Shown: piece after piece, positions 1 to 64,000 of the stretch | How the letters are laid out: every line of letters starts with the position of its first letter | Numbering within the stretch: position 1 is the first letter of the stretch | Origin: a virus | DNA length: 64,000 bases | Virus record (IMG/VR): IMGVR_UViG_3300042868_009121 | Span: 52,145 to 116,144 of that record | Direction: 5' to 3' (one strand) | Position numbers and translations under genes: made by a program | The notes under the pieces: model-generated | Told to the model about the DNA's origin: nothing | The model's database searches: none | The model's input: the letters and a program-made list of their open reading frames with translations, nothing else

Positions 1-136
1 CAACTAGTACAGGATACTTTAAAGATTTTGAAAATACAGTAATATACTCTTTATGGAACAATCTCACTGTATCTTGTGCCTTTAATGACACACTAAGGAA
101 AAGAACTATCGTTGTGGATAATAATGTTCTAAACAT
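1..136 (-). CDS. Probable secreted DNA/RNA non-specific endonuclease, N-terminal part (runs off window)
   Basis: Not in ORF track. Manual translation from ATG at 136 gives MFRTLLSTTIVLFLSVSLKAQDTVRLFHKEYITVFSKSLKYPVLV: signal peptide followed by a segment resembling NucA-like endonuclease N-termini. ATATTTAT motif at 145-152. Confidence 0.45.
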   Translation of the reverse strand, partial: MFRTLLSTTIVLFLSVSLKAQDTVRLFHKEYITVFSKSLKYPVLV

Positions 137-306
137 TCTTTATTATAAATATCTTTTGTCCTCATATACCTTTTAGGTGTAAAAGTATACGAATGCTTAG
201 GCCTATTCTTTTTTTCCCACTCTGCATATTGATCTTCTTTAAGCCAGTGATCTGTTTGTTTTTTCATTGTTTTAAGTAATAAGTCCCGTCTTTGTTCGTA
301 CGTCAT
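106..306 (-). CDS. Hypothetical protein
   Basis: 66-aa ORF directly downstream of a TATATTTG element. Confidence 0.55.
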   Translation of the reverse strand: MTYEQRRDLLLKTMKKQTDHWLKEDQYAEWEKKNRPKHSYTFTPKRYMRTKDIYNKECLEHYYPQR

Positions 307-310
307 ATAT

Positions 311-318
311 CAAATATA
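311..318 (-). promoter_or_regulatory. Bacteroidota-type -7 promoter element (TATATTTG)
   Basis: Matches TAnnTTTG, 4 nt upstream of ATG at 306. The same octamer occurs at 14143-14150 and 17216-17223. Confidence 0.5.
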
Positions 319-387
319 AGCAAATTTTATTATCGTATGATAAAAATGTTTATAGTAATAGTGTATTAGGTTGATATTTATTTATAT

Positions 388-636
388 ATGATGTTAGTAG
401 AAGAAATACCGTGGTTGCACTTTGTAAAACTAAATCACATTAGAAAAATGTCTTTAAATGAGCAGGTTAGTGCTTATAGACAACATCTTTGTGATATTGA
501 ACAGATACGAATGTGTGGAGGAAAATCAAAAACTAAAGTAATTGGAAATATAGGTTATCTTCAACAAGAAGATTTAAATTATATTTTACAAGAAGACGGA
601 TCAAAAATATTTGTAACAGGAATAAAAGAAGTATAA
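388..636 (+). CDS. Hypothetical, possibly virion-associated
   Basis: C-terminal YLQQED..ILQEDGSKI motif resembles phage structural accessory proteins; ATATTTAT at 374-381. Confidence 0.55.
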   Translation: MMLVEEIPWLHFVKLNHIRKMSLNEQVSAYRQHLCDIEQIRMCGGKSKTKVIGNIGYLQQEDLNYILQEDGSKIFVTGIKEV

Positions 637-637
637 A

Positions 638-1285
638 ATGCCAGATTTACCAATATCAGGATTACCAGCAGCAAATTTACCTTTAGATGGAACAGAATTA
701 TTTGCGACAGTTCAAGGAGGAATAACTAAATACTCAACATTAAATTCAGTAAACTATATTCCTGGTAATAGCTATGGATTATATGCTCAAATAGTAAATA
801 GCACTCCTGTAACTGCTACAACATCAGAATTATCTTTAATAAATAGTACTGATGGTATAGGTACATTAACTGTTCCTGCTAATGGTTTTAGAGTCGGAGA
901 TAGTTTTAGAGCGGATTTTGGTGGTCAGTTTTCTTCTAAGAATAATGATACTATAAGAATTAGAGTTAAAACAGGAAATGTAATCTTAGCAGATAGTGGA
1001 GTACAAACTATGTCAGCAGCAGTTGATGACATTTGGCAACTCTCTATTAATTTTACAATTAGAGAACTTGGAGCAGCAGGAGTAGCAGATATTGTTTCAC
1101 TTGGTGTATTTCATACTACAAAACAATCTAACGGTGCTCCGCAAGGATTTGCTTTTAATACTATTAATAATACAACATTTAGTACTACAGTAACAAATGT
1201 TTTAGATGTTACAGCTCAGTTTAGTTCAAATAGTCCTTTAAATTCAATATTTACAGACATATTCGTATTGAATAAAATCTATTAA
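638..1285 (+). CDS. Putative virion structural/accessory protein
   Basis: N-terminus MPDLPISGLPAA resembles fibre/decoration anchor peptides; beta-rich; convergent with thyA. Confidence 0.55.
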   Translation: MPDLPISGLPAANLPLDGTELFATVQGGITKYSTLNSVNYIPGNSYGLYAQIVNSTPVTATTSELSLINSTDGIGTLTVPANGFRVGDSFRADFGGQFSSKNNDTIRIRVKTGNVILADSGVQTMSAAVDDIWQLSINFTIRELGAAGVADIVSLGVFHTTKQSNGAPQGFAFNTINNTTFSTTVTNVLDVTAQFSSNSPLNSIFTDIFVLNKIY

Positions 1286-2358
1286 TTACTTAAGGGAGCT
1301 TTTATTTTTGAATGCGATTGATAATTTATTAACTCAAAACAATCTGGTCTGTAACTTAGTATTTTTTCGCTAAATGTTTTTTCTCCAAGATGTTCTTTAA
1401 CTGCTTCATGCATATACCAATTCCTTTCAGTTATTTGAACTTTAGGTAATTCATATGGAGTTCTAGTAATTTGTTCTTTAGCTTGTTCAATATGGTTATT
1501 ATACAAATGAACGTCACCTAAATTACCAATTAAATCTTCAGGCACCATGTTTACTTCTTTAGCAATAATCTCAAGTAGTAGTGCATATGAAGCAATATTG
1601 AATGGTAGACCAAGGAATGTATCTACTGAACGTTGATTCCACATTAGAGAGATTGCTCTTCTTGGAATGTTTCGTTGTTCTAAACGATTTATAGCTACAT
1701 TATGTAAACCATCTGGCGGCCAGTCGTATTTGGCAATGCTATACCTTTCTTTTAAACTCAACTTTCTCGTATAAACTTGAAAACCATAATGACAAGGCGG
1801 AAGTACCATTTGATTTAATTCACCTACATTCCAAGCACTAACCATTAATCTTCTACTATCTGGATTTATTTTGAGTTCTGAGATTAGGTTTGCGATTTGG
1901 TCTACGTGTTCAGTACCTTTATAGAATACGCTTCTACTATTCCAGTTTCTCCATTGCTTACCATAGATTGGTCCTAACTCCCCCCACTGTTTAGCAAACT
2001 CATCATCTGTTTTTATTTTTTCTACAAATGCTTCTTCCTTTGTAACAAACGGACCCCAATCAATTTCGCCGTTATATTTTTCATAGTTCTTAATTGCATC
2101 ACCATTCCAAATATGACAACCATTATCAACAAGGTATTTGATATTAGTATCACCTCTTAGGAACCATAGTAACTCTGTTACCATAGTTTTCCACGCCATC
2201 TTTTTTGTAGTTAGCAATGGAAAGCCTTCTTTCATATTGTGCCTAATTTGCCAACCAAAGATTGATTTAGTGCCTGTACCTGTACGGTCTTTCTTATCTA
2301 TACCAAAATGTAAGATATGTTCTAATATTTCTTTATACTGACGGTCTATATTATTCAT
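1282..2358 (-). CDS. thyA: Thymidylate synthase
   Basis: DRTGTGT, ELLWF, LPPCH, QRSVDTFLGLPFN (Asn177-equivalent, dUMP specific), HLYNNH. Confidence 0.97.
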   Translation of the reverse strand: MNNIDRQYKEILEHILHFGIDKKDRTGTGTKSIFGWQIRHNMKEGFPLLTTKKMAWKTMVTELLWFLRGDTNIKYLVDNGCHIWNGDAIKNYEKYNGEIDWGPFVTKEEAFVEKIKTDDEFAKQWGELGPIYGKQWRNWNSRSVFYKGTEHVDQIANLISELKINPDSRRLMVSAWNVGELNQMVLPPCHYGFQVYTRKLSLKERYSIAKYDWPPDGLHNVAINRLEQRNIPRRAISLMWNQRSVDTFLGLPFNIASYALLLEIIAKEVNMVPEDLIGNLGDVHLYNNHIEQAKEQITRTPYELPKVQITERNWYMHEAVKEHLGEKTFSEKILSYRPDCFELINYQSHSKIKAPLSN

Positions 2359-2681
2359 TATTCAGTCATTGATAAGCGCTTATTAAATTCAGATGCTGCT
2401 GCATAGTTTTCATCTTCTAACATCTCAAGAGCAATATAATAGCGATTTAATTGAGTTTCATATACAAATAATTCACTTTTAATACTATCTGCAAAATTTT
2501 CTGCTTGTAATACTCTAGTTTGTAAACTATCACAAATTGATTGAACTTCTTTTAGTTGCTTTTGTGAAGATGATGTAAAATAAACTTGAATAAATAGCAT
2601 TGCCATAGCTACTATGACAGCCGTAGTTAAAACCTTTACCATATTTAATTGTTTAGTATATTTCGTCGTAGATGTTTTCAT
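2358..2681 (-). CDS. Membrane-anchored coiled-coil protein
   Basis: N-terminal hydrophobic helix followed by a heptad-like region. Confidence 0.55.
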   Translation of the reverse strand: MKTSTTKYTKQLNMVKVLTTAVIVAMAMLFIQVYFTSSSQKQLKEVQSICDSLQTRVLQAENFADSIKSELFVYETQLNRYYIALEMLEDENYAAASEFNKRLSMTE

Positions 2682-2844
2682 CGGCCATCTCCCTACCTGC
2701 TACTCTATTTACAGCTTCTCTTTCATCTAAAAAATCTTCTCCTTTATAATCTGGGTGTTTTTTCTTCATATAGTCAATACCTCCTACCCACAGCCATACA
2801 AGTGCTGCTAATAGAGTGAAAGCGATAGCATAAATTATAAACAT
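2653..2844 (-). CDS. Small membrane protein
   Basis: N-terminal TM helix, HPDYKGEDFL tail. Confidence 0.6.
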   Translation of the reverse strand: MFIIYAIAFTLLAALVWLWVGGIDYMKKKHPDYKGEDFLDEREAVNRVAGREMADENIYDEIY

Positions 2845-2855
2845 AGTATATTATT

Positions 2856-3431
2856 TTAGTCCCACCAGGTTCTAAGATCTGATCCATCCCAATCTTTGTA
2901 TTCCTTATACTTCTTTCCATGGATGATCTCGCAAAACTCTTTCCACTCTTTTTGCTCTAACCTATGAGCTTCTTTATATACTTTTCTTTGATGATCTTTC
3001 TCTTCAGGAGTGTCATCATCAGCTAGCATATAAAAGTCTTCATTTCCTGTTTCTATAAATCTGAGTGGTTTATAGTTAATTTGTCCGTGAATTTTTTCCG
3101 CCATCATGATATAGTTTGAATCAACTATGTTATCAATAATTTGACAGAGCCTCCTCATTTTTATTATCTTTTTATCACTGGACTCTTTAACTTCATAACC
3201 TTTTGTTTCCATTCCGTTAGCCTGTATTTCTACAGACTTTCTCAGCATCATTAGAGTAAAGCTATGATCCCACCATCTATGAGACCACAACTCACGGCGA
3301 AACCTCCATACGTTCTTAAAGAACTCAGGAAGTTGTTTCACTATGGTATTATAAGTCCTATAAATAAGACTAGACTCCCACGTTAACCTCTTCAGACTTT
3401 GAAAAAAGGAATTTTTTGCTTTGACTTCCAT
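2856..3431 (-). CDS. Hypothetical phage protein
   Basis: 191-aa ORF with Trp-rich motifs and C-terminal WWD; ATATTTAT upstream. Confidence 0.7.
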   Translation of the reverse strand: MEVKAKNSFFQSLKRLTWESSLIYRTYNTIVKQLPEFFKNVWRFRRELWSHRWWDHSFTLMMLRKSVEIQANGMETKGYEVKESSDKKIIKMRRLCQIIDNIVDSNYIMMAEKIHGQINYKPLRFIETGNEDFYMLADDDTPEEKDHQRKVYKEAHRLEQKEWKEFCEIIHGKKYKEYKDWDGSDLRTWWD

Positions 3432-3482
3432 AACCTTTCTTTTGATAAATATATAATAATAAAATTAAAGAAAAAAATATTT

Positions 3483-3977
3483 TTATAAAGCTATTTTTGG
3501 CATAGGTTTAAGGTTTTGAGTAACTGTTCCCTTTAACTCTTTCATGTATTCATAGAGCTCTAATGTTGTACCATTAAAAGATTCCATGATAGAATCTAAC
3601 TCTTCTTCAGATACTTTAAATTCTTTCTTGAAGTCTTTCTTCATGTTTTTAATTATCTCTGTTTCTTCTTTTAGGAAGTCTTCATGAAGCTTTTTGTATC
3701 TGGCTCTAAATAAACTTATCTTGTCTAATTTTTCTTCGTAACTCTTTAAATGCTGAGTAGCGTCTTCAAGTAAATAGTTTTCGTGTTCTGCCTGATAATA
3801 GTAGTCAGATGTTTCATAATCACCATTAAGTATCTTCTCATAAAGAGTGCGATAAGGATGCAGGGTTTGCCTTTGTTGATAGCGTCTCCACCAAACAAAT
3901 TGATTGTAAGTTTTTCTTGACAATTGAGAGAGTCTTTTTTCAATATGCTCTCTCTCCATTTTAGTTTCGAATATCAT
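3483..3977 (-). CDS. Hypothetical phage protein
   Basis: 164-aa ORF in operon orientation, GTTATG start. Confidence 0.7.
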   Translation of the reverse strand: MIFETKMEREHIEKRLSQLSRKTYNQFVWWRRYQQRQTLHPYRTLYEKILNGDYETSDYYYQAEHENYLLEDATQHLKSYEEKLDKISLFRARYKKLHEDFLKEETEIIKNMKKDFKKEFKVSEEELDSIMESFNGTTLELYEYMKELKGTVTQNLKPMPKIAL

Positions 3978-3994
3978 AACCTTTATTTTTTTGT

Positions 3995-4642
3995 TTAGTT
4001 GAACATGTCGTAATGCCTAGGATAAACGTGTAGATTTGTAATAAACCAATGCATTTGACCTACTGGATAGCCTGTCTTTTCTGAAACTAATTCCATTAGT
4101 TTAGCAAATGTGTATTGGTCGTTACAGAAACCAAACACAAGATCAATGGATCTAGCAAAGACTGTAAGATGTAGTTTATCGTTTTTGATATAGAAATTAA
4201 GTACGTCATTACAAGGTGTATCATATTTGTATCTATCTATTTCGTGTAGAATATAATGTACAACAATTGCTCGACGTGTTTCTTTATTTCTTTTTAGTTC
4301 GCTAATAACTTTGTTAAGTTGTTCATTATAATTCCAGAAGTATCCGTAATTAGAGTTTACCTCTGTAGTATATGGTATCATCATTTGGTTCCATATCTTA
4401 GCACGTTCTGCAATTTGTTTAGCATCTCTATCTCCTTTAACATACCATTCCCATTCATATTCTGCATAATCTTGGTTAAACTTACGTCTAGGAGTTGTAA
4501 TTACTTTATCTGCTGGATTATCGACTGTAAAAGAAACATTGAACTTAGCTTTAGTATTAGCAAAGTCTTCACCTGTATCTATGATATAATGAAATAAGTT
4601 TTCAAATGCACTAGTAGGGGTCGAATAAATTTTATTGTCCAT
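3995..4642 (-). CDS. Thymidylate synthase homolog, dCMP-specific (dCMP hydroxymethylase/T4 gp42-like)
   Basis: EWEWY, VNSNYG, catalytic PC, RSIDLVFGFCND with Asp at the E. coli Asn177 position (cf. T4 gp42 RSNDVVFGFRND), NLHVY. Confidence 0.85.
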   Translation of the reverse strand: MDNKIYSTPTSAFENLFHYIIDTGEDFANTKAKFNVSFTVDNPADKVITTPRRKFNQDYAEYEWEWYVKGDRDAKQIAERAKIWNQMMIPYTTEVNSNYGYFWNYNEQLNKVISELKRNKETRRAIVVHYILHEIDRYKYDTPCNDVLNFYIKNDKLHLTVFARSIDLVFGFCNDQYTFAKLMELVSEKTGYPVGQMHWFITNLHVYPRHYDMFN

Positions 4643-5099
4643 ATTGTTCTACTTGTATAAATTGTGATAAAAAGTCTATGCCTTGAGTATTTCGATATAC
4701 ATTCAAATATACAACTTTTTTTATTCCTGATTGCAAAATAAGTTTAGAGCAGTCTAAACAAGGACTAAGTGTTAAGTACAAAGTGGAACCATCTACAGAG
4801 TTGCCTGTTTTTGCTGCTTTAAGAATGGCATTAACTTCTGCATGGATAACATGGGGCAGAGTGACATCATCTTTCTCACAAGTGTTGTCCATACCTGCAG
4901 GAGTGCCATTATATCCAAATGATATTATATTGCCATCTTTAACTAAAACTGCGCCGACTTTTGATCGAACGCAGTGTGACAGAGTAGAAGTTTCCTTAGC
5001 TATGTTAATAAATACTCTGTTTAGTATTTTTTGCTTAAAGTCCTGTAGAACCGAATCCACCTGAGCCTCTTTGTGTATTTCTGTTTGGTAATTCATCAA
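4632..5099 (-). CDS. dCMP deaminase (start uncertain)
   Basis: GYNGTP, HAE, LSPCLDC zinc motifs. Confidence 0.92.
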   Translation of the reverse strand: MMNYQTEIHKEAQVDSVLQDFKQKILNRVFINIAKETSTLSHCVRSKVGAVLVKDGNIISFGYNGTPAGMDNTCEKDDVTLPHVIHAEVNAILKAAKTGNSVDGSTLYLTLSPCLDCSKLILQSGIKKVVYLNVYRNTQGIDFLSQFIQVEQYGQ

Positions 5100-5487
5100 C
5101 TTCTAATATATCTAGGTAACCAACTGGAATTAAAACGAACTGAACTAATTTTTGTCCTGTAACAATAGTTTGATCTTTATCAGATGTATTAATCATGTGG
5201 AGATGAACTTCTCCTTCATAGTCTTCATCTACTACGCAAGCACCTACTGATAGTCCTTGCTTAACAGCTACACCTGATTTATTAAATGCTACTAGAGCAT
5301 AGCCTCTAGGAACTTGTACTCTAACACCTGATGGGATCAATACTGATTCACCTGGCTTTAGTATTGTAGTTTCAAAATCCTCAGGTACATAAAAATCAAT
5401 TCCTGCTGATGCTTCTGTGCCCCTATTTGGGGTCTTTACGTTTCGTAACTTTTGTATCTTCATTTTGAACATTGTTTTGATAATCAT
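5035..5487 (-). CDS. dut: Trimeric dUTPase (true start probably 5472 or 5463)
   Basis: AGID, NKSG, VDEDYEGE, RGSGGFGSTG motifs. Confidence 0.95.
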   Translation of the reverse strand: MIIKTMFKMKIQKLRNVKTPNRGTEASAGIDFYVPEDFETTILKPGESVLIPSGVRVQVPRGYALVAFNKSGVAVKQGLSVGACVVDEDYEGEVHLHMINTSDKDQTIVTGQKLVQFVLIPVGYLDILEVDELPNRNTQRGSGGFGSTGL

Positions 5488-5728
5488 TTAGTGAAGCAAT
5501 ATACGCAACACAATCTAATAAATTGTCTTCTTTATGGTTGTAAGCTTGTCTTGATAACTTTAATGCAATCATTGCGTTATACATATCAACTGCAGTTAGT
5601 TCTTTACGACTTAATAACGATGCAATTTTAGCTGCTTCTTGCATACCTTCTTGCATTGGCCCATATTGACGGGCTTTCTCTTCAGATCTCTTGTAGATAA
5701 TCTCGTTTGCTTGTTCTAGTATATTCAT
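5423..5728 (-). CDS. DUF6378-like all-alpha nucleotide-modification-associated protein
   Basis: ILEQA..I..R..QYG, LKLSR, HKEDNLLD..AY pattern. Confidence 0.7.
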   Translation of the reverse strand: MNILEQANEIIYKRSEEKARQYGPMQEGMQEAAKIASLLSRKELTAVDMYNAMIALKLSRQAYNHKEDNLLDCVAYIASLNDYQNNVQNEDTKVTKRKDPK

Positions 5729-5764
5729 GGAATAAATATAAAACAGAATTAATAAATGGTAAAA

Positions 5765-6652
5765 CTATTCTCCTAAGTACTTAATAATATCAGACTTATC
5801 ACCCCACTCTCTTTGAGAGTCTACATCACTTGGTTTAATTGTAGGCTTAGGCATATTTCTAGCAACATTCCAGAACCAATTTCCAGAGTGACCATAACGT
5901 TTCATATAATCCCAACCTTTTGCATCATAGGTTTTGATACAATCAAATGGAGTATCGATGTCACAATCTTTAAGGAACTCTTTATGATACGCATAAAATT
6001 TAGCTCTACCTAATTCACCTGGTTGCACATTTCTTGCAACTGCTACTGCATTAAATTTAGTATCTGGAAGTGCAATCTGAAGCGTTCTAGATAATACGCC
6101 TGTTGAGAATACACTCCACAATTCATCTATATTTTTATCTTTAAATGCTTCATGAAATATCTTAACTCCGCCTGCTACAACTTGTTCATGTTTAAGACCG
6201 AATGGTAAATATTTTGCACCGATCTTTTTTGCAAAATCTTTTGCCCAACCATTAATAGTAGGCATAGCAGGAGTTTTCAAGAATATAGGAGTCGCTCCAT
6301 CTTCAATAACACGTAGTTGATGCTCAGATGCTTCTTTAGATGCTGGCATAAATAGTATCAACTTTTTATTATACTTTTTAGCAAGATATGTTAATGAGTA
6401 TGGAGCGTACCCTGTTCTAGGTGCAACATAAACTAAAGCATCTTCTTTTACTTGACTAATCATAAAGTCTCCCATCTTTGCCTTACTACCATATTGAAAC
6501 TCACCATCATCGATTATATTAAAACCTTCTGCTTGTTTTAATTTAAATTCAAAATCTGGTTTGTAGTTTTTCGTCATTTCAAGATAGTAGTTTAAATCTC
6601 TACCATCTGACATGTCTAAGTTAGATTGATCTGTTGCTTTGTTTATGAACAT
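5765..6652 (-). CDS. PLP-dependent enzyme, fold type II (TrpB/cysteine synthase/ACC deaminase superfamily)
   Basis: GSK (candidate Schiff-base Lys), YVAPRTGYAPYSL..LAKKY, STGVLSR phosphate loop, TYDAK, WNVA. Confidence 0.75.
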   Translation of the reverse strand: MFINKATDQSNLDMSDGRDLNYYLEMTKNYKPDFEFKLKQAEGFNIIDDGEFQYGSKAKMGDFMISQVKEDALVYVAPRTGYAPYSLTYLAKKYNKKLILFMPASKEASEHQLRVIEDGATPIFLKTPAMPTINGWAKDFAKKIGAKYLPFGLKHEQVVAGGVKIFHEAFKDKNIDELWSVFSTGVLSRTLQIALPDTKFNAVAVARNVQPGELGRAKFYAYHKEFLKDCDIDTPFDCIKTYDAKGWDYMKRYGHSGNWFWNVARNMPKPTIKPSDVDSQREWGDKSDIIKYLGE

Positions 6653-6654
6653 TT

Positions 6655-7341
6655 TTATTTCTTTTCTTGAAGTTCTTTACTTAAATTACTAACCGGAACT
6701 GGTGTTCCTACAGGATATGGGAATCCTTCTTTAGCTGCAGTAATAGACGTCATTCCTGTTTTAACCGGAATAGCTTTACGTAGTGGAACTGCTGCTTCAT
6801 TAAGTGGACCGTATACTTTTGCCAATACAATACCTGTAGATGTTGTATCAAAGATAATTCCTGGCATAGCAAACATATTACTTTCACTTGTACTTGGATT
6901 ATCAAGGTTTATAACAAATGCACGATTTACTGGAGGTAGTAATTCCCACTCTTTAGTTTCAGGATTAAACTGAGGTACTACCGTTGTTGAATCAAAATAC
7001 CAGAATAGAGACCATGCTGTACCATTAGTTCCATCAGGAGTTTGAAAGTTTTCAGCTACATTGAATTTTCCATAAGTTCCACTAATGCCTTCCATTGCTA
7101 AATTAGAAATAGATGGTCCGTCTAATACAGGGCATATTGCACATCCTTCATCATATTCAACTCCTTGAACGATAATCTTTTTTCCAGTAGGAATTGCTCC
7201 AGATGCACCGCAAAAAGCAAAAGATCCTTCGTGTACCTTTACTATTTTATCAAATTTAAGATCTTCAACTATCTCAGTGTTTGTCTTACAACTAACTAAC
7301 ATTACTAGTAGACTAACTACCATGAGTGCGCTTTTTTTCAT
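6655..7341 (-). CDS. Lipoprotein of unknown function
   Basis: Lipobox LVSC after a signal peptide; additional Cys in FAFCG and CAICP. Confidence 0.7.
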   Translation of the reverse strand: MKKSALMVVSLLVMLVSCKTNTEIVEDLKFDKIVKVHEGSFAFCGASGAIPTGKKIIVQGVEYDEGCAICPVLDGPSISNLAMEGISGTYGKFNVAENFQTPDGTNGTAWSLFWYFDSTTVVPQFNPETKEWELLPPVNRAFVINLDNPSTSESNMFAMPGIIFDTTSTGIVLAKVYGPLNEAAVPLRKAIPVKTGMTSITAAKEGFPYPVGTPVPVSNLSKELQEKK

Positions 7342-7352
7342 TTTTTTGTTTT

Positions 7353-8396
7353 TTATTTTAATTTAATTGCGAAGTCATAATACTTGTCATGACCCCATGT
7401 TTGTTTAAGAATTGAATTATTTTTCATTCTATGACCATTATTTTTTATAATATGATCTTCAGACTGATATTCTTGGAAATAACGAACCACGTCGCATGCT
7501 CTACTATCTTCACAATCAATTGGATTCAAGTTATACCTATTAGACAAGAATTGTAGTACTTCATTAATATACTCGAACTCTTTTACTTTAGGACTAACTT
7601 TAGGAAAAATAGCTTTAATACAACGAACTGCGTTTGTTCCTGCATATACCCAACCTTTAGGATTTACCATATTAGGAAAATATTCACCTAAGTCAGCAGC
7701 AAATGCAGTCAATACAAAGTTTTGTTTTTTAAATCCAACACTATTAAGATATTCATTACCAATATCTGTTACTTGATAGATATCTAATCTTTTAGTAGTA
7801 ACAGCTTCATAAATATGTCTAACTAAACCTTCTGAGTGTTCAAGAATAAAACGTCTTAAGTGTCCTCTAGTCTCGCCTTCAAAAGTGAATTGTGGAAGTA
7901 AGTATCCTTTATTATCTGTAAAAGGCGTGATGCGGTTTCTAAGGTCTTCTTTCCATTCTGGCCATGTATATCTTTCTTTTAATATAGAATCTACAATCCA
8001 GAAATTACCGAAACCATGCGTACCCAGGATGTCCTTGATATGATCTGTTTTATATCTAGGTACGTAATTAATACCAGAACCACTTAGTCTAAATAAATAG
8101 AATAGCATAAACCAATCAAACTCATCTTTTATATCATGATGTGTAAAGTGATTACCCATTCCTCTTAAGTCTTTTTCTTTATACCATACGGCTTCAGTAA
8201 AAGCGCAGAATGCTGCAAATCTACGATGCGCAGTATCATAAATAGGCACATGATAAATTAAATCGTCATTAACATCTGCAAGTAAGTCTCCATCATAAGG
8301 AAGCTTAAGACTACCATGTTGTTGCATTAATAAACTACGTTTATCGTATTCATCTAATGCTTCAAGGAGTTTTTCGTTTATAATAAATTTAGTCAT
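7353..8396 (-). CDS. aGPT-PPlase1 / amino-acid:DNA transferase (ADDT)-like HhH-fold DNA-modifying enzyme
   Basis: YDTAHRR, FVLTAFAADL, VYAGTNAVRCI (GPGAxRGL-equivalent), DCEDSRACDVVRY (E..LCE..KY-equivalent); context next to TS homolog and PLP enzyme. Confidence 0.7.
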   Translation of the reverse strand: MTKFIINEKLLEALDEYDKRSLLMQQHGSLKLPYDGDLLADVNDDLIYHVPIYDTAHRRFAAFCAFTEAVWYKEKDLRGMGNHFTHHDIKDEFDWFMLFYLFRLSGSGINYVPRYKTDHIKDILGTHGFGNFWIVDSILKERYTWPEWKEDLRNRITPFTDNKGYLLPQFTFEGETRGHLRRFILEHSEGLVRHIYEAVTTKRLDIYQVTDIGNEYLNSVGFKKQNFVLTAFAADLGEYFPNMVNPKGWVYAGTNAVRCIKAIFPKVSPKVKEFEYINEVLQFLSNRYNLNPIDCEDSRACDVVRYFQEYQSEDHIIKNNGHRMKNNSILKQTWGHDKYYDFAIKLK

Positions 8397-8422
8397 ATAT
8401 AAATGTATAAAAATTATGTTTA

Positions 8423-9103
8423 TTAATCAAATCTATCTTTGCAGTGATCAAAATGCCATCGCTGCATAGCATTGTATTGACCTATTTTTTTACAATATGG
8501 ACACTCCACTTTTTTCCTATCTTTAGCTGATTCTGACATTTTAATTTTAGCTTCTTCTGATTTAGGTTTGCGCATCTTACTTATAGTATTTTTAGAGTGT
8601 TTTTTACCAAATCTCCAGTTTTTTTCTCCTATTCTAGAATTTGATATATTCAATCTATGAGATTCAGAAAAAATCTTACCAGTATTAGGTCCTGGTTTGC
8701 CTATTTTAGCTTTTGACAGTTTCTTTTTATGATCTTCAGATAAAATTTTGCCTTTATGAGAGATAGATATTTTTAATTTAGTTTCATAACTTACAACTTT
8801 TTCTCTCATTTTATTTTTACAATACTCATATACTCTAGAACTTGGTTTATATCTATTTCCTTTCTCTGTAGGTATTATAGACATCATAGAAAAAGCATAA
8901 AATAGACTAGGATTATCAGGATATATTTCATGTAGTAACCAATGACATAAAAAATGTTCTCTTGCAGTAAGCTCTACTATATTATCTTTATCATTACAAC
9001 CTCCAATACATTTAGGTATTATATGATGCTTTTCTTTATATCCTTCTACAATTCTATTTTTAGCTCTGTATATAATTTGATCATATATTTTTTTATAATT
9101 CAT
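8423..9103 (-). mobile_element. Free-standing HNH homing endonuclease with NUMOD3-like repeats and C-terminal Zn finger
   Basis: EKHHIIPKC..GG..N..LTAREHFLCHWLL; SEDHKKKLS/HSKNT repeats; CPYC..RWHFDHC. Confidence 0.9.
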
Positions 9104-9212
9104 AAAAAAGAAAATGGTCCAAAAAACAGAGGAGCTACTACCTTCCTAAGTTTAAAGGACCAATAAGTTTATTATAGAATGTTGGTAGTAGCAACTTTCT
9201 GTCTATAATAAA
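9104..9212 (-). ncRNA. Candidate structured leader: two hairpins with complementary (kissing) loops
   Basis: Stems 9202-9212/9168-9178 and 9157-9162/9115-9120; loops CUACUAC (9185-9191) and GUAGUAG (9135-9141) are perfect complements. Confidence 0.6.
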
Positions 9213-9214
9213 TA

Positions 9215-9445
9215 TCATAGTTTTTCTATTTCTTGTTTTACTTCTTCTAAATAATCCCAAACCTTTTTATCATAAAAACCTGCAAGTACTAATAGTTCGC
9301 CTATTGCTATTAATGCACATTGTTTAGCTTGTTTCCATGCTTTATATTCTTCAGATATACCTAAAGGCTCATTTATCCAAGCCTCATTAGGTGTTGTTTG
9401 GTAAAACTTATCTACTAATTCTTCTGCTTTTTCTTTTGGTGTCAT
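9215..9445 (-). CDS. Mini-ORF family A (MTPKEKA...EVKQEIEKL)
   Basis: Paralog of 10249-10503. Confidence 0.75.
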   Translation of the reverse strand: MTPKEKAEELVDKFYQTTPNEAWINEPLGISEEYKAWKQAKQCALIAIGELLVLAGFYDKKVWDYLEEVKQEIEKL

Positions 9446-9738
9446 TTATTATAAGTTTCATTGTAGTATTTAAAAAATGTTTGCCAATCTTCTTCAGCAA
9501 TACCTTTTCCTTCAAATCTACCAGCTTGGTGAGCAGCTATCCAGCAATCTTCCATCTGCTCCATCTCCATTAATTTGGCTTGTTCAAATATCTTTTGCCA
9601 CTCGAGAATATGTGGTTCACTTTTCAATAAAGTTTCAAAAAACCATTCTACTGCTGTTTGTTGTTTTGTTATTTGTGTAAATGTACCATACACAGGATAG
9701 CCATTTTCGTCTAGTGGATTGTCTGTTTGTCGTGCCAT
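9442..9738 (-). CDS. Mini-ORF family B (KQQTAV.W...YYNETY)
   Basis: Paralog of 9711-9977. Confidence 0.7.
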   Translation of the reverse strand: MARQTDNPLDENGYPVYGTFTQITKQQTAVEWFFETLLKSEPHILEWQKIFEQAKLMEMEQMEDCWIAAHQAGRFEGKGIAEEDWQTFFKYYNETYNK

Positions 9739-9977
9739 ATTTTATCTTTAAATGTTTTATTATAATAATCTTCAAACGAATCACCATGACCTGTGTCTAA
9801 CAATGCTAACATAGCGTGTTCATAACATGCTTTCATTTGCTCCCTCCCCATTGCTTTGGCTTTTTCAAATAAATACTCAAACAAAAACTGATTAGCCTCA
9901 TACGCATTACCTATTTCTTTAGGAAACTTATTTTGTAATTCTATTAAAATCCAATTAACTGCTGTTTGTTGTTTCAT
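9711..9977 (-). CDS. Mini-ORF family B (MKQQTAV.W...YYNKTF)
   Basis: Paralog of 9442-9738. Confidence 0.7.
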   Translation of the reverse strand: MKQQTAVNWILIELQNKFPKEIGNAYEANQFLFEYLFEKAKAMGREQMKACYEHAMLALLDTGHGDSFEDYYNKTFKDKIWHDKQTIH

Positions 9978-10252
9978 ATATCATATGATTTAGGTGAAGG
10001 TAAGCCACTATAATGACAATCCAAACCATTAATCAACATCTCTGCAATATTCTTATGTTTACGATCTATTTGATCATTTAGATTATCTATTCTAGTACTT
10101 AAATTATCCATGCTATTACTTAAATTATCTACTCTAGCATTTAAATAACCATGTAGAAATCCGTTAATCCAAAATCCTTTATCATTCTTATCACAACCAT
10201 GACATCCTTCCCACTGGGTTTCAGCTAGTTGTTCTATTTCTTTTCGTGTCAT
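9974..10252 (-). CDS. Hypothetical protein (CHGC motif)
   Basis: Likely start MTRKE at 10252 via ATGA overlap; ORF track extends it to 10285. Confidence 0.6.
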   Translation of the reverse strand: MTRKEIEQLAETQWEGCHGCDKNDKGFWINGFLHGYLNARVDNLSNSMDNLSTRIDNLNDQIDRKHKNIAEMLINGLDCHYSGLPSPKSYDI

Positions 10253-10503
10253 AGTTTTTCTATTTCTTGTTTTACCTCTTCCCAATAAGATTTAGCCATT
10301 CTCCAATCACCACTATCAGACATTATCCCCATAGATAGTATTTCATCTACTGCAACTAATGCATATATCTTAGCATGAATAACGGAATTAATTATTTGAA
10401 TTGGAACTACTGTCTGTTCACCACTACTGTCTTCTATACGCTCAGTATGATATACAGTAAGAAACTTACTTACGAGTTGCTCTGCTTTTTCTTTTGGTGT
10501 CAT
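10249..10503 (-). CDS. Mini-ORF family A (MTPKEKA...EVKQEIEKL)
   Basis: Paralog of 9215-9445; 25- and 27-bp identical terminal DNA blocks. Confidence 0.75.
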   Translation of the reverse strand: MTPKEKAEQLVSKFLTVYHTERIEDSSGEQTVVPIQIINSVIHAKIYALVAVDEILSMGIMSDSGDWRMAKSYWEEVKQEIEKL

Positions 10504-11429
10504 TTTACAAATTCGTTTGCGAACATATAATATTTAGGCTTCAAGTGTACTGATTGTTTAGGTTCCATGTATTCAAACATCTTCATTCCATCTTCATCAA
10601 TCCATTCATTTGGCCATTGAAGTGTTTTAAGTCCTGAATTATTCATGATCCTATTTGCTGTATCTACCAATCTTGCTCTTTCTTGTCTTGTGCCAAAATA
10701 AGCTTGTTTTAGATATAAACCTGTACCAGGTAATTTACGACTTTCATGCTCAACTGGTAACAAATTAACTAGAGTTGCATTATTTAGTTTCTTAGCAAAT
10801 TCTACATAACGTCTAATAAGATCTCCTACTGCTTCAGCAGGATTATCTTGCCTCATTAAGTGAAAACGAATATCAATATTACCAAAGTAAAGAACTACTT
10901 CGTCATATTTTTGATTCCACTCTTCAATTAAAGAGTCGGCATCTTTTAAGAATCCAAACAAAGTTTTACCGTCTGTTCTATCAAGACCAAAACCAGGTCT
11001 CCATGCACTAAGCGAATGAGAATCACCTCTTACTAACTTCTTTGTATTATTTGCATGTAGTCTAGCAAAGTCAATACAGTTGATTGCAGTAAACTGATGA
11101 TCAATATTAAATCTTTTATTGAACACATTAAGATCAATAGGAACATTAACTGCAATAGCTAAACCTTTATAATTAGCCATAGCTTCAAGCTTAGCTCTAT
11201 GTTCAGGTTGTGGTCCTCCAATAAAATTGAATACGTTCTCTTGATAGTTAACTCCTTCTAGAATGTAGAGTCTTTCATATTCATTCCATGTTGAAGGATC
11301 TGGATTAACATCTAAATCTCCTGGGTGTTCTGATTTTAGTATGTTCAACATAACATGATAATAGCCGCCGCCGTGATGGCTTTGGCTACTACCAACATTA
11401 TTGAGCATACCTACTACGGCTGCTTTCAT
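10500..11429 (-). CDS. SGNH/GDSL-like hydrolase or acyltransferase
   Basis: GDSH (block I), YFGNID (block III-like), SVH (block V-like). Confidence 0.55.
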   Translation of the reverse strand: MKAAVVGMLNNVGSSQSHHGGGYYHVMLNILKSEHPGDLDVNPDPSTWNEYERLYILEGVNYQENVFNFIGGPQPEHRAKLEAMANYKGLAIAVNVPIDLNVFNKRFNIDHQFTAINCIDFARLHANNTKKLVRGDSHSLSAWRPGFGLDRTDGKTLFGFLKDADSLIEEWNQKYDEVVLYFGNIDIRFHLMRQDNPAEAVGDLIRRYVEFAKKLNNATLVNLLPVEHESRKLPGTGLYLKQAYFGTRQERARLVDTANRIMNNSGLKTLQWPNEWIDEDGMKMFEYMEPKQSVHLKPKYYMFANEFVK

Positions 11430-11449
11430 AACTTATTGTTTTTTAAATA

Positions 11450-13081
11450 TTACATTCCCATAGTCATGTCCATCATAGGATCTGACTTGTCATTTTTTTC
11501 TTTCTTTTCAAATACAACAGATTCAGTTGTCAAAATAGTTCCTGCTACTGATGTTGCATTCTTAAGTGCTGTAATAACAACTTTAGCTGGATCAATGATG
11601 CCTGATTCAAACGCATCTACCATTTTATGATTCTTTGCATCATAAATTTTATTTTTTACTAATTCGCTTGGAATATAATTCCACCAGTCTTCTACACCAG
11701 CATTAGATAAAATCTTAATAAATGGTGCTTGTAAAGCATTGCGAACAATATCTCTAGCGATTGCTACATTGCTATTGCTTTCTGCTCTATGATTAAGTGC
11801 TACTCTATAAAGTGTTGCACCACCACCAGGTACGATACCGTCAGCAAGAGCTGCTTTAGTTGCAAATAATGCATCTTCTACACGATCTTTCTTTTCTCTA
11901 ATCTCAATATCACTATTACCACCTACAGAAATAATTGCAACACCACCAATCAACTTACCAAGTCTTTCTTGCAACTTCTCTTTCTCGTAGAACGATGTAG
12001 CTTTTTCAATTTGCTCTTTTATTTCTTCTGCTCTAACTTCAATCGCTCTCTCATTACCTTTACCATCAATAATAGTAGTCTCTTCTTTAGATACAGTTAC
12101 AAGTCTTGTTGTACCAAGATATTGAGCGAGTTGCTGTGTAGATAATTTATCAAGCTTCAAACCTTTATCTTTAGAAATAACTTGTCCACCTGTCAAGATA
12201 GCAATATCTTCTAAGATTAATGTTTTACGCTCACCAAAGTCTGGTGCTTTAACTGCGCAAACTTGTACAATACCACGCATTTTATTTACAATTAATGTAG
12301 CAAGAGCTTCATCACCAATATCTTCAGCGATAATTAATAAAGGTCTATTCTCTGAATTTGCTTTAGTCAATACTTGTAACAACTCTTGTGCAGTTGAAAT
12401 ACGTCCATCATATAAAAGAATATATGGATTATCAAGCACAGATTGCATTGTTACATTGTTAGTTACAAAGTAAGGTGATTTGTAACCACGATCAAATTGC
12501 ATACCTTCAACAATCTCTAATGTAGTTTCACCAGTTTTAGATTCTTCAATAGTTACTACACCTTCACGACCTACTTTATCAAGTGCTTCAGCAATTAAGT
12601 TACCAACTTCAGGATCATTATTACCTGAGATAGTTGCAACTTGTTTAATTTGCTCTTCTGAAGAAATTTCTGTTGCTAATTCTTTAATTTCTTTTACTAC
12701 TTCATTAACGATATTGTCAATCTCATTCTTAATCTCAACAGCGTTAACGCCTTGACGAATTTCTTTAAGACCTTGTTTAATCATTTCAGTAGCAAGAAGT
12801 GTAGATGTTGTTGTACCATCACCTGCTTCATTTGCAGATTTAATACTAACTTGCTTAACAAGTTGTGCACCAAGATCTTCAATATCATCTTCAAGTTTAT
12901 GAAATGCTTTAGCTACTGTTACACCATCTTTTGTAACTTTAACTTCACCATTTTGTTCACGAATTAATACTGTGCGACCACCAGGACCTAATGTTGATGA
13001 TACTGATTGATTTAACTTTTCTATACCGGAAAGTAACTTTTCTTTAAGCTCTGTTCCAAAAACGTTTTTTGTTGTACTCAT
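11450..13081 (-). CDS. groL: Chaperonin GroEL
   Basis: [34 protein letters not shown], Met/Gly tail. Confidence 0.98.
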
Positions 13082-13094
13082 AGTCTTTTTTAAT

Positions 13095-13385
13095 TTATTC
13101 GATAACTCCTAAAATATCTGATTCTTTACAGATGAAATAGTCTTGTCCTTCAAATACGATTCTTTGTGAACCAAGTTTAGGGATTAATACTACTTCTCCT
13201 TCTTCAAGAGTCGAGATAACTAGTTTATCTGTGTTGTAATTATAAACATTAGATGTAGCTACTACTTTTCCCATTTCAGGTCTTTCTTTACCAAGATCTG
13301 GAATAATAATGTTACCGAATGTTTCTTCTTCTGTTTCGATTGGCTTTAATACTATATAGCCATTTAGTGGGGTTATTTTATTCAT
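13095..13385 (-). CDS. groS: Co-chaperonin GroES
   Basis: PLNGYIV, GNIIIPD, ESDILG; adjacent to groEL. Confidence 0.93.
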   Translation of the reverse strand: MNKITPLNGYIVLKPIETEEETFGNIIIPDLGKERPEMGKVVATSNVYNYNTDKLVISTLEEGEVVLIPKLGSQRIVFEGQDYFICKESDILGVIE

Positions 13386-13389
13386 ATTG

Positions 13390-13584
13390 CTAATTTAATA
13401 TTTCTAATTCATCTACTTTAATACAAAAATAGAGTAAGGCATCTTTTTTAAAGACTGCATCTACTCCAAACCATATTTTAAAATCATCAAGGTTTTTACC
13501 TTGTACAAACTCTTCTTTTAGAGTTCTTTTGATTTCAAACAAGTCTCCATTAATGTTAATGAAATTTCTGTGTAATTGAAACAT
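13390..13584 (-). CDS. Hypothetical protein in chaperone operon
   Basis: 64-aa ORF between sHSP and GroES. Confidence 0.65.
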   Translation of the reverse strand: MFQLHRNFININGDLFEIKRTLKEEFVQGKNLDDFKIWFGVDAVFKKDALLYFCIKVDELEILN

Positions 13585-13591
13585 AACTGGT

Positions 13592-14119
13592 TGTAGGTAG
13601 GCCTTTTATTTATAACTTATTTTAATTGTTTTTTTGGAGTTGAGATCTCAATCTTCCTTATTGCTTTACCTTCAGCAGTTGGAATGTCTAGAGTAAGAAG
13701 ACCTTTATCTAACTGCGCTTCTAGTTTAGAAAGATCAAACTTAGTACTAATTTTCCAAGTTAAATCAAAGCTAGAACGCTTGATACCTTTATAAATGACT
13801 GCCTCTTCAATTTCTGTTTGAGGCTTTTCATACTTAATACGAAGTTGATCATTATCGATTTGAATATCGATATCTTTTGAATCAAGACCTACAGCGGCTA
13901 CTTCAAATTTAATGCCACTAGGTGTTTCGTAAATGTCTACTGGATGTGTTACTTTCTGCGTAATTGCAGAGAATCGTGAATTGTTTTCGAATAAGTCTCG
14001 CCATAATAAATCAAATGGGTCGAGCTCAAATGGTCTAAATGTTCCCATATTTTTTGTTTTGTGTTCCCTTACGGTGAACGGTTAATAATTGTTTATTTTA
14101 TAACCTTGGCCTACCTACA
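13592..14119. repeat. 12-bp perfect inverted repeat bracketing the sHSP gene
   Basis: TGTAGGTAGGCC at 13592-13603 and GGCCTACCTACA at 14108-14119. Confidence 0.85.
13617..14048 (-). CDS. Small heat-shock protein (Hsp20/alpha-crystallin)
   Basis: PVDIYE, GIKRSSF, AQLDKGLLTL, terminal IEI motif. Confidence 0.93.
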   Translation of the reverse strand: MGTFRPFELDPFDLLWRDLFENNSRFSAITQKVTHPVDIYETPSGIKFEVAAVGLDSKDIDIQIDNDQLRIKYEKPQTEIEEAVIYKGIKRSSFDLTWKISTKFDLSKLEAQLDKGLLTLDIPTAEGKAIRKIEISTPKKQLK

Positions 14120-14177
14120 GTGCCATTTATTATAAATATATACAAATATAAAATAGTGGAAAAATTAATCTTTAGAG

Positions 14178-14501
14178 TTACTTATTTTTCTTGTCATCCT
14201 TTTTAGGAAACTCTCTTATTGGTGCAGTTCTAGGACTTCTTGGTGCTGGTGGTGGAGCCGTTGGCCCAAATGCATTTCTCCTAGGTTGTTGAGGTTGTCT
14301 AGGAACCGGGACATATCTATCTCTATAAATTATAATCGGAGGTTCTCTTCTATAAAAGAAAGGATCTACATAACCTGGTACATAGTAGATCGGATCCCAA
14401 TCATACATTCTTCTTTGTCTATAGTCTATATAACCTGTTGGTTCAGTTATATAACAACTTGATAAAGATACTAAAAATAAAATTATAAGTGCCTTTTTCA
14501 T
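14178..14501 (-). CDS. Proline-rich lipoprotein
   Basis: Lipobox LSSC, Pro-rich body; ATATTTAT at 14506-14513. Confidence 0.7.
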   Translation of the reverse strand: MKKALIILFLVSLSSCYITEPTGYIDYRQRRMYDWDPIYYVPGYVDPFFYRREPPIIIYRDRYVPVPRQPQQPRRNAFGPTAPPPAPRSPRTAPIREFPKKDDKKNK

Positions 14502-14513
14502 ATTAATAAATAT

Positions 14514-16817
14514 TTAGTGTCCATCACGAAGATTGTGTGCCAATGCAGGAGGCGCTTTTAAATCAATACTAAGTTTAGTAGTGTTCTCCATCAAATCCTG
14601 GACGATCCTGGCCGCTTCTTCTGATCTGGCTTGTTCTACCTCAATAACTAACTGGTCATGGATCTGAGCACATACCCAGCCACGTATACCTAGTTCTATG
14701 AACTTTCTATTGATAGCCAATGCTGCACGATTAACTATTGATGCTGCGAGACCTTGGATCTGTACATTACAAGAGTTGTTTAGTCCATTAATATAGTCTC
14801 TACTAAGATTCTTAATTTGATCTACGCCATACTGTCTTTCCATTTCTTTCTTGATATTCCAATCAAGTAAGTCATCACCAATCTTATCGTAAATAGCTTT
14901 TACTTTAGGAAGATGTCGAATACGTCCAACTTGAGTACTAACGTATCCTTTTTCCTTAGCTTGCTTTTTAGATCTTTCCATCCAGTTTTTAAGTTCAGGA
15001 AACCCGTTTAAGTAACCATCAACAAGCTTCTTAGCTTCTTTAGTAGGAATACCAAGAGTCATGCCAAGTGCATAAGCTCCCATACCATAAGGAATACCTA
15101 AAGCATAAGCCTTTGCTTTATTTCTTAACTTAGGTTCAAGTTTACGAAGGAAGTTAGGTGCTTTTTTATCTGGTGAATATTGGTTCAGCTTTTCTGTTTT
15201 AATTGCGATAGTAGAGTAGAAGTCCCAGTTGTTTCTAAAAATATCTTTTAGTCCTTCATCGCCAGATACGTGAGCAAATGTGTGAGGTTCGAGTGATTCA
15301 TAGTCGCAGTCTACAAATATGTTTCCTTCATCATGAATAAAGAATGCTCGAATCAAGTTATTGTATTCAATTACAATTGGTTCATCATCACCTTCTTCTT
15401 TAGGTCTAGGAAGCTGTTGTGCATCAGAACCATAACGGCCTGATACTGTGCCATGTTGTTTATAATAAAAGTAGTATCTGCCATCTTCTTGAGCATCTAA
15501 GAAACGATCCATATAAGTACTCTTAATCTTAAGTAGTCTATTATAAATGCGTAAGTTCTTTGCCCACTCATATTTGCCTGCTATTGATTGAACAGTATCA
15601 TCATCAAATTGAGGTTTACCTGTTTTTGTAGTAGATAAAGGTTTAATACCTAATACACCAAAAGCAATCTCACCAAGTTGATCTTTAGACTGAATATTAA
15701 AATACGCTCCATCATTATCTTCTCTCCATAACTTCATACTAATCTTCATACTAACATCACGATCTAATACAGCAGCATCACCATGAAGTAAAAAGTGTTT
15801 AGCAGAACATTCTGGTAATCTCATCAATGCAGATTTAGTTACGGTATATTTACCTGTTTTAGCAGATTGTTCTAAATCAAACTTCATTTCTTTAACTAGC
15901 TCTTGAGCAAATGTACCTTTGTTATTTGGTGGATATGCATCTTGAGCTTTATATACTACCCATGCTCTAACATCTGGATTCTTAAGTAATTCTTTTGTTA
16001 CTGAATCAGCATACTCTTTTAGCTTTTCTGTAATTTTAGTACGGCTAGACTTTATAAGTTCCATGTCAAGCTTGATACCAACTTGTTCCATAGGAATAGT
16101 AACCTCTTTGTAAAGAGGCATTACTTCATCTTCAAAGAAGAACTTTTCAAGGTTTTCATCTTTAAGTGTTTTAATAAAATGATTATAGACTCTAAGAGTT
16201 AAGTCAGTATCTGCTGATGCATATTCTGAGAGTAGTTCAAGGTCTGCTTTCCATATCTCATAATTCTCACGTGTTATCTGACCTCCATTTCTTTTTATCG
16301 ATTCTTTAAGAGCGACTTGCTCTTCGTTAGCGGCTTTTTCTACATCTAGACCAATATCTTTTTGAATCATCTTAGCAATATCTTTAAGACCAAATGCAGA
16401 ACCTCCCATAAAACCAGCACCTTCTTCTTTTACAGTATGAACAAGAAGCATTGTATCTACATAAAGACTTGATAATAAATCTACATTATAAAAACACTTA
16501 ACGAATTTAACGTCAAATGATGCGTTATGCATGATTAGTTTTTTACCAACAAGTAAAGAGATTGTTTTCTTTGCAAGATCATGCGCTAGTTTACCTTCAA
16601 TAACAGCATCTTGAAGCTCATCATCTTTGAATATCATGGTTGGCATATAGTATCCTTTACCAACTTCACCAGAGACAGAAAAACCAATGATCTTACCTTT
16701 ACGAGGATTAAGACTATTGGTCTCAGTATCAAATGCAATTATTTCACACGACTTTATATGTTCGATAAGATCTTTAAGTTTATCTATCGAATCAACTGTA
16801 ACATAACTTTTATTCAT
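14514..16817 (-). CDS. polA: Family A DNA polymerase (3'-5' exonuclease + polymerase)
   Basis: DTET ExoI, HNASFD ExoII, YASAD ExoIII; motif A DYESLE, motif B RNKAKAYALGIPYG, motif C IHDQ. Confidence 0.95.
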   Translation of the reverse strand: MNKSYVTVDSIDKLKDLIEHIKSCEIIAFDTETNSLNPRKGKIIGFSVSGEVGKGYYMPTMIFKDDELQDAVIEGKLAHDLAKKTISLLVGKKLIMHNASFDVKFVKCFYNVDLLSSLYVDTMLLVHTVKEEGAGFMGGSAFGLKDIAKMIQKDIGLDVEKAANEEQVALKESIKRNGGQITRENYEIWKADLELLSEYASADTDLTLRVYNHFIKTLKDENLEKFFFEDEVMPLYKEVTIPMEQVGIKLDMELIKSSRTKITEKLKEYADSVTKELLKNPDVRAWVVYKAQDAYPPNNKGTFAQELVKEMKFDLEQSAKTGKYTVTKSALMRLPECSAKHFLLHGDAAVLDRDVSMKISMKLWREDNDGAYFNIQSKDQLGEIAFGVLGIKPLSTTKTGKPQFDDDTVQSIAGKYEWAKNLRIYNRLLKIKSTYMDRFLDAQEDGRYYFYYKQHGTVSGRYGSDAQQLPRPKEEGDDEPIVIEYNNLIRAFFIHDEGNIFVDCDYESLEPHTFAHVSGDEGLKDIFRNNWDFYSTIAIKTEKLNQYSPDKKAPNFLRKLEPKLRNKAKAYALGIPYGMGAYALGMTLGIPTKEAKKLVDGYLNGFPELKNWMERSKKQAKEKGYVSTQVGRIRHLPKVKAIYDKIGDDLLDWNIKKEMERQYGVDQIKNLSRDYINGLNNSCNVQIQGLAASIVNRAALAINRKFIELGIRGWVCAQIHDQLVIEVEQARSEEAARIVQDLMENTTKLSIDLKAPPALAHNLRDGH

Positions 16818-16823
16818 AACTAT

Positions 16824-17018
16824 TTATTGTTGGTTTTCGTCTTTCTTTTTATAAGGAAACAATTCATTTAGCTTTTCTCTGCGTCTATTACATCCGCAGT
16901 CTTCTTCACCCATAGCATTAGCAACTTTTTCTGCTAATACATCTAGTTTAAGAGCGTGAGTAACTTTAGCAATAGTATCTCCTAAGCCTTTCGATTCTTC
17001 ATTTGTCTTGTTTTCCAT
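16824..17018 (-). CDS. Conserved-looking phage hypothetical (GLGDT...CGC..R...LN)
   Basis: Motif pattern seen in many phage small proteins. Confidence 0.7.
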   Translation of the reverse strand: MENKTNEESKGLGDTIAKVTHALKLDVLAEKVANAMGEEDCGCNRRREKLNELFPYKKKDENQQ

Positions 17019-17202
17019 CTAGATCTTTTTTTATTTTATCTAACATGCCTCCAGCAGACATAGCTAATATACCAATTTGTGACCAAACGTCTTCTAATTC
17101 TCTTTTTAGTTTAGCCATTTTTCTCCACTGAATTACTTGAATAAGCATTAAAATTAAAGTAACAGTTAAATATAAGTATTCTGAAGTTATCGTAACCGTC
17201 AT
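16999..17202 (-). CDS. Small membrane protein
   Basis: Single TM helix; TATATTTG upstream. Confidence 0.6.
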   Translation of the reverse strand: MTVTITSEYLYLTVTLILMLIQVIQWRKMAKLKRELEDVWSQIGILAMSAGGMLDKIKKDLDGKQDK

Positions 17203-17204
17203 AT

Positions 17205-19248
<2,044 letters not shown>

Positions 19249-19290
19249 TTTAGTTTTTGTTTTATATAAGTTTAAAAAATAGTTTAGCCT

Positions 19291-19314
19291 CTAGAAGGTA
19301 TCTTTTCCTTCTAG
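19291..19314 (-). promoter_or_regulatory. Hairpin in nrdJ leader
   Basis: CTAGAAGG-N8-CCTTCTAG inverted repeat. Confidence 0.4.
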
Positions 19315-19361
19315 TCTAGTCATAACCTAATTAATTTAAGATCTGTTGTGTTTTGAACTAA

Positions 19362-19583
19362 TTACTTAGCTCCTGGAAGTACTGAATTGCCTGATGTATT
19401 TTGCGTAGGCGTTGGCTTAGTCTTCTGAATCTTATTGATCGTATTAGTATTCAATTTGCTAGCTTGGTTAGGGTTAACCGAGTTAAGCTGTGCAATTTGG
19501 TCATTATACTTAATAGGAGACGCTGTAGGTCTGAAATTATCTCCTTTAATTGCTTTTCTAAATAAATCGATCAAAAAATTCAT
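19362..19583 (-). CDS. Hypothetical protein
   Basis: 73-aa ORF with ATATTTAT at 19602-19609. Confidence 0.6.
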   Translation of the reverse strand: MNFLIDLFRKAIKGDNFRPTASPIKYNDQIAQLNSVNPNQASKLNTNTINKIQKTKPTPTQNTSGNSVLPGAK

Positions 19584-19626
19584 AGTAGTCTATTTTCTTT
19601 AATAAATATAACCTTTTTGGGTTAAT

Positions 19627-21012
19627 TTATAATCCTAGCTCAAAAAATTTACCTGCTAAATAAGCCTTCTCATCTTTATCTAAACCTGAGTTAAAAGATT
19701 TGTTAGATCCTGATGTTGGAGTAGATGTTTCGAATGTTAATTCATCATCATCCATACTATCTGGGTTAATCTCTATGTACCCATTATTAGTACTTATCTT
19801 GGCTGCATAAGTCATGCCGTCCATACCATATCGATTCTTCATAATATGAATACGACCTGTTCCATTTACCTTATCCTGTCTTTTTCTGGATAGAGACATT
19901 GCAAAGTCTGCAATCATCATTTTATTGTAGGATCCTGCTGCCTTGTCTCCTTCAATTACATCGTCTTTAGCACCAGCACGATTAACCTGTGATACTGTCC
20001 AGATAGGTACTTTAAGTTCTCTTGCCATACCTTTTGTAGCAGTATATACATCATCAATTGCATCTTTAGGATCTATTGACTTAGTTTTACTTTTTAGTAA
20101 GTCAACATAGTCAATAATAACTAAATCAGGAGGATATCCTAAATCTCTACACTTTTGAATATGTGATTCAATTGTATGTGTAGTAGCTTTTCCCATAGGG
20201 AATTCTTTAATGATAAGCTTACCTTTAATTTTGCTAACAGTATCTTCAATAGTTTGTCTATTTTTTTGTACGCTTTGTACATCAATACCTGTAAACAGTG
20301 CGTCATAACGTTTACCTACATAGTACTCAGATAATTCTAATGTATAGTGACAAACAGTATATCCTCTTTTTACTGCTTCAGCTCCTATATTAACAAGCAT
20401 CCATGACTTACCTCCACCAGGATTACCAAATATAATACCTAGATCGCCTACACCTAAACCTCCCATTAGCAACTCATTAATGTGTGGCCAGAATGTTGGC
20501 ATTGGAGCTCTTTCTTCTTCACGATATCTTGTTTCAATATCTTTTTCGTATTCGTGTCCTATAGACTTCTCTTGTCCTGCTTTTAAAGCTTGATCTATCA
20601 TGTACTTGATATCATCGTATTGACCTTTTTCAAGTAAAGATACTGAACTTAAAATAGCTTTTTTGATTTGTTGATTTTTACAGAAACTACTAAACTCTTG
20701 CTCTACATAATCTCTATCTTCATTAGAGCTCTTTAATGCTTCTTTTAATTGCTCTACTACACTAATCTTTAATACTTCATTTTCTATCTTTCTTACTTCA
20801 ACTTGTAAAGCATCAGTTGATGGCGTTGTATTATACTTGTAGTAGTATCTTAATATCTCACCGACAATCCATTTGTGTGCTGGGTTATCAAACATTTCTG
20901 TATCAAGTATATCATGTATGTTTTGTAGAAACTCTTTATGTTTTAATAAACTTGATAATACCTTGATTTGAAAACTAATACCGTACTGCTGTAACTGATT
21001 TAATGACGACAT
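19627..21012 (-). CDS. Replicative DnaB/gp41-like helicase
   Basis: Walker A GNPGGGKS, TLE, IIDYVD, SQVNR, KNRYG. Confidence 0.93.
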   Translation of the reverse strand: MSSLNQLQQYGISFQIKVLSSLLKHKEFLQNIHDILDTEMFDNPAHKWIVGEILRYYYKYNTTPSTDALQVEVRKIENEVLKISVVEQLKEALKSSNEDRDYVEQEFSSFCKNQQIKKAILSSVSLLEKGQYDDIKYMIDQALKAGQEKSIGHEYEKDIETRYREEERAPMPTFWPHINELLMGGLGVGDLGIIFGNPGGGKSWMLVNIGAEAVKRGYTVCHYTLELSEYYVGKRYDALFTGIDVQSVQKNRQTIEDTVSKIKGKLIIKEFPMGKATTHTIESHIQKCRDLGYPPDLVIIDYVDLLKSKTKSIDPKDAIDDVYTATKGMARELKVPIWTVSQVNRAGAKDDVIEGDKAAGSYNKMMIADFAMSLSRKRQDKVNGTGRIHIMKNRYGMDGMTYAAKISTNNGYIEINPDSMDDDELTFETSTPTSGSNKSFNSGLDKDEKAYLAGKFFELGL

Positions 21013-21015
21013 AAC

Positions 21016-22026
21016 TTATTTATATTTTTGTAGATCGTGAAAATGATTAAATAACCATGATTGAACATTAGGTATCGAATTCCCTAATTGATCTTCATGA
21101 TACAAATTTAAGAATTCCTGTGAATCATATATCTTTTTTGGATCTAGTAAAACACTATTTATTTCTTCTATTGCTTCTTCAGGAATATTAGGATCTTTTA
21201 AGTCCATCAACTTTTTATTTATTCTAAGTTGAAATTCATAGTTCTTAATAGATTCTAGTATTTTATGCTTACCTTCACATTTTTGTAATACATCATCTAG
21301 AGTGATTTGTTTATCTGATCCTAGTTCAGGAAAATGTTTTAACATTGTCTTAGATCCCAAACCTTTTACCCCAGGAACATTATCTCCTGAGTCACCTAAT
21401 AGTATTTTTTGTGTTAAAAAGTTTTTAGGTGTTACTCCAAATTCTGTTAAAACAAGATCTTCATCATAGAATCTTTTTTTTGTAGGAGAATAGATTGTTA
21501 TTTTATCTGATACTAACTGTAGATAGTCTTTATCACTAGACATAATAGTTACTTCACCATCTAATTTACCTGTTATATATCCTATTACATCATCTGCTTC
21601 AATTTTATCGATAGATATAAGATCAACAGGAAGTGTTTTTAAATAGTATATTAGTCTAACAATCTGATGTGTGATAGCTTCTGATTCGTCTTGTTGTGAA
21701 TCAAATGAATCCCAATTAGTAACTCTATTAAGACCTCTATTTGCTTTATATTCTGGGTAGATATATCTTTTATTAGTAGATGATCCTTGTCCATCAAACA
21801 CGACAATCACTCTAGTCGGTCTAACCAATTTAATTACATACCCTAAAGAACGTAAAAAACCGGTTAAACCTCCTATATGAGATAGATCTTTATTAACCCA
21901 ACCAATTGCAGTAAATGCTCTTAGAAAAGTATTTAATCCATCAATAAGTAGAACTCTACTATTGAGTGATGCTTCGGCTTTCTCTGATTTAAGAGAGTCG
22001 AATATTTTTTGATATTCTTTATTCAT
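21016..22026 (-). CDS. 5'-3' exonuclease / flap endonuclease (RNase H-like)
   Basis: LIDG, FDG, YKANR, EADD, SSDKD, GDSGDNVPGV. Confidence 0.93.
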   Translation of the reverse strand: MNKEYQKIFDSLKSEKAEASLNSRVLLIDGLNTFLRAFTAIGWVNKDLSHIGGLTGFLRSLGYVIKLVRPTRVIVVFDGQGSSTNKRYIYPEYKANRGLNRVTNWDSFDSQQDESEAITHQIVRLIYYLKTLPVDLISIDKIEADDVIGYITGKLDGEVTIMSSDKDYLQLVSDKITIYSPTKKRFYDEDLVLTEFGVTPKNFLTQKILLGDSGDNVPGVKGLGSKTMLKHFPELGSDKQITLDDVLQKCEGKHKILESIKNYEFQLRINKKLMDLKDPNIPEEAIEEINSVLLDPKKIYDSQEFLNLYHEDQLGNSIPNVQSWLFNHFHDLQKYK

Positions 22027-23087
22027 TAATCTTCTGTATCAAAAATGTCAGGAGATAGCGCTGTTTCTTCTTCTACAACATCAAATGTACTTGATCCAAG
22101 AACTTTTGTCCATTGATCAGAATACTTTTTCTTGTATTCATCAAGCTCCTTTTTATCATCTTTGATAAATCCGTGAACTGTCATGATAACTTTGTTAACT
22201 GCGGTTACTCCAGTAACGTGGTTTTTATCACAGCTAATTCTAGTTCTCTTAGCAAATTCTACTTCCTTACCATTCTTTGTAGCTTTAATTTTATTTGTAC
22301 CAGCTCTAGCAATGTTACCAAATGTAACTACTAGTGATGAGTCAAAATACATTGTGTTACCACCTTTGTTATTAAGCGTAGGTTGTCCCATTGGGGAATC
22401 AGGTTTTGCTACCCAAACTTTATTAATTGCTACAAGTGTATTAGTATATGGTTGCGATGCCTTACGAGACAATACAATTCTTTGATTAATAAAATTACCA
22501 AATTGTTGAGACATTGCTCCTGCATTCCACTCATTATTGTTTGTTGATTTTTCAACACTCATTCTACAAGGAATAGATCCTACAGAATCCCAAAAGAAAC
22601 AAATGTCATGAGGTAAAGTTCCTCTTTTTTGCTCATCAAGAATATCTGCAATAAATGCTGATACATCTTCGATAGACTCTAGCTTCTCTCGATCAATATA
22701 TAAGAAGAAACCTTTATAATCAATAACTTCACCAGTATTTGGATCTGCTACTTCTTCATATTCAAATCCCATTTCTTTAGCATGACTCCAATCCCACTTC
22801 ATTTCTGTAATAATGAATACAGGAAGGATACCCATTTTTTGTGCACTAACAGCTGCTTCAAGAAGTGCAGTAGTTTTACCTGTATCTGAGTGTCCTCTTA
22901 AAAGAGTAATATGACCAACTGGAATACCTGGAATTTGTAGTGTTTCTTGAAATGCTTGAGAAAGTGGAATCCATCTTTGCTCTTTAAATACTACGCTAGT
23001 TGAAAGGTTTTTGCCTTTCTTAAATTTTTCTAAACTTGAAATGTCTTTGATTGCGCTAGACACAGCGCCTGTAACTGATTTTGCCAT
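22026..23087 (-). CDS. RecA/UvsX-like recombinase
   Basis: GHSDTGKT Walker A, WDSVG, KGG motif. Confidence 0.85.
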   Translation of the reverse strand: MAKSVTGAVSSAIKDISSLEKFKKGKNLSTSVVFKEQRWIPLSQAFQETLQIPGIPVGHITLLRGHSDTGKTTALLEAAVSAQKMGILPVFIITEMKWDWSHAKEMGFEYEEVADPNTGEVIDYKGFFLYIDREKLESIEDVSAFIADILDEQKRGTLPHDICFFWDSVGSIPCRMSVEKSTNNNEWNAGAMSQQFGNFINQRIVLSRKASQPYTNTLVAINKVWVAKPDSPMGQPTLNNKGGNTMYFDSSLVVTFGNIARAGTNKIKATKNGKEVEFAKRTRISCDKNHVTGVTAVNKVIMTVHGFIKDDKKELDEYKKKYSDQWTKVLGSSTFDVVEEETALSPDIFDTED

Positions 23088-23102
23088 ACAAAACTTTTAG
23101 TT

Positions 23103-23126
23103 AAAAAACCCCAACCGAAGTTGGGG
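23103..23126 (-). terminator. Rho-independent terminator after SSB
   Basis: CCCCAAC-UUCG-GUUGGGG followed by U6. Confidence 0.85.
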
Positions 23127-23132
23127 ATTTGA

Positions 23133-23939
23133 TTAGATATCGAAAAGATCATCAATTGCCGAATCTACACTTGGCTTAGTAGTATTTAATGTATACTGAC
23201 CTTGCGCTGGCTTTTCCCATGGAAGATCACCTTGCGGTTTAGCTTCTACGGCATCAGCTTGTTCTTTCAATTCTTCTTCTGGATTAAGATGTTTAAGAAG
23301 TGCTTCTTTCATCTCATCATAAGAATATCTTTTGAACTGACCTAAAGGATCTGGTTGTGTTTCAAGCCAAAGCTTTACTTTATCTGCATCTTCAGAAAGT
23401 GGAGTTGATTTTGTTCTAACCCTAACAGTAGATGTATTATACATCAAGCCTGTTGTTTCTTTACCAGCAGTTTCAACTGTAATGTCACGACCAGTAATTG
23501 GATCAGAATAATCTCCTACATCCTCATCTTCTGCAATAGAAAGCAAATCCATGTAGACTTGTTTACCAAATTCCCAAAGACGAACACCTTTGTCTTCTTC
23601 ACCACGAACAATCACAGGAGCAAATACACGCATTTTTGGTTCAAGCTTTTTAGCTAGTTGCCAATTGTCACGTTCACTTGACTTGCGAAGTCCTTGAGCA
23701 AATTCAACGATAGGATCTTTTTCATTAAAGTTAGACAAACTGATCATGGTACGATTGTTAATACCATAATGCATGTAGACTTCTTTAAATGGATTTTGTT
23801 TATTAAACACAGAAGGTACGATACGTACTGAGTGTTTACCCACGGCAGGCCTCCAAATAGTTTGGCTTAGGTCCTTCTTTTGTCCTCCACGTGGATTTTG
23901 TAGAGCCGACAATCTTGATTTGATAACTGATATATCCAT
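23133..23939 (-). CDS. Single-stranded DNA-binding protein (gp32-like)
   Basis: VRIVP, DPI.E, WEFGK, GRDI, acidic C-terminus DDLFDI. Confidence 0.8.
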   Translation of the reverse strand: MDISVIKSRLSALQNPRGGQKKDLSQTIWRPAVGKHSVRIVPSVFNKQNPFKEVYMHYGINNRTMISLSNFNEKDPIVEFAQGLRKSSERDNWQLAKKLEPKMRVFAPVIVRGEEDKGVRLWEFGKQVYMDLLSIAEDEDVGDYSDPITGRDITVETAGKETTGLMYNTSTVRVRTKSTPLSEDADKVKLWLETQPDPLGQFKRYSYDEMKEALLKHLNPEEELKEQADAVEAKPQGDLPWEKPAQGQYTLNTTKPSVDSAIDDLFDI

Positions 23940-24001
23940 AATATAACTAATTTCGATAAATGTAAGACAAAAAGGCTAGATAGAAAAATTAATCTTTCTA
24001 G

Positions 24002-24430
24002 TTAAATAGCAACTATCTTATGGATAGTGGTATTAAGCCTTTTCAGATCTTCTCCTTGAGTTAACAAGATTGAGTTCTTGTAGTCAGGCCAGTTAATAGG
24101 AAAAGTAGAATCTAGAACTCCATTATTTAAAGTCTTAATCAAAGTGTTTAAGGCGTTTATAGTATATAAAGTATTAGATTCTTTCTTTCTATGAAGTAGA
24201 ATTGTATTAGGTAAAATTCTAGTTTGCCCTCCTTCTATCTCAATATTATATGTACACATATATTCTTCTGAGTCTGGGGAAGCCAAAACAAAAATTTTTT
24301 TATATAGGATTGTGTACTCTCTATTTATATCTCTTAAAGTGTCTTCTACAGACTCTTTTGGAGAGAAAGTACAAAAAAGTTTATTCATAATTGATTCCGA
24401 TGTTATTTCCAAAAATTCCTCATTTCTCAT
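24002..24430 (-). CDS. Hypothetical protein between SSB and small PolA
   Basis: 142-aa ORF, HRKKESNTLYTINALN. Confidence 0.7.
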   Translation of the reverse strand: MRNEEFLEITSESIMNKLFCTFSPKESVEDTLRDINREYTILYKKIFVLASPDSEEYMCTYNIEIEGGQTRILPNTILLHRKKESNTLYTINALNTLIKTLNNGVLDSTFPINWPDYKNSILLTQGEDLKRLNTTIHKIVAI

Positions 24431-24466
24431 AACCTTAATTTACTGTTAATAAATATTGATAATATA

Positions 24467-25762
24467 TTAGAAAGCATAGTTTACTCCGTACTTATGTTTG
24501 ACTACCATGTCATTACCTTCTAGGATCTGTTTAATCTTTTTTAATAGTGTTTTACCATCTTCTTGACAAAAGTCAAATAAGAAAGAATCATAGGTAATTA
24601 AGATCAATTTTGTCTTCTTTTTACTAAGAAGCTTATTTACCTCTAAGATCTTGTATATATTTTCTTTTGTCTCTAGATTCTGGACAATATAGTTAAATAA
24701 TTTTAATTTGTTCATTCCTGGTAGCTTCTTTAATATTCTACCGGTAGGCAAAATTAAAGCTTTATGAGCATTATATTTCTTCCACTCCTGTTCTATGAAT
24801 TGATCTAATGCCTTAAAGAATTCTATATGTTGGTATTGTTGTTCTATACCACCATAAAGCTGTTTGAATGTAATAGCCTTTGATTCTTTATACTGTTCAT
24901 CTGTAAGCTCGGTGGTATTGAAATACGCGCGTCCCAGATAGTTATGCATAGACTCTTTAGGGGGCTCGAATCCTATAAGGCCAGATATTAATCTTAAATG
25001 GTATGCATCAAAGTCAAACTCTACCAAATAGTCATTTTTAGGTACAAAACACTCTCTGAAGTCTTTATCTTTAGGTATAGCTAGAAAATTAACACTGTTG
25101 AATGAGTTAGTAGGTCTAGCTGTTAAATTATAAAGATTATAGTAAGAATAAATTGTATCTCCTAAAAGAGAATATTCTTTATGCTGGAATTGATACTTTT
25201 TATTTAGGCAGCTAAGATCAACTTTTATTCCTGCTTGTTCAACTGTTTTATATGCATCTACTAATTTGTCTTGAAGTTCTATATCCATCTCAAGTTCAAA
25301 ATAGTCTTTTACCATTTGGTATAAACATTCGCATTTCTCATAGTGCTTAGAAATAGGAATGATTTCGTTTATAGTAGGTAAAATAGGATGCTTGATATAA
25401 AAGTCTCTATGGACTGGTGTGTTACACTCAAAAGAACTATATTCATTATTTTTATCTAAACAGATAAATTGTATATCAATAGAATTAGGTAGATCTAAAA
25501 AATAAGATTGCATTTTTTTATCAAGAAGATAAATCTTATTATGTTTTTGTAAGAACTCTTGAACTAATTTAAGATCTAAACTAAATCCTTCACAGTGATT
25601 AATTACAAAGACATATCCTTTACTAGAATTATTGTAATAAATTAAACTTACTCTAGCTAATTTTGGATGGTAATAATCATTTGAAGTAACTACTTGAATA
25701 AATGCCTGATCAGACATTTCTAGACGGCTCAACTGTTCTTTATCTTCAATAATGAAATACAT
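24467..25762 (-). CDS. Second, compact family A polymerase-like protein
   Basis: TARP, motif A EFDFDAYHLRL, motif B KAITFKQLYG, motif C YDS. Confidence 0.75.
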   Translation of the reverse strand: MYFIIEDKEQLSRLEMSDQAFIQVVTSNDYYHPKLARVSLIYYNNSSKGYVFVINHCEGFSLDLKLVQEFLQKHNKIYLLDKKMQSYFLDLPNSIDIQFICLDKNNEYSSFECNTPVHRDFYIKHPILPTINEIIPISKHYEKCECLYQMVKDYFELEMDIELQDKLVDAYKTVEQAGIKVDLSCLNKKYQFQHKEYSLLGDTIYSYYNLYNLTARPTNSFNSVNFLAIPKDKDFRECFVPKNDYLVEFDFDAYHLRLISGLIGFEPPKESMHNYLGRAYFNTTELTDEQYKESKAITFKQLYGGIEQQYQHIEFFKALDQFIEQEWKKYNAHKALILPTGRILKKLPGMNKLKLFNYIVQNLETKENIYKILEVNKLLSKKKTKLILITYDSFLFDFCQEDGKTLLKKIKQILEGNDMVVKHKYGVNYAF

Positions 25763-25816
25763 AACCTATTATTAACTACTAATATACAAAAATTATTTGT
25801 ATATAAAATAATCTAT

Positions 25817-26446
25817 TTACATAGTAGGTCGTGCAAATTTTGTATAATCGCCACCAATAAATTCTACTATTCCTAAAAAGTTTTTATTTGCTGCTTCAGT
25901 AAGTCTTTTATTTGTTTCAATAATACCTGGTATTATATTATATTGTGACTTTCGTGTATTATTTAAAGGCCCTGTTAATTTCCAAAGTATAGTAGTTACT
26001 TGATATAATCTAATGTCATAATCAGTATCTCCATTTACTATATTATTATATTCTTCTCTAGATATTTCAATTATGTATCCTTTTTCATTTTCTTTTTTTG
26101 TAAAATATCTAGTAATATAACCTCTAATATAATCCTCTTCTAAAGGAGCAGGAAAAAAAGATAGTGGCTGGCCTTGAGCTCTACTGAAAACTATATTTGT
26201 TTTTAATGCTAATTCTTGTTTAAGTTTAAAAGGTAGTAAAACATCATTAAATCCAGAAGCTCTTTCAATTGCAATTTGTCTAGTTAATTTTTCATTAGGA
26301 CCTGTTTGAGGATCTGGTCCTGAATAAAACTCATTATCTATTGTTTGATAATATTTTCCTGCGTACGGTCTTCCATTTAAATAAAAATTTGCTCCATTTG
26401 TATTTAGATTAGGTATTATAGCATATGATGGATAATATCTTAACAT
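25817..26446 (-). CDS. Probable baseplate/tail-associated protein
   Basis: Last gene of tail module; DY.RG.I.RYF motif. Confidence 0.55.
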   Translation of the reverse strand: MLRYYPSYAIIPNLNTNGANFYLNGRPYAGKYYQTIDNEFYSGPDPQTGPNEKLTRQIAIERASGFNDVLLPFKLKQELALKTNIVFSRAQGQPLSFFPAPLEEDYIRGYITRYFTKKENEKGYIIEISREEYNNIVNGDTDYDIRLYQVTTILWKLTGPLNNTRKSQYNIIPGIIETNKRLTEAANKNFLGIVEFIGGDYTKFARPTM

Positions 26447-26456
26447 AATATAAATT

Positions 26457-29400
26457 TTAAACTATCTGAACTCCTACTAGTTTAGCAATTTTTATACCGC
26501 CGTCTCTTATTAATTCAAAAGAATTTTGATCTGTATTAGGATATATAATTCTAGTATTTAATCTTAAATTAATAAATAATTTAAGTAATTCATCAGTATT
26601 TCTTTGTCCTTGATTAAAAGCATTTGTTATTTGGTTTGAAAATCTTTCAAAGTATCCAGAACCATTCCATGATGCATAAATAAAATTAAAATACAACCTT
26701 CCGTCAGTTTTTATTAAATCTTGTAACTCTTTATTTGGTACGTATGAATTAAATAAACCCTCAAAATGAGGTTTCATAACTTGTACAGCTGCATTTAAAA
26801 TTTGTGTTTTTAAAGGATCTTGAGGAATAAAATTATGTTTCCAAGTACGTGCTGCATTAGCATCATCTATTAATTTCCAAAAAGCTATTCCAGCAGGAGT
26901 TGTATTTATTCTTCCGCCTGCTACTCTATCTATACCAAACATAGTTTCTCCTGATTTTCCCATTCTAGATCTGTATTTTTCGTCAAGCCTTCCATCTGTA
27001 AACATTATTGGATTATAATAACCCCCTTCTAAATTTGCAATTACTTGTTTTGTAACTTCTTCAAATGAATTTACGGTTTTAGTTACAGGACCTACCGTTA
27101 TAACACCAGCCGTTAATCCAGAATCTATAAAAGTACCTCCTATAGTTCCACTACCTATAGAGATATTAGAAGCATTAATTCCAAATTGACCTGATTTTGC
27201 TTCTATTTTTTGAACACTTCCACTAAATTCTCCTTTATTTTTTAAAAATATCATATTAGCTCTAATAGAAGTATCCCATTGATTATTTTCTATTTTATGA
27301 GTTAATCCAACTGCAACAAATCCTACATTACGTACTCTATCTTTAGAAAAACCCTCTGTCTTTCTTGTTGTATATGTATAAGGCAATAATTTATCAGGTA
27401 TACTAAACGCTTGACCCATATTAAAACCAGATATTCCATCTGTAGTAAGATTAACAGAAACAGGAATCATAAATGATGCTCTTGTTGCATAGTCATCATT
27501 TTTTAAAGTAGTCATTTTTTCTATATAATAGTTAGTTGCATGAGCTACAGTAGTTTGTGATGGATTAATTTTACTATAAAAATCAGATATTGTACTATTA
27601 AATTGAGCCGCAGAATTTTTTATTGCTTCATTATTTTTTTTGTCTAGATTACTACCTGTAGGCTCTAATTTATCTGTTATGTATCTATCAATAAAATTAG
27701 TATTTATAAAACCGAATGAGTCTCCATTAGTAGATAGCGTAGCTTTATTAGGTATTGTAGAATTTGCAGATATTGCAAGCATATTAGATAGCTTACTACT
27801 AATTTCTGATTTTATTTCTATAGATTTTGCTATAGAATATTTTCCTAATAAAGGAAGTTCTGTTGTATTATCTTTATTTTCTGGAAGTGCGGTTAATTGA
27901 TCTTCATTTCCAAGAGTTGGTAGTATTTGATCATCAATTATTTGATATGTATTTGCTTGATCATTGTAAGAAAGTCTAAATGCATTAAAATTACCTAAAG
28001 ATTTATTTACATCTGTAAGTACTTGTTCTAAAAATGTTTTTAAATAAACTGCATTACTTCCATCTTTATGACTATATTGTTGAACTAATTGAACTAAATA
28101 ATCTATATTCAATAATATATTCATTAATTTTCCTCTATAAACATTTCCAATTTCTTTAGTTGATTCTCCTGATATTGGTTGTTCATCAAATTTAAGTTTA
28201 GGCAATTTTCCACTTAAAAGGTCTTGAGTTTCAGGATTAAATAAAGTAACAGGCTCTTTTAAGTTTATAGATGCTCCATTATCAGAAAGTATATCTCTAT
28301 CAAATAAAGCTTTGAAATCTTGAAAACTACCCTCAAAAGGAATTAAACAAGTCCATGGATCAGTACTTAAATGTTTATTATTAGTAAGACAAAAATTTAA
28401 TTCAGGATTAAAATCTATATAAATTAAAGGTGTTTGAAATTGAGAATCTTTTTTTGTATCATATATAGTACATGCATGATTTAAAATCATTAGTAATTGT
28501 CCTAATGTTATATATACTGGATGGTTGGCAACTGTTCCTTTTATTATCTCTTGATTAATTTGATAAGGAACTACATATGCTTTTAATAGTTCTTTAAAAT
28601 TAACAGGTTCTAAATCGCTTAAAAACGCTTTATTACCCATTAAACTAGTAGCAAATCCATACTTAGCATTTATTTTAAATCTAGTTATAGGATCCATTAC
28701 TCCTACTTGTGTATATTCAGAATCTTTTATCTCTTCACTATTTACTAACTCATTAATAAAAGTAGAAAATATACCAGAAGAAAATATTTGGTTTAAAAAA
28801 GGTTTTTTTGATTTAGTATTATTAACATCTATCACACTAACTTTATCTTTAGGATCCCATAAATCTAATACATGAGTAGTCTTACCTATATCTAAATCAG
28901 GTGCACCAGTTTTATTTATGGCTTTATTTAAAGCATGAACTTGAATAGTTCTTAATATTATTTCTAATGAAGATTGATAGTTAAGAGATTGCTTTATTTG
29001 TGTAGCTATAGCATTTATATCAGGTTTAGGAATTTGAGATTGGGCACCAGGACTTGGTGTTGGTGTTTGTGTTGGTGTTTGTACTTGATTTTGTAAATTT
29101 AATTTTTTTAAATATTCTTCTCTTTCAACTAAGTTATTTTGTTCAGTTGTAGATATATCTTTTATTATTGCTGTATCATTTGTTGAAATTTTAAATGTAC
29201 CTTTTACAACTTTAGCAATTTTATTTGTTTGTGGTGTTGAAGCAGGGACATCTCCACCTGATAATGCACTTTCAACTTCATTTTGGTTATCTTTAACTTC
29301 TGTTCTGTAGCCGGTAATTTCATATTCACCTCTAAAATCTACTCTAAGTCCGTCATTTTGTCCTTCATAAACAGATATTTTTAATTCTTTACTTAATGCA

Positions 29401-30962
29401 GTTCTAATAGCGGGAAGTATATAATCTTTAACTAAATCAAAACCTGCAGGCGTTTTTAAAACAACATCTACAAATTCAAATGTAATATATTTTTCAAGTT
29501 CTCCTATAGTTCCATTATCTTCTTTTCCTTTTGTTTTATAAGTAAATTTAAATTGTCTAGCATTTTTATCTCTTACAGATCCTATTGCATAAACTTTAGT
29601 TCCATTTGCAGTTTGTTCTAATACTAGATTAGATAAAAATTTTCCTATTTTATCATTATCAAAAAGAGTTAAATTACTTCTAACTGTATCTAATTGATCA
29701 ATATCAATAAGTCCATTATAAGATGAATTACTATCATATTTAATTACTTGACCAATTCTTGTTATGTATATATATCTTTCATCATTTTTAGTTCTTACAA
29801 TTGTATCAGGTTTAGGAAATTGTCCAGTAAATTCTTGAAATCTCTGTCTTTGATATGTAGTTTTATTTCCTTCTGTTACAGTTGCAGTAATAGTCGTTAT
29901 TTCTTCTGGTGCCGATGGTTTTATCTTTAATACCGTGCCTTTAATTTCTCCTGCTGCAGATAGATCTCTTAATGTTTGTTCTATTGTTTTTAATTTTCTA
30001 TCTTGTACTGGCTCACTTCCTGTGGGAGGTTGGCTAGCAGCTATTTCTCTAGCTAATTTGGCTTGCTCAATTTCAATTAAAGTTTTATTTAATCTCAATA
30101 TTTCTTCTTCTAATAAAGAAGGGAGCGCTCCTGAATTATTTATTTTTATTGAGTCACCTAAATATCCTAATCCTAATAATTTTATAGTGCAATCAAAACC
30201 TCCGTCTTGGTTATAAGAAAAATTAAAATTAGTAACCATTCCTAACATAGCATCGTAGTTACCTTCTGAGTCTCTTGAGTTTTGTGATATCTTTATATTA
30301 ATATCTTCTTTAGTAAGACCTTGTTGAAATGGATCTATACTATACAACTCAGTAGACATTATTTTGTCAGGAGTTTTATTTTTTGTGCTACCAGGATTAG
30401 GATAAAAATATGTATGCCCCCATTCAAGAAACATAGTAAATCCTAATTTAAAATAAAGAGCATCTATAATATCTAATTGATCTTTATCCCAGCATTTAAA
30501 ATTAATTGTAGCTGCTCTTACTGATCCAAGCCTACCTTGAGTATCAATAGTAACACTAGTAATACCTGGCATTGGTCTATAGCCAAAGTCTTGTATTTCT
30601 TTATTTCCTAACATTCCATAAGCTCCGTCTTTACCTAAACCTGATCTTAATTGATATGAATTTTTATCAAGATATTTAGAAGTACCTCCAAATAAAATAA
30701 AATTTTTTGCAAGACTAGTTGAATCTTTTATATATTCATCTCCTACTAATCTTTTAAAATAATTAAGATCTTCTTGTGATTGCACATCTATTGAAGATAC
30801 TAATCTAATCCAAGCTGTTTTGTTTGCTATAAATAAAACATTATCCGTATCTCTAGAGTCTGAAGCATTTTTCCTAGATCTAGTTTCTAATTGTTTTAAT
30901 ACCCAACTAGGTATCTGAGCCCCTATTATATTTGATATTTTGTTGTCTAATCCTTGTGCCAT
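26457..30962 (-). CDS. Baseplate hub-like tail protein with C-terminal lysozyme-like (GH108-type) domain
   Basis: Position after TMP and LysM-like genes; RPMPGI N-terminal motif; C-terminal EGGY...GETMFGI. Confidence 0.65.
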   Translation of the reverse strand: MAQGLDNKISNIIGAQIPSWVLKQLETRSRKNASDSRDTDNVLFIANKTAWIRLVSSIDVQSQEDLNYFKRLVGDEYIKDSTSLAKNFILFGGTSKYLDKNSYQLRSGLGKDGAYGMLGNKEIQDFGYRPMPGITSVTIDTQGRLGSVRAATINFKCWDKDQLDIIDALYFKLGFTMFLEWGHTYFYPNPGSTKNKTPDKIMSTELYSIDPFQQGLTKEDINIKISQNSRDSEGNYDAMLGMVTNFNFSYNQDGGFDCTIKLLGLGYLGDSIKINNSGALPSLLEEEILRLNKTLIEIEQAKLAREIAASQPPTGSEPVQDRKLKTIEQTLRDLSAAGEIKGTVLKIKPSAPEEITTITATVTEGNKTTYQRQRFQEFTGQFPKPDTIVRTKNDERYIYITRIGQVIKYDSNSSYNGLIDIDQLDTVRSNLTLFDNDKIGKFLSNLVLEQTANGTKVYAIGSVRDKNARQFKFTYKTKGKEDNGTIGELEKYITFEFVDVVLKTPAGFDLVKDYILPAIRTALSKELKISVYEGQNDGLRVDFRGEYEITGYRTEVKDNQNEVESALSGGDVPASTPQTNKIAKVVKGTFKISTNDTAIIKDISTTEQNNLVEREEYLKKLNLQNQVQTPTQTPTPSPGAQSQIPKPDINAIATQIKQSLNYQSSLEIILRTIQVHALNKAINKTGAPDLDIGKTTHVLDLWDPKDKVSVIDVNNTKSKKPFLNQIFSSGIFSTFINELVNSEEIKDSEYTQVGVMDPITRFKINAKYGFATSLMGNKAFLSDLEPVNFKELLKAYVVPYQINQEIIKGTVANHPVYITLGQLLMILNHACTIYDTKKDSQFQTPLIYIDFNPELNFCLTNNKHLSTDPWTCLIPFEGSFQDFKALFDRDILSDNGASINLKEPVTLFNPETQDLLSGKLPKLKFDEQPISGESTKEIGNVYRGKLMNILLNIDYLVQLVQQYSHKDGSNAVYLKTFLEQVLTDVNKSLGNFNAFRLSYNDQANTYQIIDDQILPTLGNEDQLTALPENKDNTTELPLLGKYSIAKSIEIKSEISSKLSNMLAISANSTIPNKATLSTNGDSFGFINTNFIDRYITDKLEPTGSNLDKKNNEAIKNSAAQFNSTISDFYSKINPSQTTVAHATNYYIEKMTTLKNDDYATRASFMIPVSVNLTTDGISGFNMGQAFSIPDKLLPYTYTTRKTEGFSKDRVRNVGFVAVGLTHKIENNQWDTSIRANMIFLKNKGEFSGSVQKIEAKSGQFGINASNISIGSGTIGGTFIDSGLTAGVITVGPVTKTVNSFEEVTKQVIANLEGGYYNPIMFTDGRLDEKYRSRMGKSGETMFGIDRVAGGRINTTPAGIAFWKLIDDANAARTWKHNFIPQDPLKTQILNAAVQVMKPHFEGLFNSYVPNKELQDLIKTDGRLYFNFIYASWNGSGYFERFSNQITNAFNQGQRNTDELLKLFINLRLNTRIIYPNTDQNSFELIRDGGIKIAKLVGVQIV

Positions 30963-30964
30963 AA

Positions 30965-31270
30965 CTATTTTAAAATATTTATTTGTTTATATTGATTAAT
31001 AACACTAGCTAAATCTGATGGAATTCTTAATTGAGTTCCGGGTTCTAAATATAAAGAATCTCCAGGCAAAGAATTTGCAGATGCTATTACCCACCAAAAA
31101 CTAGTATCTCCATAAAAATCAAAAGATAATAGATCTAGTCTATCTCCTAATACTGTTATTACATAACTATCATCATTAGATAGAGGTATATCTGGATAAA
31201 TATTATTTGAATAATATCTTTCTCCTGTATTATCTTTTGTTATTTCTATATTTTGATATCTGTAGTTCAT
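30965..31270 (-). CDS. LysM/tail-X-like baseplate wedge protein
   Basis: GDRLDLLS..FYGD..WWVIA.AN, G.QLRIP. Confidence 0.8.
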   Translation of the reverse strand: MNYRYQNIEITKDNTGERYYSNNIYPDIPLSNDDSYVITVLGDRLDLLSFDFYGDTSFWWVIASANSLPGDSLYLEPGTQLRIPSDLASVINQYKQINILK

Positions 31271-31271
31271 T

Positions 31272-33167
31272 TTAACCTAATGATGATGGTGTATTTGGTG
31301 ATTGAAATTGTCTAGTTAAATCACTACCTTGTTTTGTTGACTTTAATAATATATTTTTTTTATCTTCAAGTATTTTTTGAAATGGAGTTTTAAATTCTTG
31401 TTTAGGTATTGATTCTAATAAATTATAACTATTTGATCTAAGAACAGTTCTTTGAGATACAGTTTGAGATAGTGTTGTTCCAGGATTAATAAAGCTAGCT
31501 TGACTTTCAGGAGGACCAAATTTTATATTAGCTATTAAAGCAGGAATATTTGTTGAAATAGTTGTTTCATCTGTATAAACTTCTGCTCCTAAAGCATCAG
31601 AAGATAAAGTATTTCTAGTAGATCTAGTAACAGAATCAATACTAGCTCTTTTAGGAAGTATATCCATAATAGGTTTAAATGATATAGATATATCTAAAAC
31701 TTGCGGTAATTGAGCTACATCTCCTAATTGACTTTTCTCTAAATTAATTTCCCAAGGATAGTTATTATCAACAGTAACATTTACACTTTCTAAAAATCCT
31801 GGTACTCTGTAAAGATAATCTCCTATTGTAATTCTAACTACAGGAGCTCTCATAATTCCAGTTTGCGCACTATAATCTGGATATACTTGACTAATTAAGG
31901 AATTTACTTTATTATACAAAGGTTTTAATTCACTTTTAGAACCTGCTGCAACTCTAAATGCAAAACTTATAGTTCTATCAAAACCTTGATAAGTATAAAA
32001 GTTTTCACCTCTACCTATATATTTAAAACCATTTAATGCGGCTGAGTTATTATCAGTTAGTCCAGCAGTTAAAAAAGCTCTAAAAAATAAAGCTGTTGAA
32101 AGAGATGTATTATCGTTAGATATTGCTTCAAAAACAAATTTAATTAAATCGTCTGTTTCTTTTCCACCTGTTTCCCAAGGAGCTTGATTATTATTAAAAA
32201 TACGTGGTCCTAAAAGGTTCATCCTATCTTGATATAAACCAGGAGATACGTAAAATCTATCATGTATTTGATTATTTCCCCAAGGAGTATAGTTTACAAA
32301 AAGAGGAAGTTGATCTCTAAAATCTTGTATTCTAGGTTTTGCATTTTCAAAATTAGAATTTTGAGTTCTAAGTTGATCATAAGTCATAGCACTAAATGAT
32401 AATAACTTAGTAGTATCAACAACTCTCTTTACAGTAGTTACACCTATACCATAAGTAGATCCAGGACCTCCCCAATATTGAAATATAAAATTTTTATTTA
32501 GTGATATTCCTAAAGTATTTACTGTGTTTATATTTCCTACTTCATTTGCATTTGCTATTTGTTCTAAATTACTACTCATTTTAAGATTATTTAAAATAAG
32601 TAGCCTATTATTTACAGATTGGTTATCTACATTTTGAGAATTAACTATATCATAGTAATGTTTTTGAAAAGGATTAAAAGGCATTAAACCGTGTCTAATA
32701 GCATGCGCTCCTGTTCCAGAAGCTCCTACTTGTGCTAATGTATTTAATCCTTTATTATAAACTCTAGTATTTTCTAAAAGTCCAGGAAGTGTTGCTGATT
32801 GGCCAAAACCATATAAGGTATTTCCTGTTTCTATTTTAGGATTAGATAATTGTAGACCGATTTGTTTTTCTATAAAAGCTTTACCTCTAGGAGCATCTTC
32901 AAAAAATTTTCTAATTCTTGTTTTATCTATTTGAGTAGATAAAGTAAAAGTCTGTGTTCCTATATTAAATTTAATATCTCCACCACGAATAGGAAAATCT
33001 AAATTGCCAGTAGATCCTGGTCTAAAAATAGGCTTAAATGTTCCTGTTGCATTAATTAAATCAGGAATAGCCGTTTGAATATAAGGTAGGCCTGAAGAAC
33101 CATATCCTGGTTGATCATTGCCAAACCTTAAGGTTTTTAGATTAGTTTTTAAATCTATTAGTGGCAT
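31272..33167 (-). CDS. Tail tube initiator/baseplate protein
   Basis: YIGRGENFYTYQGFDR.ISF, P.VRITIGD, PWE; follows TMP. Confidence 0.6.
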   Translation of the reverse strand: MPLIDLKTNLKTLRFGNDQPGYGSSGLPYIQTAIPDLINATGTFKPIFRPGSTGNLDFPIRGGDIKFNIGTQTFTLSTQIDKTRIRKFFEDAPRGKAFIEKQIGLQLSNPKIETGNTLYGFGQSATLPGLLENTRVYNKGLNTLAQVGASGTGAHAIRHGLMPFNPFQKHYYDIVNSQNVDNQSVNNRLLILNNLKMSSNLEQIANANEVGNINTVNTLGISLNKNFIFQYWGGPGSTYGIGVTTVKRVVDTTKLLSFSAMTYDQLRTQNSNFENAKPRIQDFRDQLPLFVNYTPWGNNQIHDRFYVSPGLYQDRMNLLGPRIFNNNQAPWETGGKETDDLIKFVFEAISNDNTSLSTALFFRAFLTAGLTDNNSAALNGFKYIGRGENFYTYQGFDRTISFAFRVAAGSKSELKPLYNKVNSLISQVYPDYSAQTGIMRAPVVRITIGDYLYRVPGFLESVNVTVDNNYPWEINLEKSQLGDVAQLPQVLDISISFKPIMDILPKRASIDSVTRSTRNTLSSDALGAEVYTDETTISTNIPALIANIKFGPPESQASFINPGTTLSQTVSQRTVLRSNSYNLLESIPKQEFKTPFQKILEDKKNILLKSTKQGSDLTRQFQSPNTPSSLG

Positions 33168-33179
33168 TTTATTAATTTA

Positions 33180-35939
33180 TTATTTAAGACGCATCATTTC
33201 ATATGTTTGCTCATCAACTTGTTTTTCTATAGTTTTTCCTGTTACAGGATCAATAAAAATAATATTATATACTTTTGTATTATTTTCTTTCCCTCCAGCC
33301 ATACTCATACTATTGTCTTCTTTTTTAGATGTTGTTTCTGATTTATATTTATCATTAGCAGCTGCGTCTTGTACTGTAGTTGCGCCATAATCTCCGGTTC
33401 CTTTAATTCTACTGGACATTTCTACTGATCCTTCCCTTACTTTAGCTGCTATTCTATAAGCTTCGGCTTCTCTTTGATCTCCTTTTTCTCCAAAAGTAAA
33501 AAAGTTTGCTATTTCTCCACCAACTTCAATAATATCAGCTAACATTTCTCCAGCGAATTCTACAAAAGTTGAAATTGTATCTCTTATAGTTCCTATAATA
33601 CCTCTAATAGTTTCTGGTTTAGAGAGTTTATCTACAAATGCTTCTACTTTTTCTATTATTCCACTACGTTCAATAAATTCTACAATAGATTGTTTTATTT
33701 TTTCTATAGTTAATGCAAGTTTTTCTTGTGCTGATGCTCTAACTAAATCATTATAAGCTGCTTCTCCACCTGCTTTATTTATAGCCTCTTGCTCTCTACC
33801 AGATTGCCTTAATAAATCTACTTGTTTTAATAAATCTTCTCTATTCTTAACACCAAATTTAGAATACAACTCTTGTTGTTTAAGCATATCTGCCATTTGG
33901 TCTCTAGACATTCCCATTGCTTCTGCTAAAGACTCCTGCTGTATTCTATTCATATTAGAATATCCTGCAGCATCGCCAGTATACTTTGCAATTTCTGCAG
34001 CAGCTCCTGCTAAATCATTATTTAAAAATAATTCTCTTGCTTTATTTAAATTAATATCTTTTCCTGTTAAAAGTTGGGCTTCAAATTCTTTTGATATAGA
34101 TGATTCAAAATCTAAGAATGAACTTGCCATTCCATCTAATTGCTTTAGTTCTAAACCTAAAGCTTTACTAGTAAGAAATGCTTTTGTTAATTTTTCAGGA
34201 TATTTTGCAAATTGAAGTCCTAAATATCCTCCAAGATTTGATACTTCTTTTAATACTTGTTGATATTGAAAGCTTACGCCTATAGCTCTTTGTAAACCTT
34301 TAACTTGACCAAGTACAGATTTAACAGTTCCTTCAGCACTTTTACCAGTTATTTGAGCAGATTCTGCAATTTTAGCTCTAGTATCTGCTTCTAAACCTGC
34401 AAACTCTTTTAATTTAATATTAGTTCTTAATATTTCCCCACTTAAAATATTTGTAATTCCAGTTTGTTGAGTTAATTCTAATTGAGACTGAAGTAATTTT
34501 TTACCGGTAGTATAGATATCACCTGCTGCTTGAGATGATGCAGCAAGACCTCTATATAAACCCCTTGCACCTTCTGCTGAAAGATTTAATTGTCTTCCAG
34601 TTTGAACAATCATATTATCTACACCAAGAACTAAATCTAATAAAGCAGAAAATCCATCTATTAAACCACCTACTAACCCACCTACTAAAGGTATTTTTCT
34701 TGCTAAATCTGAAATTCCTCCTGTAAGACCTCTTACTACATTTCCAGAATCCTCAGATAAACCAGCTAAAAAATCTCCTGTTTTAGCAGCTGCATTACCT
34801 ACCATATCAAAGCCTGCAGATACTCCTTTATAAGCAAGTCCTACGGCTCCTAAAGCTGCACCGTATTTAAATACAGGATCTGTTTTAAAATTATCTATTG
34901 CTCCTTTTCCTATAGCCTTTACACCAACTTTTGCTACACTTAATTTATCTTTAAAAGTGCCAGATTTTCTTCCCGATGCTAGTGCTTCTGCAGCTAATTC
35001 TTTTTGGCGCAAAACCATTTGAGCTTGAACTTCTTCAGAAACTTTAAATTTCTCTGCTAAACCTCCAACTAATTTTCCAAGAACTCCAGCATTTTTTTGT
35101 GATCTTTTTTCAAAATCTTCTTGAGATTTTAGTTTCTGGTTATTTGAATCGTATAAATCATTTGTTTTTTTAGCCTGGATATATGCTGCTTGTTCTAAGT
35201 TTAATCCTTGTTGTATAGTAGCAATCTCTTCTTCTTTTTTCTTTATAGTTTCAGAAGCTTGAGTTAAAATATTTTTTCCATTAATAAACTCTTGTTGATC
35301 TACTGAAAAAGAACCTTCTTGTAAAGTTATTTCATCTTTTAATTTAGATAATTTTTGTTTATTAAACTCTAAATCTTTTTGTGCATTTTTACCTTTTCTT
35401 TCAGATAAACTAGCAATATAATCTTCTAATTTTCTTTGATCTTCTAATTTTTTAAAATAGCTATCTACAGAATCTAATTCTTCTTTTTTTGTTGTCTTTA
35501 ATTTATTTTCTAAAGTAATAAATTTAGACCTTTCTTTAAGAAATGAATCTTCTAAAGTACTTCTTTCTTCTAAAGATTTTAAATATTGATCTGCTACTTT
35601 AACTTGTTCTGACTGGGCGCCGCCTAATTTTAATGCAAACTCAGTAAGCTTTCTTTTATTTACATTCTGCTCAATTAAATTTTTAGTTATTTCATGCTGA
35701 ACTTGTTTTATATTAATTGTTGTATTACTATATGATTCTAATTTAGCAGCGATGGTATCATGTTGCTTTATAGATTTCTGTAATTCTCTTACAGAGTCTC
35801 TTAAAATGTCTCTATAATCACCTTCTAATCGAAGTTGTTCTTTTAGACTATCTAAAAGTTCTTTGCCTGTAGATCTAAGTTGATTAGATCCTTGATTAGG
35901 CCCTTGTGCTCCTGGTGTGTTTTGATTCTCGTTAGACAT
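33180..35939 (-). CDS. Tape measure protein
   Basis: 919 aa, helical and Ala/Gly/Lys-rich; downstream of tube and chaperones. Confidence 0.8.
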   Translation of the reverse strand: MSNENQNTPGAQGPNQGSNQLRSTGKELLDSLKEQLRLEGDYRDILRDSVRELQKSIKQHDTIAAKLESYSNTTINIKQVQHEITKNLIEQNVNKRKLTEFALKLGGAQSEQVKVADQYLKSLEERSTLEDSFLKERSKFITLENKLKTTKKEELDSVDSYFKKLEDQRKLEDYIASLSERKGKNAQKDLEFNKQKLSKLKDEITLQEGSFSVDQQEFINGKNILTQASETIKKKEEEIATIQQGLNLEQAAYIQAKKTNDLYDSNNQKLKSQEDFEKRSQKNAGVLGKLVGGLAEKFKVSEEVQAQMVLRQKELAAEALASGRKSGTFKDKLSVAKVGVKAIGKGAIDNFKTDPVFKYGAALGAVGLAYKGVSAGFDMVGNAAAKTGDFLAGLSEDSGNVVRGLTGGISDLARKIPLVGGLVGGLIDGFSALLDLVLGVDNMIVQTGRQLNLSAEGARGLYRGLAASSQAAGDIYTTGKKLLQSQLELTQQTGITNILSGEILRTNIKLKEFAGLEADTRAKIAESAQITGKSAEGTVKSVLGQVKGLQRAIGVSFQYQQVLKEVSNLGGYLGLQFAKYPEKLTKAFLTSKALGLELKQLDGMASSFLDFESSISKEFEAQLLTGKDINLNKARELFLNNDLAGAAAEIAKYTGDAAGYSNMNRIQQESLAEAMGMSRDQMADMLKQQELYSKFGVKNREDLLKQVDLLRQSGREQEAINKAGGEAAYNDLVRASAQEKLALTIEKIKQSIVEFIERSGIIEKVEAFVDKLSKPETIRGIIGTIRDTISTFVEFAGEMLADIIEVGGEIANFFTFGEKGDQREAEAYRIAAKVREGSVEMSSRIKGTGDYGATTVQDAAANDKYKSETTSKKEDNSMSMAGGKENNTKVYNIIFIDPVTGKTIEKQVDEQTYEMMRLK

Positions 35940-35966
35940 TTATTAGTATTACCTACGAATAAATAT

Positions 35967-36224
35967 TTACTTTTTCTTTTTTACTTTGGAAACAAATGAA
36001 GGCTGTTCTAAGTTATTTTTTACAACATCCGGAATTTTAAATTTATTCATATCAGTTTTTTCGGTAACCTGCTGACGACTTTCGTCGCGCATCTGTTCAA
36101 TCTTTTCTAGATATTCAGATATCTTTTTAAGATTGAAACGCCTTTTAGGAATATCCATATTCCAAACTTCAGAATATGTAAATCCCCCACCACCGTGATA
36201 TGTAAGCTCAAAAACTTCTGTCAT
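35967..36224 (-). CDS. Tail assembly chaperone, downstream (T-like) part; probably reached by frameshift
   Basis: HGGGGFTYSEVWNM; its frame is open back to the TTTTTTC run of the upstream gene. Confidence 0.7.
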   Translation of the reverse strand: MTEVFELTYHGGGGFTYSEVWNMDIPKRRFNLKKISEYLEKIEQMRDESRQQVTEKTDMNKFKIPDVVKNNLEQPSFVSKVKKKK

Positions 36225-36234
36225 GAATGCGGAC

Positions 36235-37002
36235 CTATAGTCCGCTCCCGGGAAAAAAGAAGTCTATTGTCATTGGTAAGTCTAAATCGACTTCACTACC
36301 ATCGGACAATACGACTGTAGTATTCATTAGTATATCTGGTGTAACAGAAGCTATATATTTACGGAGTTCAATAGAATCCATAGAAAGCAAATATCCTTGA
36401 TCAATAAAGTCTCTAACTGTTTTAACTGAATAATCTCCATTAATAGCAATAATCTGGTGTTTAAGCCTTGTTGAAACTGCTCCGGCTTCTAAACCTAAAT
36501 TCTTTTTTACACCTTTAATTTCTTCATCAATTTTTTTATCATCTGATACAGTTAATACTTTGAATGTAACTGTATTTCCTGATTTTGGAAGTTTAAATTC
36601 AAATTCGTTTTTATTATTAAATAAAGACCAATCTAATTCTTTATACTTAAGATTTTGTAAATCTATAGTTAACTTCTCTTCTTCACCTGTATTAGGATTT
36701 TTATACATAAAAGAATAATCTTTTCCATATGCTAATATCCTAGCAGCGATCAGTAAGCCATTCCTGTCACCTAAGGTTAGGTCTTCATAATTAATTGGTG
36801 CTTTGATTAGGCTCTTAAGCATCTTCTCAATGGCGAGGCCCTGGCGCAGCAGGTTGACATTTGTAAGGATGTCTTCCTCTTTAGCCGTCATATACTTCAT
36901 TTCAATTTGACCAGATGATAGAGTATTTTCTTTAGGATAGATAAGACCTTTAGAAGGTAGGTCGATTAATTCTGTTGGTACTGTAAACTTTTGTTCAGAC
37001 AT
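36235..37002 (-). CDS. Tail assembly chaperone / gp26-like hub assembly protein
   Basis: LPSKG..Y, MTAKEEDIL, internal duplication LPKSG, terminal FFFP. Confidence 0.8.
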   Translation of the reverse strand: MSEQKFTVPTELIDLPSKGLIYPKENTLSSGQIEMKYMTAKEEDILTNVNLLRQGLAIEKMLKSLIKAPINYEDLTLGDRNGLLIAARILAYGKDYSFMYKNPNTGEEEKLTIDLQNLKYKELDWSLFNNKNEFEFKLPKSGNTVTFKVLTVSDDKKIDEEIKGVKKNLGLEAGAVSTRLKHQIIAINGDYSVKTVRDFIDQGYLLSMDSIELRKYIASVTPDILMNTTVVLSDGSEVDLDLPMTIDFFFPGSGL

Positions 37003-37048
37003 AAAACGTATTTATTTATAAATATAAGAATAATTAATTTTATAAAAT

Positions 37049-37073
37049 AAAAAAAGCCTCTAGTAATAGAGGC
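37049..37073 (-). terminator. Terminator after tail tube
   Basis: GCCTCTA-N4-TAGAGGC (37056-37073) with a U-run on the minus strand. Confidence 0.75.
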
Positions 37074-37097
37074 CTTTCTTTTAAATATATAATTATT

Positions 37098-37583
37098 CTA
37101 GTAGTTAAGTACACAATAATCCATTCCTATTGAAATAGTTAATTCAGTTGGATCAGATGTTGACCAGTCGTAGTTTCCAAAAGTAGCTTCTTTAATGAAA
37201 GCGCCTTTAACAATCCACTCACTCACAATATCACCTACTGGACCTAAGATAGACAAGTTAAGATCTTTCTTATAAAAGTCAGAATAACCATCACGACCAG
37301 TTACTGATTCATGGTGAAGACGTACCCATTCCATTACAGCTTGTTGTCCTGAAGGAGATACTGGGTTATAAAGTGCTAAGCTCATATCTCTCCATTCAGC
37401 TTTACCTTTTATCTTACGATAAACATTGATATGGTCGAGTTTGATCTCATTTAAAGTTACACCTGGGGCGTCTGCCTTCTTAATCATGTAAGAAGGAATA
37501 CCATCAATATACATCACAAATCTATTTGATACTGTAGGTTCAAACGCTGTGAACATTATTTCATTAGGATCCAATACTGGCAT
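37098..37583 (-). CDS. Tail tube protein (gp19-like)
   Basis: FEP..NRF, KGKAEW, TGRDGY..FYKKD, W..KGAF. Confidence 0.9.
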   Translation of the reverse strand: MPVLDPNEIMFTAFEPTVSNRFVMYIDGIPSYMIKKADAPGVTLNEIKLDHINVYRKIKGKAEWRDMSLALYNPVSPSGQQAVMEWVRLHHESVTGRDGYSDFYKKDLNLSILGPVGDIVSEWIVKGAFIKEATFGNYDWSTSDPTELTISIGMDYCVLNY

Positions 37584-37627
37584 TGTATGTTAAGTTTTAT
37601 TCTACTTATAAATATTCGACAACGAAT

Positions 37628-38137
37628 TTATTTATCTTCTGCGTCTTTTTTCTTCTCTTCAAAAAAACTAGTATCTGTAGATCCAGCACCTGTTTTTTGA
37701 TCAAGAGATTTTCTAGCTTCAGGATCTTGTTTAATTTTATCAGCAATCATTTTTGCAATACCAGTAATACCTCCAACACCCGCAAGAAATCCTGCGTTAT
37801 CTTTTGCAAAATCTACTATTTGACCAATAGCATCCATTATTTCAGGACTAACAGCTTCTTCTACGCTTGCTTTTTTATCAGAAGTTTCCATCTCTTGAAT
37901 TTTTTTATCAAGAGCATCTTTAGCTTTTTTTAATTCATCTAAAGATCTATCTTTTTTATCATGTTTCATTTCTTCTACTTTTTTCATTCCGTCTTTAGGA
38001 GCTTTCTTTTCTTTCACAACTGTCCAGTCACCATAGGTTTTACCACCTTTTTTGGCTTCAGTCAATGTTAATTGCTTCTTTACACTCTCGTATAAGTGAG
38101 CAGGTACTTTAATTCTTAAAATTGTATTATCGTTCAT
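37628..38137 (-). CDS. Hypothetical Lys/Glu-rich protein
   Basis: Between sheath and tube genes. Confidence 0.65.
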   Translation of the reverse strand: MNDNTILRIKVPAHLYESVKKQLTLTEAKKGGKTYGDWTVVKEKKAPKDGMKKVEEMKHDKKDRSLDELKKAKDALDKKIQEMETSDKKASVEEAVSPEIMDAIGQIVDFAKDNAGFLAGVGGITGIAKMIADKIKQDPEARKSLDQKTGAGSTDTSFFEEKKKDAEDK

Positions 38138-38154
38138 CTTAAGGTTGTTTTATT

Positions 38155-40188
38155 TTATTGACCAAACGTTGTGCCAGTTGGAAGAATGTTGAAGTCAAGT
38201 TGAATGAATTCCGCAGTCTTTGTAGGCTGTAAGTATATTGTACCAACTAATTGGTTACGATCTACTACATCTGGTGTGTTATTAGTCTCATCCATTACTA
38301 CTTGGAATGCATAAAGACCTTGTCTTTGTTGTACTGATTCTAAGTATGGATTAACTTGATTTAAGAATTTATTTCTTGTTACCTGAGTATTTGGTTCGAA
38401 TACAATTGTTTCGCCAATTTGACCAATGTAATCTTTAAGAGCAATCAATAATCTTCTTACATTTACACGATCAAGTGCAGATGGTTTTTGTTGAAGAGTC
38501 TTTTGACCATATATTACTGTACCAACTCCAGGGAATGTAGCGATTGGGTTAACTTTACCTTGATAAAGTAAGTTCCTATCGTTAACTGTTAATTTTCTTT
38601 CTGGTTGAAGTACTGTAGAAAGTGCGCCTCTGTTAAGACCTGCAGGTGCAAACCACTCAGCAGCAACTTTATCATTATATTCGTAAACTGCTGGTACTAA
38701 TGTAGAAGCAGGAACAAAGTTTATTTTACCAGTCTCACGGCTTCTAACTTGTACCCATGGCCAATAAGTTGCACCATATGAATTATCGTATAAGTTTGCT
38801 TGAGTAAGAACTGCGTTTATTTGTTGTCCATAAGAAGCCATATCTACTACTGCAATTGCATCTCCTCTACCTTGAACAAGAGTTAATAAACTACTTACTG
38901 TAGTAGCCGCATTTTGGCTATTTAATCCTGGAGCGTATACTACATTTACGTTATAAGAATCTTGATTTTCAAGAAGATTAATTGCTATTGCATAATCTTC
39001 AGGATGTATACCTTGAATATTAGTTGCTGGGGCGGCTATTACTGAGTTTGCAACTGGTATTGCTTCAAACATATTTAAAGCTGCTTTACCAAATGAACCG
39101 AATATAGCACCGCTAGCACCTCCAAAAGCTCCATTAATAGATCCAGATCCTATAATAGGAAGTGAAGATGTATATTGATTTTGAGGAAGTCCTGTTTGAT
39201 CAAAATATCCAGGAGTAGGAAGACTAACAGATTTAACTCTTATATAACGGCTCTTATTTTGATAAGATCCAGTTGTTTGTAAGTAATAATCATTTGTTGA
39301 ATCTTGACGAATTGCTTGTGTTTGATCACCAATTACATATGCAATGTAATTATTTTGATTTGGATCTAATGAAAGATTATTCCAAGTCTCAAGAATAGTT
39401 TTACTATTATTATAATCATCACCACGACGAATAATGATACTAAACACACCAGAACCAGTGTCAACTCCAGTTACTTCCCAACGAATGTTAGCAGAAGATC
39501 CTGATGGTAAAGAACCATCTACAGAAGTTCCACCTACATTATTCATTAAATTACCAACAGATAATGTTTCTAGTTCAAAAGAAGCTACTGATGCTCCACC
39601 AGAGTAATAAACAGTATTAGATCCTGATGTATAATAGTAACTATTTCCTACTATTCCTAATGTTTTTGAAGTTAGCGTCATAGTGCTTGAAGCAAGAGAC
39701 GCTGATGAATTCGCTGTTGAACTAGCTAATATAGAAGATGTTACTCTATTATAAACATCTTGAGCACTAGATCCAGATAAAGTAAAACTAGCTCCATTAA
39801 TAGATAATACATATTGAGCAGTTACCGCATTTGTTAAATCTAATGTTGCAGATGCCGCTATAGTTCCATTATTAGAAGCTACAGAAGCAGTTGCTGGTGT
39901 ATAAGAACCAGAAGCTACTCTAGTAACAAGAAGAGAATCTCCGCCTTGTTCAAAATAGTTAAGTGCTGCAATTGAAGTTAGATATTCAAAGTTAGCTCCA
40001 CCAGAAACAAACGCAGCTCCAAAAAGAGCTTTGTATTCTGAGTATGAAGTTACTAATGTTGGAATATTTACAGGTCCAATTACTGTAGGTCCTAAAAGTG
40101 CTGCTCCAGCAGTAATAGGTCCTTGTGTTATTTGGGATAGATCGTTTTCACTTAAGAAAACTCCTGGGCTAATAAGTGTTTCGGCCAT
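38155..40188 (-). CDS. Contractile tail sheath protein
   Basis: SPGVF, WFAPAG..RG, VNPI..F, LDRVNVRRL, PTKTAEFI. Confidence 0.96.
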   Translation of the reverse strand: MAETLISPGVFLSENDLSQITQGPITAGAALLGPTVIGPVNIPTLVTSYSEYKALFGAAFVSGGANFEYLTSIAALNYFEQGGDSLLVTRVASGSYTPATASVASNNGTIAASATLDLTNAVTAQYVLSINGASFTLSGSSAQDVYNRVTSSILASSTANSSASLASSTMTLTSKTLGIVGNSYYYTSGSNTVYYSGGASVASFELETLSVGNLMNNVGGTSVDGSLPSGSSANIRWEVTGVDTGSGVFSIIIRRGDDYNNSKTILETWNNLSLDPNQNNYIAYVIGDQTQAIRQDSTNDYYLQTTGSYQNKSRYIRVKSVSLPTPGYFDQTGLPQNQYTSSLPIIGSGSINGAFGGASGAIFGSFGKAALNMFEAIPVANSVIAAPATNIQGIHPEDYAIAINLLENQDSYNVNVVYAPGLNSQNAATTVSSLLTLVQGRGDAIAVVDMASYGQQINAVLTQANLYDNSYGATYWPWVQVRSRETGKINFVPASTLVPAVYEYNDKVAAEWFAPAGLNRGALSTVLQPERKLTVNDRNLLYQGKVNPIATFPGVGTVIYGQKTLQQKPSALDRVNVRRLLIALKDYIGQIGETIVFEPNTQVTRNKFLNQVNPYLESVQQRQGLYAFQVVMDETNNTPDVVDRNQLVGTIYLQPTKTAEFIQLDFNILPTGTTFGQ

Positions 40189-40238
40189 TTATATTATTTT
40201 TATCTAGTAATAAATATCTATCCTTTATTCAAAACACT

Positions 40239-40475
40239 TTATTGGAATTCTCCAGTTTCGATATTTATGTTGATGTTTCCGTATTTGTCTTTTAGTTCTT
40301 CAAACAATAGACCTTCAGATTTTTTTAAATCTTTAATTTTTTGTTTTTGATCTTCCATCAACAATTCTAAAACTGTTTTTTGATATTGTAATTCTCCTAA
40401 AGCAGATGCAATTTCTAAAGAGTCTTTTCTAACTTGATGTAACCTTTCTAATTCGTTTTCTGTAAGCTTTGCCAT
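40239..40475 (-). CDS. Small coiled-coil protein
   Basis: LGEL...KYG.ININ.ETGE pattern. Confidence 0.7.
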   Translation of the reverse strand: MAKLTENELERLHQVRKDSLEIASALGELQYQKTVLELLMEDQKQKIKDLKKSEGLLFEELKDKYGNININIETGEFQ

Positions 40476-40521
40476 AACGTTATTTTATAATAAATATGTA
40501 AACTAATGTGAGAAATAAAAT

Positions 40522-40543
40522 GGCCCTCTAATTACAGAGAGCC
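40522..40543. terminator. Possible terminator hairpin
   Basis: GGC-c-CTCT-N6-AGAG-a-GCC flanked by A- and T-runs. Confidence 0.45.
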
Positions 40544-40574
40544 TATTTTTTTATATTAAAAAAACAAAGTCAAT

Positions 40575-40844
40575 TTATTTAGTAGTTTTCTTTTTAGGAG
40601 CAGCTTTTTTCTTTATTACTTTTTTTGCTTCTTTAAGCTCTTCTACTTGTTGTACACTAGCGATTGGTTCAACTTTAACAGGAACTTCTTCTACTGGTGT
40701 TGGAGCAGGAACTACTGGATCAAATATTGGATTTTTTGGGGCTGGTGTATCTTTACTTACTTCTTCTACTTTGCTTTTTCTAGAAGTGACGATGAAGTAT
40801 GCAGCAACACAAGCGACTGCAAGAACTAGAATAATCTGTAACAT
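40575..40844 (-). CDS. Membrane-anchored Pro/Lys-rich protein
   Basis: N-terminal TM helix, basic C-terminal tail. Confidence 0.65.
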   Translation of the reverse strand: MLQIILVLAVACVAAYFIVTSRKSKVEEVSKDTPAPKNPIFDPVVPAPTPVEEVPVKVEPIASVQQVEELKEAKKVIKKKAAPKKKTTK

Positions 40845-40894
40845 AAAATAGTTGTTTATTTATAAATATACGAAAATAAGAGAAAAATAAATTT

Positions 40895-41074
40895 TTATCC
40901 AATTTGTACTACTCTATATTGACGATCAGTAGGGTCTGCTAATTTAAGTTCGTCAGCTTTTAACTGCGCTTCTTCTTGAGTAGGATATTCATAGATTGGA
41001 TCATCTGGATTTAGTCTAGCTACCCAAATTTGATCACTCCCTGGTATAAACTGCATTTGTACTTGATAAATCAT
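40895..41074 (-). CDS. Hypothetical 59-aa protein (missed by ORF track)
   Basis: Manual translation MIYQVQMQFIPGSDQIWVARLNPDDPIYEY...RQYRVVQIG; ATATTTAT at 41090-41097. Confidence 0.7.
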   Translation of the reverse strand: MIYQVQMQFIPGSDQIWVARLNPDDPIYEYPTQEEAQLKADELKLADPTDRQYRVVQIG

Positions 41075-41098
41075 AAATTATTTTTTATTATAAATATA

Positions 41099-41398
41099 TT
41101 AACTACATCCATTACAATTTATATTTGATGTACAATCAACAGTAGATGTACATGCAAATATTGTAGGTATTGCACCACTAACATAAACAGGAGTATCTCT
41201 AGAACAAACGTATCCTGTTTCACCAGATAAAACTTCTAAATTAATTGTAGCACCATCACTGCATCTTGAATATGATATTGTTGTAGTTCCACTATCTGCA
41301 AGTATTGTATAACAATAACATGGAGGTGCTGTTGTCGTAGTTGTTGTAGTTGTTGTTGTTGTTGCACAAGGAATATTAAATCTAAAATATGGAGCCAT
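41099..41398 (-). CDS. Cys-rich protein with poly-Thr linker
   Basis: Thr run and multiple Cys. Confidence 0.65.
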   Translation of the reverse strand: MAPYFRFNIPCATTTTTTTTTTTAPPCYCYTILADSGTTTISYSRCSDGATINLEVLSGETGYVCSRDTPVYVSGAIPTIFACTSTVDCTSNINCNGCS

Positions 41399-41409
41399 AA
41401 AACATTATT

Positions 41410-42204
41410 TTAACAGTTTGCATACAGAGATCCTACTACGGCTGTACTTGAATTTATATTATAAATACTACCACCTTCATCTCTAACATAATTAAATCCG
41501 GTAATTAAGGCATTTGTTCTAGGATTTAGTAATGCAGATGAATTCGCTGAGGCCGCTGCTAATGTAGGATCATTATTTGACGTTACTACTGCTCTAATAT
41601 TATCAACATTTCCACATGACGGAGTTGTCATAAAATATATAGGAGTTAATATATTTTGATCTTGACTACCTTCTTTCCACATTACTAGATATAAAACTTC
41701 AGAAGTTGAAGATAAAGTATAATTATATGTTTGTGAATTAGTATTACTAAAAGTTCCGTCAAATACAGGAAATCCTGTTAATGTTCCTGTATTAGTAAAT
41801 GGATATGAGGTATATATTTGAAACCTCATAGTAGATAAATTTGGAACTACATTATCAGGAGAACTTATAGTTATACTAGAACCTGCTCCAGAACTTCCTG
41901 TTACATTTACTCTATAATATAAATAACTACCTAATAAAATAGGAGTGTCTATATCTCCTGTTGCACAATTTTGATTTGCTGTATGATTATAACTATACCA
42001 TTCTGATATTGCTGATGGAACTACATCATCTGTAGGTTTTGTAGGAGCGCTTCTATTAACAGGAACGTATCCAGAACCAGTATTAGCATCGCTACCTAAT
42101 AAACTACCAATTTTAGACAATTCTATATTGCTAGTACGACCAGTATTTTCAAGCTCTGTTATGAGCATACTCATTGATATAATCCCACTAGCTGGTAATG
42201 CCAT
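41410..42204 (-). CDS. Putative fibre/adhesin tip protein
   Basis: MALPASG.IS.S N-terminus and ISEWYSYNH pattern typical of fibre-associated proteins. Confidence 0.6.
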   Translation of the reverse strand: MALPASGIISMSMLITELENTGRTSNIELSKIGSLLGSDANTGSGYVPVNRSAPTKPTDDVVPSAISEWYSYNHTANQNCATGDIDTPILLGSYLYYRVNVTGSSGAGSSITISSPDNVVPNLSTMRFQIYTSYPFTNTGTLTGFPVFDGTFSNTNSQTYNYTLSSTSEVLYLVMWKEGSQDQNILTPIYFMTTPSCGNVDNIRAVVTSNNDPTLAAASANSSALLNPRTNALITGFNYVRDEGGSIYNINSSTAVVGSLYANC

Positions 42205-42218
42205 AACTAATTATAGTT

Positions 42219-42686
42219 TTAACACGTTTCTGATTGTTCTTGATTTACTGTAAATGCAAGATTTCTAGTAGGAACGTTAGTTAGTACTGGCCAAGTACAC
42301 GCATCAGAACCTGCATCCCATGTAGGACATGTAGTTGATGCATTAGTTCTATTAGATGAATAAATAGCATTAATATTACTAGGAGATCCAGCTCTTAATA
42401 CTAAACTTGTTCCTTGAGGTACAGTTATTGTAGTTAAATTACTGCATGTTTCACCTATAGAAACACCGACAAAATTCCACGTACTTCCACCGTCTGTAGA
42501 ATAATGAAAATCTAAAGGCGTTGTTGGAGCTATTTGCCTAGCATATATAGTAATTGCTGCCTGAGCAACAGTAGTAGTTGAAGTTGTTCCAGGACCTCCT
42601 TCTCCAAATACTGCGCGTCCTGAATTATTTACATTTGTGAATCTAGCTCTTCCTGAATTATTTACGTTTATAAATCTTGCTGGCAT
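42219..42686 (-). CDS. Putative virion accessory protein
   Basis: Duplicated ARF.NVNNSGRA peptide, Thr linker, YSTDGG Asp-box. Confidence 0.6.
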   Translation of the reverse strand: MPARFINVNNSGRARFTNVNNSGRAVFGEGGPGTTSTTTVAQAAITIYARQIAPTTPLDFHYSTDGGSTWNFVGVSIGETCSNLTTITVPQGTSLVLRAGSPSNINAIYSSNRTNASTTCPTWDAGSDACTWPVLTNVPTRNLAFTVNQEQSETC

Positions 42687-42696
42687 AAAAATATTA

Positions 42697-43050
42697 TTAT
42701 GGTGTGATCATTAATGAACCTGTTGGTAGCCAAGGAGCTTGTTCTATTAACACAGGAGGATTGATTTGATTTTGTATTTGTTGAGCAACTGTTGCTTCAT
42801 AATTTTGCATACTAGCTGTACCCATTGAAGCAGTCATCCAATTATAAACTATATCATAAGTAAGATCATTAAAAGGAGTAAATGCAGAACCTGATTCGTA
42901 AGTAACTGGTTGAACTCCTATTACTGTAGATTGATATGATCCTGTAATTCCATGAAGTTGCCAATGTACGTTGAATACTACATTTGTTTCTCCAGATGCA
43001 GTTGGATATGCTTCTAGTGGATTAAAATTCCAATTGTAATTAATTGCCAT
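42697..43050 (-). CDS. Fibre-associated protein
   Basis: VV..VHW, FTPF.DLT...V..W, PW; follows an S74 fibre gene. Confidence 0.6.
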   Translation of the reverse strand: MAINYNWNFNPLEAYPTASGETNVVFNVHWQLHGITGSYQSTVIGVQPVTYESGSAFTPFNDLTYDIVYNWMTASMGTASMQNYEATVAQQIQNQINPPVLIEQAPWLPTGSLMITP

Positions 43051-46000
43051 TATTTTTTCTTTTTCTTATTTTCTAATAAATATTTGAGTTCTTCTATTTG
43101 TTTCTGTTGTTCTTTAACTGCTTCAATTAATAATCCTACCATATTACCATATGATACACTATAATTACCATTTTGATCTTTAGATACAACCTCAGGTATT
43201 ATTGGAAGTACTTCTTGGGCTATTACTCCTATCTTACGTGATTTATCATCAGTGTCTTTTCTATTATAGCTTACTCCTCTTAATGATATTACTTTTTCTA
43301 ATGCATTTTCAATTGGCTCTACATTATCTTTTACTCTAGCATCAGAATATGCAATAACATCTCCAGTTGCACGAATTGTACCTAATACATCTAATTTATA
43401 TGCAGGAGAAGACGCTCCTATACCTATACTTCCAAGTGAGTAATAAGCATTTGCACCATCTCTAACAAAAGTATGGGCTGCTGTATTACTTACTGTTGCT
43501 GTAACATTACTAAACGCGCTTGCTTCAAATCCTACACCCCAATTATTATTTCTCCATGTAGAACTTACTCCACTATATCCTAATCCTACTTCTTCTATAA
43601 ATACTTGAGGATAACTCCAAGTAGAACTTAATTCACCTATATAAACAACCATGTAAGTTCCATCATAACCGAATCTTACATTAAAGTTTCTATCTATAGC
43701 AGGATTTCCTTCTATATAAGCAAAGCAATTATACCAAGATGGAGTATCAGAGTAATTATATCCTCCAAAAGTAATTGTAAATGATTCATTAGTTACATAC
43801 TCATAAACTTTTAATTTTACAGTATGCATTGTATTTGTATACCCAACAGGATAAGTAATTTTTATAGCACCTGTTACTGTACTAGTTTGGGTAATATATG
43901 TACCATTTTTAGGTTTTATTAACCTATATCCTTGAGTATCAGCTATAGTATAATCTGTTACTATAGTACCATCTACTTGTAATTTTTCTGTAGGATTAGT
44001 TGTTCCTATACCTACATTTCCTCCATTAATTATTCTAAGTGCTTCTGGTGGATTAAGAGGTCCTCCTGAATTAAGTCCTGCGCCAAATGAAATACCACCA
44101 TTATTATTTCCATTAAATTGAATATACCCCATCCAAGTAGAATCAACTTTTTGTTGAATTCTAAAACCAGCTGTTTCCCAAGTAGATCCATTAGCTACTC
44201 TTGTATTTGTAAGTTCTAAATAATCAGCATTTGAAGTTGATACATTAATTCTTTCTAATAATTCTTGAGTTCCTGCACTAGTGCCTAATGATGCTCCTAC
44301 TATATCTAATTTATATGTTGGAGATGTTTTGTTTATACCTACATTTCCACTTTCTCCAATAGTTAATCTAGCATCAGACAAAGTAGCATTTCCACTAGAT
44401 CCTTGAGGTCCATTTAATATGTGTATTTTACCTTGAGCATCATTTGATGTTAAATCAGTTCTCTCAAATACTATAGCTGATTTTCTATATGAATTATTTG
44501 CTTCTCTATATCCAAAATGAATTCCAGTCCAACTACCTGAGGCTATTTGATTTACACCCACAGATACAAAATCATTTGAATCTGATATTACTTCAAAAGG
44601 TTTTTGTGGACTTGTAGTACCTATACCAAATCGACCCGTTGATAATATAGTAGCTCTAAAACTAGCATCACCAGCTCCTGTATAAAATTGAATATCTGCA
44701 GGAGTAAATCTTATATAAGATTGTCCATTACTAGAATCTAGTCTACCGTAATAAGGACTGTTATTAATATTTGCTCCAATACCACTACCATTATAAGTAA
44801 CTCCTGGTTCTGACGCCCACATACAAACACTCGCTGGACCTGTCCCACCAGTGCCGTCACCTCCTGTTGAATATAGTCTAAATAATGCTGTAGTATGACT
44901 TCCTTGTATATGTAATTTAGTTGCTGGTGTTGTGATGCCTATACCAATATTACCGCCTTGATGATTTAATGATATATTTCTATAAGTGCTATTATCACCA
45001 GCTTGTAAAGATGCATATTGAGATCCGCTTACAAAAGTTGTATAGAAATATCCACCATCTGCATTATTTGTTTGTATTTTAAGTCCAGTAACCCAATCAG
45101 CGCCATTGGTTCTAATTTGAGTAGTAACTCCTGTAGTTCCTGCTACATCTAATTTATATCCAGGAGACGTAGTATTTATACCGACATTTCCACCACCTGT
45201 TGCTAACCAAACATTACTTGCTACATAATGATTTATAGCCGCAGCATCTCCATTAGAATCTAATATTAAATAACCTCCAGCATCAGTATTTGCTTTTATA
45301 TTTGGATGACCTGAATATCTACCTACAACCATTGTTGTACCAGTAGTAGATGAGGCAACATCTAATTTAGCTGTTGGTGAATTAATTCCTATACCAACAT
45401 TTCCATCGGAAGTAATTCTTACTTTTTCACTATTATTAGTAAATAATAATAATGGATGCGCACTTGCTGCTCCAAATTGTATTTGTGAACCATCACTAGA
45501 ATTCCAAAAAGAATTTACTCCTTGTGAAGTTTCTTTATTATATATTATAGATGGGCCAGAATTTGCAATTACTAATTTTCCTTCTGTTGGTGTTGTAGTT
45601 CCTATACCAACATTACCGTCACCTAAAATAGTTAATCTAACAGTAGAATTATATGCATTATTATATAAACTTCCAAAATACATGTTTACTTTAGAACCAT
45701 CAAATCTTGTATCTATTTGACCAGTTACATCTGCGCTATCATGCCAAGTTATAGTTCCTCTTTGAGTAGGAGATCCAGTATATAATACTCCTAAACGTAA
45801 CATTTCAGATGTACTACTATTTTGAAATCCTATTTGAAGATTTGCTCCAGGTGATGTAGTACCTATACCTACATTTCCTCCATTAAAATACGAATTTCCT
45901 TCTGAATTTAGGTTTACTCCAACTGTGCTATCATTAGCAGCATACATATAGAGTCTACTTCCAAAACTGCCTCCTGTACTTCCTCTTATTTCAAGTACTG

Positions 46001-47222
46001 GAATTGAATCTGTTTTGGTTTTAAATCTTATGTAATTACTGTTAAAATAAATGTAAGGATCATTACTATTTAAATATAAATTTCCATTAGATGTAATTTT
46101 TTCTGTAGGATTCGTAATTCCTATACCTAAGTTACCAGATCCATTAAATCTAGCTATTTCTGCTCCATTAGAAGAAAATAATAAGTTGTTAGAACCATTA
46201 AATCTAATAACTCCATCAGAATTTGTTGCTGTAGAAGAAAGAGTATCTCCAAATCCTAAAAGTAATGGGGCAATAGTTCCATTAAAAAAAGTAGAATATA
46301 AACCATTAACAGTTCCTCCTGTTATTCTCATTGACTCTGCATCTGAACTGCTTATTTGTAATTTAACTGAGGGAGATGTTGTACCTATACCAACATTACC
46401 TCCTGTAGTAAGACGAATATGTTCACTACCACCAGCTCTAAAAGTTAATGGAACACTATTTTGAGGAGATAAAGTCATTCCATTAATATCAGCATACATG
46501 TATCCATATAATGTAGATCCAGCATACATATAAAGTTCAGAACCATTTGTTCCAGATATAGATAACGAACGATAATTTGTTGATGATACTGGTGATGTGG
46601 TACCTATACCAACATTACCACTTGATGCTGTTACAAATATTGCAGTTGGATATAATGTAGTTCCTATTCTTAAATTATAAATTCCTTGAGAATATACAGC
46701 GGCATAATTGTTTGCCCCTCCAGCACTATCCCAACTTAATTGTCCAATACTATATCCACTAGTTCCCCAATTTAAAGTACCAGCTGAACTAAATTGATAT
46801 CCAGTAGCTATATTAGTATTACCTGAGCTGTCTAGAGTTACTCTAGCGGTTCCATTACTTTCTAATACTAAACTTTGTGCATCATTTGTACCTATAGTTG
46901 CAGTTGCTCCAAAAGAATTTCCTCCTTGAACGAATGCATTTGTGCCTGTAGTACTAATAAATGAAGATGTTAAAGCAAAAGAAGCACTTGTAGCAAAACT
47001 AGAACTAATTGCAAAAGACGAAGTAACAGCTCTAGAAGAACTAACTGCAAAACTAGAAGTACCAAATAAAGAACCACTAAGTGATCCCGTAAATGAGCCT
47101 GTAAATGAAGCTCCTATATATCTAGAACCAGAAAATACACTTGAAGTTACTGCATTAGTAACAAATAAAGCACGAAGACTGGCATCTGAGCCAGAAGTTA
47201 TAATTTTTTTCCAAGATGGCAT
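43050..47222 (-). CDS. Long tail fibre/spike with C-terminal peptidase S74 chaperone
   Basis: Many GNVGIGTT.P repeats; YSDARVK...GVIAQE...YGNMVGLLIEAVKE. Confidence 0.9.
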   Translation of the reverse strand: MPSWKKIITSGSDASLRALFVTNAVTSSVFSGSRYIGASFTGSFTGSLSGSLFGTSSFAVSSSRAVTSSFAISSSFATSASFALTSSFISTTGTNAFVQGGNSFGATATIGTNDAQSLVLESNGTARVTLDSSGNTNIATGYQFSSAGTLNWGTSGYSIGQLSWDSAGGANNYAAVYSQGIYNLRIGTTLYPTAIFVTASSGNVGIGTTSPVSSTNYRSLSISGTNGSELYMYAGSTLYGYMYADINGMTLSPQNSVPLTFRAGGSEHIRLTTGGNVGIGTTSPSVKLQISSSDAESMRITGGTVNGLYSTFFNGTIAPLLLGFGDTLSSTATNSDGVIRFNGSNNLLFSSNGAEIARFNGSGNLGIGITNPTEKITSNGNLYLNSNDPYIYFNSNYIRFKTKTDSIPVLEIRGSTGGSFGSRLYMYAANDSTVGVNLNSEGNSYFNGGNVGIGTTSPGANLQIGFQNSSTSEMLRLGVLYTGSPTQRGTITWHDSADVTGQIDTRFDGSKVNMYFGSLYNNAYNSTVRLTILGDGNVGIGTTTPTEGKLVIANSGPSIIYNKETSQGVNSFWNSSDGSQIQFGAASAHPLLLFTNNSEKVRITSDGNVGIGINSPTAKLDVASSTTGTTMVVGRYSGHPNIKANTDAGGYLILDSNGDAAAINHYVASNVWLATGGGNVGINTTSPGYKLDVAGTTGVTTQIRTNGADWVTGLKIQTNNADGGYFYTTFVSGSQYASLQAGDNSTYRNISLNHQGGNIGIGITTPATKLHIQGSHTTALFRLYSTGGDGTGGTGPASVCMWASEPGVTYNGSGIGANINNSPYYGRLDSSNGQSYIRFTPADIQFYTGAGDASFRATILSTGRFGIGTTSPQKPFEVISDSNDFVSVGVNQIASGSWTGIHFGYREANNSYRKSAIVFERTDLTSNDAQGKIHILNGPQGSSGNATLSDARLTIGESGNVGINKTSPTYKLDIVGASLGTSAGTQELLERINVSTSNADYLELTNTRVANGSTWETAGFRIQQKVDSTWMGYIQFNGNNNGGISFGAGLNSGGPLNPPEALRIINGGNVGIGTTNPTEKLQVDGTIVTDYTIADTQGYRLIKPKNGTYITQTSTVTGAIKITYPVGYTNTMHTVKLKVYEYVTNESFTITFGGYNYSDTPSWYNCFAYIEGNPAIDRNFNVRFGYDGTYMVVYIGELSSTWSYPQVFIEEVGLGYSGVSSTWRNNNWGVGFEASAFSNVTATVSNTAAHTFVRDGANAYYSLGSIGIGASSPAYKLDVLGTIRATGDVIAYSDARVKDNVEPIENALEKVISLRGVSYNRKDTDDKSRKIGVIAQEVLPIIPEVVSKDQNGNYSVSYGNMVGLLIEAVKEQQKQIEELKYLLENKKKKK

Positions 47223-47232
47223 TCAACTACAT

Positions 47233-47288
47233 TTTGTGGTTAGAAACTTAGCACTATACTAAGCCTACTTCCCTTTCGGGCCGACAAA
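47233..47288 (-). ncRNA. Candidate three-way-junction leader RNA upstream of the fibre gene
   Basis: UUUGU(C)GG/CCACAAA, CCC-GAAA-GGG, AGGCUUAG/CUAAGUUU; downstream of ATATTTAT at 47299-47306. Confidence 0.6.
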
Positions 47289-47305
47289 TTATTCTATTAT
47301 AAATA

Positions 47306-47548
47306 TCAGGAGTTCTTTTTACCTGCTGACTTTGTTTGCTCGTATTGTACGATTTGTTGTAGTTCTGCTTGCTTTTTTTCTTCTTCTTTTCTTTTTAGTG
47401 CTTCTATTTCTAAAAGCTCCTGTTCTATTTTAATTTGAAGATTAGCAAGGAATTTTGCATCTTTTCCTGAAACTGTTACCAGGTCTAGCGCCTGTCTAAC
47501 AAATAAAATCTCATTTTGTGCGAGATCAATAGAGAATATATCTAACAT
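47306..47548 (-). CDS. Small helical protein (possible fibre chaperone)
   Basis: 80 aa, between fibre genes. Confidence 0.6.
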   Translation of the reverse strand: MLDIFSIDLAQNEILFVRQALDLVTVSGKDAKFLANLQIKIEQELLEIEALKRKEEEKKQAELQQIVQYEQTKSAGKKNS

Positions 47549-47554
47549 AACTTA

Positions 47555-47767
47555 CTATTTATTTACTGAAATGTATTGATTCTGTAATTTAACTATCATT
47601 GAATAGAACATCTCTATTTGATGTCCTTTAAGATCTGCATTCTTAAGAAGTGTTAATAGATATTCTAATTCTTCTTTAGATAAATCACTTGATTTTATAG
47701 TTTTTCCTGTGTCTGTTAAAGAAGTAGGCTCTCCTGCAACGATAACTTGTTTTAAATTAAATGCCAT
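47555..47767 (-). CDS. Small helical protein (possible fibre chaperone)
   Basis: 70 aa; pattern similar to neighbour (E...L..L....G......L..K). Confidence 0.6.
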   Translation of the reverse strand: MAFNLKQVIVAGEPTSLTDTGKTIKSSDLSKEELEYLLTLLKNADLKGHQIEMFYSMIVKLQNQYISVNK

Positions 47768-47784
47768 AACTAATTAAAGTTTTT

Positions 47785-49089
47785 TTAAACGTAAATAAAA
47801 ATATCTCCTGAAGTTGTATTAATCCACATATTTCCTGGACCTGATACTTGACCTCCCCAAGTAGGAGCCGTCGCATCAACAGGATTAACTGATCCAGTTA
47901 TTCTTACAGTTACTGCATATTCATCTGGGGTTACCGATGATGCAGACGCGTGAACATTATATGCTACAGCGAATCTTCCAAAACTACCAGCACTTGTTGT
48001 ATCTAAGTAAAAAGCAGAACCAGACATTCCAGCTGCTCCTGTACTTGAAACAACTATAATACCACCTTCTGTTAATGTAGTAGATCCTGAAGCTAATGCT
48101 GCAAATCTATCTCCAATTAATAAGTTTTGAGTATTCTGGAAACTAGCCGTACCTGCAACTGTTAAGTCGCCGGCTACTGTTAAATTACTATTGAATGTAG
48201 AATTTCCTGTTACAGTTACACCACCCGCAGCTACACTTAAACCAGAAGATGCACCTGCTGCAATTTGAACTTGAGTACCAGTATCTGATATATTAGATCC
48301 TGCTAAAGTATTTGCTCCTAATTTAGGAATTTGATTTGTAGTAAGAGAAGAAGTATTTACTTGAATAAAATCTGCGGCGGCATTAATTAATGCTCCAGCA
48401 CCTACATCAAAAGTTGATGCTGCAGAACCGTTAAATGTTGTTCCAGTTAAACCTGCGCCAGCTGTTAATGAGTTTAATACTTGGGTAGCTATATTTGCAT
48501 TTGAAGAAGTTATAGCGCGAGAAGCTGTTACAGTTAATAAGTTATCTGTAGCATTAAAAGTCAAAGTTGCACTATCAACTCTTAAAGGCCTATTACCTGT
48601 TGTACCATCTACAAAAGTGATATAATAAGGACCAACACCTGTTGTAGTATCTGTAACTGTAGATGCACTAGCTATTAAAGCATTTGTAGCCCAAGAAGAA
48701 GTACCAAACAAACTACTAGTTACACTACCAACAGTTAAACCATTTGTTGATGCATTATATGTTAAACCATTGCTATCAACTCGGATACCTCTATTACCTG
48801 ATGTACCATCTACAAAAGTAGGATAATAAGGACCAGTTCCTGTTGTAGTATCTGTAATTACAGAATTGGTAGAAGTGTCTGATTGTGCCGATCCTGGTGA
48901 CCATGAGGCACTAATTGCAAAACTTGAAGTCCCGGTTAATATACCTCCTACTATACTTGCAGATCCAGATATTGCAACAGATCCAGTAAATTCAAACCTG
49001 TCTGCATTAACTGTTAATGTGGTATCTACAGCTAATGTATTTAATTGCGCTTGACTACCAGAGGTTACGACTTTTTTCCAAGTTGCCAT
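47785..49089 (-). CDS. Fibre/structural protein
   Basis: MATWKKVVTSGS N-terminus; duplicated TDTTTG.GPYY.TFVDGT.GNR module. Confidence 0.75.
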   Translation of the reverse strand: MATWKKVVTSGSQAQLNTLAVDTTLTVNADRFEFTGSVAISGSASIVGGILTGTSSFAISASWSPGSAQSDTSTNSVITDTTTGTGPYYPTFVDGTSGNRGIRVDSNGLTYNASTNGLTVGSVTSSLFGTSSWATNALIASASTVTDTTTGVGPYYITFVDGTTGNRPLRVDSATLTFNATDNLLTVTASRAITSSNANIATQVLNSLTAGAGLTGTTFNGSAASTFDVGAGALINAAADFIQVNTSSLTTNQIPKLGANTLAGSNISDTGTQVQIAAGASSGLSVAAGGVTVTGNSTFNSNLTVAGDLTVAGTASFQNTQNLLIGDRFAALASGSTTLTEGGIIVVSSTGAAGMSGSAFYLDTTSAGSFGRFAVAYNVHASASSVTPDEYAVTVRITGSVNPVDATAPTWGGQVSGPGNMWINTTSGDIFIYV

Positions 49090-49134
49090 TTAATTTTTTT
49101 TTATCTATTAATAAATATACTTCACTCAAATAAG

Positions 49135-49647
49135 TTAAGGGGTTATATATGTAGAGTCTTCTAAACCCACATACATTGATGCAGATGTAAACCAAATAGA
49201 CCCGGCTTTAGTATCTCCTGTTGGATCAAAAGACTGCGTAGCTATCTGAATTATACTCTGACTAACTGTTAAAACTGGTTGTTTTGTTGTAAAATTACGA
49301 ACTATAAATAAATTACTATATATGTCTGTATCTCCTGAACTAGATATATTAAAGTACTGTGTAAATCCAGAATTAATTAAAAATAAATTTTCAGGAGTTA
49401 CATTTACACTAGCAGAAATGCTCCCTGTTCCTATTCTAAATCCGGAAATTCCTTGTATATTAAATCCATCAATATAAGAAGCAGTCAAAGCAAAACTAGA
49501 AGTTCCTAGTAAAGATCCAGTTATACTACCTAAAACATTTAGTGAGCCAGTAAATTCAAATACATCTGCACTAATTAACAAGCTATTTGCTTCTAATAAA
49601 GAAGCAGTTAAAGAGCCTGTAACAGATGTACTTTGTAATTGAGCCAT
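49135..49647 (-). CDS. Fibre/structural protein
   Basis: ADVFEFTGS and TGSLLGTSS motifs shared with neighbours. Confidence 0.7.
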   Translation of the reverse strand: MAQLQSTSVTGSLTASLLEANSLLISADVFEFTGSLNVLGSITGSLLGTSSFALTASYIDGFNIQGISGFRIGTGSISASVNVTPENLFLINSGFTQYFNISSSGDTDIYSNLFIVRNFTTKQPVLTVSQSIIQIATQSFDPTGDTKAGSIWFTSASMYVGLEDSTYITP

Positions 49648-49648
49648 T

Positions 49649-52600
49649 TTACTTAATTAGTTGTTTAACTTGATCTTCTAATACCTCTATTCTTTTTTGT
49701 TGCTCCTTTATTACGTTTATAAATATAGTTGCTAGTTTTCCATATTGTATACCTATAGGATTACCAACATCGTCTTTAGATACAAATTCAGGAAATAAAT
49801 CTTCTAGTTCTTCTGCTATTAAACCTATATCTTCTTTTTTAGTGTCTTTCCAATTAAATGAAACAGGATTTAGGTTTTTAAACTTCTCTAAATCTGTTGA
49901 GTATGATTGTATATTTTCTTTTAATGTTCTTGTTGAAGTTTCAATTAGTGTAGTAACCCTAGCAGTTCCATTAACATCTAAAGGATATGCTGGTGTTGAT
50001 GTTCCTATACCTACGTAACCACTATCTAATATTATTACTCTTTCTGTTCCTCCTACAGTTGTAGCAGATGTAAAGAATCTTATATGCGCATTGCCATCAC
50101 TACCTGTTGCTAAAAAGTTAAGTCCACCATTACCATTAGAAACTATAAAACTTCCTGTAGGTCTATATGCTCCTTGTAAAACAACTCCTTGACCAGCAAA
50201 TCCAACATTTATAAATCTATTATTAGCTACACTACTACCAGCTTGAAATGATGAAAAAGCATCTGCATTAGAAGAGTTTGCATTTTCTACTCTAAGACCG
50301 AGTGTAGCGTTTGCACTTCCTGAAATGTGTATTGTTGAAGTTGGATTTGTTAATCCAATACCTAAATTACCAGAAGACTGATAAACTGCACTACTTGATA
50401 AAACAGTTTGTCCATTCCATATAGGTATATAATTAGTTGTTCCTCCTAATACATTTGAGCTAGTTAATGCAAAACTAGCAGTACCAAATAAAGACCCGGT
50501 AATACCATCACGAACTCTTAATGATCCTGTTATTGTTGAGCTTCCTGAAATTAATACAGATCCTGTTACACTTAATAAATTTGATATATAACTTCTTAAT
50601 CCATAATAATTTGCAACTTTTGCACTAGGATTTCCTATATCATAAAGAGAATCTCCGACTGGAAATATATGACCGGATCCTGATACATTATATGTGCCAC
50701 TAATTAACCATCTGTTTGTACCACTTGTACCAAAATATATTTCTCCCCCAGGACCAGATGCATCAAGTAACATACCTCTACTTCCTCCCCCATCACCTGA
50801 TGTTCTTAATACTGTTGAATACGGACTACCTCCAGCTAAAATTGATAATTTTTGATATCCAGCATCTCCTGGATTTCCTACATTAAATATATCTATTTTG
50901 CCTGATGCAAGTGGATCAGGATTTTTTAAATTTTCAACATGTATAGTTGTTAATTTTGATGTGCCAGATGCATTAAGTAAATAACTTGTACTAGAACTAG
51001 AACCTGAAATTAAGAGACTTCCTGTTATAACAGCTGATCCTGAAAATGGAAATGCTGATCCTGCGTTTAATGCGTAAGAAGCTGTTGTAGCAAAACTAGC
51101 AGTTCCTAGTAAAGATCCAGTAATACTTCCACTAACTCTTAACGAGCCTGTGAATTCGAATACATCTGACCTGATGTAAAAATCATCTGCTGAGGAAGCA
51201 GTTGCGGCATACGATGCGCTTATTATACTATTGGAACCAAAAGGTCCCCATACATTAGAGGCGGTAACAAAAGATGCGGTGTCTGATTGTGCTGCTGCTG
51301 GCGCCCAAGATGCACTAACTGCCCAGCTAGAAGTACCAAATAATGACCCGGTAATACTTCCATTAACTCGTAGTGAACCGGTAAATTCAAATACATCTGC
51401 TCGTATATAAAAGTCATCAGCAGAAGATGCAGTTAATGCTTGAGATGCTGTTAAAGCATAAGATGCTGTAAGTGGTATTAAAGCAGAAGATGCAGTATAA
51501 TGTAATTGACCAGTTGAAGTGTTTACTAAAACTACATTAGTTTCAGGAGATTCAATAAGACTAGGAAAGAAAATAGATCCTGTAGCTGTTAAACTTCCAG
51601 ATATTCCAGTATTACCTATAATATGTAATTTATAAGAACCTGTTTGAGTAGTTCCTATTGAAAAATTTCCTGCGAAATAGTTACTAATAGCTACTTCAGA
51701 TTGATATATACCCCATCTACCACTTGGAATTACTATACTTCCCATATTCACATAAGCCGCGTTACCGCTACCGCCTATTGCAGCCATTGCAATACCACCT
51801 CTATTAGTTCCTGTGTAGTTAGCTATTCTTATAGCTCTATAAGTACCTATAGTTCCAGTAAGATTACCTCTTTCTAAATAAATTAAATCAGCTTCATCTG
51901 TTGTTGTTCCTGTACCAAAAAATGCCGCTAAATTAAAACATCTTAAATTTTGAAGACTTCCGCCTCCTAATAAATTATTAAATACGCTTAATTGAAATGC
52001 TCTTGCTACAAGTTGATTAGTTGCAGATGATGCGCTAATATTATAAGAAACTTGCATCCCAATATCTGCTGTATCTGTAGCATTTGATTGGGTTTGTAAA
52101 TGAGATACAATAAATGTTGATCCTGTTGATTTAGTAGAATTTACAGTAAGGCTATAAAAGCTAGAAGTAATAGTTCTATTTCCTGTTAAGGTACCATCAG
52201 AATTATAAATGTTTGGAGCATAACTAGCAGTTCCTAATAATGATCCTGTAATACTTCCATCAACTCTTAATGATCCTGTAAATTCAAATACATCAGACCT
52301 GATATAAAAATCGTCAGCAGATGATGCTGTTGCAGCGTACGATGCACTTATAATACTATTTGAGCCAAACGGTCCCCAAACATTTGATGCTGTTACAAAT
52401 GAAGCAGTATCTGATTGTGTTGCAGATGGCGCCCAAGATGCACTAACTGCCCAACTAGAAGTACCGTATAGTGAACCAGTAATTCCACCATCAACTATTA
52501 CCGACCCTGTGAATTCAAATACATCTGCTAAAACAGTTAGATTATCTACTGTTAAACTTCCAGTTATGAAAACTGACCCTGTAAATTGATGTGTATTAGA

Positions 52601-53962
52601 TTGTTGAGAACCAAATATAGTTGATCCTGTTATATATTCTGTACTAGAAGTAATTACTTGAGCTACAATTGTTTGTGCAGTTAAAGTACCCCTAACTAAA
52701 AAATCGTCTGCTGATGATGCTGTTAAAGCGTTATATGCCCAAGATGCAGTACCTACTACATTTAATGCATGAGATGCTGTAACTGCATAACTTGCAGTTC
52801 CTAGTAAAGATCCAGTAATACTTCCACTAACTCTTAACGAGCCTGTGAATTCAAATACATCTGATCTAATATAAAAATCATCAGCAGATGAAGCTGTTGC
52901 AGCATATGATGCGCTTATTATACTATTAGAACCGAATGGACCCCAAACATTTGATGCAGTTACAAATGAGGCTGTATCAGATTGAGCTGCTGCTGGCGCC
53001 CAAGATGCACTAACTGCCCAACTAGAAGTACCGTATAGTGAACCAGTAATACTTCCGCTAACTCTTAGCGAACCAGTAAATTCGAATACATCTGCTCGTA
53101 TATAAAAGTCATCAGCAGAGGATGCAGTTAATGCATTATAAGCCCAACTTGCTGTTCCTACTACATTTAAAGCATGTGATGCAGTAATTGCATAAGACGC
53201 TGTTCCTAATAAAGATCCAGTAATTCCTCCATCAACTTCAAGAGACCCTGTAAATTCAAATCTATCTGCTCTAATATAGAAATTATCAGCAGATGATGCT
53301 GTTAAAGCAAGAGATGCTGTTTTTATACTGTCAAACCCATAAGGACCATAAACATTAGAAGAAGAAACATAAGATGCGGTTGCCGCTTGTTCAGCATTAG
53401 GTGCCCAAGATGCACTTACAGCCCAACTTGAAGTACCATATAAAGATCCTGTAATACTGCCACTTACTCTTATTGAACCAGTAAATTCAAATATGTCTGC
53501 GTTTACTATTAATTGATCTGTAGTTAAAGATCCACTTATATTAATTGAACCAGTAAACTCAAATACATCGGCATTTACCGTTAAATTGTCTGTTACTAAT
53601 GTACCTCCTACCTGAAAAGTAGAACTTCCAGTATCGTAAAATAAATCTGCTGAAGCAGATGCACGATTAACACTGCCATCAGAAATTAGTAATCTACCTT
53701 GTACAGGATTAGCTATTGTATTAAAACCGGTTCCTGAAGTACCTGAGGATCCATTTGCACCAGAAGTACCATTTGTTCCATTTACGCCAGAAGTACCATT
53801 AGTTCCACCAGTGCCACCTCCGCCGCCGCTTCCGTAATAAAAATTACCTTCTCCGTCTACAACAACTACTCTAGTAGCTAAATTATTTTCATTTAGATTA
53901 ACTTTTAGAGTATTGAACCTGGCGTTACCGTCTTGTTTAGGCGCTTCTATACGAAATCCCAT
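49649..53962 (-). CDS. Repeat-rich long fibre with C-terminal S74-like chaperone
   Basis: Repeated D.FEFTGS...TGSL.GT.S modules; C-terminal STRTLKENI...GLIAEE. Confidence 0.85.
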   Translation of the reverse strand: MGFRIEAPKQDGNARFNTLKVNLNENNLATRVVVVDGEGNFYYGSGGGGGTGGTNGTSGVNGTNGTSGANGSSGTSGTGFNTIANPVQGRLLISDGSVNRASASADLFYDTGSSTFQVGGTLVTDNLTVNADVFEFTGSINISGSLTTDQLIVNADIFEFTGSIRVSGSITGSLYGTSSWAVSASWAPNAEQAATASYVSSSNVYGPYGFDSIKTASLALTASSADNFYIRADRFEFTGSLEVDGGITGSLLGTASYAITASHALNVVGTASWAYNALTASSADDFYIRADVFEFTGSLRVSGSITGSLYGTSSWAVSASWAPAAAQSDTASFVTASNVWGPFGSNSIISASYAATASSADDFYIRSDVFEFTGSLRVSGSITGSLLGTASYAVTASHALNVVGTASWAYNALTASSADDFLVRGTLTAQTIVAQVITSSTEYITGSTIFGSQQSNTHQFTGSVFITGSLTVDNLTVLADVFEFTGSVIVDGGITGSLYGTSSWAVSASWAPSATQSDTASFVTASNVWGPFGSNSIISASYAATASSADDFYIRSDVFEFTGSLRVDGSITGSLLGTASYAPNIYNSDGTLTGNRTITSSFYSLTVNSTKSTGSTFIVSHLQTQSNATDTADIGMQVSYNISASSATNQLVARAFQLSVFNNLLGGGSLQNLRCFNLAAFFGTGTTTDEADLIYLERGNLTGTIGTYRAIRIANYTGTNRGGIAMAAIGGSGNAAYVNMGSIVIPSGRWGIYQSEVAISNYFAGNFSIGTTQTGSYKLHIIGNTGISGSLTATGSIFFPSLIESPETNVVLVNTSTGQLHYTASSALIPLTASYALTASQALTASSADDFYIRADVFEFTGSLRVNGSITGSLFGTSSWAVSASWAPAAAQSDTASFVTASNVWGPFGSNSIISASYAATASSADDFYIRSDVFEFTGSLRVSGSITGSLLGTASFATTASYALNAGSAFPFSGSAVITGSLLISGSSSSTSYLLNASGTSKLTTIHVENLKNPDPLASGKIDIFNVGNPGDAGYQKLSILAGGSPYSTVLRTSGDGGGSRGMLLDASGPGGEIYFGTSGTNRWLISGTYNVSGSGHIFPVGDSLYDIGNPSAKVANYYGLRSYISNLLSVTGSVLISGSSTITGSLRVRDGITGSLFGTASFALTSSNVLGGTTNYIPIWNGQTVLSSSAVYQSSGNLGIGLTNPTSTIHISGSANATLGLRVENANSSNADAFSSFQAGSSVANNRFINVGFAGQGVVLQGAYRPTGSFIVSNGNGGLNFLATGSDGNAHIRFFTSATTVGGTERVIILDSGYVGIGTSTPAYPLDVNGTARVTTLIETSTRTLKENIQSYSTDLEKFKNLNPVSFNWKDTKKEDIGLIAEELEDLFPEFVSKDDVGNPIGIQYGKLATIFINVIKEQQKRIEVLEDQVKQLIK
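51099..53050. repeat. Intragenic direct repeats
   Basis: 59-bp identity 51099-51157 = 52794-52852; 57-bp identity 52427-52483 = 52994-53050. Confidence 0.85.
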
Positions 53963-54006
53963 CTCGGACTATCTTTCTAATACATATTTGGGATTTATAA
54001 ATTATA

Positions 54007-56088
54007 CTAAGAAATATGGTTTTGAATAGCTTTTATAACTTCTTCTCCTGATATTGTTTTACTGCATTCAAACTGTCTTTGTGTTCCTTTATGTTTTGGG
54101 CACCAATTCCAATCACCTGGGTCTAGTTGATGTGTATTAAAACATCCTCTACAGAATCCATTTTTTGTATATACTCTAATTGCATCTTCAAATTCAGTTA
54201 TTGGATCTGAAAATCCTGATACTACGCATGTTTTTGTTCCTAATGCCCAACTAAGCCAACTTAATCCACTACTAATACCAATAAACATTTCAGATCTTTG
54301 TAACATTTCTATAGTTGTTTCTATAGTTGTATTAGTAAGATACTCTACTCCTTTAGGATTGGCATTACCCATATATCCGTCTTCTTCTTTTGATAACATC
54401 ACAACTCTATATCCTTTAGATTTTAAGTAGTCAACTACTTTTTGCCATCCTGTTTTATTATTCCAGTATTTAGCTTGGGCTGTACTATGAACTGCTATTG
54501 ATATGATCTTTTCTTTCTTTATACTTTTATCAACTGTTATTCTAGGTCTTAGTTCTTTATACTCTAAACCTAAAATATCTGATGCTGTTTGTTGTAATGG
54601 AATATGCTTGAAGTCTTTAGGATTTTTATTATAGTCAATAGTTCCATCTTCATTATAAAACCATCCTATAGTATACATTGCATAGAGATTATTAACAGTT
54701 TCTCCAGGCTTAGCAAACTCAAAGTTGGGATATTCTTTTTCAAAAAAATGATTCCAAAATGTTGATGCTATTATTTTACAATTATATTTCTTTTGAAACT
54801 CTTCTATGTAAGGAAACCATGCTAGGGTATCGCCTAAAGATTTTGAGTCTAGTGCAATATAAACTCTTTTATCTCTTAAGTCTAAATTGTATTCATACTC
54901 ATGAATTCCATCAAAAGCTTTTATTTTCCAATCAATAAAACTTTGTTTACTAGCTTTAATCCAACAATTAGAAGATATTTTTCCTGAGTGTAAAACTTCA
55001 TTTGTTTTATTATCTATAAAAGATATGTCATAATCTAATTGCTTGCCTCCTACGATTTCAAATAATGCTCCTTGAATAAAATTAATATTAAATTGAGGAA
55101 CCGGTTCTTTTGATGGTATAGCTAGTATGTTTGCACTTTCGTAACCTTGTATAAGTTGATCTTTCATAGTGTTAGAATATTTTTTTACTAACTCTTTTGT
55201 TCTATTCATCCACGATAATTCTAAAGCTGTTGTTTTAGCTAGTTTAGAATATCTAAGATATTTTATTGGGCTTATTAATTTAGATATGGCTTCTACTATT
55301 TGATCTGTGTTTCTTTCTATTTTGATCAAGCCTTTTAATTCATTATTGTCTTCATATGTTCCTACTACAGGAAGCCCAGATGCCATAGCTTCAAGCAAAG
55401 TTAGATTAGGATGACCTGCCTCTAATATAGATGCGTGAACAAATATGCTATGCTCTTTATATAAGTCTCTTAATTCATCTTCAGTTAAATCATAAAGAAT
55501 AGTAAGTTTGTTATAATCAGAAGGAAACTTTTCAAAATAGTTTTTGTTGTTACTAGGTCCAGCTATAGTAATAGGAATATCTAATTGTTTAGCAGCTTCA
55601 ATAGCATAACTAAATCCCTTTCTATCTTCAGACTGATCATGAATAAATCCATTATTTGCTACACATAATAACTTATGTTCTTTAACTCCTGTAGGAGTAA
55701 AATAATCTGTGTTTACTCCATGAGAAAAGTATTCAGGTATTCCTTCAAAGTAGTCTACTAAGAATTTAGCGGGGACAAATGCTTTTTTAGCATTCTTTAT
55801 AGCCTTTAGATTTTCTTTATAACTACTAGAATCTTTACCATAAAGATAAGCATGGTGATCATGCATAGTGAAGTAATAAGGGATACCTCTTTGGTGCGCC
55901 AGGTTCGCTAGGTTTGCCACATGAATATGTACTATATCATAATCATTTACATCGTCCAGATACGCGATTGTGGAGTCATGGCCTAGTTTTAGAAGGCAGT
56001 TGTGTGTCTCCCATATAATCTTTTCAACGGCTCCCCAACCATTAGGTGGAATAGGTATTAAACCTGGAGTAACATTAACTATTTTCAT
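54007..56088 (-). CDS. GT4 glycosyltransferase fused to Aah/TibC-like protein O-heptosyltransferase domain
   Basis: GWGAVEK, LLEAMASGLPVV; SLGDTLAWFPY, IGISSGLSWLSWA, CRGC..WCP.H...FEC. Confidence 0.85.
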   Translation of the reverse strand: MKIVNVTPGLIPIPPNGWGAVEKIIWETHNCLLKLGHDSTIAYLDDVNDYDIVHIHVANLANLAHQRGIPYYFTMHDHHAYLYGKDSSSYKENLKAIKNAKKAFVPAKFLVDYFEGIPEYFSHGVNTDYFTPTGVKEHKLLCVANNGFIHDQSEDRKGFSYAIEAAKQLDIPITIAGPSNNKNYFEKFPSDYNKLTILYDLTEDELRDLYKEHSIFVHASILEAGHPNLTLLEAMASGLPVVGTYEDNNELKGLIKIERNTDQIVEAISKLISPIKYLRYSKLAKTTALELSWMNRTKELVKKYSNTMKDQLIQGYESANILAIPSKEPVPQFNINFIQGALFEIVGGKQLDYDISFIDNKTNEVLHSGKISSNCWIKASKQSFIDWKIKAFDGIHEYEYNLDLRDKRVYIALDSKSLGDTLAWFPYIEEFQKKYNCKIIASTFWNHFFEKEYPNFEFAKPGETVNNLYAMYTIGWFYNEDGTIDYNKNPKDFKHIPLQQTASDILGLEYKELRPRITVDKSIKKEKIISIAVHSTAQAKYWNNKTGWQKVVDYLKSKGYRVVMLSKEEDGYMGNANPKGVEYLTNTTIETTIEMLQRSEMFIGISSGLSWLSWALGTKTCVVSGFSDPITEFEDAIRVYTKNGFCRGCFNTHQLDPGDWNWCPKHKGTQRQFECSKTISGEEVIKAIQNHIS

Positions 56089-59000
56089 TTGAATGTTATA
56101 ATAGTTTTTAGTGCCTCTATATTATTTTTATTTACTACGTAGAACTTAGATTTATGATCATTCATGATTATTTCTATTTCTATATCTTCATCACTTAAAT
56201 CAAATAAATTATAAGAATGTCCATTAGTTCCAGAAATAAAATGATCAATTATTTCATCAGTTTTATTTTTTCTTTTAATAATAATTTTAGATTTGTTACT
56301 ATTAGTAGAACTACAATTCCAAGTAATTATAGCAAATTTAGTATTATCTATAGGACAGTATTGCTCTTCCATTCCTTCTTTTGAATATGCTACTTTATAA
56401 ACAGACGATACAAATCCATCTACTATAAAATCAGATTCTGCTGCTGAAGTTATTGTATTCCATGAGGAGTCTGGAAAGTCTATTTTTACTTGTTTTGGTG
56501 TATTAACTATTAGATTTTTATAGCCTTCATCATTTCTTAATAATCTTAATAGATAATCTTCTACAAGAATAAATTCATTTTCTTTACTTCCTAATTTTAA
56601 TTTAGAATTTACATAATCTTCTTCTTTATTAATATTAGGCATAATTTTAGTAAAATAGTCTAAGCTTAAATACCACAATTGATAAGATAGATATTTGTCT
56701 TCATTTACATAAATGTAACCATTTTTATCTTTAGTTTCATACATTATATGTTTTATCTTGTCTACATTTTTTATTTCAGAATCATATTCAATTCTAAAGA
56801 AATGAGTAAATCCTAATGACTTTGCAAGATTAGTTGAATGATGTAAATTTGATAGTACAGATAGTCCATGTTTTTGATTTACATTATTAGAAAAAGAAAA
56901 ATACTTATCTTTGTCTGTATACCAAATAAATACGGTATCATCACTTATATATTCATTTTTAAATAGTCTATTGTTTTTATCATACAATATATAATCAACA
57001 TCTTTTATTACTGACTCGCTAAAATTACTATTAGTAACTAGCATTATAGGAATCTTAGTATTTTTTAAATTAGCTATTGTTTTTTTAAATGTAGTGAAAC
57101 ATTCTTTATCATGAAAAAAAGCATCAATTATTATAATAGGTTTTATTTTATTTTTTAAATCTATTATGTCTTTATAAGCATTTTTAATTACTTTAGATTG
57201 TTTTGATCCTACATTCATTTTCCAATCCCAATGTTTCTCTCCATATGCTCCTCCTGGTGTTATTCTGTAAACTCCTCCTGTCCATCTATCATTTCTTCCT
57301 TTTCCTGATTCTAATAATAAACAATGTAAAGCCCAATATCCATCAAAAACATCTTCATGGAAAAACCATTCTGGGAATGAATAATTTTGCTCTTTAAAAA
57401 TATTTCTAAACATAAAACCAAAAGACATATAATTAGCTTCCATATTATCTAAAAGCTCTACTTCTGGTTGGATCCCATAACAAGCATATTTAGTATACTC
57501 TTCTTTTGGATTTTCAGTTTCTTTTTGAAAATGTCCTGTACTATGTACAGAGTATTCTGTATTAGATTGTAAAAAATCTATTTGTTTTTGTAATTTATAG
57601 TCATCTACATAAAAATCGTCTCCATCTAATATAGTAATATATTCAGATTTTACTTTTTTAAGTAAATTAGATACCATTAAAGGAGTAGACCCTTGATTAA
57701 TTTTATTTTTATTTAGAATTACATTTTTATGATCTTTATACTTTTGAAGTATTTTCCAAGTATTATCTGTAGAACAATCATCTGATATTAGAATATTAAA
57801 ATTAAAGAGTGTTTTTTGTCTTAATACACTATTTACAGATTGCTCTATATATTTTTCATGGTTATAAGTAGGGATAACTACAGTAAGTAATTTTTCTTCT
57901 GTAGGCTTTTTAGCATAAATTGTCCCTAATACTTCAGTTTGATAAAAACCTTTTATACTATGGTTGTTTTTAGAATTTTGATCTCTTATTTGATCTATAT
58001 CAAAACCTTTAGATACTAATTTGTCTACTAATTTTCCTACTTTTTGATTATCATTGTCATGATATTCAATTAAAAACCCATCTATAATATTAAAAACTTC
58101 ATCTTCTAGTTCATCAATAATTTCATATTCAGCTCCTTCTATATCTATTTTAACTAAGGATATCTTATCAATATTATTTTGTTTAATAAATGTCTTAAGA
58201 GATATTGCTGGTACGATTACTTCTTCTAAAGAGTTTGCATGCATCTCTAAATGTTCTTTAGAAAGGCTTCCTATCGTAGTATTTGTAGGATCTATATAGA
58301 ATTTAAGGTCTTCGTCTTTAGTATAAACAGCTTTAGGAACTATTTCTACATTTAGATTATTTGTAACACTTTTTAAATTGATTAAAGACTCTTTATTAGG
58401 TTCAAATGCATAAACTTTTTTAACTCCTTTATTTGTGCATAAAAGAGAAAACAATCCACTATTAGCTCCAATATCTAAAACCAAATCTAGATTATCTAAT
58501 TCATAACAATCGTATTTATTTTCTAAAAACATCTCATTATAATTGTTAAATAAACAATCAAATGGATTATCTAAATTAAGATATATTTTATCTTGATCAG
58601 AATCTTTAATAAAAAGATCTTTTGAGAATACTAAATTATTATTTGAATCATAAAACTCTACTAAGATTGTTCCTATAGCATAGTCTTTACTAAAATCAGA
58701 TGCAGAAGTAGGAATTGGAATTACCCACCAATTAGAACCATTTTCAAAATTTGCATTAAACCAATATAAAGGAGCATTTGAGTACTTTTCTTTTATTGAT
58801 ACTTTATATACTACAGGCTCGTGTTTTTTATATGTAATATGAATTTTATTCTCTGATGGGGTTACTGATATATCAAAAACTTCATCAACTTTATTTATTT
58901 CCATTCCTAGTTTATTTAATATAGATTTTATATTTTGTTCTTTACTACTAAAATCTAGATAGTTTATATTGCTAAATTTATCAAAATAATCTAAATAAAC

Positions 59001-59861
59001 GTCTAAATTAAAAATAAGTGACGGTGTTTTCCAACTAATAGCCTCTCTAATTACTAGAGGCATTGTTTCTTTATCAGTAGCATGACCTCTAGATGTAAAT
59101 AGGAATAAGTCAGCCATTTCAAAAAAAGTATCCACATCACTTCTTTCTCCCCACCACTTACAATTTGAAGGAAAGTCTTTCATTAGAGGCTGCCAATATT
59201 GTTGAAAGTTGTCAGCTTGGTTACCAATAAAGTGAAATTGAATAGGATAGTCTTTAAGCATTCTAGCATACTCAATAACCTCTGCTTGATTCTTTCTAGG
59301 AGTGAATAATCCTACATTTATAACGTGTTTCTTATTAGGATCTAAACCTAACTTATTTAGTAATTCCTCTCTAGTATTTGTTCTTTTTTTATACTCTATA
59401 GGATATTCTACTAATTCAATAGGGATATTTAATGGCTTATAAGTCTCTACTTGATATTGACTTACCATCATGAATTTATCTGGGAAGTATAGTTTTCTAT
59501 TTATATCAAAACTTGAATCATGAGATGTTTCAACTATTTTATACTTTCTATTTATTGAATAGAATTTATCAGCCACATCAAAAGGCATAAACATTTCAGG
59601 TATTTCCTGAAGGTGGATTACGTCTGGATTATACTCTTCGATTAGCTTAAATAAATGGTGCTTATATTGATCTAAAGTGATAAGTCTACTACCTAAAAGG
59701 TTTTTAATCCTATTTCTTTGAACTACAAGATTACCTCCTGTAACATCATCCCACTCTAAACAATATACTGTATGTTCTTTATATAAAGCCTCTATTTGTT
59801 TGTAAAGATATTGAGGCATTCCACCTGTAGAAAGGTGTGGAGCAATAAAAAATATTATCAT
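56085..59861 (-). CDS. Multidomain GT4 + FkbM methyltransferase + GT2 protein
   Basis: PHLSTGGMP, RKNQ, PLVIREA; LDIGAN, KIDIEGAE; IPTYN, DDCSTD, LDGDD. Confidence 0.85.
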   Translation of the reverse strand: MIIFFIAPHLSTGGMPQYLYKQIEALYKEHTVYCLEWDDVTGGNLVVQRNRIKNLLGSRLITLDQYKHHLFKLIEEYNPDVIHLQEIPEMFMPFDVADKFYSINRKYKIVETSHDSSFDINRKLYFPDKFMMVSQYQVETYKPLNIPIELVEYPIEYKKRTNTREELLNKLGLDPNKKHVINVGLFTPRKNQAEVIEYARMLKDYPIQFHFIGNQADNFQQYWQPLMKDFPSNCKWWGERSDVDTFFEMADLFLFTSRGHATDKETMPLVIREAISWKTPSLIFNLDVYLDYFDKFSNINYLDFSSKEQNIKSILNKLGMEINKVDEVFDISVTPSENKIHITYKKHEPVVYKVSIKEKYSNAPLYWFNANFENGSNWWVIPIPTSASDFSKDYAIGTILVEFYDSNNNLVFSKDLFIKDSDQDKIYLNLDNPFDCLFNNYNEMFLENKYDCYELDNLDLVLDIGANSGLFSLLCTNKGVKKVYAFEPNKESLINLKSVTNNLNVEIVPKAVYTKDEDLKFYIDPTNTTIGSLSKEHLEMHANSLEEVIVPAISLKTFIKQNNIDKISLVKIDIEGAEYEIIDELEDEVFNIIDGFLIEYHDNDNQKVGKLVDKLVSKGFDIDQIRDQNSKNNHSIKGFYQTEVLGTIYAKKPTEEKLLTVVIPTYNHEKYIEQSVNSVLRQKTLFNFNILISDDCSTDNTWKILQKYKDHKNVILNKNKINQGSTPLMVSNLLKKVKSEYITILDGDDFYVDDYKLQKQIDFLQSNTEYSVHSTGHFQKETENPKEEYTKYACYGIQPEVELLDNMEANYMSFGFMFRNIFKEQNYSFPEWFFHEDVFDGYWALHCLLLESGKGRNDRWTGGVYRITPGGAYGEKHWDWKMNVGSKQSKVIKNAYKDIIDLKNKIKPIIIIDAFFHDKECFTTFKKTIANLKNTKIPIMLVTNSNFSESVIKDVDYILYDKNNRLFKNEYISDDTVFIWYTDKDKYFSFSNNVNQKHGLSVLSNLHHSTNLAKSLGFTHFFRIEYDSEIKNVDKIKHIMYETKDKNGYIYVNEDKYLSYQLWYLSLDYFTKIMPNINKEEDYVNSKLKLGSKENEFILVEDYLLRLLRNDEGYKNLIVNTPKQVKIDFPDSSWNTITSAAESDFIVDGFVSSVYKVAYSKEGMEEQYCPIDNTKFAIITWNCSSTNSNKSKIIIKRKNKTDEIIDHFISGTNGHSYNLFDLSDEDIEIEIIMNDHKSKFYVVNKNNIEALKTIITFK

Positions 59862-59915
59862 AACTTATTATTCTGTTATTATAAATATATAAATTTTTAT
59901 AGCAGATTAAAATTA

Positions 59916-60689
59916 TTATATTCCGTACCTACCCTTTAAAGCATTGTAGTTTTGGCTTATTTCCGCAGCTGTTAATGATCCAGAGTACCACATCATATGC
60001 GCCACAGACATTGAAATAGGGCTACTACCCCCTCCTGAAGATCCTAAGTAATAAATCCTAGTAGGACTAATAAAACTATCATCAACAAAAGTATCTGTAG
60101 TGGTTCCTCCTAATAGAGTACCGTTAAGATAAAAATCTATCCCAGCATTACTACTAACAAAGGTAAACATTGCTGTTTGACTTTGGCTTACAAATTGAAC
60201 TGCGCCTGCTGGGTTATATACAGTAGCATTAAAGTTAGGAGTTCCTTGTGATATTATAACCTCACCTGGGCCTAATCCTGTTCCTGGTTGAGATAGTCCA
60301 TAGCTGGTAGGGTTAGCATTATCTGCAAAAAACCTATATCTAGTAAATGTTGTGGGAAGTGCAGCAAAACTACCTATAATATTTAATGTATGAGATTTAG
60401 GCACTGATCCTGTTAAATACCCTGATCCCGTCATAAAATCATCAGCTCCATCAAATACAAATCTACTAGCCTCTCCATTTGAAACAAATATTGGAGAGTT
60501 TACCAAAGCTAAATTATTTGAACCATTTAAATTAGTCCACACTGTTCCGGATCCTCCGTAAGAAGACGCATTTCCTGCATCAAATCTATGTGTTAAATTT
60601 GTAGTAACAATAGTCGAAGTTACTTGCTGCCCTACAGAAAAATTTCCTGAAGACACTCTACTTGATCCATTAAATATAGTAACTGGCAT
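59916..60689 (-). CDS. LamG/concanavalin-like virion protein
   Basis: DAGN..SY.GSGT.W, FDG.DD, YLNG, LTA.EI.QNYNA. Confidence 0.8.
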   Translation of the reverse strand: MPVTIFNGSSRVSSGNFSVGQQVTSTIVTTNLTHRFDAGNASSYGGSGTVWTNLNGSNNLALVNSPIFVSNGEASRFVFDGADDFMTGSGYLTGSVPKSHTLNIIGSFAALPTTFTRYRFFADNANPTSYGLSQPGTGLGPGEVIISQGTPNFNATVYNPAGAVQFVSQSQTAMFTFVSSNAGIDFYLNGTLLGGTTTDTFVDDSFISPTRIYYLGSSGGGSSPISMSVAHMMWYSGSLTAAEISQNYNALKGRYGI

Positions 60690-60706
60690 TTAATAAATTT
60701 ATGTTA

Positions 60707-60982
60707 TTAGTATCCATTAGTATCTAACCATTCTTGGAGTGGCTGTCTATCTCCATTATATAACTCTCTTCTAAGATCGTGTTCTATATGTTGTTCAGGA
60801 GTTGGAACTTCTCCGTTTGTTAATAGTTCACTATGTCTTTGTCCTTTAATAAATTGAATTATGTTTTCAAAACATCTAACATAATAAAGAAAATTCATAT
60901 ACTCAAAAGTAACAATTTTAATAGATTCTTCTCCTGTTAATTCTGTACTAATGTAAATAAAATCGTTTGTAGTGTAACTCAT
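60707..60982 (-). CDS. Hypothetical protein
   Basis: 91-aa ORF in operon. Confidence 0.6.
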   Translation of the reverse strand: MSYTTNDFIYISTELTGEESIKIVTFEYMNFLYYVRCFENIIQFIKGQRHSELLTNGEVPTPEQHIEHDLRRELYNGDRQPLQEWLDTNGY

Positions 60983-60994
60983 ATTATTATATTT

Positions 60995-62278
60995 TTAAAT
61001 TATAAACGGATGACCTATTGTACCTTGCATAGGTAATTTTGTAGACCCAAATGCTAAATAACCCATCCATTCGTTTTCAGGTCCACCAGCATCAATTTCA
61101 TTTGTAACTGTAAAGTTATTATATCCAAAAATATCCATATCTTGCCTTGCTTGTTCTGTACCTGTTGTACTCGGATATGAAGATATACTATCATACGATA
61201 TAGCCAAATCTATTTCTGAAGATGCTGTAGCATCCTCATCTAAAACACCCATAGCTTGTCTAGTAGTTAAACCAGCGGCACTACCTAAACCAATTCTATC
61301 TTGTACTGTAGCTGTACCTGCTGCTGCTTGGGTCTTCATTGCCCCCATAAATGATATACCTTTAAGTATAAATGGTAATCCAGTAATTGCTGCAGTTCTG
61401 CCTGAATCTTGTCTAATAGTATATGAACCTGCTTGCCAACCTCCACCTTTAATAGCCATATAAATATATCTTCTATTTGTTGTACCTAGATTAGTCCAGT
61501 TAAGTGTAAATTGGTCTGTACCAAAAGCTGATAATACAGCTCTAGCATTTGGGTTACCTCCTGCTACAACTATCATTGCTAAACATTCACTAGCACGTGC
61601 ATATCCATCTGTATCCATAGTAGCTGACCCATCATCAGAGTTACCTACTACAACTATGTTTTGTGCTGTAGCAGTTCCTGTTGCTGCACCTACACATAAA
61701 CCTGAGTCATTGACTTGTCCTGTATTTAACGCCGCTGTAGATTGTACTCCTGCAAACATTACACATTGATTGTCTCCTCTAGAATTAAACCCGTTTGCTG
61801 TATAGTTTTGAGTACCTGTTGCTGCTGGTTCAGCTATATCACCAATTGTTACTTGTTGTATATCATCTAAACCCCAAGCCTCATAAAATATTGTTAAGTT
61901 AGCAGGAGTAACGTCATCTACTATTAAAGTAAACCCATCTGTATCTATACTACTAATGTCTAATTTACCATCTATAGCACCAGCTCCAGTAACAGTGATA
62001 CAAACACAATCGTTTGCAGCAACTGAACCACAATCAGAGTCTGCTACGTTATCAGCACTAAATGTTCCGACTGCTCTTCTTGTAGAAGCGTCAACACAAA
62101 AACCTATACCTCTTCTTTCAGAAACAGTTTGAGTAAAAGAATCTGTAGCTGATTGATGACCCATCCAATAAAATCTTATTGCTTTAGGACGGAATCCTAA
62201 ACCAGTAACAACTTTAGTTGCGTTTAAAGCATCACTTGTTAACCATTGAATCGCTCCTTGTGAATAACCAAATGCCAT
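60995..62278 (-). CDS. Putative virion protein with three internal modules
   Basis: Repeated TGLGFRP / TGLPF-like modules. Confidence 0.6.
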   Translation of the reverse strand: MAFGYSQGAIQWLTSDALNATKVVTGLGFRPKAIRFYWMGHQSATDSFTQTVSERRGIGFCVDASTRRAVGTFSADNVADSDCGSVAANDCVCITVTGAGAIDGKLDISSIDTDGFTLIVDDVTPANLTIFYEAWGLDDIQQVTIGDIAEPAATGTQNYTANGFNSRGDNQCVMFAGVQSTAALNTGQVNDSGLCVGAATGTATAQNIVVVGNSDDGSATMDTDGYARASECLAMIVVAGGNPNARAVLSAFGTDQFTLNWTNLGTTNRRYIYMAIKGGGWQAGSYTIRQDSGRTAAITGLPFILKGISFMGAMKTQAAAGTATVQDRIGLGSAAGLTTRQAMGVLDEDATASSEIDLAISYDSISSYPSTTGTEQARQDMDIFGYNNFTVTNEIDAGGPENEWMGYLAFGSTKLPMQGTIGHPFII

Positions 62279-62280
62279 AA

Positions 62281-64000
62281 TTATGCTCTTGTATAAGTTA
62301 TTCTAATTGCTAATAATTCTGCTGTCGCAGCTAATGTATCACCACCTGCCGCACCATCTCTATAGCATCTAAATTGCACAAAATTACTAGCTGCTGGGGT
62401 ACCCCCTAGTGTTATTGCCGCTGTTGCTGCAGATATATTCACGTCTCTCGTAGCCTGGTTAGCATCGGTAACTGTTTGAGCAGTACCAAAAGCTTGGTCT
62501 ATCAAATCAGAATCAGCGTATGCTCTTCCTTGGAATCCCCAAACAACAGAGTTTGTTGATGCGTTATTTGACATCCAATAGAATACTGCAGTTATTGTAC
62601 CACCATTATAATCTGATGGCATAGGCATTGCCCAGTTTGCAAAGGTTTGTGAACCGTCTGCAAAGTTTATAGAGTAAAAGTTTACTGCATTTGTTGCTGT
62701 TGCTGTTAGTGTTGGAGATTGTGCACCAGCTGTAATTGAAGGCCAACCGCCACCAGCTGTTAATATAATTTGACCTGTTACACTTGCACCATTAGCTCCT
62801 GAAGTACCTGCGGATCCAGAACTACCACTAGTTCCACTAGAACCAGAAGAACCACTAGTACCATTTGCTCCAGATGTTCCGCTAGAACCAGAAGTACCGC
62901 TGCCACCTCCGCCAGCTGCAGATCCTGTTGTAGTTAATATATTTCCACTAGAATCAAATCCTAAAAATCCTACCGGAGTTCCTGTAAAAGAAGTTGTAGT
63001 AGTATAAGAATTTAATTTTAATTGCCCTGTTGTTTGAACAGACGAAGTAGTTACAGTTAATACGTTTACACTACCAGATGAAAATGTAGCTATAGTAGGA
63101 AAATTAGACCCACTATCTACAATTGAAAATAAATTTCCTCCGCTACCTGATACATGTAATAAAGTAGATCCACTACCTTGTATTTTAACAGTTGGTCTTA
63201 ATATTGTTTGTGTAATACTTGTATTACCTAAAGTGACACTATTAGATCCATTACCTTTTGCTTGATCACCAATTACAATTTCATTTTGACCATTACTTGA
63301 TGAAGGGGATGTGGCGTATCCAATGAATATACTATTATCAGAAGTTGTATTATAAGTAACACCATCAGGAAGAGTATCGCCAGCGAATGCTCCAATTCCT
63401 ACATTATAGGTTCCGGTAGTATTACCTCCTAAAGCACCATATCCAAATGCACTATTACTACTTCCACCTATATTATCAAATAATGAACCATATCCAAATG
63501 CAGAATTACTTGCTCCTGTTGTAGTGTACCTCATACTAACAGCACCTACGGCTGTATTACCTCCAGCACCAGTAGAAGCAGATGGTAGGGCATCTGAACC
63601 TATTGCTGTATTAAAAATCTGAGTTGTATTAGATTTTAAAGCATTAGCACCGATTGCAGTATTTTGAGATTGATTACCACCACCTCTACCTACAGTTATA
63701 CTATTAACTCTGATATCATTGCTACTTGTTACATTTCCTGTTACTACTAAAGCAGTTCCATTAAATGTTAAATTACTTTCTACAGTTGCATTTGGAGCAG
63801 TTCCATTAAGAGTTATTACTCCATTGTCTGTTGTGCCTGTTAGAGTAAGAGTGCCAGATGTACCAGAAGATCCTGAAGTTCCACTAGAACCAGAAGTTCC
63901 AGATGATCCTGGTGCGCCTGCGGCGCCACTAGTTCCAGAAGAACCACTAGAACCAGAAGTTCCAGATGATCCTGGTGCGCCTGCGGCGCCACTAGTTCCA
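62281..64000 (-). CDS. Fibre/adhesin protein (5' truncated by window edge)
   Basis: Frame stays open from 63534 to the window end; N.A.G..AL beta-roll repeats and GTSGSSG collagen-like tracts. Confidence 0.8.
   Translation of the reverse strand, partial: GTSGAAGAPGSSGTSGSSGSSGTSGAAGAPGSSGTSGSSGTSGSSGTSGTLTLTGTTDNGVITLNGTAPNATVESNLTFNGTALVVTGNVTSSNDIRVNSITVGRGGGNQSQNTAIGANALKSNTTQIFNTAIGSDALPSASTGAGGNTAVGAVSMRYTTTGASNSAFGYGSLFDNIGGSSNSAFGYGALGGNTTGTYNVGIGAFAGDTLPDGVTYNTTSDNSIFIGYATSPSSSNGQNEIVIGDQAKGNGSNSVTLGNTSITQTILRPTVKIQGSGSTLLHVSGSGGNLFSIVDSGSNFPTIATFSSGSVNVLTVTTSSVQTTGQLKLNSYTTTTSFTGTPVGFLGFDSSGNILTTTGSAAGGGGSGTSGSSGTSGANGTSGSSGSSGTSGSSGSAGTSGANGASVTGQIILTAGGGWPSITAGAQSPTLTATATNAVNFYSINFADGSQTFANWAMPMPSDYNGGTITAVFYWMSNNASTNSVVWGFQGRAYADSDLIDQAFGTAQTVTDANQATRDVNISAATAAITLGGTPAASNFVQFRCYRDGAAGGDTLAATAELLAIRITYTRA
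63881..64000. repeat. Tandem repeat, period 63 bp
   Basis: 57-bp identity 63881-63937 = 63944-64000, encoding G-X-X tracts. Confidence 0.85.

Follow-up and report, generated by a model that had tools for sequence, protein, structure and literature searches.

The window is a 64 kb stretch of DNA from a lake-water virus, and its ORF list and translations placed all the cassette genes on the minus strand. The first of these, TS215 (3995..4642), is a 215-aa thymidylate-synthase homolog (PF00303, E = 4.7e-27). Its gene is overlapped by that of a dCMP deaminase (4632..5099; PF00383, E = 3e-26; phrog_174), which is followed by a dUTPase-family pyrophosphatase (5035..5487; PF00692, E = 6.8e-25), a DUF6378 protein (5423..5728; PF19905, E = 2.3e-12), and the 295-aa fold-type-II PLP enzyme PLP295 (5765..6652; phrog_7093 'threonine dehydratase', E = 3.6e-27). 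A 228-aa ORF with a lipoprotein signal (6655..7341; N-terminus MKKSALMVVSLLVMLVSC) lies between PLP295 and p347 (7353..8396; 347 aa), whose AF2 model and structure matches show an amino-acid:DNA-transferase / HhH-GPD-like fold. Next come an HNH/NUMOD3 homing endonuclease (8423..9103; phrog_655, E = 3e-55; NUMOD3), five small ORFs of 76-103 aa (9215..10503, from the ORF list and translations), and the 309-aa p309 (10500..11429), in which the AF2 model and structure matches showed an N-domain (1-125) and an SGNH-fold domain (128-305). The earlier note had described the DUF6378, PLP, ADDT-like and GDSH genes as co-oriented, and both the orientation and the coordinates hold. The canonical ThyA of 358 aa (1282..2358, minus strand), with PPCH, QRSVDTFLGLPFNIASY and Asn at the 177 site, is a context gene for dTMP supply.

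Two insertions in the window's copy of the cassette are outside the system. The first is the lipoprotein gene (6655-7341), which was found in 11 of 25 close relatives and in 0 of 20 distant ones and showed no family match in Pfam or PHROG. The second consists of the HNH homing endonuclease and the five small ORFs (8423-10503). Two loci (L002 and L041) with p347 98% identical to that of the window had no HNH endonuclease, and p309 and p347 abut there. The region of the five small ORFs was absent from close relatives, whose p309 stops 2 nt before p347; these ORFs arrived with the HNH insertion and are not core.

Linkage and mobility of the cassette

The core, formed by DUF6378, p309, p347, PLP295, dUTPase or MazG, and the TS homolog, was unbroken in 80 related viral contigs. 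Co-occurrence counts in cassette loci were 45/45, 63/63, and 38/38 (the last for loci with both flanks present), so the grouping is far beyond chance. In other cassette versions a MazG-domain protein (PF03819 in G004) held the dUTPase slot, and one or the other was present in all 45 loci with that flank. DUF6378 was found in 38/38 loci with both flanks at 52-85% identity and is an obligate accessory of the cassette, for which PDB and Pfam searches gave no link to a known activity. The dCMP deaminase is accessory, with 25/25 close relatives and 6/20 distant cassettes carrying it.

Two phages of 162 kb and 70.5 kb, unrelated in other respects, had essentially the cassette alone in common. Between the genomes G001 and G004 the cassette was the only set of shared genes, and in G004 its reading frames overlap or abut. 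The cassette thus moves horizontally as a block between unrelated phages. The synteny survey proposed earlier therefore showed gene co-occurrence without exception, together with joint transfer.

Predicted activities of the cassette proteins

The motif RSIDLVFGFCND, noted earlier as belonging to a second TS homolog with Asp at the Asn177-equivalent position, maps to the 215-aa ORF at 3995-4642, whereas ThyA (1282-2358) has Asn there. The closest solved relative of TS215 was the T4 gp42 dCMP hydroxymethylase (1b49, E = 6.5e-18), and RSIDLVFGFCND aligned to gp42 RSNDVVFGFRND, which places the TS215 Asp opposite gp42 Asp179. Asp143, Cys146, Asp169, and Asp177 (E. coli ThyA numbering) were invariant in 56/56 family members. 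These residues are the full published 5hmdCMP synthase signature, methylases carrying Leu143 and 5-hydroxy-dCMP synthases Asn169 (PMC13326640). By these criteria a methylase was ruled out by Asp143 and a 5-hydroxy-dCMP synthase by Asp169. An independent tie between Asp177 and modified-cytosine contigs has been described (PMC8670742). From the sequence we strongly infer that TS215 is a dCMP hydroxymethylase (5hmdCMP synthase).

PLP295 family members carry PF00291, and the window's own PLP295 had no Pfam match. Its Lys57 was invariant and aligned to the PLP lysine of CysK. Comparison with M6 gp52 gave an hhalign probability of 92.9% (E = 3.8e-7), and both proteins have the C-terminal motif PF..YDxKxW..FWNV. 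M6 gp52 decarboxylates a DNA-attached amino acid (PMC8989533). Judged by this homology, PLP295 is a specific relative of a validated DNA amino-acid decarboxylase, and its earlier assignment to fold II was confirmed.

The AF2 model of p347 had a pLDDT of 93.1. Its BFVD match was an 'Amino acid:DNA transferase' protein (E = 3.3e-12, TM 0.75). In the PDB, VIA placed DUF2419 first (Z 9.0), followed by PaMx11 gp46 (8z2m, Z 8.1) and then HhH-GPD glycosylases, although Z values of 8-9 are only moderate for such an all-helical model. Pfam and PHROG gave no match, hhalign found nothing against M6 gp51, and none of the deposited phage genomes carries p347. The ADDT likeness is thus purely structural: the earlier label of aGPT-PPlase/ADDT-like stood for the ADDT/HhH-glycosylase-like fold, the invariant Cys and the nearby Glu, but p347 is not an ADDT member at the sequence level. 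Across cluster representatives, Cys301 was conserved in 84/84 and Glu296 in 81/84. The two match the 'conserved cysteine and neighbouring glutamate' that are essential in M6 gp51 and ViI gp247. As a new family, p347 is predicted to be a base-flipping transferase with Cys301 and Glu296 as catalytic residues.

For p309 the AF2 model (pLDDT 91.3) showed an alpha/beta N-domain (1-125) and an intact SGNH enzyme domain in the C-terminal half, and SGNH folds made up all top 50 structure matches of residues 128-305 (Z up to 11.7). Ser137 (GDSH), Gly154, Gly159, Asn184 (GNID), and His295 (QSVH) were invariant, and the usual block-V Asp is replaced by Gln. The SGNH assignment made earlier therefore held for both the fold and the catalytic Ser, Gly, Asn, and His. 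An in-frame fusion of p309 to p347 was observed in one locus (L079) and in the representatives of 8 independent protein clusters (50% identity), and p309 is an obligate partner of p347. Domains like p309 were also present in T4-like Aeromonas phages that have neither PLP295 nor p347. We know of no SGNH enzyme acting on DNA.

Proposed pathway and competing readings

On balance we lean towards a self-contained mobile module for 5hmC-based DNA hypermodification with an amino-acid-derived group, in which the SGNH partner stands in the kinase's place; its product and activation chemistry we infer. Before replication, TS215 would convert dCMP to 5hm-dCMP, as the sequence strongly suggests. The dUTPase-family enzyme (or MazG), with an assumed dCTPase activity, and the dCMP deaminase would act on the dNTP pool the way their T4 counterparts do, and ThyA would keep up dTMP. 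Cellular or unlinked phage kinases would raise 5hm-dCMP to the triphosphate for incorporation by the phage polymerase; we found no dNMP kinase for 5hm-dCMP. The fold, the conserved residues, and the gene fusions suggest that p309 and p347, as a pair, would then act on 5hmC in DNA. p347 would flip the base, and Cys301, aided by Glu296, would attack C6 and expel the leaving group on the C5-substituent. This would let an amino acid attach at the exocyclic methylene, in the manner of ADDT enzymes acting on thymine precursors. The p309 SGNH domain would occupy the position of the 5-hmdU DNA kinase of thymine systems. Its suggested role, O-acylation of the hydroxymethyl group to create the leaving group, is the weakest step, a tentative and rather doubtful one, and we know of no DNA modification that uses O-acyl activation. 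In the third step, by homology to the validated enzyme, PLP295 would, by way of Lys57, enter a Schiff-base linkage to the attached amino acid's free alpha-amine and decarboxylate this amino acid, so that cytosine bears a cationic aminoalkyl-type side chain.

The same pathway and product class with phosphorylation by an unlinked P-loop kinase, and with the SGNH protein as a later tailoring enzyme that acylates or deacylates the appended group or trims an ester-linked donor, appears unlikely. The earlier note had recognised no kinase or T4-type glucosyltransferase in the cluster. This stood for the cassette, which showed no HMUDK-type kinase domain, gp1-type kinase, or T4-type glucosyltransferase. 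As regards kinases, the genomes differ: small P-loop kinases lie away from the cassette at 29275-30060 in G001 (Zeta_toxin-like) and at 21056-21526 in G004 (APS-kinase-like). The ViI kinases are likewise unlinked to the transferase (PMC8989533, Table 1), and an acetyltransferase performs a late tailoring step in PaMx11 (PMC8989533). However, no homology links the G001 kinase to the G004 kinase, neither is common to both genomes, as the cassette alone is, and they have no HMUDK helical domain. G001-G004 showed neither HMUDK_hel (5-hmdU-DNA-kinase helical) nor ADDT Pfam domains, and Walker-A motifs in the 64 kb window were confined to the helicase and recombinase. The recurrent fusion of p309 at the p347 N-terminus mirrors the 5-HMUDK architecture of kinase plus helical domain, so a step that comes early and is coupled with base flipping fits better than a late one.

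Tailoring could instead precede replication, with p309, p347, and PLP295 converting free 5hm-dCMP before its phosphorylation and polymerisation, which we regard as quite improbable. DUF2419, the best PDB match and of the same fold, is a queuosine-nucleotide hydrolase acting on the free nucleotide, so DNA is a putative substrate of p347. All cassette genes lie amid nucleotide-metabolism genes, and a 5hmC carbamoyltransferase also takes 5hmdCTP (PMC8670742). Against this, the characterised ADDT and gp52-type enzymes all act on DNA (PMC8989533, PMC11472151), the HhH-GPD relatives that fill the p347 match list are DNA base-flippers, and a bulky charged dNTP would demand an adapted kinase and polymerase.

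It is very improbable that a role in DNA is limited to TS215 and the pool enzymes, giving plain 5hmC or no replacement, while p309, p347, PLP295, and DUF6378 serve elsewhere, for example in small-molecule or anti-defence metabolism. Function was assigned by remote homology, and p309-like domains are found apart from PLP295 and p347 in the Aeromonas phages. The perfect five-gene linkage across >35 diverged loci, the block transfer between unrelated phages, the specific homology of PLP295 to a DNA-acting decarboxylase, and the DNA-glycosylase-like fold of p347 with its ADDT-like Cys and Glu argue against it. Thymine as the final target, reached when the adjacent deaminase turns 5hm-dCMP into 5hm-dUMP for ordinary thymidine hypermodification by an unusual feed, is scarcely credible: overlap of the deaminase with TS215 is seen in the window and in 25/25 close relatives, and ADDT plus PLP systems have so far all used 5hmU derivatives (PMC8989533), but 14/20 distant cassettes lack the deaminase and keep all else, the Asn177 hydroxymethylase, HMUDK, and canonical ADDT are all absent, and the window's phage retains a normal ThyA.

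The cytosine hypermodification reading is thus supported as a candidate pathway, probably at the level of DNA rather than nucleotide. Every computational check that bore on its refutation was run, and each outcome favoured it. Counting against it, cassette DNA reads readily in many Illumina metagenomes. If the reading is true, cytosine would be decorated by relatives of enzymes known only from thymine hypermodification, together with a new esterase-type partner, and the side chain would protect phage DNA from host nucleases.

Comparison with known systems

Thymidine hypermodification in ViI and M6 combines 5-HMUDK, aGPT-Pplase2/ADDT, and a PLP decarboxylase (PMC8989533). The cassette shares with it a precursor made by a TS-family hydroxymethylase, a helical DNA-glycosylase-like transferase with conserved Cys and Glu, and a gp52-type fold-II PLP decarboxylase. 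As in ViI, the radical-SAM isomerase is absent, which implies side-chain-linked attachment with the alpha-amine left free. Unlike ViI and M6, the cassette hydroxymethylase has Asp177, which points to dCMP rather than dUMP as substrate and cytosine as the base. The cassette has no 5-hmdU DNA kinase, and its transferase belongs to neither the ADDT nor the HMUDK_hel family of Pfam. An SGNH-fold enzyme, for which ViI and M6 have no equivalent, is the transferase's obligatory partner and is frequently fused to it, and DUF6378 is constant.

The T4 dCMP hydroxymethylase system comprises gp42, the gp56 dCTPase, cd, td, gp1, and glucosyltransferases. The Asp143/Asp169/Asp177 TS homolog, NTP pyrophosphatase, dCMP deaminase, ThyA, and pre-replicative logic are similar, whereas the cassette lacks a glucosyltransferase and gp1-type kinase and its tailoring is predicted to be amino-acid-based instead of glycosylation. 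PaMx11 gp46 (PUGT, PDB 8z2m), the 5-PmdU glycinyltransferase, resembles p347 in fold (VIA Z 8.1, 207 residues aligned) and in a catalytic Cys ~45 residues from the C-terminus (Cys247/291 vs p347 Cys301/347). Sequence similarity is undetectable, p347 is 56 residues longer, and the leaving group and base of the substrate may differ.

The MetaGPA 5hmC carbamoyltransferase cassettes also come from uncultured phage contigs, where a 5hmC-tailoring enzyme accompanies an Asp177 TS homolog, a MazG/PRA-PH pyrophosphatase, and dCMP deaminase, but that enzyme is a TobZ-type carbamoyltransferase, which is not found here (PMC8670742). With the SGNH O-acyl esterases/transferases TesA, PatB/OatA, and sialate O-acetylesterase, p309 shares the fold and the Ser (GDS), Gly, Asn (GxN), and His residues. 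It differs from them in the block-V Gln for Asp and the extra 125-residue N-domain, in its phage origin and cytoplasmic location, and in its fusion to a DNA-glycosylase-like domain.

Gene Order, Linkage and Mobility of the Cassette

The window DNA has a GC content of about 32%, and nearly every gene lies on the minus strand. It carries replication genes for PolA, a DnaB-type helicase, a UvsX-like recombinase, SSB, and ribonucleotide reductase. The genes discussed here are all on the minus strand. In transcription order, p309, a 309-aa SGNH protein (10500-11429), comes first and is followed by five small ORFs and an HNH/NUMOD3 homing endonuclease (10503-8423), which split it from p347, a 347-aa protein with an ADDT-like fold (7353-8396). 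An ORF with a lipoprotein signal (6655-7341), the 295-aa PLP enzyme PLP295 (5765-6652), a DUF6378 gene (5423-5728), a dUTPase (5035-5487), and a dCMP deaminase (4632-5099) come next, and the 215-aa thymidylate synthase homolog TS215 (3995-4642) closes the stretch. A canonical ThyA (1282-2358) lies further on. At 358 aa this ThyA is of unusual length; the bacterial ThyA chains among the PDB matches have about 264-280 aa. Read by eye, the additional segments lie mid-protein. The stretch 11450-14048, immediately upstream of the cassette, encodes GroEL (543 aa), GroES (96 aa), and a small heat-shock protein of the Hsp20 type, which are kept in close relatives.

Linkage was surveyed in 80 IMG/VR loci, which were found with the p347 profile and compared with the window proteins. 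PLP295 and TS215 were both present in all 45 loci with at least 4.5 kb downstream, and a dUTPase or a MazG-domain protein held the same cassette slot in 45/45 of these. p309 was found in 63/63 loci with an upstream flank, and the 38 loci with both flanks all carried p309, PLP295, TS215, dUTPase/MazG, and DUF6378. The linkage holds to 50% identity of p347 and to 30-40% identity of the partner proteins. The earlier note had proposed a synteny survey for co-occurrence, and the genes were always found together. The dCMP deaminase was present in only 6 of the 20 distant cassettes.

The trimeric dUTPase-family gene of the window (5035-5487) and a MazG-domain gene (L084:10948-11550, in the 70.5 kb record G004) replace each other in the cassette. 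This interchange at one slot suggests that the dUTPase homolog may be the dCTP/dUTP pyrophosphatase of the pathway. DUF6378 was tested as a MazG-like all-alpha pyrophosphatase, and this assignment was unsupported; in the literature the family is only listed, once beside ThyX.

The cassette of G004 (completeness rating 98%) runs DUF6378, p309, p347, PLP295, MazG, and TS215, with frames that abut or overlap. The 162 kb record G001 is 95% complete and has about 80% nucleotide identity to the window. Only the five cassette genes and two weak matches are common to G001 and G004, and the cassette is therefore transferred as one block from phage to unrelated phage. Among the tail/fibre genes of the window, the segment 54007-59861 holds two large glycosyltransferase fusions (GT4+GT9-like, and GT4+FkbM methyltransferase+GT2); their homologs are absent from G004, where the cassette is present. 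The cassette is a compact five-to-six-gene unit, common in lake metagenomes. At least half of the sampled words of the stretch were found in each of 19 lake-water or freshwater metagenome runs, one per study, and 3 of these 19 are possible sources of the window DNA.

The copy in the window carries insertions. p347 and p309, split here by the segment at 8423-10503, abut in the 98%-identical relatives L002 and L041, and the HNH gene at this junction is variable between loci, with different HNH genes in L004, L005, L027, and L038. The outermost small ORFs (9215-9445 and 10249-10503) are alike at the N-terminus (MTPKEKAE.LV.KF) and the C-terminus (EEVKQEIEKL), which would fit a repeat within the insertion or a duplication of its target. 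The 228-aa ORF at 6655-7341 matches no family and carries the signal peptide of a lipoprotein (…LVMLVSC). Since 11/25 close loci and 0/20 distant cassettes have it, it resembles a moron that entered the operon.

The Thymidylate Synthase Homolog and Its Predicted Product

TS215 matched PF00303 with 95.2 bits (cut-off 24.3). Its best solved relative and top PDB match is the T4 gp42 dCMP hydroxymethylase (1b49, E 6.5e-18). In the alignment, RSIDLVFGFCND of TS215 lies opposite RSNDVVFGFRND of gp42, and its DTPCN lies opposite the catalytic-Cys segment. Positions 143, 146, 169, and 177 (E. coli ThyA numbering) are Asp, Cys, Asp, and Asp in TS215 and its 55 non-identical relatives (56/56 at each position); Asp143 stands three residues ahead of the Cys and Asp169 lies in RSID. 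The motif quoted in the earlier note does belong to TS215, with Asp177 in RSIDLVFGFCND, and the window ThyA has Asn177. The closest deposited phage homologs of TS215 are in Bacteroides fragilis phages, with 44% identity.

According to a 2026 study (PMC13326640), Asp177 marks dCMP as the substrate, Asp or Glu at 143 leads through water access to a hydroxymethyl and not a methyl product, and Asn169 is the mark of flavin-dependent 5-hydroxy-dCMP synthases. The invariant Asp143, Cys146, Asp169, and Asp177 point to TS215 as a predicted 5hm-dCMP synthase of the T4 type (dCMP hydroxymethylase). A dCMP methylase is disfavoured because position 143 is Asp, and a 5-hydroxy-dCMP synthase because Asp169 is kept.

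The Transferase-like, PLP and SGNH Proteins

The p347 sequence gave no match in Pfam (up to E 10), PHROGs, or the PDB profile search, and none by tblastn against 50,697 deposited phage genomes. Two profiles compared with M6 gp51 by hhalign also gave nothing. The family is large in metagenomes, with 363 matches in the first search and 118 clusters at 50% identity; among 59 diverse relatives, a single one touched PF18724 (ADDT), with an E-value of 1e-3, below the cut-off.

The AF2 model of p347 had a pLDDT of 93.1 and a pTM of 0.91. Against BFVD, two uncharacterised viral proteins came first, followed by an ‘Amino acid:DNA transferase domain’ protein (E 3.3e-12, TM 0.75/0.68), with weaker matches to Pplase1 and 5-hmdU DNA kinase helical domains. 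In an exhaustive structural comparison with the PDB, the queuine-salvage enzyme DUF2419 was on top (Z 9.0), and the second match was the PaMx11 gp46 5-PmdU glycinyltransferase (8z2m; Z 8.1, rmsd 4.7, 207 residues). HhH-GPD DNA glycosylases came next, and 15 of the 17 top matches belong to the HhH-GPD superfamily. These Z values are moderate for a helical protein, yet the match list of the model is coherent. The expectation of an ADDT/HhH-glycosylase-like fold with two helical bundles is upheld by the predicted structure, on the BFVD and 8z2m matches.

The functional hallmark of ADDTs is a conserved Cys with a Glu close by. M6 gp51 and ViI gp247 need both residues, and the Cys, which is Cys247 in gp46, attacks the pyrimidine at C6. 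In p347, Cys301 was found in 84/84 cluster representatives and Glu296 in 81/84, and Asp297, Asp302, Arg305, Asp235, Phe227, and Gly106-Ser107 were nearly invariant. The motif is E-D-x-x-x-C-D, and by sequence position its Cys is about 45 residues short of the C-terminus, a distance also seen in gp46 and gp51. The description of p347 as ADDT-like stands for the fold and fails for membership of the Pfam ADDT family by sequence. Since p347 lies outside that family, it is treated here as a new family that would work like ADDT, and not as one of its members.

The window copy of PLP295 gave no match in a Pfam search up to E 10, for which it is too diverged, and it matched phrog_7093 ‘threonine dehydratase’ with an E-value of 3.6e-27. 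A profile of 23 relatives recovered more than 1000 proteins, most of them with the fold-type-II PLP family PF00291, including most family members at about 40% identity. Lys57 is invariant (23/23) in the motif G-(T/S)-K and aligned with the Schiff-base lysine (SVK) of cysteine synthase. The comparison with phage M6 gp52 by hhalign gave a probability of 92.9% (E 3.8e-7, 189 columns), and the alignment takes in the distinctive C-terminal motif PF..YDxKxW..FWNV. M6 gp52 and ViI gp226 were shown to decarboxylate amino acids already on a DNA base (PMC8989533). From the PALP fold, the Schiff-base lysine, and the specific homology to gp52, we infer that PLP295 is a putative decarboxylase of the gp52/gp226 type.

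Two other phages also have domains like that of PLP295 (27-28% identity, E 1e-14 to 1e-26). Erythrobacter phage vB_EliS_R6L gp1 (L082, 811 aa) has the domain within a large protein annotated ‘DNA modification methylase’, and in Microcystis phage Mae-JY30 (L083:5968-6678) it adjoins two ParB/sulfiredoxin genes. They are a further link of the PLP295 subfamily to DNA-modifying machinery.

In the p309 model (pLDDT 91.3), an alpha/beta domain (1-125) precedes the SGNH domain (128-305). Residues 128-305 matched 50 SGNH esterase and acyltransferase structures with Z values of 11.7 to 7.7 and have the three-layer alpha/beta/alpha fold. Ser137 (GDSH), Gly154, Gly159, Asn184 (GNID), and His295 (QSVH) were kept in 25/25 diverged homologs. 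The usual block V Asp of the DxxH triad is missing, and an invariant Gln292 is found there; Ser-His dyads occur in the SGNH superfamily. The enzyme looks active, because the Ser, Gly, Asn, and His block residues are invariant. The N-terminal domain (1-125) gave no match in the PDB profile search or the ESM Atlas, and a T4 beta-glucosyltransferase-like assignment was dropped at a Foldseek TM of about 0.26.

L079 encodes an in-frame p309::p347 fusion of 713 aa, and further fusions (560-790 aa) represent eight separate clusters at 50% identity; p309 is N-terminal in every case. The likeness to 5-HMUDK is one of architecture only, with a helical DNA-glycosylase-like domain placed after a catalytic domain. 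Complex prediction of p309 with p347 scored 0.00, which counts neither for nor against.

A p309-like domain with GDSH, GNID, and SVH intact was also found in ORF233c of Aeromonas phage 44RR2.8t (L098:5902-8289) and in 42 other phage records; the carriers are T4-like Aeromonas phages and some Tenacibaculum and Stenotrophomonas phages. In ORF233c it forms the N-terminal half of a 795-aa protein, whose 430-aa C-terminal half has CEIACC near its end, and the gene adjoins a phage-encoded Na+/solute symporter. The C-terminal half was considered as a hidden p347 relative, and the p347 profile gave no match to it. Proteins of this type may be a second, cultured system built on the same SGNH module.

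A Possible Kinase-Free Route and Known Hypermodifications

The earlier note had recognised no 5-hm-pyrimidine DNA kinase in the cluster, and our searches agree. PF18723 (HMUDK_hel) and PF18724 (ADDT) are absent from the four related records G001-G004, two of which are nearly complete (G001, 95%; G004, 98%), and PF18723 is also absent from the window's cluster. The helicase and the recombinase are the only window proteins with Walker-A motifs; p309 has none, and its fold is SGNH instead of that of a P-loop kinase. Small stand-alone P-loop kinases were observed in G001 (Zeta_toxin-like; 29275-30060, L090:9275-10060), about 100 kb from the cassette, and in G004 (APS-kinase-like; 21056-21526, L085:1056-1526), about 10 kb from it. 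The two have no homology to each other, lie outside the shared gene set, and show no linkage to the cassette. As possible dNMP kinases they are candidates for the missing 5hm-dCMP kinase, and they are also candidates for a DNA kinase.

A kinase-free route is possible, though of fairly low probability. In it, the SGNH enzyme, fused or paired with the ADDT-like base-flipping transferase, O-acylates 5hmC in DNA, or the pair substitutes the hydroxyl directly, after which an amino acid is installed and decarboxylated. The product would be a new cationic cytosine derivative of abundant freshwater phages. The mechanism that we favour overall, as somewhat more likely than not, runs in five steps, of which the first has a strong basis: TS215 would make 5hm-dCMP, with T4-like shaping of the pool. 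The nucleotide is assumed to be phosphorylated and then incorporated. By analogy with ADDT, p309 and p347 would act on 5hmC in DNA; Cys301 would add to C6, the leaving group on the C5-substituent would depart, and the amino acid would join the exocyclic methylene. Activation through O-acylation by the p309 SGNH domain, in place of phosphorylation, is a hypothesis that we regard as unlikely. C5-cytosine methyltransferases can swap the 5hmC hydroxyl for thiols without prior activation, so direct substitution of this hydroxyl is also conceivable. In the last step of the favoured mechanism, PLP295 would decarboxylate the appended amino acid through Lys57, as its homology to gp52 suggests. No radical-SAM isomerase is present in the system, which argues for a ViI-like side-chain linkage with the alpha-amine left free.

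To our knowledge, the amino-acid-derived DNA hypermodifications known so far are all on thymine and all begin with a dedicated DNA kinase, and those known on cytosine are sugars or a carbamoyl group. Neither an ADDT or PLP pathway on cytosine nor a part for SGNH enzymes in DNA hypermodification was described in the literature searched, whose coverage is incomplete. The cassette would bring amino-acid chemistry to cytosine and add SGNH as a new class among the enzymes that act on the bases of DNA. With its 118 protein clusters at 50% identity, it would also define a new family of transferases. Such a base, if real, would bear on restriction and CRISPR evasion, on sequencing and modification-calling bias in viromes, and on enzymatic tools for 5hmC labelling.

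The cassette has a T4-type front end in common with the MetaGPA carbamoyl-5hmC contigs (PMC8670742). Its back end is like that of thymidine hypermodification, from which it differs in the cytosine base, the lack of 5-HMUDK, the new transferase family, and the obligate SGNH partner.

What the first reader, a model, noticed from the sequence alone, without database searches (positions are those of the whole stretch)
9104..9212. Kissing-loop structure in the leader of the HNH endonuclease
Seen on the minus strand: hairpin 1 has an 11-bp stem UUUAUUAUAGA/UCUAUAAUAAA plus GUUG/CAAC and loop CUACUAC. Hairpin 2 has UGGUCC/GGACCA, AAAC/GUUU, AGGA(A)G/CUCCU and loop GUAGUAG. The loops are perfect 7-nt complements (9 nt with flanks). 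The structure ends about 11 nt before the AUG, and an ATATTTAT motif overlaps the 5' arm. Inference: a structured RNA travelling with the endonuclease, acting as a translational switch for a toxic nuclease, a nuclease-associated RNA, or an element-end signal.
Basis: partly seen in the sequence, partly recalled or inferred. Interest (0 to 1): 0.72.

Follow-up and report, generated by a model that had tools for sequence, protein, structure and literature searches.

The report
Kissing-loop RNA leader of homing endonucleases
The two hairpins with mutually pairing loops are real: they are one copy of a conserved RNA leader of about 115 bases, absent from Rfam, that Flavobacterium-type phages place between a phage promoter-like motif and selfish DNA-cutting-enzyme genes of several unrelated families, most likely to keep those genes weakly expressed.

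Summary
It is not chance. A covariance model finds 52 distinct copies in uncultured phage contigs. In all full-length copies the 6-7-nt loops are complementary, using 23 different loop sequences. The kiss is 100% and 98.7% paired in the two large alignments, with 6 of 7 pairs covarying and 0 of 500 shuffles matching. Both hairpins covary too. G.U outnumbers A.C 31 to 5, so the fold is an RNA of the gene strand.

A relative without the nuclease gene shows that leader, HNH gene and a 26-nt tail arrived as one insert of about 817 nt. The leader starts with ATATTTATT, a strand-biased intergenic motif found before many phage genes and probably a promoter. It ends in a stable hairpin, a U-run and the AUG.

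Nearly identical leaders precede unrelated HNH and GIY-YIG nucleases. It matches no Rfam family and no GenBank phage.

My best reading (confidence 0.55) is a cis-acting leader that limits nuclease expression. This resembles the T4 I-TevI, segB and mobE hairpins but has a different architecture, in a host without Shine-Dalgarno sites. The mechanism is inferred, not shown.

Earlier agents of this scan found the same family on other DNA.

The parts
9207..9215 (-). ATATTTATT, a promoter-like motif of the phage. It is the first bases of the leader and part of the 5' arm of hairpin 1.
   Evidence: ATATTTAT occurs 23 times on the gene strand and 4 times on the other. Eighteen of the 23 lie in the 7.5% of the window that is intergenic (P about 1e-16), 11-33 nt before start codons. 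The same holds in related contigs and directly before nuclease genes that lack the structured leader. Promoter function and the transcription start are inferred.
9168..9212 (-). Hairpin 1. Lower stem 9212..9202 with 9178..9168, bulge CAGAAA 9201..9196, apical stem 9195..9192 with 9184..9181, loop CUACUAC 9191..9185.
   Evidence: RNAalifold predicts it independently. All 4 apical pairs covary. The lower stem is mostly invariant but shows G.U pairs, one compensatory A-U to G-C change and a compensatory change in the divergent copy L009.
9163..9167 (-). Unpaired linker, which with the end of the 3' arm reads AAACUUAUU. Its sequence is nearly invariant in the family.
   Evidence: Invariant columns in alignments A1 and A2. 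It is kept even in divergent copies (L009, L018). Function unknown.
9115..9162 (-). Hairpin 2. Base UGGUCC 9162..9157 with GGACCA 9120..9115, middle AAAC with GUUU, apical AGGA(A)G with CUCCU, loop GUAGUAG 9141..9135.
   Evidence: All 5 base pairs and both apical pairs covary in the model-fitted alignments. Mean predicted stability in the family is -19.6 kcal/mol.
9135..9141 (-). Loop 2, which pairs with loop 1 (9191..9185) in a 7-bp loop-loop kiss (9 bp with flanks).
   Evidence: I8. Across the family, 303 of 305 cells are Watson-Crick and none is a wobble. There are 23 different loop codes.
9104..9114 (-). U-rich tail between hairpin 2 and the AUG. It is either a terminator-like U-run or a poor translation start region.
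   Evidence: Positions -12..-1 of the leaders are 75% U and 13% A. The other 50 genes of the window are 33% U and 51% A.
8423..9103 (-). HNH-NUMOD3 homing endonuclease gene, 226 aa.
   Evidence: Pfam NUMOD3 at 4.4e-14, HNH_5 at 7.5e-05 (below Pfam's cut-off) and the motif HHIIPKCIGG.
8397..9213 (-). The whole inserted cassette, about 817 nt: leader, nuclease gene and a 26-nt tail.
   Evidence: Aligned with the nuclease-free allele L084:2770-2850, where the stop codon of the 76-aa gene abuts the ATG of the 347-aa gene. The exact left edge is ambiguous by 1-3 nt.
8376..8396 (-). First seven codons of the downstream 347-aa gene, carrying a cluster of 7 substitutions relative to the nuclease-free allele.
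   Evidence: The proteins are otherwise 97% identical. This fits target-site divergence or co-conversion next to a homing endonuclease insertion (inferred).

Best explanation
This is a cis-acting structured 5' leader that belongs to a free-standing homing-endonuclease cassette of a Flavobacterium-type myophage. Its job is to hold down, and probably to time, expression of the nuclease.

Shown:
- The cassette brings its own copy of the phage's gene-start motif ATATTTATT.
- That motif and the bases after it form the 5' arm of hairpin 1.
- Hairpin 2 is stable, has a G+C-rich base, and is followed by a U-run and then the AUG.
- The two 7-nt loops pair with each other.
- All of these helices are kept by compensatory changes in an RNA of the gene strand.

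Inferred:
- The motif is a promoter, and transcripts that start there lack the bases that close hairpin 1.
- The complete fold then forms only on transcripts that read in from upstream genes. In that fold two roughly equal-length hairpins stand side by side, tied at the top by the kiss and closed at the bottom.
- The fold, together with hairpin 2 occupying positions -11 to -17 and a U-rich, A-poor start region, makes the nuclease poorly translated, partly terminated before the gene, or both.
- The nuclease is therefore made at a low level, mainly from the cassette's own transcript.

This is the logic known for T4 I-TevI, segB and Aeh1 mobE. Here it is rebuilt for a host whose mRNAs have no Shine-Dalgarno site to hide.
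For: Structure and family:
- Pair counts support every helix.
- There are 52 distinct copies and 23 loop codes.
- G.U plus U.G number 31 against 5 for A.C plus C.A, which places the fold on the gene strand.

Association with nuclease genes:
- All 44 distinct downstream ORFs of at least 150 aa read as nuclease genes: Pfam HNH, GIY-YIG or NUMOD domains in most, and GIY-YIG-like N-terminal motifs read by eye in the rest.
- Four further copies sit before visibly decayed nuclease genes.
- The leader is part of the insert.

Promoter-like motif:
- It opens the leader and recurs before many genes.
- It lies 12-25 nt before the ATG of related nuclease genes that have no hairpins.
- Remote copies keep the pairing of the motif bases UUUAU with AUAAA even where the middle of the stem is lost.

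Start region:
- It has U at -3 (98%) and -6 (84%) and paired C at -12 and -13.
- In Flavobacterium johnsoniae, A at exactly these positions and an unstructured -20..+20 region favour initiation (PMC6847099).
- Hairpin 2 averages -19.6 kcal/mol, more stable than the phages' plain terminators at -8 to -14.

Precedent: hairpins with an embedded late promoter silence read-through transcripts of T-even nuclease genes (PMC2988022).
Against: - No transcript ends are known, so promoter function and the start site are guesses.
- Hairpin 1 does not touch the start codon, and hairpin 2 stops 11 nt before it. Nothing is sequestered in the T4 sense.
- Hairpin 2 and the kiss would also be present in the cassette's own transcript, so it is unclear what distinguishes the two RNA species beyond 5-13 A-U pairs.
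- Nothing shows what the kiss adds, because hairpin 2 is stable without it.
- In many copies the next phage gene starts 1-5 nt after the nuclease stop codon. Strong termination at hairpin 2 would therefore be costly.
- Nested folding does not predict different accessibility of the AUG in the two RNAs (incomplete).
Confidence: 0.55

Rival explanations
1. Attenuator plus leader-derived small RNA with a private address. The motif is a promoter and hairpin 2 with its U-run is a terminator about 95 nt downstream. Most transcripts would then be a short RNA that ends before the nuclease gene. Its two loops could pair in trans with the loops of nascent leaders of the same copy only, giving copy-specific feedback. 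This would resemble P4 CI RNA or plasmid copy-control RNAs, and the loop sequence would serve as a specificity code.
For: - The layout is promoter-like motif, then about 95 nt, then a G+C-based hairpin and a U-run directly before the AUG.
- There are 23 loop codes while the flanking blocks stay nearly invariant.
- Copies on one contig always differ in code, up to 6 copies on IMGVR_UViG_3300020711_000012.
- Leaders stay intact next to decayed nuclease genes (L188, L189, L263:163, L177:4425).
Against: - The absence of shared codes within a contig is not significant. I estimate about 0.15 by chance for the roughly 20 within-genome pairs.
- The interior of hairpin 2 and the apical stem of hairpin 1 vary as much as the loops, so drift under structural constraint is enough to explain the diversity.
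- The two hairpins have matched lengths (42-46 and 46-56 nt), which suits an intramolecular kiss.
- The simple terminator scan did not flag hairpin 2.
- Downstream genes often depend on read-through.
- No Rfam match to C4 or CI-type RNAs.
Confidence: 0.15
2. An RNA stability or processing element. Hairpin 1 at or near the 5' end, or the long quasi-continuous helix made by hairpin 1 plus the kiss, protects the nuclease mRNA from 5'-end-dependent decay. Alternatively it is a double-strand RNase site that separates the nuclease mRNA from the upstream message.
For: - If transcription starts 1-6 nt after the motif, the RNA would begin inside hairpin 1 and still pair AUAGAUAG with CUAUCUAU.
- The nearly invariant single-stranded linker between two hairpins could be a cleavage site.
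Against: No data on RNA ends. A simple 5' hairpin would do this job, so the model does not explain the kiss, the U-run or the poor start region.
Confidence: 0.1
3. A DNA-level element: a portable promoter-palindrome cassette that serves mainly as a recombination point for shuffling nuclease genes (PeSL-like), or a cruciform or protein-binding palindrome.
For: - Fifty-three pairs of leaders that are 85-98% identical precede nucleases with unrelated N-terminal domains.
- This is the pattern described for PeSL promoter-terminator motifs (PMC4122927).
- The arms of hairpin 1 form a perfect DNA palindrome.
Against: - G.U outnumbers A.C 31 to 5, which argues for folding of one RNA strand.
- Loop-loop and hairpin 2 covariation have no DNA-level rationale.
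- Shuffling is more likely a by-product of the shared sequence than its function.
Confidence: 0.07
4. An RNA cofactor or guide of the nuclease, as HEARO (omega RNA) is for IscB.
For: A structured RNA lies directly upstream of an HNH gene, and its loops are variable.
Against: - The same leader, with the same loops, serves HNH_5, HNH_3 and several GIY-YIG lineages.
- Loop 7-mers do not recur in the flanks (5 against 8.5 expected).
- One insertion site carries different codes (L013 and L038, L014, L153).
- These enzymes have their own NUMOD DNA-binding modules.
- No Rfam hit.
Confidence: 0.03

Closest known systems
Regulatory hairpins with an embedded late or middle promoter in T-even homing-endonuclease genes (I-TevI, I-TevII, I-TevIII, segB, Aeh1 mobE; PMC2988022)
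   Same: An RNA structure lies directly upstream of a phage homing-endonuclease ORF. A phage promoter motif sits in the 5' half of a hairpin, so the full structure can form only on read-through transcripts. The presumed purpose is low or late nuclease expression.
   Different: - The T-even cases are single hairpins that bury the Shine-Dalgarno site and AUG. Each gene has its own unrelated hairpin.
- Here there are two hairpins joined by a 7-bp loop-loop kiss, and neither contains the AUG.
- There is no Shine-Dalgarno site.
- One conserved sequence family is shared by unrelated nuclease genes.
PeSL composite promoter-terminator motifs of T4-like phages (PMC2839356, PMC4122927)
   Same: Short conserved regulatory cassettes are repeated within and between phage genomes. 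They flank variable genes and act as points of exchange between unrelated sequences.
   Different: PeSLs are a plain terminator stem-loop followed by an early sigma-70-type promoter. Here the order is promoter motif first, then two covarying hairpins with a kiss. The motif is different and the association is with nuclease genes.
Kissing complexes of antisense control RNAs (ColE1 RNA I/RNA II, R1 CopA/CopT) and the P4 CI / P1 c4 immunity RNAs
   Same: Fully complementary 7-nt hairpin loops whose sequence can change freely as long as the partner changes too. In P4 a leader-derived RNA pairs with sites in the same leader to cause termination.
   Different: In those systems the partners are two molecules. 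In the plasmid cases they are transcribed from opposite strands. Here both loops lie on one strand about 45 nt apart. No processing or trans action is shown, and there is no Rfam match.
HEARO / omega RNA of IscB (PMC9755519)
   Same: A structured RNA lies upstream of an HNH-containing nuclease ORF in a mobile element.
   Different: HEARO is a longer guide RNA bound by one RuvC-HNH protein family. This leader serves HNH and GIY-YIG enzymes alike, shows no guide-like match to the flanks and does not match the Rfam model.
Riboswitches organised by loop-loop contacts (purine, lysine, guanidine-II)
   Same: Two hairpins packed side by side and tied by their loops, upstream of a regulated ORF.
   Different: Their loops are conserved in sequence and help build a ligand pocket. 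Here the loops are the most variable part and pair purely by Watson-Crick complementarity, and no conserved pocket is evident.

Membership tests
T-even-type nuclease-gene regulatory hairpin with embedded promoter | A stable RNA structure immediately upstream of, or over, the translation start of a homing-endonuclease gene | tested here: met
   Hairpin 2 (family mean -19.6 kcal/mol) ends 11-13 nt before the AUG in all copies.
T-even-type nuclease-gene regulatory hairpin with embedded promoter | The ribosome-binding site or start codon is sequestered inside the stem | tested here: not met
   The AUG and the 11 nt before it are outside both hairpins. The phage's genes have no Shine-Dalgarno sites at all.
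T-even-type nuclease-gene regulatory hairpin with embedded promoter | A phage promoter lies in the 5' half of the structure, so its own transcripts cannot form it | tested here: inconclusive
   The promoter-like motif ATATTTATT is the 5' arm of hairpin 1. The transcription start is unknown, and hairpin 2 and the kiss would still form.
T-even-type nuclease-gene regulatory hairpin with embedded promoter | Translation is repressed on read-through transcripts and released on late transcripts | not testable with these tools
   Needs reporter or ribosome-profiling data.
Any Rfam 15 family (including HEARO, group I introns, C4 antisense RNA, self-cleaving ribozymes) | A covariance-model match at or near the gathering score | tested here: not met
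   No hit overlaps the element in the window at E up to 10. None overlaps eight other copies at E up to 1.
Intrinsic (factor-independent) terminator | A G+C-rich stem directly followed by a U-run | tested here: inconclusive
   The base stem GGNCC with GGNCC is followed by (A)UUUUUAUUUU. However, the hairpin is about 50 nt long with internal loops and was not flagged by the consensus scan. Downstream genes often need read-through.
PeSL promoter-terminator cassette | A terminator stem-loop followed by a sigma-70-type early promoter, repeated at the borders of variable genes | tested here: not met
   The order is reversed and the motif is ATATTTAT(T/A), not a sigma-70 consensus. The shuffling behaviour is shared.
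Kissing-loop complex | Two hairpin loops with 6-7 contiguous Watson-Crick complementary bases, kept by covariation | tested here: met
   The kiss is 100%, 100% and 98.7% paired, 6 of 7 pairs covary and no wobble pairs occur. Whether the two helices form at the same time, and within one molecule, cannot be tested here.
HEARO / omega-RNA-type guide RNA | An RNA segment matching the target or flanking DNA, and a single cognate nuclease family | tested here: not met
   Loop 7-mers are not enriched in the flanks. The leader precedes several unrelated nuclease families.

The most novel reading that the evidence does not exclude
The leader is a small RNA gene in its own right, running from promoter motif to terminator-like hairpin. 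Its two loops form a private address. That would make the 23 loop sequences incompatibility groups of selfish nuclease genes, analogous to plasmid copy-control RNAs or P4 immunity.
Probability: 0.12. Interest if true: 0.85.

Novelty: new variant of a known kind. Interest (0 to 1): 0.62.

Why it matters
- Homing endonucleases must be expressed enough to spread but not enough to harm the phage. How this is managed is known only for a few T-even genes, each with its own hairpin that hides a Shine-Dalgarno site.
- Here one portable, strongly covarying RNA module is shared by at least six or seven nuclease lineages from two unrelated superfamilies. The phages probably infect Bacteroidota, where translation starts without Shine-Dalgarno pairing.
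- That makes it a good handle on how expression is gated in such hosts.
- It is also a clean natural example of a long-range 7-bp loop-loop interaction with more than 20 natural compensatory variants, and a ready candidate for a new Rfam family.
- As a side effect, the shared leader appears to act as a recombination joint that swaps nuclease genes.

Tried and rejected
- **Known RNA family.** Rfam cmscan of the region and of eight other copies found nothing.
- **Isolates.** GenBank phages gave no match by megablast or blastn.
- **Cellular genomes.** A gapped pattern over 185,579 species genomes gave 34 loci. None scored as a member with the model (best E = 0.36).
- **Other copies in the window.** There are none. 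The only other hit is the palindrome of hairpin 1 read on the opposite strand.
- **Loops as guides.** The 7-mers are not enriched within 300 nt upstream or 1500 nt downstream (5 against 8.5 expected). They do not follow the insertion site or the nuclease family.
- **A conserved upstream ORF in the leader.** An ATG before the motif exists only in some copies, so I rejected this.
- **A second promoter in the 3' arm or linker (TATAAT-like).** There is no proper -35 element, and the words do not recur before other genes.
- **The 3' arm pairing with the U-run and AUG when its 5' partner is absent.** This is possible on paper (5-9 A-U pairs) but is not predicted by folding and cannot be tested by covariation, so I did not adopt it.
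- **Selection for different codes among co-resident copies.** This was observed in every multi-copy contig but is not significant by my estimate.
- **Accessibility of the AUG in the two RNA species.** The script stopped with an error after four examples, and I did not pursue it because nested folding cannot model the kiss.

Full report
**1. The observation**

- The stop codon of a 76-aa gene lies at 9217..9215 and ATATTTATT at 9215..9207.
- Hairpin 1 has an 11-bp A-U-rich lower stem (9212..9202 with 9178..9168, I3), a 6-nt bulge, the apical stem GUUG with CAAC, and the loop CUACUAC.
- A short linker follows.
- Hairpin 2 has the base UGGUCC with GGACCA, two further short helices, and the loop GUAGUAG.
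- Eleven U-rich bases follow, then the AUG (9103) of a 226-aa HNH-NUMOD3 protein.
- The loops are complementary over 7 nt, or 9 nt with flanks (I8).

Alone, the fold is only mildly better than shuffled sequence (z = -2.25). The simple scan does not call hairpin 2 a terminator.

**2. It is a family**

A blastn of the leader against loci fetched with the HNH protein and with the downstream gene found the same roughly 115 nt in front of different genes. Two exact-pattern scans of IMG/VR added more.

I built a covariance model from 24 copies. It found 96 matches, 52 of them distinct, in the loci held, plus three weak remote ones that end exactly at an HNH start codon.

The window holds one copy. 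The leader was not found elsewhere:
- Rfam 15 has no match.
- GenBank phages have no match.
- The 34 pattern matches from 185,579 species genomes contain no member.

**3. Covariation**

RNAalifold predicts both hairpins on its own. I counted pairs for a structure that includes the loop-loop helix as a pseudoknot, on one MAFFT alignment and two model-fitted alignments.
- 97.1%, 97.9% and 98.5% of cells are paired, against about 81% in shuffles and 30-41% when partners are slid.
- Covariation scores are 0.45-0.52 against 0.15-0.17, with 0 of 500 shuffles reaching them.
- The kiss is 100%, 100% and 98.7% paired, and 6 of its 7 pairs change on both sides.
- Across distinct copies, 303 of 305 kiss cells are Watson-Crick and none is a wobble.
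- There are 20 perfectly complementary loop codes in the model alignments and three more by eye, 23 in all.
- All four pairs of the apical stem of hairpin 1 covary, as do all five base pairs and both apical pairs of hairpin 2 in the model-fitted alignments.
- The lower stem of hairpin 1 hardly varies. Its changes are G.U pairs or compensatory, including in the divergent copy L009 (TTTATAAT with ATTATAAA).
- In the stems, G.U plus U.G number 31 and A.C plus C.A number 5. The folding strand is therefore the gene strand, that is, an RNA.

One caveat applies. Covariation shows that each helix is selected, not that all of them form at once.

**4. It travels with the nuclease gene, but not with one nuclease**

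In contig L084 the 76-aa gene (100% identical) and the 347-aa gene (97%) are directly adjacent. In the window about 817 nt lie between them: leader, HNH gene and a 26-nt tail. The first seven codons of the downstream gene carry seven substitutions, as expected next to a homing site.

All 44 distinct ORFs of at least 150 aa behind a leader read as nuclease genes.
- They fall into an HHIIP-type HNH with NUMOD3, I-HmuI-like HNH_3, a short HNH, and three or four GIY-YIG lineages.
- Most carry Pfam HNH, GIY-YIG or NUMOD domains.
- I sorted the remainder by eye from their N-terminal motifs.

Four more leaders stand before decayed nuclease genes, and one copy has lost hairpin 1.

Fifty-three pairs of leaders that are 85-98% identical precede nucleases whose N-terminal 110 residues show no similarity. 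Conversely, only about 10 of 80 loci with relatives of this HNH carry the leader. The leader is therefore a portable module, and it probably also serves as a recombination joint, as PeSL motifs do in T4-like phages (PMC4122927).

**5. The setting**

The window is a myophage region.
- It has a tail sheath, fibres, a DNA polymerase, a ribonucleotide reductase and a GroEL-like gene.
- Its G+C content is 26-38% along the window, about 32% overall.
- The closest isolate by the sheath protein is Flavobacterium phage vB_FspM_immuto, at 45% identity.
- Its genes lack Shine-Dalgarno sites and have A-rich leaders, as in Bacteroidota (PMC6847099).

**6. The 5' end is a promoter-like motif**

- ATATTTAT occurs 23 times on the gene strand and 4 times on the other.
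- Eighteen of the 23 lie in the 7.5% of the window that is intergenic (P about 1e-16), 11-33 nt before start codons.
- Related contigs show the same pattern.
- Relatives of this nuclease that have no hairpins have the motif 12-25 nt before their ATG.

The variable distance to the ATG, down to 2-3 nt, fits a promoter better than a ribosome site. No transcript data exist, so this is inference.

The 3' arm of hairpin 1 is the complement of this motif and of the bases after it. No other promoter copy in the window has such a complement. Remote family members keep the pairing of UUUAU with AUAAA even where the middle of the stem is lost. An RNA that contains the motif, most simply a read-through transcript, must therefore matter.

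**7. The 3' end**

Hairpin 2 averages -19.6 kcal/mol, against -8 to -14 for plain terminators of these phages. Its G+C-rich base occupies about -11 to -17.

The bases -12..-1 are 75% U and 13% A, against 33% and 51% for the phage's other genes. There is U at -3 and -6 and paired C at -12 and -13. In F. johnsoniae, A at exactly these positions and lack of structure favour initiation. The start region therefore looks deliberately poor, or the U-run is a terminator tail, or both.

Many downstream genes begin 1-5 nt after the nuclease stop codon, which argues against efficient termination.

**8. Geometry (inferred)**

Hairpin 1 is 42-46 nt and hairpin 2 is 46-56 nt in all variants. The two hairpins thus have nearly equal numbers of layers.

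With the bulge of hairpin 1 and the internal loops of hairpin 2 acting as corners, the apical helices and the kiss could form a crossbar over two parallel lower stems joined by the short linker. An intramolecular kiss is therefore feasible.

**9. Reading**

The best-supported function is cis regulation that keeps the nuclease weakly or late expressed. The complete fold would form on read-through RNA only. This follows the T-even precedent (PMC2988022) but with a new architecture.

The role of the kiss, the nearly invariant linker AAACUUAUU and the true transcript ends remain unexplained.

The rivals are:
- an attenuator with a leader-derived RNA that carries a private address;
- a stability or processing element;
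- a DNA-level shuffling cassette;
- a nuclease cofactor. This is the least likely, because the loop codes follow neither the nuclease family, nor the insertion site, nor the flanking sequence.

**10. Earlier notes of this scan**

Other agents reported what appears to be the same family in other genomes and reached similar readings. One suggested the P4 CI RNA analogy, which I used for the rival model. Two said the leader also precedes non-nuclease genes, which I did not see in my 44 ORFs. None of these notes was used as evidence.

Noticed in passing
window, minus strand, e.g. 40217, 49118, 43083, 37615, 35966, 24456, 19609, 14513, 5739, 3452: ATATTTAT(T/A) is a strongly strand-biased intergenic motif 11-33 nt before start codons of structural and replication genes. 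It is a likely phage promoter element that differs from the Bacteroidota TAnnTTTG consensus. In two genes it lies only 2-3 nt before the ATG, which suggests leaderless or near-leaderless mRNAs.
   Followed up: partly
window 8376-8396 (-) against L084:2820-2850: Seven substitutions are clustered in the first seven codons of the 347-aa gene next to the insertion, in proteins that are otherwise 97% identical. This is probably homing-site divergence or a co-conversion tract.
   Followed up: partly
window 8397-8422 (-): The 26-nt tail of the cassette ends in ACATTTATAT directly before the ATG of the downstream gene. This is one mismatch from the promoter-like motif, so it might restore a promoter for the displaced gene.
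   Followed up: no
L004:2950-3003, L005, L006 and L012 (same site upstream of the 347-aa gene): A different HNH gene (43% identical) occupies the same intergenic site in related phages. It has the promoter motif but no hairpins, so two alternative cassettes compete for one site.
   Followed up: partly
L272:3286-3372 (-); L188:6152, L189:2596, L263:163, L177:4425: One copy has lost hairpin 1 by a deletion between its arms. Four intact leaders stand before truncated or frameshifted nuclease genes, one of them with ATA in place of ATG.
   Followed up: partly
window 11450-13081 (-): A GroEL/Cpn60-family chaperonin gene lies in this phage region (Pfam Cpn60_TCP1, 9.4e-63).
   Followed up: no
contig IMGVR_UViG_3300020711_000012 (loci L143, L175, L219, L261): Six leader-nuclease cassettes sit on one 52.7-kb contig, and each has a different loop code.
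   Followed up: partly
kiss column 6 of loop 1 (window 9186) with column 2 of loop 2 (window 9140): One pair of the kiss is an invariant A-U in all but one copy, while the other six pairs vary freely.
   Followed up: no

Follow-up and report, generated by a model that had tools for sequence, protein, structure and literature searches.

The closest described relatives of the locus analysed here are the enzyme-adhesin pairs TibC-TibA and Aah-AIDA-I of E. coli. In TibC, Asp-110 is the catalytic base, Thr-226 and Lys-230 bind the beta-phosphate, Trp-305 contacts O4 of the heptose, and Arg-286 forms a hydrogen bond with N1 of adenine, which is the basis of ADP-sugar specificity; the substitution R286A abolishes or strongly reduces activity (PMC4358343). 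Cys-339, 342, 358 and 370 form a 1Fe-0S iron finger, a beta-hairpin thumb (Phe-265 and Val-266, with Phe-368) builds a dodecamer ring, and the substrates known for this family, the bacterial autotransporter heptosyltransferases (BAHT), are autotransporters with a beta-helix rather than Gly-X-Y tracts (PMC4358343). The genes of the enterobacterial members directly precede those of AIDA-I-type autotransporters.

The exosporium glycoprotein BclA of Bacillus anthracis forms a hair-like surface nap and has Gly-X-Thr repeats with a rhamnose-anthrose oligosaccharide that includes a 2-O-methyl sugar; we know of no TibC-type primer for it. As described in PMC6222408, BclA combines a Thr-rich collagen-like Gly-X-Y sequence with dense short O-glycans ending in an O-methylated sugar, as we propose below for a phage, but it is bacterial, sits on spores, has proline-containing GPT repeats and depends on different transferases. 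Mycobacteriophages, in the account of Freeman et al. 2023 given by PMC12619734, encode, in the structural block, glycosyltransferases that work in the host cytoplasm and attach O-glycans to proteins of the phage's own virion. This was shown experimentally, whereas the system described here is known from sequence alone; the enzymes in that account belong to other families, with no TibC type among them, and they glycosylate capsid and tail-tube subunits at their C-terminal tails, not triplet tracts in fibres. The proteins A064R and A111/114R of chlorovirus PBCV-1 are also viral cytoplasmic multidomain proteins, in which several glycosyltransferase domains together with a methyltransferase domain build and methylate the glycans of a virion protein (PMC7826918, PMC9614988), but this is a eukaryotic virus with N-linked glycans on its major capsid protein, and its domains share no sequence relationship with ours. 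When aquatic phages encode glycosyltransferases in their fibre regions, the enzymes are usually read as modifiers of the host surface or of DNA (PMC7029224, PMC10202952). A literature search for TibC-type enzymes in phage or virion glycosylation found no paper describing such a system.

Two fused enzymes among fibre genes

The window, i.e., the whole stretch of 64,000 nucleotides that was analysed, comes from an uncultured freshwater (lake-water) myophage of the virulent type. It represents an uncultured lineage, and megablast of positions 52000-62000 against isolate phages gave no match. Two minus-strand ORFs, P0001 and P0002, fill positions 54007-59861 exactly, with a 4-nt overlap between the stop of P0002 and the start of P0001 (Table 1). 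Together they hold five sugar-transferase domains and one methyltransferase domain, with match scores far above chance level, and they share their strand with the fibre genes on both flanks. These neighbours match PHROG tail-fibre families, carry C-terminal Peptidase_S74 chaperone domains and have Ser+Thr contents of 22-29%, against 9-19% in most other ORFs of the window. A preliminary description had placed two large fusions (GT4+FkbM+GT2 and GT4+Aah/TibC-like) among Ser/Thr-rich fibre genes; the Pfam, TIGR04414 and PHROG matches bear this out and confirm every domain that it named, but it had missed a fourth domain in P0002, a predicted GT-A-fold transferase. A promoter and terminator scan of the stretch returned fewer promoter-like sites than shuffled sequence.

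Table 1. Features of the cassette and of the neighbouring fibre genes, in window coordinates.
Feature	Position	Strand	Evidence
Second long tail fibre, 1390 aa, Peptidase_S74 C-terminus (context only)	43050..47222	-	
P0123, tail fibre, 1437 aa, Ser-rich repeat body and C-terminal Peptidase_S74 chaperone domain, directly downstream of the cassette	49649..53962	-	
Gly-X-Y tract, 12 triplets (GTS/GTN/GSS type, without Pro), P0123 residues 44-79, candidate acceptor	53726..53833	-	
P0001, two-domain glycosyltransferase (GT4 + TibC/Aah-like), 693 aa	54007..56088	-	ORF, Pfam, TIGR04414, phmmer
TibC/Aah-like (BAHT family) domain, P0001 residues 335-689	54022..55086	-	TIGR04414, alignment to 4RAP/4RB4, alignment A1
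GT4-type (GT-B) glycosyltransferase domain, P0001 residues ~1-310	55159..56088	-	Pfam, phrog_33732
P0002, four-domain enzyme (GT4 + FkbM methyltransferase + GT2 + GT-A-fold), 1258 aa	56085..59861	-	ORF, Pfam, NCBIfam, AF2, Foldseek
Fourth domain, P0002 residues ~905-1258, predicted GT-A fold, then beta-sandwich	56088..57149	-	AF2, Foldseek, homologues
GT2 (GT-A) glycosyltransferase domain, P0002 residues 657-830	57372..57893	-	Glycos_transf_2 (PF00535) 92 bits
FkbM-family methyltransferase domain, P0002 residues 461-620	58002..58481	-	PF05050, TIGR01444
GT4-type domain, P0002 residues ~1-310	58932..59861	-	Glycos_transf_1 52.7 bits, matched residues 164-304
P0124, fibre-like, two Gly-Ser/Thr triplet tracts, at least 572 aa, runs off the window	62281..64000	-	
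Gly-[ST]-[ST] tract, 14 triplets, without Pro, P0124 residues 365-406, candidate acceptor	62782..62907	-	
Gly-[ST]-[ST] tract, at least 17 triplets, P0124 residues 1-51, continues past the window, candidate acceptor	63847..63999	-	

The TibC-like domain of P0001

P0001 matches TIGR04414, the model of the Aah/TibC family, with 297.3 bits (curated cut-off 200; E 1.5e-88) over positions 14-372 of 374, and the TibC crystal chains 4RAP/4RB4 with E ~1e-59 (phmmer). The Aah/TibC-like assignment made earlier thus holds in a profile HMM comparison; judged by sequence, the domain is a true member of the family, and the alignment gives it the same N-terminal barrel and GT-B-like core as TibC. Residues were mapped by hand from the 4RAP/4RB4 alignment and from an alignment of 21 members (A1). 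D420 (in SLGDTLAWFPY), T536/K540 and W611 correspond to TibC Asp-110, Thr-226/Lys-230 and Trp-305. The Cys motif CxxC..C..C noted earlier is real: C646-x2-C649...C663...C675 align with the four iron-binding cysteines of TibC (Cys-339/342/358/370) and form a putative iron finger. All these residues are invariant in A1, across its enterobacterial, phage and Methylobacter members.

The differences from TibC lie elsewhere. The enzyme is phage-encoded and fused to a GT4 domain, and Thr-592 replaces Arg-286. This position is T/V/I in 16/21 members of A1 (the window's own clade, and also Microcystis phage Mel-JY01 and Methylobacter), and arginine is restricted to the three enterobacterial enzymes and one phage subgroup (L033/L053). 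In the thumb, F673 is the equivalent of the conserved Phe-368 and the tip is Tyr-Met, but the hairpin has five residues fewer than that of the enterobacterial enzymes. Within residues 1-310, the fused domain exceeds the Pfam cut-offs for Glyco_trans_1_4 (47.7 bits) and for Glycos_transf_1 (40.2 bits), and over residues 1-314 it matches the glycosyltransferase family phrog_33732; it is a candidate chain-extending transferase.

The preliminary description had stated that Aah and TibC O-heptosylate serines. For P0001 this reaction is not established, given the change from Arg-286 to Thr-592 and two complete TibC-positive phage genomes in which neither gmhA nor an rfaE kinase domain was found, i.e., complete relatives lacking the ADP-heptose pathway; one other TibC-positive phage genome has a gmhA-like gene below the cut-off. 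Pfam revealed no genes for sugar-nucleotide synthesis among the window ORFs tested, and it gave no match for a 'cytidylyltransferase-like' gene of Mel-JY01. Because the arginine that reads adenine is replaced in the TibC subfamily of P0001, the first sugar may derive from a donor other than ADP-heptose.

The four domains of P0002

The GT4 domain of P0002 is followed by a predicted methyltransferase, which scores 64 bits against 22.7 for Methyltransf_21 (PF05050) and 95.9 against 37.7 for TIGR01444, and by a GT2 domain whose sequence matches PDB entries for chondroitin synthase and for TarS-type GT2 enzymes. Across phages, the TibC-like domain repeatedly has GT4 and FkbM domains as partners, either fused to it or encoded by separate genes. 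The fourth domain was modelled by AF2 with a pLDDT of 92.9, and Foldseek aligned the model with probability 1.0 to 3cgx, XylT1, BoGT6a, COLGALT1 and TarP (target-normalised TM up to 0.58). It has 182 homologues, many of 330-360 aa, and is a stand-alone gene in many phages, including a separate ORF in contig L013. In 34 of the homologues (alignment A2), the DxD-like motif E1025-x-D1027 has an invariant D1027 and a nearly invariant E1025. We therefore predict a GT-A nucleotide-sugar transferase, a membership limited to the level of the fold because no Pfam family matched this domain; a search of the ESM Atlas with the C-terminus of P0002 returned only unnamed viral clusters below 0.9.

Gly-Ser/Thr tracts accompany the cassette

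Proline-poor triplet tracts occur on both sides of the cassette, in P0123 and P0124 (the latter has a counterpart of 986 aa in L003, a contig 91% related to the window), and a scan of the 1390-aa fibre for such tracts found none. We searched IMG/VR with the 63847-63999 tract of P0124 as protein query. The co-occurrence counts ignore kinship, and most contigs are fragments. A Gly-S/T tract lay within 10 kb in 24/79 TibC loci, with runs of up to 861 triplets. The tracts of the window are short (12-17 triplets) against hundreds elsewhere, which counts against reading them as acceptors. Tracts were present in 19/20 TibC-positive phage contigs of at least 80 kb and in none (0/7) of the TibC-negative relatives that reach 45 kb or more (Fisher p ~9e-6, for records that are not phylogenetically independent). 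When contigs were picked by the tract alone, 17/49 carried TIGR04414 above the cut-off, as did 9 of the 11 that were at least 40% complete; the baseline is a TibC-like domain in 4/50,697 isolate-phage records.

The same association appears among 20 close tail-sheath relatives. Tracts and a P0002-like gene occur together in each of the two TibC-positive ones; none of the 18 TibC-negative ones has a P0002-like gene and 17 lack tracts, the sole tract lying at the extreme end of a 20-kb fragment. A complete 174-kb genome among the TibC-negative relatives lacks TibC, the P0002-like gene and tracts altogether, and yet it is one of at least three that keep the Ser-rich 'TASSADDFYIR...GSITGSL' fibre repeats of P0123. 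Since TibC-negative relatives keep these repeats, the correlate of the cassette is the proline-poor Gly-[ST]-[ST] triplet tract and not Ser/Thr-rich fibre sequence in general. One TibC-positive contig of 85% completeness (L069) yielded no tract.

A profile scan of genome contigs gave only three bacterial TibC-like loci. The homologue of Methylobacter luteus (52% identity) directly follows a gene for a secreted protein with G-T-[SA] triplets, and in a Paceibacteria genome the sole tract match lies ~1 kb from the TibC-like gene. Among 400 sampled Gammaproteobacteria around Methylobacter, no further carriers of TIGR04414 were found.

Proposed function and alternatives

We consider it fairly probable that P0001 and P0002 form an accessory fibre-glycosylation cassette, in which the TibC-like domain would prime Gly-[ST]-[ST] tracts and the resulting oligosaccharide would be extended and methylated. 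Late in infection, the two soluble enzymes would act on new fibre proteins in the host cytoplasm. The TibC-like domain would add the first sugar to Ser/Thr hydroxyls in the tracts that P0124 carries and in the one at the N-terminus of P0123. The GT4 domain of P0001 and the three transferase domains of P0002 (GT4, GT2 and GT-A-fold) would lengthen this sugar into a short oligosaccharide, and the FkbM domain would cap the latter by O-methylation, leaving fibres with a dense, methylated glycan coat. We infer the acceptor, the sequence of steps, the capping methylation and the purpose, which might be stiffening, shielding from proteases or defences, or adhesion. The arrangement is like that of TibC-TibA and Aah-AIDA-I in that the gene of a soluble cytoplasmic enzyme lies beside that of a long, repetitive, Ser-rich surface protein, here the putative substrate. 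It differs in that the cassette adjoins phage fibres instead of an autotransporter and its partner is a Gly-[ST]-[ST] tract instead of a beta-helix; the product would be an oligosaccharide and not a single heptose, because four more transferase domains and a methyltransferase accompany the TibC-like domain. The earlier proposal that the phage glycosylates its own fibres survives in part: the comparison between phages makes the virion fibre the best-supported target, but the generic Ser/Thr-rich acceptor gives way to the Gly-[ST]-[ST] tracts with which the cassette co-varies.

Sets of GT2, GT4 and FkbM domains are also typical of polysaccharide synthesis, which counts against fibre glycosylation. 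The cassette could instead alter the host surface during infection (LPS O-chain, capsule, S-layer or a host adhesin), e.g., as a block to superinfection. Pelagimyophage glycosyltransferases in a tail-fibre hypervariable region have been read as modifiers of the host O-chain (PMC7029224), and sets of GT2, GT4 and methyltransferase resemble O-antigen clusters (NCBIfam partial matches to TuaG, EpsE and WcaA). We nevertheless regard this as unlikely: the genes examined include no flippase, polymerase, transporter or lipid-carrier transferase, the TibC family consists of protein O-glycosyltransferases, the cassette follows the phage's own Gly-S/T tract genes and not the phage lineage, and serotype conversion is of little obvious use to a virulent-type myophage of 170-185 kb.

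The glycans might also sit elsewhere on the virion, either in the long fibres, on their Ser-rich repeats with beta structure, or on capsid and tail-tube termini as in mycobacteriophages (Freeman 2023, as reported in PMC12619734). BAHT enzymes recognise beta-helix strand-loop-strand motifs (PMC4358343), to which Ser-rich fibre repeats, numerous in P0123, are closer than the tracts, and L069 has a TibC-like gene with no tract. Such acceptors seem improbable, however, as the Ser-rich repeats persist in TibC-negative relatives, TibC is predicted by the presence of tracts and not of fibres, and the bacterial homologues adjoin small tract proteins.

The loss of Arg-286, essential in TibC, counts against fibre glycosylation too, and because of it the activity of the TibC-like domain is not guaranteed. 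The effect of R286A on TibC, the T/V/I found in the subfamily and the shortened thumb would fit an altered or inactive domain that acts as a scaffold for fibre binding or assembly (a chaperone-like ring), with the other domains doing the chemistry or making a free glycan. We give this little credence, since the catalytic Asp, Thr/Lys and Trp are invariant across a subfamily with 30-50% identity, a pattern that points to selection for catalysis. Hypermodification of DNA bases with sugars, by which the phage would evade restriction, is hardly credible: although phage glycosyltransferases frequently glycosylate DNA and the window has a nucleotide-metabolism module including thymidylate synthase, the TibC family acts on protein, the cassette is part of the late fibre block and not of the replication block, no gene for a hydroxymethylase or for base modification was seen adjoining it, and the co-occurrence with tracts would be left unexplained.

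A branch of the TibC family in freshwater phages

Carriers of the TibC branch with a short thumb and no Arg-286 include many freshwater phages and Mel-JY01 as well as a few bacteria, Methylobacter luteus among them. We tentatively suggest, while thinking it rather less probable than not, that this branch is a distinct class of protein O-glycosyltransferases that primes proline-free, collagen-like Gly-Ser/Thr tracts with a sugar not derived from ADP-heptose, and that phages thereby cover their fibres with mucin-like brushes of methyl-capped glycans, which would be a kind of virion glycosylation that is widespread but as yet undescribed. If enzymes of this kind decorate the fibres themselves, the TibC family would widen from a few pathogen adhesins to a new type of acceptor and possibly a new donor, and the cassette would interest glyco-engineers as a compact set of soluble enzymes that densely O-glycosylate a simple repeat. 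Abundant lake phages would then carry glycans of their own making on their receptor-binding organelles, which would matter for their host range, for the stability of the particles and for how these adhere to organic matter. A fusion of the same type is found in an isolated phage, Mel-JY01 of Microcystis.

Genetic organisation of the cassette

The cassette consists of exactly two genes, P0001 and P0002, both on the minus strand and with a 4-nt overlap. In P0001, Pfam families for the GT4-type domain score over the cut-off. The Aah/TibC-like transferase proposed in the preliminary description is borne out by its family profile, TIGR04414, against which P0001 scores 297.3 bits (curated cut-off 200) in a match to positions 14-372 of the 374-position model, and by a phmmer match to the TibC crystal chains 4RAP/4RB4 (E ~1e-59). 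For P0002, the GT4, FkbM and GT2 domains of that description each score over the cut-off, but it did not list the fourth unit, which spans residues ~905-1258. Exhaustive searching with HMMER gave 182 homologues of this unit, many of which stand alone and are 330-360 aa long, and its counterpart is a separate gene in L013, a related contig. An AlphaFold model built from 34 homologues has a mean pLDDT of 92.9; by Foldseek, its first ~235 residues have a GT-A nucleotide-sugar transferase fold, followed by a beta-sandwich, with matches to 3cgx, xylosyltransferase 1, BoGT6a, the collagen galactosyltransferase COLGALT1 and TarP. An E-x-D motif (E1025, D1027) is conserved. The unit is thus a predicted GT-A-fold transferase domain, and with it the cassette would comprise five transferase domains and one methyltransferase domain.

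Fibre genes flank the cassette on the same strand, together with smaller Ser/Thr/Gly-rich ORFs, and the Ser+Thr content of the ORFs in this fibre block is 22-29%, vs 9-19% in most other ORFs of the window. Both long fibres end in an intramolecular-chaperone domain. One of them, P0123, contains ~9 copies of a ~60-100-aa repeat (TASSADDFYIR[AS]DVFEFTGSLRV.GSITGSL[YL]GT[AS]S[WY]A...), a repeat type that a complete TibC-negative relative also has in its giant fibres of 1775 and 1886 aa.

Cassette genes, neighbouring fibre genes and proline-free Gly-[Ser/Thr]-[Ser/Thr] triplet tracts in the window
Feature	Position	Strand	Description
P0001	54007-56088	-	693 aa; GT4-type domain and full-length Aah/TibC family member
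P0002	56085-59861	-	1258 aa; GT4, FkbM methyltransferase, GT2 and a fourth unit
Long fibre	43050-47222	-	Peptidase_S74 C-terminus
Long fibre, P0123	49649-53962	-	Peptidase_S74 C-terminus
Fibre-like gene, P0124	62281 onward		Continues past the window end
Tract	53726-53833		12 triplets; P0123 N-terminus, ~175 nt past the TibC-like gene's end
Tract	62782-62907		14 triplets; P0124
Tract	63847-63999		At least 17 further triplets; P0124

A distinct branch of the TibC family

We mapped the defining residues of TibC (PMC4358343) through the phmmer alignment and an alignment of 21 TibC domains, which includes three enterobacterial enzymes (whose genes precede AIDA-I-type autotransporters), one Methylobacter enzyme, and phage and metagenome sequences. 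Invariant among the 21 are the catalytic base Asp-110 (D420 in P0001), Thr-226 and Lys-230, which bind the beta-phosphate (T536, K540), Trp-305, which contacts heptose O4 (W611), and the iron-finger cysteines Cys-339/342/358/370 (C646/C649/C663/C675). Arg-286, which forms a hydrogen bond to adenine N1, is T592 in P0001 and T, V or I in 16 of the 21. This arginine is the basis of ADP-sugar specificity in TibC, where R286A is inactive (PMC4358343); within the alignment only the enterobacterial enzymes and a second subgroup of phage enzymes (loci L033 and L053) retain it. The window's subgroup has a beta-hairpin thumb that is shorter by 5 residues; in TibC this thumb joins dimers into a dodecamer (PMC4358343). 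Judged by sequence, the domain is a true family member of a separate branch, one in which the donor-binding site differs at this important residue.

Heptosylation, the precedent on which the preliminary description drew, is unsupported for this branch: Arg-286 is replaced, two complete TibC-positive phage genomes have no homologues of gmhA or of the rfaE kinase domain, and the window ORFs tested include no sugar-nucleotide genes. A gmhA-like (phosphoheptose isomerase) gene, at 179 bits just below the cut-off, lies at 88560-89015 of G064, a 219-kb TibC-positive phage contig of an incomplete genome; none was found in the four other TibC-positive records searched, two of them complete.

Association with Gly-Ser/Thr tracts

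The GT4-TibC fusion is common among environmental phages: IMG/VR holds at least 102 relatives, of which we fetched 79 loci, and a large protein collection gave 4661 proteins at E <= 0.001. The TibC-like domain can be stand-alone, doubled, or fused with GT4, FkbM or other methyltransferases. It occurs in 4 of 50,697 isolate-phage records, one of them that of Microcystis phage Mel-JY01, in which it forms the C-terminal end of a 1226-aa fusion whose gene adjoins a structural gene.

A tract lies within 10 kb at 24 of the 79 loci. With the window's 51-residue tract as query, tracts were found in 19 of the 20 TibC-positive contigs measuring 80 kb or more; an IUPAC pattern found them in 4 of 5, and the reversed control pattern gave zero matches. 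The one clear exception is a TibC-FkbM fusion (L069) in a 175-kb contig (G004, 85% complete), where neither query found a tract. Among 49 contigs chosen by tract alone, mostly small fragments, 17 have TIGR04414 over the cut-off, among them 9 of the 11 contigs with a completeness of 40% or more.

As a within-lineage control, we used 20 contigs with a tail sheath 60-94% identical to the window's. Two carry TibC, and both also have tracts and a P0002-like gene. This gene is missing from all 18 TibC-negative contigs and tracts from 17 of them, including a complete 174-kb genome that lacks both; the single tract-bearing one is a fragment of 20 kb, at whose extreme end the tract lies. When the 19 of 20 are compared with the TibC-negative relatives no shorter than 45 kb (0 of 7), Fisher p is ~9e-6 (by hand); we take this as descriptive because the records are not phylogenetically independent. 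On this comparison of genomes, the cassette and the tracts appear to be gained and lost together among close relatives. At least three TibC-negative relatives carry the Ser-rich 'TASSADDFYIR...GSITGSL' repeats of P0123, so the enzyme seems to go with the triplet tracts and not with Ser-rich fibres as such. The earlier link to Ser/Thr-rich fibres thus holds for the neighbourhood but not for Ser-rich repeats as the correlate.

Among the longest tracts seen are two ORFs that adjoin TibC-FkbM fusions, one of 3087 aa with 861 unbroken Gly-X-Y triplets (L064/L065:12149-21412) and one of 2456 aa with 727 (L070:13958-21328, in G064); both are ~49% Ser+Thr and without proline.

The only chromosomal homologues found with usable flanks show the same adjacency. 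TIGR04414 is otherwise rare (1 of 400 Gammaproteobacteria sampled). In Methylobacter luteus (L246:6920-9122), the TibC-like domain is 52% identical to that of the window and has Ile in place of Arg-286. Its gene comes directly after the one for a secreted protein of 287 aa that contains runs of G-T-[SA] triplets, in an ordinary chromosomal setting with mfd upstream; the phage system may have a cellular counterpart in this pair. There are two such runs in the secreted protein, and a conserved module containing Cys comes after each. In a Paceibacteria genome, the sole tract match of the assembly is ~1 kb from the TibC-like gene.

Candidate function

We think it fairly probable that the cassette is an accessory fibre-glycosylation system acting on tracts of the phage's own fibres. 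The enzymes would be soluble and produced late in infection; the TibC-like domain would prime Ser/Thr of nascent fibres within their triplet tracts, the four remaining transferase domains would lengthen the glycan, and the FkbM domain would methylate it. Genes of this kind in aquatic myophages are commonly taken to modify the host surface (PMC7029224), a reading that is unlikely here, as both the co-occurrence results and the retained catalytic residues count against it. Virion acceptors other than tracts are just as doubtful on the same two lines, which weigh too against a non-catalytic scaffold role for the TibC-like domain, an improbable reading. DNA modification, opposed by the same evidence, is very improbable.

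BAHT (Aah/TibC) enzymes are recognised as partners of enterobacterial adhesins, and a glycosylated collagen-like nap is known for BclA. Our literature search found no report in which TibC-type enzymes are tied to either phages or Gly-Ser/Thr tracts; mycobacteriophages are known to carry O-glycosylated virion proteins (work cited in PMC12619734). To this the window adds a four-domain P0002 with a previously unnamed, predicted GT-A-fold domain, a split of the TibC family at Arg-286 into two branches, a control in which Ser-rich fibre repeats exist without the enzyme, and the apparent joint gain and loss of cassette and tracts in close relatives.

The phage and other genes of the window

The window is part of an uncultured myophage (G+C ~32%), and its tail sheath shares 45% identity with the sheath of Flavobacterium phage immuto; many studies of lake and freshwater metagenomes contain near-identical DNA. 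The window's genes include DnaB, ribonucleotide reductase, DNA polymerase, a FEN-type exonuclease, RecA/UvsX-like and gp32-like proteins, and a GroEL-type chaperonin (11450-13081, minus strand; phrog_5725, E 2e-148). Downstream of the tail sheath/tube region, three large ORFs of 1501, 631 and 919 aa (26457-35939, minus strand) have no PHROG match at E <= 1e-5; they probably encode the baseplate or tape-measure proteins of a little-described lineage. An HNH + NUMOD3 homing-endonuclease-like gene (8423-9103, minus strand) lies within the replication and nucleotide-metabolism block. The thymidylate synthase (1282-2358, minus strand; 358 aa) carries an insertion, since it exceeds the fully covered 266-position Pfam model by ~90 residues.
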